Below, piece after piece: positions 1-33,069 of a DNA stretch of 33,069 nucleotides. The notes below the pieces were generated by a model. The model did no database searches and was not told where the DNA came from. It saw only the letters and a program-made list of their open reading frames with translations. Position 1 is the stretch's first letter; the number at the start of each line of letters is the position of its first letter. This stretch comes from a virus, in the UHGV virus genome UHGV-1427736; one strand, written 5' to 3'. The position numbers and the translations under genes were made by a program.

Positions 1-55
1 GTTACACATAGCGAAATCTGTAAAAATCCTCCCACCGCGACATAGAGGAGGAGAA

Positions 56-640
56 TTGATGGCCGTCATTGGTTATATCCGTGTATCAACAATCGACCAG
101 AACAGCGATTTACAGCGTAATGCACTCACAAGCGCAAACTGTGACCGCATTTTTGAAGACCGTATGAGCGGAAAAGTTGCCAGCCGCCCCGGTCTGAAAC
201 GCGCTTTAAAGTGCGTTAATAGCGGAGACACCCTGGTTGTGTGGAAACTGGACAGGCTGGGGCGCAGCGTTAAGAACCTGATCGCACTGATATCAGAGTT
301 GCATGAGCGCGGTGCCCACTTCCGCTCTTTAACAGACAGTATTGATACCAGCACTGCCATGGGGCGTTTCTTTTTCCATGTGATGTCGGCACTGGCGGAG
401 ATGGAACGTGAGCTAATCGTCGAACGTACACTTGCCGGACTGGCAGCAGCCAGAGCACAGGGACGCATAGGCGGAAGGCCCAACGCATTAAAGCCGCATG
501 AGCGGGAACAGATTGGGCGGCTATTAACTAAGGGGCATACCCGCCAGCAGCTGGCTATTGTCTACGGGGTGGGGTTATCGACGCTCTACCGGTATTTTCC
601 GGTAGATGGTCAGAGGAAGGATGACACGGTAGGATTGTAA
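56..640 (+). CDS. Serine recombinase / DNA invertase (Hin/Gin/Pin/Cin family)
   Basis: 194 aa. N-terminus IGYIRVSTIDQ with catalytic Ser context, and a C-terminal HTH (GVGLSTLYRYFP) closely matching Hin-family invertases as I recall them. GAGGAGGAG RBS ahead of the ATG. Confidence 0.85.
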   Translation: MMAVIGYIRVSTIDQNSDLQRNALTSANCDRIFEDRMSGKVASRPGLKRALKCVNSGDTLVVWKLDRLGRSVKNLIALISELHERGAHFRSLTDSIDTSTAMGRFFFHVMSALAEMERELIVERTLAGLAAARAQGRIGGRPNALKPHEREQIGRLLTKGHTRQQLAIVYGVGLSTLYRYFPVDGQRKDDTVGL

Positions 641-651
641 TTCTTTTGCAA

Positions 652-1017
652 CTACTGAAACGCCGCAGCGGTGCCATTTATCTCACGGAAATGGGCGCAT
701 TTATCGCGCGGCGCATCAACATCCGGCGCGCCCCGGTGTTCAACCTCATCAACGGTGAATTTCCCTTTGCATACCAGGGCAAAACCTTTCCAGCCGATAT
801 ACACCGTCAGGACAGCGCCACGAACCGGTAGCCCGACCTGCCCGTCGGCATCGTTCAGTTCAATATCAAGCTGGTCAGCCTCAAAGCCCCGGTTATCCGT
901 CAGGGTCATGCTCATCAGACGGTCGCTGATATTGCCGGTAATATCCCTGCTGTCGAGCATCAGCATGTAATCCGGCGTCAGCGTACTGCCTGCATCAAAT
1001 GTCAGTGCATCCAGCAT
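652..1017 (-). pseudogene. D: P2 gpD (tail/late-control protein D) N-terminal fragment, truncated
   Basis: Starts immediately after gpU, as in P2 gene order, and has the gpD-like N-terminus (MLDALTFDAGSTL...). It is only 121 aa against roughly 390 aa for full gpD; the last ~16 residues look unrelated, and the ORF ends 11 bp from the converging invertase stop. Confidence 0.6.
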
Positions 1018-1496
1018 TATCCCGCCCCCGTCATCCCCGTGAATCTGGTCGCCATACTGCCAGCTTTACCGATGAGCGATTCCGCCTGTTTACCGATATC
1101 GCCATAAAGCGCGGCCAGTGATTCATCAACGCGGGTGAGCGACAGCGTAAAATCAATTTTCCGGGGTGTGCCGTCTGCAAAGAAAATACTCCCTGTTTCA
1201 CTTACCCTGCTGATGACATACATGCCGTAAATCATGCCGGTGCCATCCAGCAACGGCCACGCCCGGCCTTCCTCTGCCATCATCCTGAGCGTGGTCATCG
1301 TCAGCTTTCCGCCGGTCAGTTCGGGATAAAGCACACCGGCCAGCGTGATGTTTTCCTCACCCACACCGAGAAACTGAAAAGCGTCCCGTTTACCGATACG
1401 GGAATTTGACGGCCAGCGATAATCTGATTCACGCTGCATGGTCTGGTGTGGCAGCGTCTGGCGCATAAAAACAAACATACCTAACGCGAGCATCAT
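1017..1496 (-). CDS. U: Tail protein gpU
   Basis: 159 aa, matching P2 gpU in length and in position between T and D. Confidence 0.8.
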   Translation of the reverse strand: MMLALGMFVFMRQTLPHQTMQRESDYRWPSNSRIGKRDAFQFLGVGEENITLAGVLYPELTGGKLTMTTLRMMAEEGRAWPLLDGTGMIYGMYVISRVSETGSIFFADGTPRKIDFTLSLTRVDESLAALYGDIGKQAESLIGKAGSMATRFTGMTGAG

Positions 1497-1510
1497 TTTT
1501 CGTCACCTCC

Positions 1511-3958
1511 TTAACCGTCATGCATCATGCTGGCACGGGCGCGCGCACGTTTATCCCGCTCGTATTTTTCGAGCGCATCCTGTAACTGGCGGTCAAGCTG
1601 TGTCCCCGGCGCAGTACCACCCGTCAGGCTGATGTGATATTCGTTTTTACTCTGGTCCACATAAGAGCGGCCAGCCGGTGCCGTAACCGGCTGATAAGCC
1701 TGATAACCTGCATAAGAGCTGGTCGCCGGAATATAACCACCGGTGCCATACGTGGCGGCATGAGTCCTTGCGGCGGTCTGGTCAAGTGTGTCTGACTCTT
1801 TGTTGATAACCCCGAGTTTTTCCAGTACCCAGTCAATACCGCTGCGCAGTTTGTTGAACGCATTAAGCGGCAGCATCAGCGCGTCAGCCAGTGCCTGCCC
1901 GAACATGACACCCGTGTCACGGCAACTGTTCAGGGTGTCCTGAGTGGCTTTGACCGGGGCAATCAGGTTTTTAAACCACTGCCACGCAGCCTGTAACTTT
2001 TCGCCCAGCCAGTCAAACACCGGTTTCAGTGGCGTGAACAGCTCCCCCACCGGCGCAAATGCCGCTTTCAGCCCTTCCACCACACCGCCAAAGAATGCGC
2101 TGACAGGCTCCCAGTATTTACGGATAAGTAACGCCCCGGCGACAATGGCGGCCACCACGGCCACAACCGGCCAGCTAATCGCCCCGATGGCGGTCATAAC
2201 AGCACTGCCAACCGTCGTGAAAATTGCCCCCATTGCGCCTGCTGCCGCGATGATGGCATTAATGCCGGTGATAACCGGCCAGGCTACAAGACCAATGGCA
2301 CCGATGATGCCAGTCAGCGCCAGTGCGCCACCGACAATGAGGCCGATGGTTGACGCCAGTGATTTGTTTTTCTGTATCCAGCCGTCGAGTTTTAACACAT
2401 ACTTTGTGGCCGTCTGCGTAAGCTTACGCAGTGCGCCTTCCTGCTGGTCAAACAGGTCTGTCCCCACCGCCTCATAAGCGGACTGAAACTCCTTAAAGTC
2501 ACCGCCGAGGTTGTCCTGCATGATATTTACCAGCTCGGCGGTCTTCCCGTCTGAGGCTTTAAACGCAGCGGTCAGTTTGTCCAGCTTTCCGGTTGAGGCG
2601 GCAGTCATCAGCACGGCGGCGGCTGAGCTGGCCTCCTCCCCGAAAATGGTTTTCATGTATTCAGCCTGCTGGGCAGTACCGAGCCGGTTTTTCTCAAAAC
2701 TGGCCTGCATTTCTTTCAGAATGGTAAATACTGGCCGGGTGTTTCCCTTGCTGTCTGAGGTTTTCACACCAAGCTCTTTCAGTGCATCCCATGCTTTTCC
2801 CGTCGGTGCCTGCAGGCGGCTTAACACGGCACGGCTTCCCGTCCCCGCCATTGAACCGGTAATTTTTGCATCATGCAGCGCCCCGACCATTGCGGCGGTT
2901 TCTTCAATGCTGACACCGGCATTTTTTGCCACAGGTGCGGCATAGGTCAGCGCATCGCTCATGCCGTCAAAATCGGCGGCGGTTTTGTTCATCGTCATGG
3001 AGAGAACATCCCCGATATGAGCGACCTTATCGTTTGAAAGCTGAAAGGCGGATTTCATCCCCATCAACAGGGCGGCGTTTTCTTCCATCGTGCGGCGGTT
3101 CGCCAGCGCCATGTTCAGCGTGACCGGCGTTGCCGCCTGAATGGCATCAACATCCCCACCGGCTTTCGCAATAATAATCTGCGCACCGGCTGCATCATCT
3201 GCCGAGGCGGCGGTATTGTCGCCGAGCTGGCGCGCCTGCTTGCGGAGTGCGGCCATTTCGGCGGAGTCTTTTGCCACACCTAGCACGGCCTGCAATTCTG
3301 AGTTTTTCTGCGCAAACTCATAACCGGGCATCAGTAGCTTAACACCGGCCATCGTTCCCGCCGCCGCAATCCCCACACCGGCAGCGCCCACTGAGGCCAT
3401 ATTTCCGGCCAGTTCCTTTCCGGCCTGATAACGCTGTTTTACTGCGTTAAGTTTTGCCTGTTGCGCACTGACACGCGCCAGCGCATCACGCTGACGGTTA
3501 AGCTGTGCGGTGGTTTCACTGATACGGTTTTTCAGTCCCTGCTCATCATGTGCAAGATTGCGGGTATTAATTCCCACAGCGGCCAGTTCCCGCTGCTGGC
3601 GTTTAACGGAATCTGTCAGGCGGTTATATTTCGCCTGTAAGTCCTCCGCCGCACGCTTTGCGGATTCCAGCACTTTCGCCTGAGCACGGGTCGGACGTTC
3701 GGTGTTTTTAAACTGTGTGGCAAGGGCTTCGGCTTCCTGCCGTGCCTTTTCAAGTGCATGACCAGTCACGGCGAGCTGTGCACTGGTCTTGCGGAATCCC
3801 TCAATACGGGATGCGTGACCGTTCAGCTCGCGCAGTGATTTTTGTGTTTCCCGGATATCCCCCGACAGCGACCTGCTCGCTGTACGGATGGATTTAAACG
3901 GGCGGGATGCCTGGTCAACAGCCCTGAGCAATACCTGTAATTTTACATTGTTACTCAT
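1511..3958 (-). CDS. T: Tail tape measure protein gpT
   Basis: Long Ala/Gly-rich protein with coiled-coil N-terminus and hydrophobic glycine-zipper segments, in the P2 T position. The ORF-track start at 3970 is a GTG; the first ATG (MSNNVKLQ) is at 3958 and has a GGAAG RBS. Confidence 0.85.
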   Translation of the reverse strand: MSNNVKLQVLLRAVDQASRPFKSIRTASRSLSGDIRETQKSLRELNGHASRIEGFRKTSAQLAVTGHALEKARQEAEALATQFKNTERPTRAQAKVLESAKRAAEDLQAKYNRLTDSVKRQQRELAAVGINTRNLAHDEQGLKNRISETTAQLNRQRDALARVSAQQAKLNAVKQRYQAGKELAGNMASVGAAGVGIAAAGTMAGVKLLMPGYEFAQKNSELQAVLGVAKDSAEMAALRKQARQLGDNTAASADDAAGAQIIIAKAGGDVDAIQAATPVTLNMALANRRTMEENAALLMGMKSAFQLSNDKVAHIGDVLSMTMNKTAADFDGMSDALTYAAPVAKNAGVSIEETAAMVGALHDAKITGSMAGTGSRAVLSRLQAPTGKAWDALKELGVKTSDSKGNTRPVFTILKEMQASFEKNRLGTAQQAEYMKTIFGEEASSAAAVLMTAASTGKLDKLTAAFKASDGKTAELVNIMQDNLGGDFKEFQSAYEAVGTDLFDQQEGALRKLTQTATKYVLKLDGWIQKNKSLASTIGLIVGGALALTGIIGAIGLVAWPVITGINAIIAAAGAMGAIFTTVGSAVMTAIGAISWPVVAVVAAIVAGALLIRKYWEPVSAFFGGVVEGLKAAFAPVGELFTPLKPVFDWLGEKLQAAWQWFKNLIAPVKATQDTLNSCRDTGVMFGQALADALMLPLNAFNKLRSGIDWVLEKLGVINKESDTLDQTAARTHAATYGTGGYIPATSSYAGYQAYQPVTAPAGRSYVDQSKNEYHISLTGGTAPGTQLDRQLQDALEKYERDKRARARASMMHDG

Positions 3959-4378
3959 TCGTGCTTCCACTTCGCCGGAGCGCCTTTTCGCGCCATGTGA
4001 TGAGTTCGGTCAGGCTCATGGGATACAGTTCTGATGGCGGCCAGTGAAATATCACTGCCACATCCGCCATCAGGTCATCGACCGACAGATTTTTCGGGAA
4101 CGTCACTGCACCGAGTTCGGCGACAAAAAACCGACCACCTTACCGGCCAGCGCCACAAGGTCAGGCAGTTCCAGTGCGGCGACTTCCTGCTCGGTCAGCA
4201 TCGGTGCAGTCATGCGCGGCAGCACCTTAATCAGTGCATCGACTTCGGAGTTCGCGACCGCAGCCAGACTGACACCGCGCAGCGTCCCGGCACTGGGTTT
4301 CATCAGCGTGACCTGTTCGATAACCTGCTCACCACGTTTGACCGGATTGTCCAGGGTAATCACATTTTCTTTGTTCAT
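3951..4378 (-). CDS. E': Tail assembly chaperone gpE+E' (programmed -1 frameshift product)
   Basis: Manual translation: after a -1 slip at the TTTTTTG heptamer (minus strand, 4124-4130) the frame continues VAELGAVTFPKNLSVDDLMADVAVIFHWPPSELYPMSLTELITWREKALRRSGSTNE and stops at 3951-3953, overlapping the T start. This matches the conserved E/E' arrangement upstream of the tape measure. Confidence 0.5.
4103..4378 (-). CDS. E: Tail assembly chaperone gpE
   Basis: 91 aa ORF in the P2 E position between FII and T, ending ...KVVGFLSPNSVQ just after the slippery site. Confidence 0.8.
   Translation of the reverse strand: MNKENVITLDNPVKRGEQVIEQVTLMKPSAGTLRGVSLAAVANSEVDALIKVLPRMTAPMLTEQEVAALELPDLVALAGKVVGFLSPNSVQ
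4124..4130 (-). other. Slippery heptamer TTTTTTG for the E/E' -1 ribosomal frameshift
   Basis: Plus strand reads caaaaaa at 4124-4130, i.e. TTTTTTG on the coding strand, 6 codons before the gpE stop. Confidence 0.55.
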
Positions 4379-4434
4379 GGTTTTCTCACTTCTGAATCAG
4401 GGTTAACCGGTCAGCCAGGCTGACCGGATGAAAA

Positions 4435-4953
4435 TCACAGGCCGATATTGCGGCGGTGTTGCTCCAGCCGGTCGACGCCGTTCACCTTCTCAATCATGTT
4501 GATGGTGTCGATTTCGACCAGCTCCTTACCGTCCATCGTCAGCCGGAAATAGGTACAGACCACGGAGATTTTCGACTCGGTGTCTTCTCCCTGTTTACCC
4601 TCGCCGGTATCGATTTCTTTCTGACGTCCACGCATGACCACTTCGACGGCAACCGTTTCGCCGGTATCGTCGCGCTGGTAAGAGCCAGCAAAACGAATCG
4701 GCACGGCATCCACGCCGGTTGCTGCGTAAAGCTCCCAGATAACCGAATCCGGGAAGCCACCGAGCGACCACTCCATTGACAGCGCATCGTCATCAAGGCC
4801 GAGGTCTACCGGTGCGCTGCCGTTCATCCCCGCACCGCGATAGTTTTCGAGCTTACGGGTCAGTTTTGGTAGCGTGACGGACTTCGCAACGCCCTGATAG
4901 CTGTAGCCGTTCAGAAAGACGTTCATTAACTTGAGTTTGCGCGGCATTGCCAT
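4435..4953 (-). CDS. FII: Tail tube protein gpFII
   Basis: 172 aa ORF in the P2 FII position immediately downstream of FI. Confidence 0.85.
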   Translation of the reverse strand: MAMPRKLKLMNVFLNGYSYQGVAKSVTLPKLTRKLENYRGAGMNGSAPVDLGLDDDALSMEWSLGGFPDSVIWELYAATGVDAVPIRFAGSYQRDDTGETVAVEVVMRGRQKEIDTGEGKQGEDTESKISVVCTYFRLTMDGKELVEIDTINMIEKVNGVDRLEQHRRNIGL

Positions 4954-4965
4954 CGGTCAGGCTCC

Positions 4966-6156
4966 TTAATTGCTGTTAACCGAGGTGACCAGATTTGCCA
5001 GGTATTTATCGGTAATACGCTGGCGCAGGGTCAGGTTTTCGAGAGGAGGCACCGGGGTATAGTCGTAGTCGATATACAGTTTTCCGGCCTTGAGGGTTTC
5101 CGCATCGTTGGATTCTTCGCTGAACCAGCAGGTCGCATCCACGATATAGCCGTTTGTTTTCAGCTCACGGAATTTGGCATTGATGCCGTCAACGATGTCG
5201 CGAATCAGCGTTGCGGTGATGGGCTTGTCCACCGCCCACATGTGCGCCTCAGCCATCGTGTCGGCCAGCACCTGCGCGGTGCGGGTGTAGTTTTCAAAGA
5301 GGAACAGCGGGTCATCAGAGCAGGTACGGTTACCCCAGAAGCGGAAACCGTCGCGGCGAATCAGCGTTGTGACGCCAGACTCGTTCAACAGGTCAGCATC
5401 GGTGCCGGACTCCTGCAAATCCCAGAATACAGATGCGCTGATGCCGGTAACACCGTTTACCCCGACGTTGGACAGCGTTTTATGCCAGCCCTGCTCCTGG
5501 TCGATTTTAGCGCGCAGACCCAGCGCACGGGCGGTGGCATACGCGGTGGCGGTGGTACTGGTGACCGTATCCCATGCGAGGAAATCCGGCCAGATGACCA
5601 TCAGCTCACGCTGGCTGAAATTCTGGCGGTAGGCTTTCACCTCGGAAATGGTCTTACAGCCCCATGCGCTGATATATCCGAAAGCGCGCAGCTTCTGACA
5701 GACGGATGCTAGTGCAACAGCCACCTCTTTGGTATCCAGTCCCGGCACACCGAGAATACGCGGTTTAACACCGGTTACCGACTCCGCCGCCAGCAGGGCT
5801 TTCAGTCCGGTGTACTGACCGTTTTCGTCGGTGGTGCCGATGATATTGGAAACGGTCTGCGCAAGTTTCGTTTCCTCGTCGTCGCCGGTGCCGTCTTCCA
5901 CACGCACGACAACGGTGACCGGTTTTGACTGGTCGGCGATGGCCTGCAACGATGCCGCCAGCGTGCCTTTTTTACCGGCCTTTGCAATTGCGCTCTGCAC
6001 ATTGGTAATCAACACCGGTTTATTGAGGGGGAAGGTTTCCGCATCCGCATCGCTGGCCGTGCAGACCATGCCGACAATGGCAGTGGATACGGTGGAAATG
6101 ACGCGGGTGCCGTCGTTAATCTCCAGCACCTGCACGCCATGATGATAGTCACTCAT
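4966..6156 (-). CDS. FI: Contractile tail sheath protein gpFI
   Basis: Sheath-protein-sized ORF in the P2 FI position. The ORF-track start at 6309 gives a 51-aa N-terminal extension; I place the start at the ATG at 6156 (MSDYHHGVQVLE...), which has a GGAG RBS. Confidence 0.85.
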   Translation of the reverse strand: MSDYHHGVQVLEINDGTRVISTVSTAIVGMVCTASDADAETFPLNKPVLITNVQSAIAKAGKKGTLAASLQAIADQSKPVTVVVRVEDGTGDDEETKLAQTVSNIIGTTDENGQYTGLKALLAAESVTGVKPRILGVPGLDTKEVAVALASVCQKLRAFGYISAWGCKTISEVKAYRQNFSQRELMVIWPDFLAWDTVTSTTATAYATARALGLRAKIDQEQGWHKTLSNVGVNGVTGISASVFWDLQESGTDADLLNESGVTTLIRRDGFRFWGNRTCSDDPLFLFENYTRTAQVLADTMAEAHMWAVDKPITATLIRDIVDGINAKFRELKTNGYIVDATCWFSEESNDAETLKAGKLYIDYDYTPVPPLENLTLRQRITDKYLANLVTSVNSN

Positions 6157-6655
6157 CCGTTTAACTCCGTGGTTAATGGGTGCAACTATTTTCTGTTGTG
6201 CAGAGCATGAGACGCTATTTGACCTGGCTGGCCAGTGGATGAAACAACAGATAAAGAAAAGGCGGGCAATCAGCCCGCCAGCCTTGATTTGCACTCTCTC
6301 AATTTCCAACTGACAAAATACGTAGCCAAAACGCTATCAAATCTGACAGCCTGCTTTGAGCGAGAAACAGACATGGATGGCATACAGTGAAAGTAGCCGC
6401 ACAATGAGCATCACTGCAATTCTGAATTCAAGCTCTAATACTATTGAGACCGTATCATACAGTCACTCGCAAAAATTACTTTACCTGAGTGAAAAAATTG
6501 ATTCCAAGCAAAATGAAAACTTGTAATTCATTATTACATGCATAATAATGAATAAAAACTTGAGCTATATAAACCAAAGTTGTTCCGAATAGTCCGTTGA
6601 GACATCACTCGAATTATAGGAATACAAGGTTTTATTTTTATAAGGAATCGCTCCC

Positions 6656-8920
6656 ATGGGTTTGCAAAGCATAAGAATAAAAAACTTACTATCATTTAAT
6701 GATGTAATAATAAATTCCCTAGAGGATGTAAATTGCATTGTAGGGATGAATAATGTTGGCAAATCCAATCTTATGAAAATATTGAAATATTTTTACGACA
6801 AACTTGACGACATAAAAGTAATACCTCCTGATTTTCATTCTAGTTATACTCCTTCAGGGTCAATAACATTGACTTATGATGTAACAAGAATAAAGAGAAT
6901 TGTAATGAACCCTAATAACAATGGTCGCTTTCACAAGCATATTTATAACACTTTATTTAAGCCACAATCATTCATCCGAAAGCCGCAGAAATTCTGTCTT
7001 CCTTTCATATCTCCTTTGGGTTTCCAAAGAAAAAGCACTTATAGCATTACACTCACAATTTCTAAAGATGACTCCGTAACTTGGTCAATTAGCACACCAA
7101 ATGCCCGGCATCTAATTAAAACTCTATTTCCTTTTTTCCATATTGAAACCAGACACATTGACTTATACGACTGGAATAGCATATGGAAAATGCTCAGCAG
7201 TATAAATTCCTTTAATTTCTCTGAAATAAAAAAAGAAGAACTCCTTGAGTTTTTGAATGAGAAAATATCAACTAAGCGGGGTAGTTACAAGAAGTATATA
7301 GAAAGAGTTGAAAATGTAATCCATACTAAACCTTACACCTATAAAGATAAAGTCGTTAATTATCTAAAAATAGTTTTAGATGGCGATATTTTCATAAATA
7401 AAGGTGAAGAACTACATGTTCAGTCGGATGGCACGAACTCTCACAAATATCTTGAAATTATACTTAGCCTATTAATTTCATTAACAAGAACAGAATTTAT
7501 CAATCCAATTATATATATTGATGAACCTGAAATTGGGCTACATCCAAAACTTAGCGAGAACTTTATTGAGAACATAAGCCTGACATATAAAAAGTATGAT
7601 AAAACCCATGAGGAAATTGAGCCTGGAAAATATTCAACACCATATCCAACTCTTATATTTAGCACTCATTCTCCGAGTTTACTAAAACTCACGCTAAAAT
7701 CTTTCTTACATAAACAGCAGGTTTTGCATTTTTCAAAAGAACGTGACAACTCGACCAAAATTTCAAAATTAAACTCTAAATATAATGACATTAGATTTAT
7801 AAATATGCTTAGCGATAATGAGGCCCGTCTATTCTTTAGTGAATACATTCTATTTGTAGAGGGCGCCACAGAAGTTGAATTGTTTAGAAATTATAATCTG
7901 CAAAAGCTGTTTCCAGTACTTAAAAGGTTAGATGTGTATGATTGCGATGAAGTAATGTTGAAAAATATAAACCCCAGCTACTCAAATGCAGCCATCCCAT
8001 TTCTAGTAGTAAAGGATATTGATCAGATTGCCGTTGTTGACTTCGAACATGAACAATTTAAATTTAATTCGAAAGGGAAATCAATTATTAATAAAATCAT
8101 TAAGAGAGATAAACTACACTATTTTTCGACATACCAAAAACCTTTTCTTAACGCAGCAAAATTTCTTTTAAGCCAAGATGAAAGGAAAGTAACATTCAGT
8201 GAAAATGGCCTAAAATTCAGACACTTCAGTATAGGCAGAGTTATAAGCGCAGTTAATTTTTTATCCTCTAAAGATAATGTTTATTATACTTCTACAACGA
8301 TAGAAGGCTCATTGATCAATGAATTCTCTTTAGAGACATTCTCTTTATGGATCATTGACATAGTAATGAGAAGCTTTAATGTAAATAATAAAAACCCTGT
8401 AAAAATGATTAATGCTCTGCTGCAAAAATACGATATTAAAACCCAATCAAAACAACTTTTTCCCAAAATACTTTCAAAATGTGAAACAAATCATAACCTA
8501 CCATTGCGACACATGAGATTATTGAAAATCATTAAAATTAGATATGCTAAAGAAATAATTGATGAGTTTAAAAAAACCATCCCCGACGTAAAAGACCAAG
8601 TTGCTATCTTGCGCCTTATTTTTAGTGGCAAAACAGAAACTCTTGTAAGTATAGAAATGCATTATAAAATTGATCAAAAACCGATACGGCAAGATATATT
8701 GGATTATATCAAAGCATTAAAGTCAGAAAATTTCTCTTTTATGAGTTCTTACATAGGAAAGACTTCTGGATGGGTTACAAGCTTCATTGATTTTAGCCTT
8801 AATCATTATTCAGCCCTAGATAAAGAAAATGTCGAAAAAAAATTCCGCTTGGCTTTTCCTGAAATTTCGCATATCATCGATCATGCTTCTTCTTCGATAG
8901 AAGCTGGAGGGCTCAAATGA
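6656..8920 (+). CDS. OLD-family nuclease: ABC-type ATPase fused to a C-terminal Toprim-like domain
   Basis: 754 aa. Walker A GMNNVGKSN (aa ~30), Walker B/D-loop IIYIDEPEIGLHP, H-loop LIFSTHSPS; then FVEGATEVELF (aa ~400) and VVKDIDQ (aa ~455), consistent with Toprim Glu and DxD motifs. Gene is markedly AT-rich compared with the flanking phage genes. Confidence 0.7.
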   Translation: MGLQSIRIKNLLSFNDVIINSLEDVNCIVGMNNVGKSNLMKILKYFYDKLDDIKVIPPDFHSSYTPSGSITLTYDVTRIKRIVMNPNNNGRFHKHIYNTLFKPQSFIRKPQKFCLPFISPLGFQRKSTYSITLTISKDDSVTWSISTPNARHLIKTLFPFFHIETRHIDLYDWNSIWKMLSSINSFNFSEIKKEELLEFLNEKISTKRGSYKKYIERVENVIHTKPYTYKDKVVNYLKIVLDGDIFINKGEELHVQSDGTNSHKYLEIILSLLISLTRTEFINPIIYIDEPEIGLHPKLSENFIENISLTYKKYDKTHEEIEPGKYSTPYPTLIFSTHSPSLLKLTLKSFLHKQQVLHFSKERDNSTKISKLNSKYNDIRFINMLSDNEARLFFSEYILFVEGATEVELFRNYNLQKLFPVLKRLDVYDCDEVMLKNINPSYSNAAIPFLVVKDIDQIAVVDFEHEQFKFNSKGKSIINKIIKRDKLHYFSTYQKPFLNAAKFLLSQDERKVTFSENGLKFRHFSIGRVISAVNFLSSKDNVYYTSTTIEGSLINEFSLETFSLWIIDIVMRSFNVNNKNPVKMINALLQKYDIKTQSKQLFPKILSKCETNHNLPLRHMRLLKIIKIRYAKEIIDEFKKTIPDVKDQVAILRLIFSGKTETLVSIEMHYKIDQKPIRQDILDYIKALKSENFSFMSSYIGKTSGWVTSFIDFSLNHYSALDKENVEKKFRLAFPEISHIIDHASSSIEAGGLK

Positions 8921-9034
8921 GCTGACGCATGCCGTCACTTGCTCCAGCAAACACTAGCTCGGATTGTCTTGCGTCCGCTAAGCCGCTTTAAGCCTCACGG
9001 GGTGTAAAGATGTTATTGGTATCGAAGAGGAAGC
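8885..9034 (+). ncRNA. Candidate retron msr-msd (non-coding RNA) flanked by a1/a2 inverted repeats
   Basis: GCTTCTTCTTCGAT (8885-8898) and ATCGAAGAGGAAGC (9021-9034) form a 14-bp inverted repeat with one G-U wobble, enclosing ~122 nt that is GC-richer than the flanks. Inside: stem GCTGGAG (8903-8909) / CTCCAGC (8942-8948) around two small hairpins (GCTCA..TGAGC and TGACG..CGTCA). The repeat lies directly upstream of the RT and a2 overlaps its RBS. Confidence 0.3.
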
Positions 9035-9040
9035 TTTTAC

Positions 9041-10138
9041 ATGAAACATAAAATTAATAAAATTAACAATGATTTTTATAAAAATTTTTATCTAAGAGAA
9101 ACATTCTCCGATGATATTATTATGACTCACGGAGTCCCTGAGATTTCCAATGACGATTATAAAAGCATTTCATTAAAGAATAGATTATGTTTCACTATAA
9201 GAAAAAGCTCCCCGCATAAAAAAATACAAGAAAGACTTATAAAAAATTTCCTAGTAAAAGTTCCTCTTAGCTCACCTGCAATTGCCTATCGTAAAAAATT
9301 AAACTATTTGAATTTTCTAGAACCTCATATCCATGGTGAGAACTTTTGTCGAATTGACTTATGTAATTTTTTTCATAACATAAACTATAACTTTGCAAGG
9401 GAGTGTTTCAAATCCTACTTTGAAGATGAATATCTGGTAAATAAAAAAATCAAAGTTATTGATGCATTTTTAAATAGTTTATCTATTGAGATTGTAGTCA
9501 ACAATAAAAAGAAAAAAATATTTCCAATGGGATTCGCCACATCACCTTTCATATCCAATATAATTTTCAGAAAGTTAGATATTTTAATTAAAAGTTTGTG
9601 TGACAAAAGAAGCATCATTTACACTCGTTATGCTGATGATATGCTTTTTTCGAGCTCCGGGAAAGACAAACTTCTTGGAAGTGAACATTTTGACAACGAG
9701 ATATCAACTATTGTCAATACGGCAGGACTGTCCCTCAACAAACATAAAAAAATATTTAAGAAAGGCATAATCTCACTAAACGGCTATGTAATAGAAAATA
9801 AAAATGGAGGGGGAGAGAGAGGGAGTATAAGAATATCTAATGGAAAAATGTATTTAATACGGAAAGCACTAGATAAATTTAAAAAGGGATATTCTAAAGA
9901 GCATATTTGCAAAAAAGTATTTTCTGTTAAATCACCAACTGTCAAGTATAATAACAATGCAGATCAGTTTGTAACGGATTTTTATAATTCACAATTCTCT
10001 AATAAGTTAGCTGGTTATCGTTCATATTTAATATCATTAGTAAAATTTAATGATAAATTCAGATGTTTTCACGAAAACGAAATCACCAAATACTCAGTGA
10101 TTATTGATGAAATTTCTAATGCACTGCTAAAACCCTAG
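9041..10138 (+). CDS. Retron-type reverse transcriptase
   Basis: 365 aa. RT motifs IFPMGFATSPFISNIIFRKLD and IIYTRYADDMLF (YADD box), plus PHIHGENFCRIDLCNFF, align closely with the retron Ec86 RT as I recall it. Size and lack of extra domains fit a retron RT. GAGGAAG RBS. AT-rich. Confidence 0.8.
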   Translation: MKHKINKINNDFYKNFYLRETFSDDIIMTHGVPEISNDDYKSISLKNRLCFTIRKSSPHKKIQERLIKNFLVKVPLSSPAIAYRKKLNYLNFLEPHIHGENFCRIDLCNFFHNINYNFARECFKSYFEDEYLVNKKIKVIDAFLNSLSIEIVVNNKKKKIFPMGFATSPFISNIIFRKLDILIKSLCDKRSIIYTRYADDMLFSSSGKDKLLGSEHFDNEISTIVNTAGLSLNKHKKIFKKGIISLNGYVIENKNGGGERGSIRISNGKMYLIRKALDKFKKGYSKEHICKKVFSVKSPTVKYNNNADQFVTDFYNSQFSNKLAGYRSYLISLVKFNDKFRCFHENEITKYSVIIDEISNALLKP

Positions 10139-10158
10139 CCTTAGAAAGTTAATGTTTT

Positions 10159-10176
10159 GGCCCTAAAGCAAGGGCC
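10159..10176 (+). terminator. Hairpin downstream of the RT gene (possible terminator)
   Basis: GGCCCT-aaagca-AGGGCC stem-loop about 20 nt after the RT stop, but followed by TTAATAG rather than a clean T-run. Confidence 0.3.
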
Positions 10177-10560
10177 TTAATAGTAAAAATAGTTACCAGC
10201 ATAAGTATTCCTTCAACTAATCACACAAATTAACGTTAGCAACGTTCCCTTTTTACACCGTCTGAGCACTAAGCTGTCGGTCATTCTGGTCTACCATACT
10301 ATTATACGTAACATCCAAGAGTGTTCCTGCAAACGGTCGTAGAAAATGCGGGCTTCGCCATTTTCTGGCCGACGCCGGTCTCGTCGAGTTCTTCTGACTG
10401 TTCAAGTGCAAATGCGCCTGTAGGTATCCCTACAAAAGAAACCATCAACTTTTAGATAGTATCTGGCACTCCAACTCCCGCTGTTGACTCGGAGCGGACT
10501 GTCAGATTAGGCTTTACTCTGTACCATAGATACGTTAGCTCACTCCAGAGATCATACAAC

Positions 10561-11088
10561 TTATTGCGGCATGTCCGGCCATTCAGGATTTGAAGGGTCC
10601 ACACGACTGACCAGAACGCTGTAGCGTTCCCATGCATCCAGTCGACTGCGCTCCTCACCTGTTGCCATATTCAGCCTGACAGCGCGCTCCAGCGGCAAAA
10701 TTACGGATTCAGCTTCGGAAAGCAAAGCTGCCTTATGTAATTCCGCTAGTTTCTGCTGTTCGTCTGCCGTATAAATCCGCTTAATCACGGCACCATCCTT
10801 AAACATCCATTTACCTGAGTCATCAGCACGCCGGTTGGCAGTAATATCAGGAACCTCAACGACGCTAAAACCTTCAGGATTAAGCGTTGAAGCATCTCTG
10901 GTGATGGCGACAATAATATTATTTTCATCGTAAACAATCTTTATTGTGTCTGGCTGAAAATTACTTACTTCCTCATACCAGTTTTTTCCGTCTTCGGACC
11001 ATAACCAGATAACATCAAAATTCTTTGTTAGCTGATATTGCTCTTTTGTTTTTGGATTACCTGACTTAATGTTCTTTAAATGCTGCAT
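10561..11088 (-). CDS. G: Tail fiber assembly protein gpG
   Basis: 175 aa, same length as P2 gpG, directly downstream of H. Confidence 0.85.
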
Positions 11089-11091
11089 TAC

Positions 11092-12969
11092 TTACACCTG
11101 CGCAACGTTATACCATGTGCCATTGATGTATTTTTGTATCGGCCTGAAGATGGCCTCATCATCGCCATCTACTTCACCAATGATTCTTAATCCGGTAATC
11201 GTGTGTCCGGCTTTTTCATAACGACCACCTCGCGCCATCAATTGAACAACTCGCGTACCCAGGCGAACATCTTTCACATAGCGGGAATCAAAATTCCCCC
11301 AGTTGCTGGGTTGCATCTGACCGTTAACAGCAAATATTACCGAGTTATCTGTATTTCGCTGGCTATAGAAATGCCATCCGGACTCATCGCCTAACTCTGC
11401 AACCACTGGACGGTTGGAAGCACCCCATAAATTAAAGGTAATATTCTTCGTGGATGTGTTAGAGCTGGATAGCGAGAACTTTTTACTATCCCCTGCCTGA
11501 ATATTTTTAAAAGCAATAGCCACTCCATTCTGAAAACGGAATACACGCTGACTGTTAGCATAAACATCAAGAATACCGTCTCCATTCTGTTTAAATCCGG
11601 TATCATTATCACCAAGGACAATAGAGCTACCACCTAGTGCATTCGTCGTACCAACTCCAAGACAGCCATTAATGACGGCATTAACAAGAATATTTAGTGC
11701 ATCCCATTTCAGCGTCATCAGGTCTTTTGTTGTGGTACTCTGGCGGCTTCTCCATTTGAAATATTCATTGCCGTTATCCCCCGTTTCAAACCACATGTAT
11801 GAATCAGCGTCACCATCGGCATCATTTTTAAATCCAATCTTCGCCCAGTCAGTATTTCGAATCCAGGCAAGGATTGAGTCGTTTTCAAAAGTAATCCCGC
11901 CGGACAAGGTATCGCCATTCTTTTGCACCGCGTTCCTGGCCCTGTTTACCGTTTCCTGCAAACCGAGGTATTCGATAACGGCAGCAATGGTCGCTTTAGC
12001 CAGAATATCCCGCCCGACTTTTGTCAGGGTTGCCAAACTGGCAACATCATTCCCCGTAAAATACGGAAAGCTGTCTGCCGCAGTAGCAAGCCCCGCCAGC
12101 GCCGTCAGAGTGGCATCTTTCGGTTGCTTACCCGCAAGCGCATTAGTCATGGAGGTAGCAAAATTCGGGTCATTGCCCAGCGCCGCCGCCAGCTCGTTCA
12201 GCGTATTCAGTGCGTCAGGCGACGAGTCTACAATGGCGGCAATCGCGGCCATAACGAAAGCCGTGTTTGCGATCTGAGTATTATTCGTTCCCTGTCGCGC
12301 AGTTGGCGTCGTTGGCGTTCCGGTCAGTGCAGGGCTGTTTAATGGCGCTTTTTTGTTCGCTTCATCCATTACCGTCTTAACAGCTTTTGGTGTTGCGGCG
12401 AGCGTTTCAGACGTGCTGTTGGTCGCACTGCTTAACTGAGTAAAACCTTTTGCGGTCAGCGAGGCGTCAGGGTGACGTCGTGACTGTTCATGTTCTGCAA
12501 TTTTGTCATCAACGTAATCCTGCGTTGCCATCACCGTTGTGGTGTCAATGGTCAGCGCCACTGAGGCCACACTGCTGACGATGATGACCATGCGGCAGGT
12601 CTGCGAACGCCCTGAGCCTTCGGCAAGGGCAGGCTTATAACTTTCGGCCATGTTCGCCACGGCAATTAACGTTCCCGCATCATCGTACAGGCCAAGCTCA
12701 CGCATCCAGAAACCGCCCACCTCCGGCGGAATAACCAGCTCTGCGATAATATAATTACTGTTTCGTTTGTCCTGGCTGATTTTGTTCAGCGTATGTCGCC
12801 AGACTTCGTGGATAAGCCCGGTCTGTCCGGCATCCGGGACAGGCAATTTACCACCGCCATCCCCGACGGCCATCGTGGTAATGTTGACCTTCCGCCCTCC
12901 CGGTGCGGTTGCCGCTGCCAGCTTTGCTGCACCGGCAGTGGTGATAACGGTTTTGAATTTTGTGCTCAT
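11092..12969 (-). CDS. H: Tail fiber protein gpH
   Basis: 625 aa. Conserved P2 H-like N-terminus (MSTKFKTVITTAGAAKLAAATAPGGRKVNITTMAVGDGGG) with a variable C-terminal receptor-binding region. Confidence 0.85.
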   Translation of the reverse strand: MSTKFKTVITTAGAAKLAAATAPGGRKVNITTMAVGDGGGKLPVPDAGQTGLIHEVWRHTLNKISQDKRNSNYIIAELVIPPEVGGFWMRELGLYDDAGTLIAVANMAESYKPALAEGSGRSQTCRMVIIVSSVASVALTIDTTTVMATQDYVDDKIAEHEQSRRHPDASLTAKGFTQLSSATNSTSETLAATPKAVKTVMDEANKKAPLNSPALTGTPTTPTARQGTNNTQIANTAFVMAAIAAIVDSSPDALNTLNELAAALGNDPNFATSMTNALAGKQPKDATLTALAGLATAADSFPYFTGNDVASLATLTKVGRDILAKATIAAVIEYLGLQETVNRARNAVQKNGDTLSGGITFENDSILAWIRNTDWAKIGFKNDADGDADSYMWFETGDNGNEYFKWRSRQSTTTKDLMTLKWDALNILVNAVINGCLGVGTTNALGGSSIVLGDNDTGFKQNGDGILDVYANSQRVFRFQNGVAIAFKNIQAGDSKKFSLSSSNTSTKNITFNLWGASNRPVVAELGDESGWHFYSQRNTDNSVIFAVNGQMQPSNWGNFDSRYVKDVRLGTRVVQLMARGGRYEKAGHTITGLRIIGEVDGDDEAIFRPIQKYINGTWYNVAQV

Positions 12970-12979
12970 TATTCCTCAC

Positions 12980-13510
12980 TTATCCGGGGTAAACCGTAAT
13001 TACATCGCCGTCGTAAGCCACACCACCGGCGAACAGGTAGCCGGGAATGTCCCGGGTAATGTTCAGGCCAATAAGATGACGGCTTGCAGGTTTGGCATCA
13101 GCAATCAGCCGTTCCATTTCCTGATACATTGCCTCTGTGATGCCACTTTCCAGTACACCAATATCAAGCCGGAAGGTGCCGGGCGGGTCACTGTTTTCCC
13201 ACCACTCCGTCACGTTGATGAGATAGCCGAGCGGCTCCACCACACGCCGGATTGCACCGATAGTGCCCTTATGACAGTGGATGAAATAGGCATCGCGGAT
13301 AACGGCGCGTTTTGTCGCTTCCGGCCACTTTTCATCCCACCTGTCGACCGAAAACGCCCACGCCAGCCACGGCAGCAGATTTGCCGGACAGGTATCCGGG
13401 TTCCACAGTTCACGAATCCTGACCGGCGTTTTTTCAATTTCCGCACAGGCTTTTGCGGCGGCAACTTCAAGCGGTGATGAGCCGGTCGGCAGCAGTCGCG
13501 AATCACTCAT
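12980..13510 (-). CDS. I: Baseplate assembly protein gpI
   Basis: 176 aa ORF in the P2 I position between J and H. Confidence 0.85.
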   Translation of the reverse strand: MSDSRLLPTGSSPLEVAAAKACAEIEKTPVRIRELWNPDTCPANLLPWLAWAFSVDRWDEKWPEATKRAVIRDAYFIHCHKGTIGAIRRVVEPLGYLINVTEWWENSDPPGTFRLDIGVLESGITEAMYQEMERLIADAKPASRHLIGLNITRDIPGYLFAGGVAYDGDVITVYPG

Positions 13511-14411
13511 CCGAGCCTCCGGTCACGACGCGGTATTCGGTACAGAAAGACGCCTGCGTACTGTTGAGCACGATGTCGGCCAGCGGTGCAGTCAGTTCGA
13601 CACGCTGCACGCCTTCCACATGCAAAGCGGCATAAATGGCAGACAGACGGATGTCGCGCCCCAGCCGGTGCTGTGCCGTGATGTACGCTTCCAGTTTTTT
13701 CACGGCAGCAGCGCGTATGGGTTCGCTTTCGGGACCAGGGTAAAGGTAAAGCGTGGCGTTTATCTGGTATTCAACGATGGCGGCAGACTGCACGGTCACG
13801 CGGTCGGCCACCGGCCTGACGTCCTCGCCATTAAGGGCGTTACGCACCACCGCCAGCAGGTCTTCGGATGCGACACCGTTATTTTCACGTGACAGCACAG
13901 AGATGGTGACGCAGGCCGGAGACGGACTGGTGACAGAGATATCTGCGACACGCCCGTCGGCACTTCGACCATGATACTGATAGGCTCCCACCGACCCGGC
14001 GACGCTTAAGCCCTCAAACGCCTGCTGAATACGCAGACGATAATCGGTGTCAGACTCCATCACTGCCGGTGTCGACGGGATGGTCGAATCATCTGCCGGG
14101 GTGATAATCAGGCGCGTGGTGTTGTAATTGGCACCAATCACATCAAGGTCATTACCGGCAGCACAGGCCAGCATTACCGCCCGTGCGGCCTCATTCACAC
14201 GCTGACGCCAGATAAGCTCACGATAAGCATTTTCCTCCAGCAGTTTGACGAGAGGCTCGGATTCCAGCATCAGGGTACGGGCGACCGCCTCCTGCTGGTC
14301 CTCCGGGTAAAGGGAAATCAGTGTCGCCTTGCGTTCAGCGAGAATGGTTTCAAAGTCCAGCTCCTCGACTACATCCGGTGCGGGTAGCTGGTTCAGGTCG
14401 ATAATCGGCAT
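13503..14411 (-). CDS. J: Baseplate protein gpJ
   Basis: 302 aa ORF in the P2 J position, overlapping the I start. Confidence 0.85.
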   Translation of the reverse strand: MPIIDLNQLPAPDVVEELDFETILAERKATLISLYPEDQQEAVARTLMLESEPLVKLLEENAYRELIWRQRVNEAARAVMLACAAGNDLDVIGANYNTTRLIITPADDSTIPSTPAVMESDTDYRLRIQQAFEGLSVAGSVGAYQYHGRSADGRVADISVTSPSPACVTISVLSRENNGVASEDLLAVVRNALNGEDVRPVADRVTVQSAAIVEYQINATLYLYPGPESEPIRAAAVKKLEAYITAQHRLGRDIRLSAIYAALHVEGVQRVELTAPLADIVLNSTQASFCTEYRVVTGGSDE

Positions 14412-14415
14412 GGTT

Positions 14416-14763
14416 TCAACTCACAGGGATGGTTAACGAAAGTGGCTGGCCGGTGTCGTTGTGCTGGCCGGTTAACGTGACCGTCATTCGCCCGTCAAAA
14501 CTGCACGCCGTAGTGACGGATGACAGGGTGACGCGGGGTTCCCATTTCAGCACCGCCATGTAACAGGCGACCTTAATCTGCAACTCAAGCGCCGGGGTCT
14601 GCGGCTGGTCAATCATTGACGCCAGCAACGAGCCGTAATCACGACGCATCACCCGTGAGCCGACCGGTGTGCGCAGGATATCGCCGATACTCTGGCTGAT
14701 ATGCTCAAGGTCAGTGACAGTCAGGCCATCACTGCGATTCATTCCGAGATAACGCGCTGTCAT
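14416..14763 (-). CDS. W: Baseplate wedge protein gpW
   Basis: 115 aa ORF in the P2 W position. Confidence 0.85.
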   Translation of the reverse strand: MTARYLGMNRSDGLTVTDLEHISQSIGDILRTPVGSRVMRRDYGSLLASMIDQPQTPALELQIKVACYMAVLKWEPRVTLSSVTTACSFDGRMTVTLTGQHNDTGQPLSLTIPVS

Positions 14764-15395
14764 AGAGGACTCCCGGTTGTGCCGCCGCTGTCGCCGGGGT
14801 GTTTATGGGTATGCAGTACCTTACCGTTTGATGAGAGTTCACCGCCGGTGTGTTCAATGTTGCCGCGCATCGTCCCGCCCTTCTGCACTTCCAGCGTGCC
14901 GGTAATCAGCCTGTTGGTGCAGACCACCTCCGGTGTGTCCAGGGTGACGCGGGTTGATGCTTTCACCGTGACCACCGGCACCGTGGCAGTAACAGAATCA
15001 GAAGCCGTCACGCTGGCCGTTTTAATTCCGCTTACCGTGAGTGCACTGGTTTCGGGTTCATACTCAATCACCGCCCCGTCAGGGAAACGGATATGCAGGG
15101 CATCCGCCGACGCAGACGGCGCGGGGTTATCGCCGGAATAAATCCCCGGCAGAACAAACGCCGTGTCAAGTTCACCGCCCACGGCCAGAATCAGCACCTG
15201 CTCCCCCACGGAAGGTGCCCACCATGTGCGCGAACGCCCGGCACGACAGGTCAGCCACTGAAGCCAGTCGGTGCACATGCCGCCGGTCTGCACACGGCAG
15301 CGACCGGCGTTAAGGTCGGTTTCGACGACAAGGCCGGTGCGAATCATGTTGCGCAGTGCGCGCGCGAGTTCCTGAATATTTGCGAGAGTGTTCAT
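14760..15395 (-). CDS. V: Baseplate spike protein gpV
   Basis: 211 aa ORF in the P2 V position; ATGA overlap with W. Confidence 0.85.
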   Translation of the reverse strand: MNTLANIQELARALRNMIRTGLVVETDLNAGRCRVQTGGMCTDWLQWLTCRAGRSRTWWAPSVGEQVLILAVGGELDTAFVLPGIYSGDNPAPSASADALHIRFPDGAVIEYEPETSALTVSGIKTASVTASDSVTATVPVVTVKASTRVTLDTPEVVCTNRLITGTLEVQKGGTMRGNIEHTGGELSSNGKVLHTHKHPGDSGGTTGSPL

Positions 15396-15461
15396 AACGG
15401 GAAGGATGCCGCCGGGTCATACCGGCGGCAATGTGACGATGAGGTGTCGGGAATGGCACAA

Positions 15462-15914
15462 CTAACGGTCGAGGTGCGCCAGAATAATCTCTTCAATCAT
15501 CTGCACATCCTCACCGGTAAAGCCGAGCAGGGGACGCGCCGGATAATCAATTTTCTTACCATCTTTCCGGTTTTCTTCCGACAGACCGAACTGATGCACA
15601 CTGGCGATTTTCGGTGACTTCCCGCCGTAAAACTCCATTGATGCCTGTTCCGGGCTGGCGCGGATATGCAAAAAACGACTGGTGATAAGTTTCGCAAACA
15701 TTTTTCGCTTAACACGACCAGTCTTTTTTCTGGCGCTCTGCTGCTGGCGTGGCGCGTAGGGTGTGCCGTCCGGGGCTTTCTGAGCCATCACCCGACGCTG
15801 CTGACTCTGCCGCAGACGTTTCGCCAGTTCGGCGCTCAGTCGCCGACGCCCTGACGGTGACAGCGATTCAATCAGTCCGGTCAGCCGGTCTTCAAAACGC
15901 TTAAACTCATTCAT
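15462..15914 (-). CDS. S: Tail completion protein gpS
   Basis: 150 aa ORF in the P2 S position. Confidence 0.8.
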   Translation of the reverse strand: MNEFKRFEDRLTGLIESLSPSGRRRLSAELAKRLRQSQQRRVMAQKAPDGTPYAPRQQQSARKKTGRVKRKMFAKLITSRFLHIRASPEQASMEFYGGKSPKIASVHQFGLSEENRKDGKKIDYPARPLLGFTGEDVQMIEEIILAHLDR

Positions 15915-16374
15915 CCCACTTGCTCACCAGTTCGCCATTGATATAAAGCTCCACCGGGCGGGTGACCGGCTCCGGCGGCAGAGGTTCCGGGATATTCTTC
16001 ACATGCAGCGCGCCGTCCACCTCACTGACCAGCGTGCGCTCGGTCAGCATCAGGCTGATGCTGATATCAAAGCTGCTGTCATTGTTGATGTCTGCATAAA
16101 ACGTGAAGCCCTTTTTCTGGCCTTCGTCGGTGGTCATGATGTCGGGCTGATTTTCCCGCAGCCACGCCAGCACCGGCACGATGAGCAGGTCAAAATCACC
16201 GGTAAAGTCGGTCACAATGACATTGAGCGTGTAACGCTTTTCAAATGACAGCGACGTCGCCAGTGTGGAGGCAATACTCCCGTTATCCACGAATATCCGA
16301 AGCATCTCGGGACTGGTTTTCAGCACCGTGACGGCATCAGTCAGCGCCCTGCGCAGGCTGTCGGGTTTGAGCAT
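15907..16374 (-). CDS. R: Tail completion protein gpR
   Basis: 155 aa ORF in the P2 R position. Confidence 0.8.
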   Translation of the reverse strand: MLKPDSLRRALTDAVTVLKTSPEMLRIFVDNGSIASTLATSLSFEKRYTLNVIVTDFTGDFDLLIVPVLAWLRENQPDIMTTDEGQKKGFTFYADINNDSSFDISISLMLTERTLVSEVDGALHVKNIPEPLPPEPVTRPVELYINGELVSKWDE

Positions 16375-16627
16375 CGTTTTCGTCCTGACAGTGTTTAATC
16401 ATTTTTACCTGGCTGGCACAGCGTGCCAGCGCGTTCTCAAGCTGTCGGATATCGGCACTTAAATCGCCGTTCGTCTCCGGGTCACTGCCCGGCATCTGGC
16501 AAAGGCTCACTTTCGGGCAAGCGTTGGCGACAATCACTGGCGTCTGTGCAGACCGGGCGCTGGTGCAACCGGCGCACAGCATCAGGCAGGCCAGCGCCGT
16601 ACCAGCGGCGAAAATCTTCGTTTTCAT
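16337..16627 (-). CDS. lysC: LysC (Rz1-like outer-membrane lipoprotein spanin)
   Basis: 96 aa with signal peptide and lipobox (LMLCAGC), in an alternative frame overlapping the lysB 3' end and the R 5' end, as in P2. Confidence 0.65.
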   Translation of the reverse strand: MKTKIFAAGTALACLMLCAGCTSARSAQTPVIVANACPKVSLCQMPGSDPETNGDLSADIRQLENALARCASQVKMIKHCQDENDAQTRQPAQGAD

Positions 16628-16907
16628 TCAGTAACCTCGTGATGGTTTTCTCGCGCTGTGCTTCACGCTTCGCCGCGTTCTCCAGTTCCTGACGCAGTGC
16701 CACCTGCGCCAGCTCGTTTTTGTCTGCTCTGGTGAGGGCAACATGAAGCTGATTTTTCAGCATGGTGATGGTCGTCTGCTGCCCGTTGGCGACGTTGTTC
16801 GCCCTGTCCAGCGAGGTGCGCAGGCTGGCGTTTTCATGCTTCGCCAGAAACAGACCGGCCACCGCCAGTGATAACAACACAACCAGCACAATCATCAGCT
16901 TTGACAT
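16482..16907 (-). CDS. lysB: LysB (Rz-like inner-membrane spanin)
   Basis: 141 aa with N-terminal transmembrane segment and coiled-coil region, in the P2 lysB position. Confidence 0.75.
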   Translation of the reverse strand: MSKLMIVLVVLLSLAVAGLFLAKHENASLRTSLDRANNVANGQQTTITMLKNQLHVALTRADKNELAQVALRQELENAAKREAQREKTITRLLNENEDFRRWYGAGLPDAVRRLHQRPVCTDASDCRQRLPESEPLPDAGQ

Positions 16908-17320
16908 GGTTCCCGCCCCTCAAAACGCTGACGACAGGCCGTGCGTATCAACCGGAAGAACACCGACGCCACGAGGTAAATCAGCGCGGTAAAAATCCAC
17001 CCGGCAGTGACCAGCGAGATAAACGTCGCCACCATCACCACCAGAGCCGCCGCCCGTCTGCGCCACGGCACCGGCTGCAAAAACAGCGACGCGACAATAT
17101 TCACGGCCAGCGATTCTGGCGGCAGCTCCCGCCCGTAGCGTTCCAGCACATACTCAGTGGCATACACGCCGACACCACCGGCAACCACACAGATAACCGT
17201 CGCCAGAATCGCCCAGGCGGCGACAAAATTGACGGCCACGCTCTGCGGGTAAATCAGGAACAGTGCCAGCATCAGCGCCAGCGACACGTTCAGCATCAGT
17301 GAAAGGGATAATTTCTTCAT
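16895..17320 (-). CDS. lysA: LysA (membrane protein, lysis timing)
   Basis: 141 aa multi-transmembrane hydrophobic protein in the P2 lysA position. Confidence 0.7.
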   Translation of the reverse strand: MKKLSLSLMLNVSLALMLALFLIYPQSVAVNFVAAWAILATVICVVAGGVGVYATEYVLERYGRELPPESLAVNIVASLFLQPVPWRRRAAALVVMVATFISLVTAGWIFTALIYLVASVFFRLIRTACRQRFEGREPCQS

Positions 17321-17334
17321 GGTGTTTACTCCGT

Positions 17335-17832
17335 TTAAGCCGGTACGCCGCCAGCGGTACGCCAGACGGTGACCAGTTTTTCCAGTGAATGCTCACGCTG
17401 ACCGTAACCGGCACCCGGCAGGGACGCCCAGATATTGCGACAGCGTGAAATGGCTCGCTCAATGCGTCCCGCCCGGATGTCATCCAGTGCACCGCGTTCG
17501 CGGATCAACTGAATGGCAAGTCTGTCCTGTGACAACGGACTGAAATCCGGCAGGGCAAGCTGTTTGCGGTAATGCGGCCAGAACAGGTAAAGATGCTGAT
17601 AGCGACCTGAGGCCGTGGATTTTTCACCGCGACGGTTAAACACCTTCGCCGGTCGGCCATGTGCGAACGGGTGGTCACTGTAGTCGGTGAAGATTTCCGG
17701 CTTCCCGTCCAGTCCGGTGACTATCACGTCATAGCCCCGGTTTTTCGTCAGCGGATGGTTTGCCGTCCCTTCGGACACGGCCAGCATGTCGAGAAAGGCG
17801 GCGATATTCTGATGCGTGTTAATAACCGGCAT
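17335..17832 (-). CDS. K: Endolysin gpK (lysozyme)
   Basis: 165 aa ORF in the P2 K position between Y and lysA. Confidence 0.85.
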   Translation of the reverse strand: MPVINTHQNIAAFLDMLAVSEGTANHPLTKNRGYDVIVTGLDGKPEIFTDYSDHPFAHGRPAKVFNRRGEKSTASGRYQHLYLFWPHYRKQLALPDFSPLSQDRLAIQLIRERGALDDIRAGRIERAISRCRNIWASLPGAGYGQREHSLEKLVTVWRTAGGVPA

Positions 17833-18113
17833 TACGGTTTCCCCCTACCCTTAAAGCGGCGCTGAATGGCAATCTCAATCACCTGATAACCGGCGATACC
17901 CAGCATGGAGCCGATACCGCACACCGCAGGCAGTGACAGGTCAGGAAACTGCACCAGAACAACACCGGCAACCATCGAGACAAAACCACCGAGCAACATG
18001 CGCCCGATAAACAGACGCGGGGTGATGGGTTCACCACCGGCAAGCACCTTGCCGACAACAATCAGCACCCCAATCATGAAAAGCGACAGGACGCTTTTTT
18101 CTTCTGCTGTCAT
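17832..18113 (-). CDS. Y: Holin gpY
   Basis: 93 aa small membrane protein with transmembrane segments, immediately upstream of the endolysin. Confidence 0.75.
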   Translation of the reverse strand: MTAEEKSVLSLFMIGVLIVVGKVLAGGEPITPRLFIGRMLLGGFVSMVAGVVLVQFPDLSLPAVCGIGSMLGIAGYQVIEIAIQRRFKGRGKP

Positions 18114-18116
18114 GCG

Positions 18117-18320
18117 TTACTCCCACAGATTGACAGTTTCAGCCACGGGCGCGGTCTGAACGTCGGGCAGTTCGACGGCGGTGCCGTGTGGCAGCACCGC
18201 ACCCAGTTCAGCCAGTCCCGGATTTGCGGCGAGCACGGTCTCAACCACGCCCTCAGTGCGCCCGTAATACCGGACACAAATGGCGTCGAGCGTGTCGCCC
18301 TGTAGCGCAAAGGTCTTCAT
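18117..18320 (-). CDS. X: Tail protein gpX
   Basis: The ORF extends to 18389, but the start consistent with the upstream gene's stop is the ATG at 18320 (MKTFALQGDTLD..., 67 aa), overlapping the L stop. Confidence 0.7.
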   Translation of the reverse strand: MKTFALQGDTLDAICVRYYGRTEGVVETVLAANPGLAELGAVLPHGTAVELPDVQTAPVAETVNLWE

Positions 18321-18829
18321 CAGATTTGACTCACGATGCAGCGCGGCTTGTCCTGGATGCGCGCCACTGCCCAGCGCATATCTCGCCACAGCTCATCAAT
18401 GGTGCTGTCAATGCTGTCGGCCTTCTTGTCGCCTTTCGCACTGGCATCCACACCGCGATAACGTTCATAAAGCGACGCGGTCGCCATCGCACACACGGCG
18501 CGCTCGTAGTAAAAAACTTTGATGCTTTCACCGTCGATGTCGTCCGCCGGGACGTCCGCCAGACGCGTAAAACCGGCGGCAATTTTCTGTTCGCGGTACT
18601 CGTACAGCTCCGCATTCGTCTCCGCCATGCCTGACTTGATGGCCTCACGCAGACGGGCGGGGGCGACGGTCTGCTCAAGGCGCATACGTTCCCGGACGCG
18701 CTTCGGGTCGATATCGGGAAAAAAGAACGTGTTTTTAATCACCGGCTCGTCGCCTGCCGGTTGCGGGATGACCACCGTACCCTCACCGGACACGGGAGCC
18801 TCCTTTCGCGGAATAATCAGCGTCATCAT
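18320..18829 (-). CDS. L: Head completion/stabilisation protein gpL
   Basis: Start placed at MMTLIIPRKEAP (ATG at 18829, GAGGT RBS) rather than the ORF-track start at 18889. P2 L position. Confidence 0.8.
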   Translation of the reverse strand: MMTLIIPRKEAPVSGEGTVVIPQPAGDEPVIKNTFFFPDIDPKRVRERMRLEQTVAPARLREAIKSGMAETNAELYEYREQKIAAGFTRLADVPADDIDGESIKVFYYERAVCAMATASLYERYRGVDASAKGDKKADSIDSTIDELWRDMRWAVARIQDKPRCIVSQI

Positions 18830-18928
18830 GACTACCTCTGAAAAGTCGGGCGGTGGACGCCGGTGCAGTGTCAGGTGATTCACCCTCACTGACCGGCGTG
18901 CCGCCCTGGCGCGGGGCGCATTCGGTTG

Positions 18929-19672
18929 TTAACTGGCTTTCTTTTTCGGGCGTCCACGTTTTGCCGGTGTCACGCTCCGGGTCTTACGCGGGGCGCGGGT
19001 GGCCGCTTTGGGCTGCGGCTCCGGCTTCGGTTTCAGCTCCCGCTCCAGTCGTTCAATCTCTTTTTTGACGCCTGCCTGACAGTCGAGCTGTGTCGCACGT
19101 TGCAGGTGAGCCAGCGCACCGGCGGCATCACCACCGTCACGCAGAAACAGACCGGTAATTTTGTGCAGCTTTGCGCGCACTTCATCAGGCATGTCAGCCG
19201 TGGCGGTCAGTTCAAGGGTCTCCGTCAGCAGGCGGGTATCCACAGACTCACCGGCAGCGTGAGCGCGCATGGCCGCAAGCGCTACCTCCTCGGTGAACAT
19301 GTACGGCGGGGTACGGCGGTGTTTACCCGGCATGGTCAGACCGTACTTCAGGGCATAACGGGCAATCTCCAGCGCACCGGCAATATCGCCGGTATCCAGA
19401 CGCCACAGCATGACCGTCATCAGAATGTCATCCTGTGCACCTTTGCCCTGCTCCAGCACGCCGTTTACCCACGGCAACCAGAACGGCAGCAGTTCGCGTT
19501 TTTTCGCGGCCTTCAGCTCTTTTGAATAAATCGCTTTCAGTGTGCGCTGGTCTGCGGCGAGCTTAACCAGCATCTGCTCATAGACAGTTGCATGTCGCAG
19601 CGGGGCGGCTTCCCGCTGCGCGGTCATCGCTGCCGAGACCCGCATCATGTGGCGCTGTGCGGGACTCGTCAT
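18929..19672 (-). CDS. M: Terminase small (endonuclease) subunit gpM
   Basis: 247 aa ORF with basic C-terminus, in the P2 M position. Confidence 0.8.
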   Translation of the reverse strand: MTSPAQRHMMRVSAAMTAQREAAPLRHATVYEQMLVKLAADQRTLKAIYSKELKAAKKRELLPFWLPWVNGVLEQGKGAQDDILMTVMLWRLDTGDIAGALEIARYALKYGLTMPGKHRRTPPYMFTEEVALAAMRAHAAGESVDTRLLTETLELTATADMPDEVRAKLHKITGLFLRDGGDAAGALAHLQRATQLDCQAGVKKEIERLERELKPKPEPQPKAATRAPRKTRSVTPAKRGRPKKKAS

Positions 19673-19675
19673 CGG

Positions 19676-20749
19676 TTACGCTCCAGGCTCTGCGGTCGCT
19701 TTAGCCAGTGTGGAGAAATCACTGACCTTAATTTTTTCCACCAGACAACCGGCGGCGTAGTCTTCCACCACGTAATCAATGTTCATTGACTCGTAGTTCT
19801 CCACGCGGTCGAGTTTCGGGTTTTCCTCAATCACGCGGCGATGGCTGTCATCCATGTAGTAGATGGACAGGTTTTCCAGCTTTGTGATGAGCATCGCATC
19901 CGCCGGGAAGTACGGGACGCGTACCGCCGGCAGGTTACCGATGCGTTTCTGGCTGATGATGACGTCAGCGGCCAGCATTTCGCTGTTGTCCTGCTCCTTG
20001 TTGACGATGGGAAAATACTTGTCCGCCAGTAGCTGACGTCCCACAATCACCACAAGGTCAGGGTCTTCCTGATACCACGGCTCAATCAGGTTGTTGGTCG
20101 CATCCATCACCAGTGCGTCAAGGCTGGCATAATCACCGCCCTTACCCACGCGGATAACCTCAGAGGTGGTGTGCCCTTCCTCGTCAGTGACCTTGCTCAT
20201 CACGCGCGCCGGTGCTTCATTGCGGTATTTCTGCAGCCAGCCGACCGCCACATCCTGTAGCATCGGATTACTGCTGCGGTCAGAGGTTTCGGCACGCCTC
20301 ACGCCGTTAAAACCGGCCATGATTAAATCAAGGGACTGGCGTTTGATAATGGCGTTACGGACACGGAGCTGGAAATCCTGATAACGCGCCCACAGGTCAA
20401 GCGTTTTGTAGCGGATATAAAAATCGAAGTTAATCTGGTCGCATTCGTACTTGTTTGACGCCAGCTTCGAGAAGTCCTTCGGCTGACGCTCGGTGCCACC
20501 GGCGGTGTCGCTGGTGCTGGCGATGGAGCCGGTGACACCAATACCAATTTTTTCCCCTTTCATTTCGCTGACCGGCACAATGTTGATGCGGGTCAGAAAG
20601 TCAGAGGACTCCTGCATGGTGTTCATCAGGGTCTGGGTGACCGACGGTTCAACGGTGAATTTTTTCGACACATCACCGGCGTCGATGCCGTTCAGTTCGG
20701 CAACACGGGACAGGTAGGCATTAAATTTAAAGCGGGTTTCCTGGCGCAT
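19676..20749 (-). CDS. N: Major capsid protein gpN
   Basis: 357 aa ORF in the P2 N position. Confidence 0.9.
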   Translation of the reverse strand: MRQETRFKFNAYLSRVAELNGIDAGDVSKKFTVEPSVTQTLMNTMQESSDFLTRINIVPVSEMKGEKIGIGVTGSIASTSDTAGGTERQPKDFSKLASNKYECDQINFDFYIRYKTLDLWARYQDFQLRVRNAIIKRQSLDLIMAGFNGVRRAETSDRSSNPMLQDVAVGWLQKYRNEAPARVMSKVTDEEGHTTSEVIRVGKGGDYASLDALVMDATNNLIEPWYQEDPDLVVIVGRQLLADKYFPIVNKEQDNSEMLAADVIISQKRIGNLPAVRVPYFPADAMLITKLENLSIYYMDDSHRRVIEENPKLDRVENYESMNIDYVVEDYAAGCLVEKIKVSDFSTLAKATAEPGA

Positions 20750-20807
20750 AGTTTTTCCTGAAATTAAGGGTTAATCGTGAAGGTTTTCCCGGACTGACTG
20801 ACACCGG

Positions 20808-21662
20808 TCAGCAGTTCGTCATCAGGGCGTCACCGCCACCGCCGGTGGCTTTACTGCGGCGCTGCTGGGTCAGACTTTCGGTGTGGTCGAGACTGTTTTT
20901 CAGGCGGGTGAATGCCTGACTGGTTTCATCCGCCCTGTCAGTCACATCCTGCTTAAGTGCGGAAAAGGCGGTTTCCATCTCAGCAAGGCGCTGCTCAGTG
21001 GCGCTCAGTTTTTCCTGCACATGCTCAGCGACAGCGGTCACCGCTTCATGCACGTCATTCAGACGGGCGTCATCGCTGGCCTGTTTGCGGCCAAAAATGG
21101 ATTTCACCTTTTCGGTCAGGGCTGTGAACACGGTTTCAGGCAGGTCTTCAAATTCCAGCTCAACAGGCGTTGCCACTGAAATCAGGTTTTCAGGGCTTAA
21201 TTTGAAGCGGTTCAGGGGGTTGTGTTTTGCCGTGCGGCAGAATTCCAGGTATTCCGTACCGAGGCTTGCCGGGTCATCGGTGACGGCCAGCCCCACCAGA
21301 TAACATTTGCCGGTGTTGGCAAAGTTCGGCTGAATTTCCATTGAGGTGTAGACCTTCTGCGCGGCCTTGTTCATCGCGATAAGGTCATCGGTCGGGGTGA
21401 TTTTCGCAAACAGCGCCCATTTGCCTTTCAGCGCCGAATCGTCATCAATCTTTTCGGCCTTCAGTTCGACCACATCGCCATAACGTTTAAAAATGCCGTC
21501 AGGCAGGATGCCGCGCAGATGTTCCAGGTTAATGCGGCAACCATAGACTCGCGGGTCAAAGGTTTCGGCCATTTCCTGAATATCCTGCGCACTGATGACA
21601 CGCCCGTCACAGGTGTCACCCTCAACGCCGATACGAAAGAATTTTGAGACTTTTTTTGCCAT
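20808..21662 (-). CDS. O: Capsid scaffolding protein gpO
   Basis: Start placed at MAKKVSKFFRIGVEGD (ATG at 21662, 284 aa) rather than the ORF-track start at 21728. P2 O position. Confidence 0.85.
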   Translation of the reverse strand: MAKKVSKFFRIGVEGDTCDGRVISAQDIQEMAETFDPRVYGCRINLEHLRGILPDGIFKRYGDVVELKAEKIDDDSALKGKWALFAKITPTDDLIAMNKAAQKVYTSMEIQPNFANTGKCYLVGLAVTDDPASLGTEYLEFCRTAKHNPLNRFKLSPENLISVATPVELEFEDLPETVFTALTEKVKSIFGRKQASDDARLNDVHEAVTAVAEHVQEKLSATEQRLAEMETAFSALKQDVTDRADETSQAFTRLKNSLDHTESLTQQRRSKATGGGGDALMTNC

Positions 21663-21835
21663 TGTCAGGAGTCCTGAATAGTGATTAGAGGAGTCACATG
21701 TCGGCATCAGTTTCCCGACGATGCGCATCCTCCGCCATCAGTCCCGGATGGCTTATCACTGACACAACAGCACCTTAGCGAATCGCGGGGCGCGACTCAG
21801 TAGCCTTGCCGTGTATTCATCACGGCGAGGTATTC
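21663..21835. promoter_or_regulatory. Divergent promoter region between O and P (expected P2 late promoters)
   Basis: 173-bp intergenic region between divergent O and P starts. Contains the dyad GTCGG-N10-CCGAC at 21700-21719. Late-promoter identity is inferred from P2 genome organisation, not from a matched consensus. Confidence 0.4.
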
Positions 21836-23608
21836 ATGACCATCACCACAGACACCACTCTTTTGCACGACCCGCGTCGTCAGGCGGCGCTGCTGTACTG
21901 GCAGGGGTTTTCCGTGCCGCAGATTGCCGCCATGTTGCAGATGAAACGCCCGACGGTGCAGAGCTGGAAACAGCGCGACGGCTGGGACAGCGTTGCCCCC
22001 ATCAGCCGTGTCGAAATGAGTCTGGAAGCGCGGCTGACCCAGCTCATTATCAAACCGCAGAAAACCGGCGGTGACTTCAAGGAAATTGACCTGCTCGGAC
22101 GCCAGATTGAACGACTGGCACGGGTAAACCGCTACAACCAGACCGGCAACGAGGCAGACCTTAATCCGAACATCGCTAACCGCAACAAAGGCGGGCGACG
22201 CAAACCGAAAAAGAATTTTTTCAGCGACGAGGCTATCGAAAAGCTGGAGCAGATTTTCTTTGAGCAGTCTTTCGAATATCAGTTGCACTGGTATCGCGCC
22301 GGGCTTGAGCACCGCATCCGCGATATCCTGAAATCCCGCCAGATTGGCGCGACGTTTTATTTTTCCCGCGAGGCGCTGCTGCGCGCCCTGAAAACCGGTC
22401 ATAACCAGATTTTTCTGTCGGCCAGTAAAACGCAGGCGTATGTGTTCCGCGAATACATCATCGCCTTTGCCCGGCTGGTTGACGTTGACCTGACCGGTGA
22501 CCCGATTGCCCTGGGCAATAACGGCGCAAAACTGATTTTTCTCGGCACCAACTCCAACACCGCACAGAGCCATAACGGCGACCTGTACGTCGACGAGATT
22601 TTCTGGATCCCGAATTTTCAGGTACTGCGTAAGGTGGCATCAGGTATGGCCTCACAGAGTCACCTGCGCTCGACCTATTTCTCCACCCCGTCCACGCTGG
22701 CGCACGACGCCTACCCGTTCTGGTCGGGGGAACTGTTTAACCGGGGACGCGCCAGCGCCGCTGAACGCGTGGAAATCGACGTCAGTCATAACGCCCTTGC
22801 CGGTGGGCTTCTCTGTGCGGACGGCCAGTGGCGGCAGATTGTCACCATTGAGGACGCGCTGAAAGGCGGCTGCACGCTGTTCGACATTGAGCAGCTCAAA
22901 CGTGAAAACAGCGCCGACGATTTTAAAAACCTGTTCATGTGTGAATTTGTTGACGACAAGGCGTCGGTGTTCCCGTTCGAGGAGCTGCAACGCTGCATGG
23001 TCGACACGCTGGAAGAATGGGAAGACTATGCGCCGTTTGCCGCCAATCCGTTCGGCTCCCGCCCGGTATGGATTGGTTACGACCCGTCACACCGTGGCGA
23101 CAGCGCCGGATGCGTGGTACTGGCACCGCCGGTGGTGGCCGGTGGCAAATTCAGAATACTTGAGCGTCACCAGTGGAAAGGCATGGACTTTGCCACTCAG
23201 GCTGAATCCATCCGCAAACTCACTGAAAAATACAACGTCGAATACATCGGAATTGATGCCACCGGCCTCGGTGTCGGCGTGTTCCAGCTCGTGCGCTCGT
23301 TCTATCCCGCCGCGCGCGATATCCGCTACACACCGGAAATGAAAACCGCAATGGTGCTCAAGGCAAAAGACGTTATCCGTCGTGGCTGTCTGGAATATGA
23401 CGTCAGCGCCACCGACATCACCAGCTCGTTTATGGCTATCCGCAAGACCATGACCAGCAGCGGACGCAGCGCCACCTATGAGGCCAGCCGCAGCGAGGAA
23501 GCCAGCCACGCCGACCTCGCCTGGGCGACCATGCACGCCCTGTTAAATGAGCCACTCACCGCCGGTATCAGCACCTCGCTGACATCCACCATTCTGGAGT
23601 TTTACTGA
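21836..23608 (+). CDS. P: Terminase large (ATPase) subunit gpP
   Basis: Start placed at MTITTDTTLLHDPRRQAALLYWQGFS (ATG at 21836, 590 aa). P2 P position. Confidence 0.9.
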   Translation: MTITTDTTLLHDPRRQAALLYWQGFSVPQIAAMLQMKRPTVQSWKQRDGWDSVAPISRVEMSLEARLTQLIIKPQKTGGDFKEIDLLGRQIERLARVNRYNQTGNEADLNPNIANRNKGGRRKPKKNFFSDEAIEKLEQIFFEQSFEYQLHWYRAGLEHRIRDILKSRQIGATFYFSREALLRALKTGHNQIFLSASKTQAYVFREYIIAFARLVDVDLTGDPIALGNNGAKLIFLGTNSNTAQSHNGDLYVDEIFWIPNFQVLRKVASGMASQSHLRSTYFSTPSTLAHDAYPFWSGELFNRGRASAAERVEIDVSHNALAGGLLCADGQWRQIVTIEDALKGGCTLFDIEQLKRENSADDFKNLFMCEFVDDKASVFPFEELQRCMVDTLEEWEDYAPFAANPFGSRPVWIGYDPSHRGDSAGCVVLAPPVVAGGKFRILERHQWKGMDFATQAESIRKLTEKYNVEYIGIDATGLGVGVFQLVRSFYPAARDIRYTPEMKTAMVLKAKDVIRRGCLEYDVSATDITSSFMAIRKTMTSSGRSATYEASRSEEASHADLAWATMHALLNEPLTAGISTSLTSTILEFY

Positions 23609-24642
23609 TGAGCAAGAAAAAAGGGAAAACACCGCAACCTGCGGCAAAAAAAATGACCGCCAGCGCCCCGAAAATGGAGGCATTCACCTTTGGTGAGCCG
23701 GTGCCGGTACTCGACCGCCGTGACATTCTGGATTACGTCGAGTGCATCAGTAACGGCAGATGGTATGAGCCACCGGTCAGCTTTACCGGTCTGGCAAAAA
23801 GCCTGCGTGCTGCCGTACATCACAGCTCACCGATTTACGTCAAACGTAATATTCTGGCTTCAACGTTTATTCCGCACCCGTGGCTTTCCCAGCAGGATTT
23901 CAGCCGCTTTGTGCTGGATTTTCTGGTGTTCGGTAATGCGTTTCTGGAAAAGCGTTACAGCACCACCGGTAAGGTCATCAGACTGGAAACCTCACCGGCA
24001 AAATATACCCGCCGTGGTGTGGAAGAGGATGTTTACTGGTGGGTGCCGTCCTTCAACGAGCCGACAGCCTTCGCGCCCGGCTCCGTGTTTCACCTGCTGG
24101 AGCCCGATATTAATCAGGAGCTGTACGGCCTGCCGGAATATCTGAGCGCCCTTAACTCTGCCTGGCTGAATGAGTCGGCCACGCTGTTCCGCCGCAAGTA
24201 TTACGAAAACGGCGCACATGCCGGATACATCATGTACGTCACTGATGCCGTGCAGGATCGCAACGATATCGAAATGCTTCGCGAAAACATGGTGAAGTCG
24301 AAAGGCCGCAACAACTTTAAAAACCTGTTTCTCTATGCCCCGCAGGGGAAAGCCGACGGCATTAAAATTATCCCGCTCAGTGAAGTGGCAACGAAGGACG
24401 ATTTTTTTAATATCAAAAAAGCCAGCGCCGCTGACCTGCTGGACGCGCACCGCATCCCCTTTCAGTTGATGGGCGGCAAGCCGGAGAACGTCGGGTCGCT
24501 GGGCGATATTGAGAAAGTGGCAAAGGTCTTTGTCCGCAATGAGCTTATCCCGTTACAGGACAGGATCCGCGAGATAAACGGCTGGCTCGGTCAGGAGGTC
24601 ATCCGCTTTAAAAACTACTCACTGGACACTGACAACGGCTGA
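23608..24642 (+). CDS. Q: Portal protein gpQ
   Basis: 344 aa ORF; ATGA overlap with the P stop, as in P2. Confidence 0.9.
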   Translation: MSKKKGKTPQPAAKKMTASAPKMEAFTFGEPVPVLDRRDILDYVECISNGRWYEPPVSFTGLAKSLRAAVHHSSPIYVKRNILASTFIPHPWLSQQDFSRFVLDFLVFGNAFLEKRYSTTGKVIRLETSPAKYTRRGVEEDVYWWVPSFNEPTAFAPGSVFHLLEPDINQELYGLPEYLSALNSAWLNESATLFRRKYYENGAHAGYIMYVTDAVQDRNDIEMLRENMVKSKGRNNFKNLFLYAPQGKADGIKIIPLSEVATKDDFFNIKKASAADLLDAHRIPFQLMGGKPENVGSLGDIEKVAKVFVRNELIPLQDRIREINGWLGQEVIRFKNYSLDTDNG

Positions 24643-24647
24643 ACATC

Positions 24648-24669
24648 GCCGCCTGCGGGCGGCTTTTTT
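24648..24669 (+). terminator. Rho-independent terminator after Q
   Basis: GCCGCC-tgcg-GGCGGC hairpin followed by TTTTTT, starting 6 nt after the Q stop. Confidence 0.65.
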
Positions 24670-24811
24670 ACACCCCGTCATCACGCCCTCACACGTTCGC
24701 CACTGTACAAAACACCCCGCAGACACACCAACGCCCCGGCAGGCCGACTAAACGCCATCACGACGCGCTCAGACGCTGAAAAAATAAAATCAGCACCACC
24801 GCCAGCGCGCA

Positions 24812-24830
24812 GTGCTTTCCCCGCCTCGCC
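24812..24830. other. P2-type cos site (19-nt cohesive end sequence)
   Basis: gtgctttccccgcctcgcc at 24812-24830 is the reverse complement of the P2 cohesive-end sequence GGCGAGGCGGGGAAAGCAC as I recall it, and sits in the expected position next to Q. Confidence 0.6.
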
Positions 24831-24958
24831 CGCCCGCTTCATGGGTCGGTTTTAATGCAGGTGCACGAACACACTGGAGACGCACCAGTACTGGCGGTGG
24901 TCACGTAGATCCGCCCCTTAAAAGCCATGCAGAATAATGCAACTATTGCGGGCGTCGG

Positions 24959-25378
24959 CTAATCATCTTCTAAAGGTGGAATTTTGATGCCACTAATTAG
25001 CAGTACTTTCCGGTATGCCTCAAAAATAATGTTGTGTGTTTTTTGTAAATCATCGAGCATTTTTTGCCGTCCTGCTGGGGTATCTTTGGCAAAATTATGA
25101 GCGCGAAAAAAATCATGTGCCAAGTAGTTTCTGGCTTTAAGAGCATCTGACACATACTCCAGTGTATCAGCATCCTCCACCATCCTAGACTTCAGTGCGT
25201 AATTCAATTTACCCAGCGTGTATTTATCCATTTCTAAAAACTGTTTTTTCAGCGACTGTATATCTTTCCCCTGACTCATATCATACTCAGTGATAACATT
25301 TATCAACTCAGTCTCCAGTAATTGAGCTGCTTCCGAAGCATAACCAAATTTCCAATAAACCGTATCAAGCGTCACCAT
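24959..25378 (-). CDS. Small hypothetical protein with an Rx4H (HEPN-like) motif; partner of the adjacent HNH nuclease
   Basis: 139 aa, AT-rich, with no P2 counterpart I recognise. Contains ARNYLAHDFF (R-x4-H). GGGGAA RBS 8 nt ahead of the ATG; 91 bp downstream of the HNH gene on the same strand. Confidence 0.5.
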   Translation of the reverse strand: MVTLDTVYWKFGYASEAAQLLETELINVITEYDMSQGKDIQSLKKQFLEMDKYTLGKLNYALKSRMVEDADTLEYVSDALKARNYLAHDFFRAHNFAKDTPAGRQKMLDDLQKTHNIIFEAYRKVLLISGIKIPPLEDD

Positions 25379-25469
25379 ATAATCTATTCCCCATATAACA
25401 AATCACACCCCAAATTAAATCATAATACATAATTAAATCTAACGCCTCGCTGCACCAGAAGAAGTCATG

Positions 25470-26801
25470 TTAACGCTTATCATGGAACTTTTTCCATTTT
25501 GTCATCAACTTTCCAGCATCAAGTTCTACATGATGCGGTTGTAGAGTTTTACCCTCAAACATAGTTTTGTGGATACAATTAATAGAAAAATGAACCGTTA
25601 AGTCCTCTGGATTAATCCCCATTAATCCTTTATCAAACATTCGGTGTAAACTTACTTCAAGTAACAGGCCATTAGATGTGTTATTATTTGCTGATTCTGT
25701 TATTGCTTCAATATGTGCGGCTTCCAATATCCCCTCTGGCAATGGATAGCCAGTAATAGCACATCTGCCATTGAAGTTATCCCAAACACGGCGTTTGAAA
25801 TCAGCTTGATCTCCAGCATGACGGACTTTGTGAGTAACCTCGACTGTTCGTCCTGTAGCACAGGTATCGTTTGCGGCCTTGAAAGGATTAGTTAGACTTT
25901 CATTAATGGCTATATCCGTTCCATCCATGATAAGAGATATTTCATTATTGGGTTCGGATGATGTTAATGGACTTATGTACTGATTGCTTAAAAAAGTCAT
26001 ACTAGATTCTTCATCAGTCGCGAGTTTCCACGCTTCTGATTGTGTCATTGTTAGCAATGCCGTTTGATAAACTTGCTTATTAAAATAACGTTTATCTTTC
26101 TTGTCACTCCCCATATTAATAGTACTAGATTTAATCGGAAGTGTTTTATCACCAATTAGTAGATCACGTATTTCTACAGTCTCTTCTAAGGTATCAATAG
26201 GAGCTACTATAGGGTTAGTCAACGGGTTATCTACATGATCTACGTGGTTGTGTCGTAAATGCCACTCTATAGCACTATCTTTTATATGTATCTCGCAGAC
26301 AGGGCATACAATAAGCCCCATAGATGTTACAGGTAGCTTTTTGCCACCGATTAAGCGTAATGTATTTGCATTCTGGTTATGTACTTTCTTTTGGTTCTGT
26401 GTCAGTACACTACGCTTAGCCTCTAAACGGGTCGGAATCTTAGCAAGATTAAGCGATTTACGGCTCTCTTGTCTCTCAAGATCATAGATCCGAATCCCTG
26501 CTCCAGTTTTGATTTTTGTCCACATAGAGATAGAACTAAGGAATTTATGTCCATGTACTTTTTCATAATCAGCATAAGCTTGCAAAGTAGCAGTGGAACT
26601 ATCTAATCCTTTTTTACGGAGTGCTGTATATTGCTGAAAAAGATTAATAGCATGAGCTGTAATAGAGCGCCTATTCTCTATAATTTGCGTTTTTTTTGCT
26701 GCTTGTTCTGCTTGCAATGCTTTTTGTTCAGGGGTAAGCGACTTCTTTTTGGCTTTCTTGGTTCTTTTCTTACTCAAAGTTTTCTTACTGTTATTGTTCA
26801 T
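25470..26801 (-). CDS. Zinc-finger / HNH (His-Me finger) nuclease with a basic N-terminal tail
   Basis: 443 aa. Lys-rich N-terminus (MNNNSKKTLSKKRTKKAKKKS); C2H2-like CPVCEIHIKDSAIEWHLRHNH; C-terminal HNH motif GRCAITGYPLPEGILEAAHIEAI...NGLLLEVSLHRMFDKGL. AT-rich gene between cos and A. Confidence 0.65.
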   Translation of the reverse strand: MNNNSKKTLSKKRTKKAKKKSLTPEQKALQAEQAAKKTQIIENRRSITAHAINLFQQYTALRKKGLDSSTATLQAYADYEKVHGHKFLSSISMWTKIKTGAGIRIYDLERQESRKSLNLAKIPTRLEAKRSVLTQNQKKVHNQNANTLRLIGGKKLPVTSMGLIVCPVCEIHIKDSAIEWHLRHNHVDHVDNPLTNPIVAPIDTLEETVEIRDLLIGDKTLPIKSSTINMGSDKKDKRYFNKQVYQTALLTMTQSEAWKLATDEESSMTFLSNQYISPLTSSEPNNEISLIMDGTDIAINESLTNPFKAANDTCATGRTVEVTHKVRHAGDQADFKRRVWDNFNGRCAITGYPLPEGILEAAHIEAITESANNNTSNGLLLEVSLHRMFDKGLMGINPEDLTVHFSINCIHKTMFEGKTLQPHHVELDAGKLMTKWKKFHDKR

Positions 26802-26910
26802 TTTGCAAGCCTTTAATCTAATTCATGGAAAGGGGCATTCACTTGCCCTGTATCCAGTAAACTGACATAACACGATATAAGCAAGCTCCGTAATTCTTTC
26901 ATGTTAATCA

Positions 26911-29229
26911 TCAATGGTCCATTGTGAATCCCGGCCACTCATCAGCGACCGGATACGTGAATTTTTTACCGTCGTAATTTACAGTCGCGCCACGCGCCAG
27001 CGCCTCAAGCTCCCATCGCTGCGGCCTGATACCGTTCTGAGCAAGGTCAACGCGGATACGGGTGATTTGCATTCGTTCCGACCTGTTCAGTCTGGCCGAT
27101 GGCGCTATTTCATGCGGTTTTAACGGGCTTCCGTTTCTTTGCTGACGGTTTGGTCTTCTCAGGCCGTGTTTTAATGCGCTTCTGAGCGCCCTCACGACCT
27201 CCGGGTCATTCCATTCGATAACACCGTCATCAACCAGATTAAGCACGGCTGCGGCGTGCTCAGAAGGTGTGGGAGCCGGTAACGAAGTATCACCACCGGT
27301 GAGCTTTCCACAGTTATTGACAGGACTCCGAGGCGCGGCGATGCCGCTTTTTAAAGTCAAAGGCTCAACGACCGGAACTTTCGGCACAATGCGCCAGTCC
27401 GTCGTTCTGGTGATATGAATATGACGCGCGCCGAGATGCGGCGCGTAAATGCCGACCACTCTCTCGACTTCTTCCTCATACTCGTTAACGTCATCCGACG
27501 GGCTACGGGCGACCCTGACAGTCTGACAATCGCGCGGGACATTTGCCCCACCCTGCGCGCTGATATACAACGCAAAATCACCACTGTCTGCGGCGGCGCG
27601 TGCAGCCTCGACGCGTTCGTCAAACTCATCAGCAATGCTGACGCCGCGAGGCAATTTGCGTAGTTCACGGTAAGCCCCCATTGTCGGCAGGCCAACCGTT
27701 TTAAATTGCGGAATGCGCCACGTTGACGCCCATGCGGTAACAGCCGCGGCAGTATCTTTCAGCGGCCTGCCAGTATCGTTATCGAGCTGACCATCCAGTG
27801 CATAGCCGTCGATGTTTTTTGAGATGTATTTCGCGATATATCCCGCAGCACCGCCCCGGTTAAGGTGTTTTGCCTGAAAACGGTTTCGCGCAGCGCCTCT
27901 TTCGTCACCATCCTCTTTGAGCGCATAGCGACGCATGATTTCGATAATCTGGTTACGCTGGCGTGGATTACAAAAAAGCATCATATGCCAGTGCGGCGTT
28001 CCGTCGTGGTGTGGCTCAACGACACGCAAACCGTAGACCTGTAAATCATTATCCTTGAATGCCGTCCGCATCAGGCTCCAGATACGGCAGAGATAACGCT
28101 GCGCATCCTTTGGATTAAATGCCTCATCGTTCCAGCCGTGATTAAGCTGAACGGTTTTACTTTCGCCTTTTCCGACCTGACGTGTCGGGTGATACTTTGA
28201 CGGCGCGGTCAGCGTGATAAACATCCCCACATCACCCTCTGCGGCGGCGTAACGCTCAATACCGGCAATGGTGTTCATCAGCTCCATCCGGCGAATTTCA
28301 GGATTAGAAATACTGCCCATCACCTTACTGATAAGGTCGATGCGCTCGCCGGTTTCCCTGTTTTCAAGGTCACACGATTTAAGAAATTCCAGATTTGCCT
28401 GGCGGCGTGCACGTACATCACGAATGGCATGTTTACTGGCATAAGGAGAACGGTCTTTATTCACCTCCCCGACAGCAATCAGTAACGCCTCATGCCAGCG
28501 CATACGCTGGCCTTTAAGCTGATGAGTCCACCACTCATCGTTAAACAGACGGGCAATGGCAGAATATGCCTGCCTCGTGGTTATCTGTCCTTTACGGTAT
28601 TTTTTCCAGTAGAGCGGGGAAATATTGAAAGCACGTGCAGCGCCAGCAACATGACCATACAGATGATCCTGCGCCTCATCCGTAAACAGCGATTCTTTTT
28701 CGCCATGCGCATCCACCCAGGCATCGCAGAGTTCCTCATACATCATGAAAAGCTGCGATGAGATACGGGCGGCAAACTTTTTCAGCTCCTTGTCATTCAT
28801 CCCCGGCAGACGCGCATAATGGTCACGCTCTGCCAAAAACAGCAACGACGCGTCGGTGTTCATTTCATGGCGCTGATTCACACGCTCAATGCGCGGCCAT
28901 AAACGACGCTGAAAAGTGGATGTGAGGAAATAAAACCCGTGCACCGGGCTTTTATTGCGCCGGATGTAGTCATAGCGTGAAGTAAACAGCGAGCGCAAAA
29001 AGTAAGGCAGGCGGTTAATCGTGGATAAAACACCTTGCACCTGACGCATCTCATCACGTGTAAGGGGTCTTTCGCGCCCGACAGCCTCGCGTGGCGCGTT
29101 CCATGCATAAGCACCGGCAAACGTCTTACCGGTGCCTGCGGCAAATGCTGACGGAGGGACAAAACGCCCGGAGGCTTTAACGGCCATATGAGCCAAAAGC
29201 CTCTGAACAACGCTTGCTGAGTTGCTCAA
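26911..29229 (-). CDS. A: Replication initiation protein gpA (rolling-circle nickase)
   Basis: 772 aa ORF in the P2 A position. A possible alternative start at Met15 (MAVKASGRF, ATG at 29187) would reduce the overlap with the upstream ORF. Confidence 0.85.
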   Translation of the reverse strand: MSNSASVVQRLLAHMAVKASGRFVPPSAFAAGTGKTFAGAYAWNAPREAVGRERPLTRDEMRQVQGVLSTINRLPYFLRSLFTSRYDYIRRNKSPVHGFYFLTSTFQRRLWPRIERVNQRHEMNTDASLLFLAERDHYARLPGMNDKELKKFAARISSQLFMMYEELCDAWVDAHGEKESLFTDEAQDHLYGHVAGAARAFNISPLYWKKYRKGQITTRQAYSAIARLFNDEWWTHQLKGQRMRWHEALLIAVGEVNKDRSPYASKHAIRDVRARRQANLEFLKSCDLENRETGERIDLISKVMGSISNPEIRRMELMNTIAGIERYAAAEGDVGMFITLTAPSKYHPTRQVGKGESKTVQLNHGWNDEAFNPKDAQRYLCRIWSLMRTAFKDNDLQVYGLRVVEPHHDGTPHWHMMLFCNPRQRNQIIEIMRRYALKEDGDERGAARNRFQAKHLNRGGAAGYIAKYISKNIDGYALDGQLDNDTGRPLKDTAAAVTAWASTWRIPQFKTVGLPTMGAYRELRKLPRGVSIADEFDERVEAARAAADSGDFALYISAQGGANVPRDCQTVRVARSPSDDVNEYEEEVERVVGIYAPHLGARHIHITRTTDWRIVPKVPVVEPLTLKSGIAAPRSPVNNCGKLTGGDTSLPAPTPSEHAAAVLNLVDDGVIEWNDPEVVRALRSALKHGLRRPNRQQRNGSPLKPHEIAPSARLNRSERMQITRIRVDLAQNGIRPQRWELEALARGATVNYDGKKFTYPVADEWPGFTMDH

Positions 29230-29452
29230 CCTGCGCGTTTAAATCAGCAAAAGACTTTGCGCTTCCGGTCAGAATATCGTGATGCATCAGGCCGGAAACG
29301 AGCTGGCTTAATTTCGGGTAATAACCAACCACCGCCAGCCATTCCTGACCGGCGTTTTTACCGCTTTCCGCTCTCTTTTTCTCGTGGAGAATAAACTGAA
29401 AGCTGTCACTGGTAACGACATAACGTTCGCCAATTTCAATACGAATACTCAT
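29177..29452 (-). CDS. Hypothetical protein (P2 early-operon small ORF)
   Basis: 91 aa ORF translationally coupled (ATGA overlap) to the upstream gene in the B-A early operon. Confidence 0.55.
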   Translation of the reverse strand: MSIRIEIGERYVVTSDSFQFILHEKKRAESGKNAGQEWLAVVGYYPKLSQLVSGLMHHDILTGSAKSFADLNAQVEQLSKRCSEAFGSYGR

Positions 29453-29673
29453 GCCGTTCTCCGGTAATGTTTGTTTTTTGCTTCAAAGACTGACTGACAG
29501 GAAACACAACGCGTGGCTGACGGATAAGCCGCACGACGGGCAGCAGGTATTGGCGCGTCACACTCTTCGCAAACCAGCGCAGAAGCACAGCAATGTTTTA
29601 CCCTTGCCGCGTTAATCTGGCGCTCCAGTAATTCAGCCTGTTGTTCCTGAATAAAATCTACGTTGTCCGGCAT
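29449..29673 (-). CDS. DksA/TraR-type C4 zinc-finger protein
   Basis: 74 aa with paired CxxC motifs (CEEC ... CVSC); AAGGAG RBS; start overlaps the upstream stop. Confidence 0.6.
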   Translation of the reverse strand: MPDNVDFIQEQQAELLERQINAARVKHCCASALVCEECDAPIPAARRAAYPSATRCVSCQSVFEAKNKHYRRTA

Positions 29674-29975
29674 TACCAGCTCCTTTTGTCGTTCAGCTTC
29701 TTAAATTCATCAGCGCAATAACTGGCGAGTTCTGTCATTAATTTTGTCAGTTCATCCACTGAGGAAACTTGCTTGTGGAATACAGCGCGTTTAACAAGTA
29801 AATTGACCACATCAGACAGGAGGTTTAATTCACTCTGATAAATTGCGATAACAGATTCAGTTATTTCGCGCTTCTCTTTATCAATACCAAGTTGAATAAG
29901 AGACAAATCACCATTTTTCATAACGGCGATTTTTAAGGCGTTATTCAGTAATACAACCGAACGAGAACAGGACAT
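29673..29975 (-). CDS. Hypothetical protein (P2 early-operon small ORF)
   Basis: The ORF-track start at 29978 is TTG; first ATG at 29975 with GGGAGG RBS, overlapping the upstream stop (TGATG). Confidence 0.5.
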   Translation of the reverse strand: MSCSRSVVLLNNALKIAVMKNGDLSLIQLGIDKEKREITESVIAIYQSELNLLSDVVNLLVKRAVFHKQVSSVDELTKLMTELASYCADEFKKLNDKRSW

Positions 29976-30199
29976 CAAAGTACCTCCCCGCGAGACAATC
30001 CGATATTGTGAAATTTTTCCGACTCCTGACTGAGCAGCTCGACTATCTCCACGCGGGATAACTCCGCCTTTGTGATGTGGCGAATCATGGCGTCAAGATG
30101 AGAAGAAAAGCGCGTCGCAGCGTCGGCCTGTGCTTCGGTTCTGGCCTGTTGCAGCAGTAATGCGTATATACCGCACTGATTTTCAGAAACTGTATGCAT
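29975..30199 (-). CDS. Hypothetical protein (P2 early-operon small ORF)
   Basis: Start placed at the ATG at 30199 (MHTVSENQ...), which has a GGAGAAAG RBS, rather than the ORF-track start at 30232. Confidence 0.5.
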
Positions 30200-30262
30200 G
30201 ACTTTCTCCAGGCAAAAAGAAGCCCCGCACAATTAAGTACGTTAAAAACTCTGGTTAATTAC

Positions 30263-30763
30263 TTAATGCAGATATTGCTCTGGTTTTACCGACGTCAGAA
30301 TTGTCGGCGCATACTCAAACAGGCTGAATAATTCACGTAATGCACGGAATAAAGCATCACGCCAGTAACATGATTCTTCATTAATTCGCCAGTATGGCTG
30401 GTTAAATTCTTTTTCTGTCAGTCGTGCGTGCATAAATAAAGTACGGCGCTGACTGACGGTTAAAAAACTAATATATGCATACTCACTTGCGCCAACCTGA
30501 CGGCGTTTTGAGAATGCCCCACGCAGTTCATCAATTGCACAAACCAGCCGTTCACGTTCGACGTCGTTCATTTCTTCAAAACGCATCGTTGCGTGACGTT
30601 GTTTTAACTGCGCATGAAAGCAAACTGTTAGCCGTTCGCGCTCCATCATCTGATTATAATAATCACATGTATCCTGCCAGCGAGGGACGGCAAGATGCTT
30701 ACCAATTATCCGGCGCATAGCTGCTGGCTGTTTTTCGACGAGATTGAGCGTCATCACTGTCAT
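30263..30763 (-). CDS. B: Replication protein gpB (helicase loader)
   Basis: 166 aa ORF in the P2 B position downstream of cox. Confidence 0.8.
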   Translation of the reverse strand: MTVMTLNLVEKQPAAMRRIIGKHLAVPRWQDTCDYYNQMMERERLTVCFHAQLKQRHATMRFEEMNDVERERLVCAIDELRGAFSKRRQVGASEYAYISFLTVSQRRTLFMHARLTEKEFNQPYWRINEESCYWRDALFRALRELFSLFEYAPTILTSVKPEQYLH

Positions 30764-30954
30764 TTCCAGACCCTCCGGCTTTTCAGAAAGGTCAGAGCCT
30801 TTTTTAACGGACTCTGTTTTTTGGTGCGGATAATGATTCCCTTACGCCCCTTACCGTGGGTGATGGTGAAGTCAATCGCCCTGGGGCTTTCGTTACGCAA
30901 TAACTGAGCAATACAACGAGGCTCATTCATACGATTCTCCTTAACGTGGTTCAC
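30760..30954 (-). CDS. Hypothetical small protein between cox and B
   Basis: 64 aa ORF with ATGA overlap onto the B start. The start is uncertain because it overlaps the cox 3' end; an internal Met (MNEPRC) is an alternative. Confidence 0.4.
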   Translation of the reverse strand: MNHVKENRMNEPRCIAQLLRNESPRAIDFTITHGKGRKGIIIRTKKQSPLKKALTFLKSRRVWK

Positions 30955-31216
30955 CGAGACCTAACCACATCAACCAGCCGTCACGAATCTCTTTAGGACG
31001 GCTTTCATAAGCCAGTTTTAGTCCGTTATTCCATGCCGGAAGGTATACCCAATATTCACCTGCACGACCTGAAGCTGATTGTGGATCGGTCATATCAATT
31101 ACAGGCAGCTTTCCTTTATCGATCATCCGACGAACCGCTCCTGTCGATTTTCCTATTAGTTTTGCGAACTCCTGATAAGGAATCGCATCAGTCATGAGTG
31201 TTACTTGCTTGCTCAT
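30941..31216 (-). CDS. cox: Cox (excisionase and repressor of Pc)
   Basis: 91 aa, same length as P2 Cox, divergent from C. Confidence 0.85.
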   Translation of the reverse strand: MSKQVTLMTDAIPYQEFAKLIGKSTGAVRRMIDKGKLPVIDMTDPQSASGRAGEYWVYLPAWNNGLKLAYESRPKEIRDGWLMWLGLGEPR

Positions 31217-31330
31217 GTCGTCCTCTAGCCCTCATGAATTGCGTTTAATGCCTTATAATGCCTTTTAGTGCCCACATCCAAGCACTAAACAATCTACATC
31301 TAAACTAAATACTATTGAGATCTAAACACC
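31217..31330. promoter_or_regulatory. Immunity switch region with divergent early promoters (Pe / Pc) and operators
   Basis: 114-bp AT-rich intergenic region between divergent cox and C, as in P2. Individual -10/-35 elements were not resolved. Confidence 0.5.
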
Positions 31331-31630
31331 ATGTCAAACACGATAAGCGAGAAGATAGTCTTAATGCGAAAATCAGAGTATTTGAGCAGACAACAACTTG
31401 CTGATTTAACAGGGGTTCCGTATGGCACGCTGAGTTACTATGAAAGTGGTCGTTCAACACCTCCAACAGATGTCATGATGAACATCCTGCAGACCCCACA
31501 ATTCACCAAATACACTTTATGGTTCATGACCAACCAGATCGCTCCTGAGTCCGGGCAAATTGCGCCCGCTCTCGCACACTTTGGGCAAAACGAAACAACG
31601 TCGCCCCACTCCGGTCAAAAGACTGGTTAA
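31331..31630 (+). CDS. C: Immunity repressor C
   Basis: 99 aa with HTH (SRQQLADLTGVPYGTLSYYESG); same length and position as the P2 C repressor. Confidence 0.85.
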   Translation: MSNTISEKIVLMRKSEYLSRQQLADLTGVPYGTLSYYESGRSTPPTDVMMNILQTPQFTKYTLWFMTNQIAPESGQIAPALAHFGQNETTSPHSGQKTG

Positions 31631-31745
31631 CAATTCATCGTGAATATATTCATTACAAGTGCCTACTATTGGTGGCTAAATTTCAGCCACCACGAAAAAA
31701 GCGATTAGTAGTCGCAAAAAAACACACCACTCGGAGGGTTTTCTG

Positions 31746-32759
31746 ATGGCAATCAAAAAACTCGATGATGGTCGATATGAAGTGGACATCCGCCCTACTG
31801 GACGTAATGGAAAACGCATCCGTAGGAAGTTTGATAAGAAAAGCGAAGCTGTCGCTTTCGAGAAATACACGTTGTACAACCACCACAATAAAGAATGGCT
31901 ATCAAAACCAACAGACAAGCGACGTCTGTCGGAGCTGACACAGATCTGGTGGGATTTAAAGGGTAAACACGAAGAGCATGGGAAATCTAATCTTGGAAAA
32001 ATTGAAATCTTCACAAAAATAACGAATGACCCATGCGCATTTCAAATTACGAAATCGCTTATCAGCCAGTACTGCGCCACCCGAAGAAGCCAGGGTATTA
32101 AACCTTCGAGTATCAATCGTGATTTGACATGTATTAGCGGCATGTTTACAGCCCTGATTGAAGCGGAGTTATTCTTTGGTGAGCACCCTATCAGAGGGAC
32201 AAAAAGGCTTAAGGAGGAAAAACCAGACACAGGCTATCTCACGCAGGAAGAAATTGCCTTACTGCTTGCGGCTCTTGACGGCGACAACAAAAAGATTGCG
32301 ATTCTTTGCCTGAGTACTGGAGCACGTTGGGGAGAAGCAGCTCGTTTGAAAGCAGAAAATATCATCCATAACCGCGTCACGTTTGTTAAAACGAAAACAA
32401 ACAAACCACGCACCGTCCCGATCTCAGAGGCTGTTGCCAAAATGATCGCGGATAACAAACGAGGTTTTTTATTCCCTGATGCTGATTACCCTCGCTTCAG
32501 ACGAACAATGAAAGCAATAAAACCGGATTTGCCAATGGGGCAAGCCACACATGCACTAAGGCACAGCTTTGCCACTCATTTCATGATTAATGGAGGAAGT
32601 ATTATCACGCTACAACGGATACTAGGTCACACACGGATTGAGCAAACTATGGTTTACGCTCATTTTGCGCCAGAGTACCTTCAGGACGCCATTTCTCTTA
32701 ATCCGTTAAGAGGTGGTACTGAGGCCGAGAGTGTCCACACAGTGTCCACAGTAGAGTAA
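31746..32759 (+). CDS. int: Tyrosine integrase
   Basis: 337 aa. Tyrosine-recombinase catalytic residues visible (R...HxLRHSFATH...Y in ALRHSFATHFM and TMVYAHF); P2 Int position downstream of C. Confidence 0.9.
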   Translation: MAIKKLDDGRYEVDIRPTGRNGKRIRRKFDKKSEAVAFEKYTLYNHHNKEWLSKPTDKRRLSELTQIWWDLKGKHEEHGKSNLGKIEIFTKITNDPCAFQITKSLISQYCATRRSQGIKPSSINRDLTCISGMFTALIEAELFFGEHPIRGTKRLKEEKPDTGYLTQEEIALLLAALDGDNKKIAILCLSTGARWGEAARLKAENIIHNRVTFVKTKTNKPRTVPISEAVAKMIADNKRGFLFPDADYPRFRRTMKAIKPDLPMGQATHALRHSFATHFMINGGSIITLQRILGHTRIEQTMVYAHFAPEYLQDAISLNPLRGGTEAESVHTVSTVE

Positions 32760-32838
32760 CGTTTAAGGGCTTTCAGTGGTAATTTATGCCGCTCAAACCC
32801 GCATTGTACCGTTGAAAGCCCCTACTGGTGACACCCTA

Positions 32839-32865
32839 AATCTCCCTTACGCGGGCTTATTTTTT
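32839..32865. other. Prophage attachment core (P2 att core-like, prophage-host junction)
   Basis: AATCTCCCTTACGCGGGCTTATTTTT matches the reverse complement of the P2 att core as I recall it (AAAAAATAAGCCCGTGTAAGGGAGATT) with one or two mismatches, about 80 bp after the int stop. Confidence 0.45.
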
Positions 32866-32943
32866 ACCTTTCATCCTGTTCTTACCCGCTTTTTCCTTCT
32901 CTGGGATACACTCTTTCTATAGTTAAAAAAGGGAGCAACCCGG

Positions 32944-33069
32944 ATGGCATCCTATCCAGACAGTTTATTAATTCTCAATGGCAAAAGTGCAGGCAACGAT
33001 CTGTTGCGCCAGGCGATCACCGAATTGCGTGAAGATGGCGCGCGCATTCACGTGCGGGTGACCTTTGAA
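32944..33069 (+). CDS. yegS: Host gene, N-terminal part (YegS-like lipid kinase), partial at window end
   Basis: [40 protein letters not shown] resembles the N-terminus of enterobacterial YegS as I recall it. GGGAG RBS. Composition returns to host-like after the att core. Confidence 0.45.

What the first reader, a model, noticed from the sequence alone, without database searches (positions are those of the whole stretch)
25470..26801. HNH nuclease with unusual architecture: poly-lysine N-terminal tail, C2H2-like zinc finger, C-terminal His-Me finger
The first ~45 residues are about 40% Lys/Arg, suggesting non-specific nucleic-acid binding. A CxxC...HxxH element sits mid-protein. The C-terminal HNH motif carries the expected catalytic His (in LEAAHI), the Asn (NGLLL) and the second His (HRMFD). 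An unrestrained HNH DNase is toxic, so the protein is probably held inactive until triggered.
Basis: seen in the sequence. Interest (0 to 1): 0.6.

Follow-up and report, generated by a model that had tools for sequence, protein, structure and literature searches.

The report
Solitary zinc-finger HNH nuclease, prophage cargo
A real but uncharacterised DNA-cutting enzyme (a classical-type zinc finger followed by an HNH nuclease) sits alone as a swappable one-gene cassette in the anti-phage hotspot of a P2-like E. coli prophage; it is probably a phage-exclusion nuclease, and the neighbouring 139-aa gene is not its partner.

Summary
The ORF at 25470-26801 (-) is real and encodes 443 aa under purifying selection (dN/dS 0.18-0.27). 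Its C-terminus is a genuine HNH_2 His-Me finger (Pfam E 6.6e-11). Its closest solved structures are the modification-dependent restriction enzymes VcaM4I and TagI, and H363, N377, H386 and D390 align with VcaM4I's validated catalytic residues. The mid-protein C166/C169/H181/H186 element is a conserved C2H2-type finger. The basic N-terminal tail exists but is 33% Lys/Arg over 45 residues, not about 40%.

The window is a P2-like prophage. The gene lies in the known gpA-gpQ/cos anti-phage hotspot as a discrete low-GC cassette (25458-26884). The same cassette occurs in a lambdoid prophage and in chromosomal islands, and more distant family members lie in an ICE and next to PARIS and NACHT genes. 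It is always solitary and never has a methyltransferase beside it.

The 139-aa neighbour lies outside the cassette and occurs with unrelated cargo elsewhere, so it is not a dedicated partner.

The N-terminal 330 residues are near-orphan: 6 cluster representatives among 1.84 billion proteins.

Best reading: a single-protein, self-restrained defence nuclease of the Type IV-like kind with a new sensor module. Function and target are untested. It is a new variant of a known kind, of moderate interest.

The parts
25458..26884 (-). Mobile single-gene cassette: the HNH ORF plus about 83 bp upstream and 12 bp downstream, low GC (about 38% against about 55% in the flanks)
   Evidence: blastn: homology to the SaT040 P2-like prophage stops at 25455 and resumes at 26898. 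The Citrobacter islands L003 and L032 match 25458-26884 (about 83-85% identity). The lambdoid prophage L030 matches 25462-26826 (81%). The Enterobacter island L033 matches 25485-26673 (75-79%). GC profile.
25470..26801 (-). 443-aa ORF: basic tail, helical region, C2H2 finger, linker, small helical module, linker, HNH_2 nuclease
   Evidence: dN/dS is 0.18-0.27 against three diverged homologs.
26727..26789 (-). Residues 5-25, Lys/Arg-rich tail (10 K/R in 21 residues)
   Evidence: K-rich in close homologs. Low pLDDT in the model.
26373..26732 (-). Residues 24-143, long alpha-helices (pLDDT 87-96 over about residues 21-110). Possible oligomerisation or coiled-coil module, specific to the close subfamily
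   Evidence: AF2 model. Alignment. dN/dS 0.21-0.33.
26232..26360 (-). Residues 148-190, C2H2-type zinc finger (C166, C169, H181, H186) with a predicted beta-beta-alpha fold
   Evidence: The ligand positions are at least 90% conserved. pLDDT is 77-88, with strands at 163-165 and 172-174 and a helix at 175-185. All 9 non-HNH hits of the PDB profile search are C2H2 proteins, E 0.01-0.84. Homologs give sub-threshold Pfam zf-C2H2 hits.
26091..26231 (-). Residues 191-237, disordered linker. This is the site of an in-frame loss of a roughly 59-aa domain that the closest 500-512-aa homologs retain
   Evidence: pLDDT below 50. Insert and deletion junctions. dN/dS 0.38-0.57.
25971..26090 (-). Residues 238-277, small three-helix module ('YFNKQVYQTALLTMTQSEAWKLATDEE') conserved across the family
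   Evidence: pLDDT about 90. Y245, A248 and A257 are nearly invariant. dN/dS 0.08-0.15. No family assignment.
25842..25970 (-). Residues 278-320, disordered variable linker
   Evidence: pLDDT 27-35. dN/dS 0.37-0.52.
25473..25841 (-). Residues 321-443, HNH_2 beta-beta-alpha-metal nuclease domain. H363 is the general base, N377 is structural, and H386 and D390 are metal ligands
   Evidence: Pfam E 6.6e-11. VcaM4I profile hit E 1.1e-8. Foldseek hits to VcaM4I (2.1e-3) and TagI (2.3e-3), probability 1.00. Residue mapping. dN/dS 0.11-0.15.
24959..25378 (-). Neighbouring 139-aa ORF. NOT part of the cassette. An independent cos-proximal gene with an invariant RNxLxH motif of the HEPN Rx4-6H type
24812..24830 (-). 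P2 cos 19-mer GGCGAGGCGGGGAAAGCAC (context; hotspot boundary)
   Evidence: Exact match found. Its identity as the P2 cohesive end is from my own knowledge. Rousset et al. place the hotspot next to cos.
26911..29229 (-). Replication gene A (Phage_GPA), left boundary of the hotspot (context)
   Evidence: Pfam E 1.2e-123.
23608..24642 (+). Portal protein gpQ, right boundary of the hotspot (context)
   Evidence: Pfam Phage_portal. Annotation.

Best explanation
The gene is a stand-alone, horizontally shuffled one-gene cassette. It encodes a catalytically competent, NTP-independent HNH_2 DNA endonuclease, carried by a P2-like prophage in its gpA-gpQ/cos anti-phage hotspot. The most likely role is phage or mobile-element exclusion on behalf of the lysogen.

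Proposed mechanism:
1. The N-terminal modules (K-rich tail, long helices, one C2H2-type zinc finger, a small three-helix module) bind nucleic acid and set the specificity.
2. The C-terminal beta-beta-alpha-metal domain, probably acting as a dimer as in VcaM4I and TagI, cuts DNA.
3. No methyltransferase or immunity gene travels with the cassette. Host DNA must therefore be spared by the protein itself: either it recognises a feature that host DNA lacks (a phage-type base modification or structure, i.e. Type IV-like restriction), or it is auto-inhibited within the molecule until the sensor modules engage a target.

What is shown: the ORF, the domain identities, conservation of the catalytic residues, the cassette boundaries, its solitary distribution, and its location in the hotspot and in defence islands.
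What is inferred: nuclease activity, the defence role, dimerisation, and how self DNA is spared.
For: Nuclease identity:
- Pfam HNH_2 E 6.6e-11.
- Family profile against the PDB finds VcaM4I at 1.1e-8.
- Foldseek top hits are VcaM4I and TagI.
- H363, N377, H386 and D390 align with VcaM4I's mutationally validated H224, N241, D250 and D254. H363, N377 and H386 are invariant and D390 is at least 90% conserved.
- Purifying selection on all folded modules.

Hotspot location:
- The gene lies between gpA and gpQ next to cos. Rousset et al. 2022 (PMC9122126) define this locus as a reservoir of anti-phage systems.
- The segment is low in GC.
- The other low-GC island of the same prophage carries a type I-B retron.

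Single-gene mobile module:
- Precise breakpoints.
- Homologs lie alone beside Gabija (GajA 2.6e-213, GajB 7e-163) and PARIS (AriA 8e-46, AriB 2.8e-24).
- Homologs also lie beside CAP12/PCTIR TIR genes in a lambdoid moron site and in a resolvase island, near a NACHT gene, in an ICE, and in thiM/thiD-adjacent islands.
- No neighbour is conserved and no locus has a methyltransferase.

Auto-inhibition precedent: the isolated VcaM4I HNH dimer is toxic, and the full-length enzyme is auto-inhibited.
Against: - No experiment or publication addresses this family.
- PADLOC matches only generic 'HNH' models, so defence is guilt by association.
- No known modified-base reader (SRA, EVE, YTH, SBD, winged helix) was detected in the N-terminus, so the Type IV-like part is speculation.
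- The window's protein lacks a roughly 59-aa domain that its closest relatives have and could be functionally impaired.
- The HNH region of the model has only moderate confidence (pLDDT about 51-80).
- One of the 12 E. coli copies is interrupted by an IS3 element. That fits either a fitness cost or chance.
- The gene is rare: 12 of 5,426 complete E. coli genomes.
Confidence: 0.5

Rival explanations
1. Two-gene system. The HNH nuclease is a toxin or effector controlled by the adjacent 139-aa protein acting as antitoxin, sensor or co-effector.
For: The two genes are adjacent on the same strand, 91 nt apart, and both are low in GC. All 12 E. coli genomes that carry the HNH gene also carry the 139-aa gene. 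The 139-aa family has an invariant HEPN-like RNxLxH motif, which is typical of defence or toxin modules.
Against: The 12 genomes are at least 98.9% identical across the island, so they amount to one acquisition. The cassette breakpoint at 25455/25458 falls between the two genes. The 139-aa gene sits next to the portal gene, where cos lies, in E. coli ST131-type and Salmonella P2-like prophages with quite different cargo: DUF2971, or DinI plus others. None of 10 homolog contexts holds a relative of it, and the 139-aa gene in L008 is unrelated. A terminator-like hairpin lies between the two genes.
Confidence: 0.1
2. Selfish free-standing (homing-type) endonuclease. It spreads by cutting 'empty' hotspot alleles and being copied in by recombinational repair, with no benefit to the host.
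For: It is a free-standing HNH gene between conserved phage genes. It combines DNA-binding modules with a nuclease. It is a discrete cassette with sharp breakpoints found in several phage types. Phage-borne HNH relatives exist.
Against: Homologs occupy at least five unrelated insertion contexts (P2 hotspot, lambdoid moron site, resolvase islands, ICE, thiM/thiD islands) rather than one cognate site. The nuclease is the HNH_2 type, closest to restriction enzymes, not the HNH_3/AP2 or PF01844 type seen in the homing-like gene of L021. It is present in only 12 of 2,156 E. coli genomes that match the surrounding P2-like backbone, which gives no sign of drive.
Confidence: 0.1
3. A phage life-cycle nuclease: for example an HNH that assists terminase at cos (like HK97 gp74), or a nuclease that degrades host or satellite (P4) DNA during lytic growth.
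For: The gene lies within about 650 bp of cos and close to the portal and terminase genes. HNH-terminase partnerships are known in cos phages (own knowledge).
Against: Nearly all P2-like prophages lack the gene: 12 genomes have it, against 2,156 that match the flanks. No sequenced phage in the collection carries it. Relatives sit in non-phage islands and in an ICE. At 443 aa and multi-domain it is unlike the roughly 100-130-aa packaging HNH proteins (own knowledge).
Confidence: 0.07
4. A decaying or neutralised copy. Loss of the roughly 59-aa domain after the zinc finger has left a protein that no longer recognises its target, so it persists as harmless cargo.
For: The window's form lacks a domain that 8 close homologs have. 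The remnant region is predicted disordered. One E. coli copy is split by IS3.
Against: The reading frame is intact and every catalytic and zinc ligand is retained. The same domain was lost in frame a second time, independently, in P0008, whose sister P0009 keeps it. More distant full-length relatives (P0011, P0012 and the roughly 490-aa subfamilies) never had it. This suggests the domain is an optional module.
Confidence: 0.1
5. A conventional sequence-specific (Type II/IIS-like) restriction endonuclease whose protective methyltransferase is encoded elsewhere in the genome.
For: HNH_2 also occurs in the Type II enzymes AlwI, BbrI and HphI (PMC5714182). A PADLOC Type II 'HNH' model hits at 1.8e-7.
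Against: No methyltransferase lies next to any of the 11 loci examined. The cassette moves alone between hosts of different genera. That would be lethal for an unprotected sequence-specific enzyme.
Confidence: 0.05

Closest known systems
VcaM4I (EVE-HNH) and TagI (SRA-HNH) modification-dependent Type IV restriction endonucleases
   Same: The C-terminal HNH_2 nuclease domain is shared, and these are the best sequence and structure matches. The catalytic His, Asn and metal ligands are equivalent. Both are NTP-independent single polypeptides with an N-terminal sensor, a linker and a C-terminal nuclease. Neither has a cognate methyltransferase.
   Different: The N-terminus here is not a PUA-superfamily (EVE, SRA, YTH) reader. 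It has a basic tail, long helices, one C2H2-type zinc finger and a three-helix module, all without family assignment. The protein is about 140 residues longer and has two long disordered linkers. Dependence on DNA modification is untested.
ScoMcrA / phosphorothioate-dependent SBD-(SRA)-HNH endonucleases (NCBIfam NF045808)
   Same: The HNH_2 catalytic core is shared. The NCBIfam hit is confined to that core (E 2.9e-8, residues 330-421).
   Different: The score of 33 bits is far below the 180-bit cut-off, and there is no sulfur-binding domain.
P2 old/tin and other cargo of the P2 gpA-gpQ hotspot (Rousset et al. 2022, PMC9122126)
   Same: Same genomic slot next to cos, the same low-GC 'moron' character, and the same modular swapping.
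   Different: The proteins are unrelated. This gene is not among the systems described or tested in that paper ('HNH' occurs 0 times in it) and is not in the specific models of PADLOC v2.
Classical (eukaryote-type) C2H2 zinc fingers
   Same: The ligand pattern matches, exactly so in relatives: C-x2-C-x3-F-x5-psi-x2-H-x4-H. The predicted fold is beta-beta-alpha. The only non-HNH PDB profile hits are C2H2 proteins such as ZBTB17, a consensus finger and CTCF.
   Different: There is a single finger rather than a tandem array. The window's subfamily has x11 rather than x12 spacing. All hits are below the curated thresholds. Zinc binding and DNA binding have not been shown.
Free-standing HNH homing endonucleases of phages (HNH_3 + AP2 type)
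   Same: A free-standing nuclease gene between conserved phage genes, built as a modular DNA-binding part plus a nuclease.
   Different: The HNH subtype is different and sits at the C-terminus. An AP2 domain was not detected in the family-specific insert. There are many unrelated insertion contexts.

Membership tests
His-Me finger / HNH_2 (PF13391) | Profile match above Pfam's gathering score | tested here: met
   42.3 bits against a cut-off of 21, E 6.6e-11, residues 347-397. All 10 homologs scanned also pass.
His-Me finger / HNH_2 (PF13391) | Catalytic His (general base), structural Asn, and metal-ligand His/Asp are present and conserved | tested here: met
   H363, N377, H386 and D390 align with VcaM4I H224, N241, D250 and D254. 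H363, N377 and H386 are invariant and D390 is at least 90% conserved in the 56-sequence alignment.
His-Me finger / HNH_2 (PF13391) | Beta-beta-alpha-metal fold | tested here: met
   The AF2 model has strands at 360-363 and 378-381 and a helix at 383-390. Foldseek hits VcaM4I, TagI and Cas9 HNH domains, with probability 1.00 for the first two. Viral HNH proteins also match. Model confidence in this region is only moderate (pLDDT 51-80).
His-Me finger / HNH_2 (PF13391) | Metal-dependent nucleic-acid cleavage | not testable with these tools
   Needs biochemistry.
Type IV modification-dependent restriction endonuclease (VcaM4I/TagI/ScoMcrA-like) | Single polypeptide with a C-terminal HNH_2 nuclease and no cognate methyltransferase | tested here: met
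   No methyltransferase in any of the 11 loci.
Type IV modification-dependent restriction endonuclease (VcaM4I/TagI/ScoMcrA-like) | Recognisable modified-base reader domain (SRA, EVE, YTH, ASCH, SBD, winged helix, NEco) | tested here: not met
   No such domain found by Pfam, NCBIfam or PADLOC, by the PDB profile search or by Foldseek. Residues 1-330 have only 6 representative relatives in 1.84 billion proteins.
Type IV modification-dependent restriction endonuclease (VcaM4I/TagI/ScoMcrA-like) | Cleaves modified DNA but not unmodified DNA | not testable with these tools
   Needs in vitro cleavage assays or plating of T4 (glc-hmC), T4gt (hmC) and T4 dC phages.
Classical C2H2 zinc finger | Cys2-His2 ligand pattern with canonical spacing, conserved among homologs | tested here: met
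   C166, C169, H181 and H186 are at least 90% conserved. Relatives show the exact consensus spacing; the window's subfamily is one residue shorter.
Classical C2H2 zinc finger | Profile match above curated thresholds | tested here: not met
   The window's protein gives only OrsD at 15.3 bits against 26.6. The best homolog hit is zf-C2H2_4 at 21.3 bits against 27. PDB profile hits have E 0.01-0.84.
Classical C2H2 zinc finger | Beta-hairpin plus helix fold that brings the four ligands together; zinc binding | tested here: inconclusive
   Secondary structure and pLDDT (77-88) fit the fold. Model coordinates and metal binding could not be inspected.
P2 gpA-gpQ hotspot anti-phage cargo (Rousset et al. 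2022) | Located between replication gene A and portal gene Q, next to cos, in a P2-like prophage | tested here: met
   The locus definition was read.
P2 gpA-gpQ hotspot anti-phage cargo (Rousset et al. 2022) | Demonstrated protection against phage | not testable with these tools
   No publication found.
Any named defence system in PADLOC-DB v2 | Match to a system-specific model | tested here: not met
   Only generic 'HNH' models match: PDLC04132 at 2.2e-11 and PDLC03546 at 1.8e-7, both confined to the nuclease region.
Two-gene HNH + 139-aa system | The two families co-occur across independent loci | tested here: not met
   0 of 10 homolog contexts have a 139-aa relative. The 139-aa gene occurs without the HNH gene in E. 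coli and Salmonella P2-like prophages. The cassette breakpoint lies between the two genes.
HEPN superfamily (for the 139-aa neighbour) | Conserved Rx4-6H motif in an all-alpha domain | tested here: met
   R83-N84-x-L86-x-H88 is invariant in 22 sequences. The model has five helices at pLDDT 90.
HEPN superfamily (for the 139-aa neighbour) | Significant profile or fold match to known HEPN domains | tested here: inconclusive
Terminase-associated HNH of cos phages (HK97 gp74-like) | A small HNH protein present throughout the phage group and needed for packaging | tested here: not met
   Present in 12 genomes against 2,156 that carry the flanking P2-like backbone. Absent from all sequenced phages at the nucleotide level. 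The protein is 443 aa and multi-domain.
Free-standing homing endonuclease | One cognate insertion site shared by relatives | tested here: not met
   At least five unrelated insertion contexts.

The most novel reading that the evidence does not exclude
The family is a new class of single-protein anti-phage restriction enzyme. A classical-type C2H2 zinc finger, together with an orphan three-helix module, acts as the sensor, reading a phage-specific DNA modification, structure or sequence context. On engagement it releases an otherwise auto-inhibited VcaM4I-type HNH dimer. The optional roughly 59-aa domain after the finger, lost twice in frame, would tune specificity. This would add a new reader domain to Type IV-like restriction and would be a rare functional use of a eukaryote-style C2H2 finger in bacterial immunity.
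Probability: 0.25. Interest if true: 0.6.

Novelty: new variant of a known kind. Interest (0 to 1): 0.4.

Why it matters
If it is active in defence, this would be a compact (1.4 kb), self-contained nuclease that moves freely between P2-like and lambdoid prophages, ICEs and defence islands of Enterobacteria. It would use a sensor module not seen in any characterised restriction or defence enzyme. It would extend the list of reader domains fused to HNH_2 nucleases beyond the PUA, SBD and winged-helix domains. It could also yield a new DNA-recognition specificity of practical use, as the modification-dependent enzymes did. It further illustrates how hotspot cargo is exchanged as single-gene cassettes with sharp breakpoints. 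It is not a new principle: solitary sensor-nuclease fusions in defence hotspots are a well-known theme.

Tried and rejected
1. AP2 idea. By eye, the roughly 59-aa insert in close homologs looked like an AP2-type three-strand-plus-helix DNA-binding domain. Pfam gave no hit at E up to 10, and the PDB profile search returned only noise. The idea is unsupported and was dropped.

3. The 139-aa gene 2.3 kb from the Cronobacter homolog (L008) is unrelated to the window's 139-aa protein.

4. Searches for a named system or publication found nothing. These covered PADLOC, Rousset 2022, the 2026 P2/P4 paper, accession and keyword searches and DefensePredictor.

5. The exhaustive search with residues 1-330 found only 6 representatives. 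One (P0131) is a spurious low-complexity repeat protein.

6. Foldseek against viral structures returned only HNH-domain matches. The afdb50 library was unavailable.

7. Rfam found no RNA family in the window at gathering thresholds. No direct repeats flank the cassette. Promoter-like sites are no more frequent than in shuffles.

8. A structural zinc site in the HNH domain (invariant C347, H404, C409) was considered. The VcaM4I paper mentions none, so this stays open.
Full report
**1. Setting**

The window is a P2-like (Peduovirus) prophage of E. coli.
- The terminase gene is at 21806-23608 and the portal gene gpQ at 23608-24642 (Pfam Phage_portal).
- The P2 cos 19-mer is at 24812-24830 on the minus strand. 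Its identity as the P2 cohesive end is from my own knowledge.
- Replication gene A is at 26911-29229 (Phage_GPA, E 1.2e-123).
- The window is 100% identical to E. coli UPEC85 over 24640-26920.
- Between gpQ/cos and gpA lies a segment of about 38% GC in a backbone of about 55% GC. It holds two minus-strand ORFs: 443 aa at 25470-26801, the subject of the finding, and 139 aa at 24959-25378.
- Rousset et al. 2022 (PMC9122126, read) define exactly this gpA-gpQ, cos-proximal locus as a hotspot of anti-phage systems. In P2 itself it holds old and tin.

**2.

The ORF and all the cited motifs are at the stated places.

HNH domain:
- Pfam HNH_2 scores 42.3 bits against a cut-off of 21, E 6.6e-11.
- A profile of 56 family members finds VcaM4I in the PDB at E 1.1e-8.
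- The AlphaFold model's C-terminal domain matches VcaM4I (6yex) and TagI (6ghs) best. Both are modification-dependent HNH restriction enzymes. Cas9 HNH domains and McrA follow.
- Through the pairwise alignment, H363, N377, H386 and D390 correspond to VcaM4I H224, N241, D250 and D254. H224, D250 and D254 were validated by mutagenesis (PMC7897488).
- H363, N377 and H386 are invariant and D390 is at least 90% conserved in the 56-sequence family alignment.

Zinc finger:
- C166, C169, H181 and H186 are at least 90% conserved.
- The model shows a beta-hairpin plus helix at pLDDT 77-88.
- Other subfamilies carry the exact classical consensus C-x2-C-x3-F-x5-psi-x2-H-x4-H.
- Homologs give sub-threshold Pfam zf-C2H2 hits.
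- All nine non-HNH hits of the family profile against the PDB are C2H2 proteins.

Corrections:
- The first 45 residues are 33% K/R, not about 40%. The real cluster is 10 K/R in residues 5-25, which is modestly unusual (467 of 20,000 shuffles).

**3. Anatomy**

The model is modular (mean pLDDT 66):
- a K-rich tail;
- long helices at residues 24-143 (pLDDT about 87-96 over much of the region);
- the finger at 148-190;
- a disordered linker at 191-237;
- a small three-helix module at 238-277 (pLDDT about 90);
- a second disordered linker at 278-320;
- the HNH domain at 321-443.

dN/dS against three diverged homologs is 0.18-0.27 overall. It is lowest in the HNH domain (0.11-0.15), the three-helix module (0.08-0.15) and the finger (0.15-0.34). 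It is relaxed in the linkers (0.37-0.57). All folded modules are therefore constrained protein.

Residues 1-330 are near-orphan. An exhaustive phmmer search of 1.84 billion cluster representatives found six hits, one of them spurious.

The closest homologs (500-512 aa; Citrobacter, Pectobacterium, Enterobacter) carry an extra domain of about 59 aa right after the finger. The window's protein lost it in frame at the junction PI|DTLEE. P0008 lost it independently at VEG|LEE, while its sister P0009 keeps it. I could not assign this domain. My AP2 guess failed.

**4. The gene is a solitary, mobile, single-gene cassette**

blastn gives sharp breakpoints.
- Against another P2-like prophage (E. coli SaT040), homology runs from the portal gene through cos and the 139-aa gene to 25455. 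It resumes at 26898 in gpA.
- Exactly the intervening 25458-26884 matches Citrobacter chromosomal islands at about 83-85%.
- 25462-26826 matches a lambdoid prophage at 81%.
- 25485-26673 matches an Enterobacter island at 75-79%.

In complete E. coli genomes the cassette is rare. It is in 12 of 5,426 genomes, all at least 99% identical, mostly porcine ETEC. One copy is split by IS3.

Ten homolog loci were inspected:
- beside Gabija (GajA 2.6e-213, GajB 7e-163), with a resolvase;
- near PARIS (AriA 8e-46, AriB 2.8e-24);
- beside CAP12/PCTIR TIR genes, once in a lambdoid moron site between the Q antiterminator and the lysis genes, and once in a resolvase island;
- near a NACHT gene;
- inside ICE transfer genes;
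- in thiM/thiD-adjacent islands of Cronobacter, E. coli and Enterobacter.

No neighbour is conserved and no methyltransferase is present at any locus.

**5. The 139-aa gene is not a partner**

- It lies outside the cassette.
- An 81%-identical copy sits in the same position next to the portal gene, where cos lies, in ST131-type E. coli prophages whose other cargo is DUF2971 plus two unknown genes.
- A 71%-identical copy sits there in Salmonella P2-like prophages, with DinI and other genes.
- None of the HNH homolog loci has a relative of it, and the L008 139-aa gene is unrelated.

In its own right it is a small five-helix protein (pLDDT 90) with an invariant R83-N-x-L-x-H88 motif. That is the HEPN Rx4-6H signature. 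Profile and fold support for HEPN is weak.

**6. Most likely mechanism**

What is shown:
- the ORF is a catalytically intact HNH_2 nuclease fused to conserved putative nucleic-acid-binding modules;
- it is carried alone in defence hotspots and islands of several mobile-element types.

What is inferred:
- it is a prophage-borne exclusion or defence nuclease;
- because nothing travels with it that could protect host DNA, discrimination of self must be built into the protein.

Two non-exclusive ways fit. In the first, it recognises something host DNA lacks, as the structurally closest enzymes VcaM4I, TagI and ScoMcrA do with modified bases. In the second, it is auto-inhibited within the molecule and released when the sensor engages. 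This has been shown for VcaM4I, whose isolated HNH dimer is toxic.

No known modified-base reader is present, so I do not file this as a Type IV enzyme. It works like one at the level of architecture only.

Confidence that it is an active nuclease with an exclusion or defence role is about 0.5. Confidence that the target is a DNA modification is lower.

**7. Rivals**

- Two-gene system with the 139-aa protein (0.1). The distribution data and the breakpoint contradict it.
- Homing-type selfish endonuclease (0.1). Many unrelated insertion contexts and a restriction-type HNH argue against it.
- Packaging or lytic-cycle nuclease (0.07). Nearly all P2-like phages lack the gene.
- Decayed variant after loss of the domain (0.1). 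The frame and all ligands are intact, and the same domain was lost twice in frame.
- Type II enzyme with an unlinked methylase (0.05). A cassette that moves alone between genera argues against it.

**8. Novelty and score**

No publication, PADLOC system model or named family covers this architecture. The general theme is well established: a solitary sensor-nuclease fusion in a prophage defence hotspot, with an HNH_2 domain of the restriction type. I therefore rate it a new variant of a known kind, interest 0.4.

The most novel reading still open is a new Type IV-like restriction class that uses a classical C2H2 finger as reader. I give it a probability of about 0.25, and it would merit about 0.6 if true.

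Noticed in passing
window 6656-10138 (+); low-GC island about 6.0-10.2 kb: The prophage's second low-GC island encodes a type I-B retron. The 754-aa ORF matches ATPase-Toprim_I-B (PADLOC E 1.6e-210) and the 365-aa ORF matches RT_I-B (E 2.7e-106; Pfam RVT_1). The msr/msd RNA was not located, and Rfam gave no hit at gathering thresholds.
   Followed up: partly
window 24959-25378 (-): The 139-aa ORF next to cos is an independent gene kept at the same position in E. coli and Salmonella P2-like prophages with different cargo. It has an invariant RNxLxH (HEPN-like) motif, an invariant SEAAQLLE(T/V)EL helix and a confident five-helix model. It has no Pfam family (PHROG 12893, function unknown). It may be a small stand-alone RNase-type defence or toxin gene.
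   Followed up: partly
L019:5084-10113 (metagenome contig with the distant 153-aa homolog P0112): The distant homolog of the 139-aa protein sits in a run of small genes that includes DUF4145 (a HEPN-superfamily domain, as I recall), DUF6988 and DUF5677, next to a resolvase and a phage capsid fragment. This may be an island of HEPN-like genes.
   Followed up: no
homologs P0002-P0010 relative to window residues about 203-204 (window about 26190-26200): A domain of about 59 aa after the zinc finger is present in the commonest relatives. It was lost in frame twice independently: in the window's lineage and in P0008, whose sister P0009 retains it. The domain has no detectable family.
   Followed up: yes
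E. coli W13-16, NZ_CP080235.1 about 2268-5884 (hits H31, H52): In one of the 12 E. coli genomes that carry the cassette, the HNH gene is interrupted by an IS3-family transposase.
   Followed up: no
L008, L021, L033 (Cronobacter, E. coli, Enterobacter): Three different family members sit in variable islands next to the thiamine-salvage kinase genes (Phos_pyr_kin/HK, i.e. thiD/thiM). T6SS Hcp and YadA-anchor genes are nearby in L021 and L033. This suggests a shared integration hotspot across genera. L021 also holds a 150-aa HNH_3+AP2 homing-type endonuclease.
   Followed up: no
L003/L004/L032: 3658-4837 (+): A 389-aa gene with no Pfam or PADLOC match lies directly upstream of the 502-aa HNH homolog, on the same strand, in the Citrobacter-type islands. 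It is absent from the window and from the other contexts.
   Followed up: partly
Salmonella phages 7-11 and SeKF_80 (hits H53, H56), about 86.6-87.0 kb: Salmonella phages with genomes of about 90 kb (7-11, SeKF_80) encode a region 46-48% identical to the HNH domain (residues 317-439). In SeKF_80 it is annotated as a 'ParB-like partition protein'. Relatives of this nuclease domain are thus also used by other phages.
   Followed up: no
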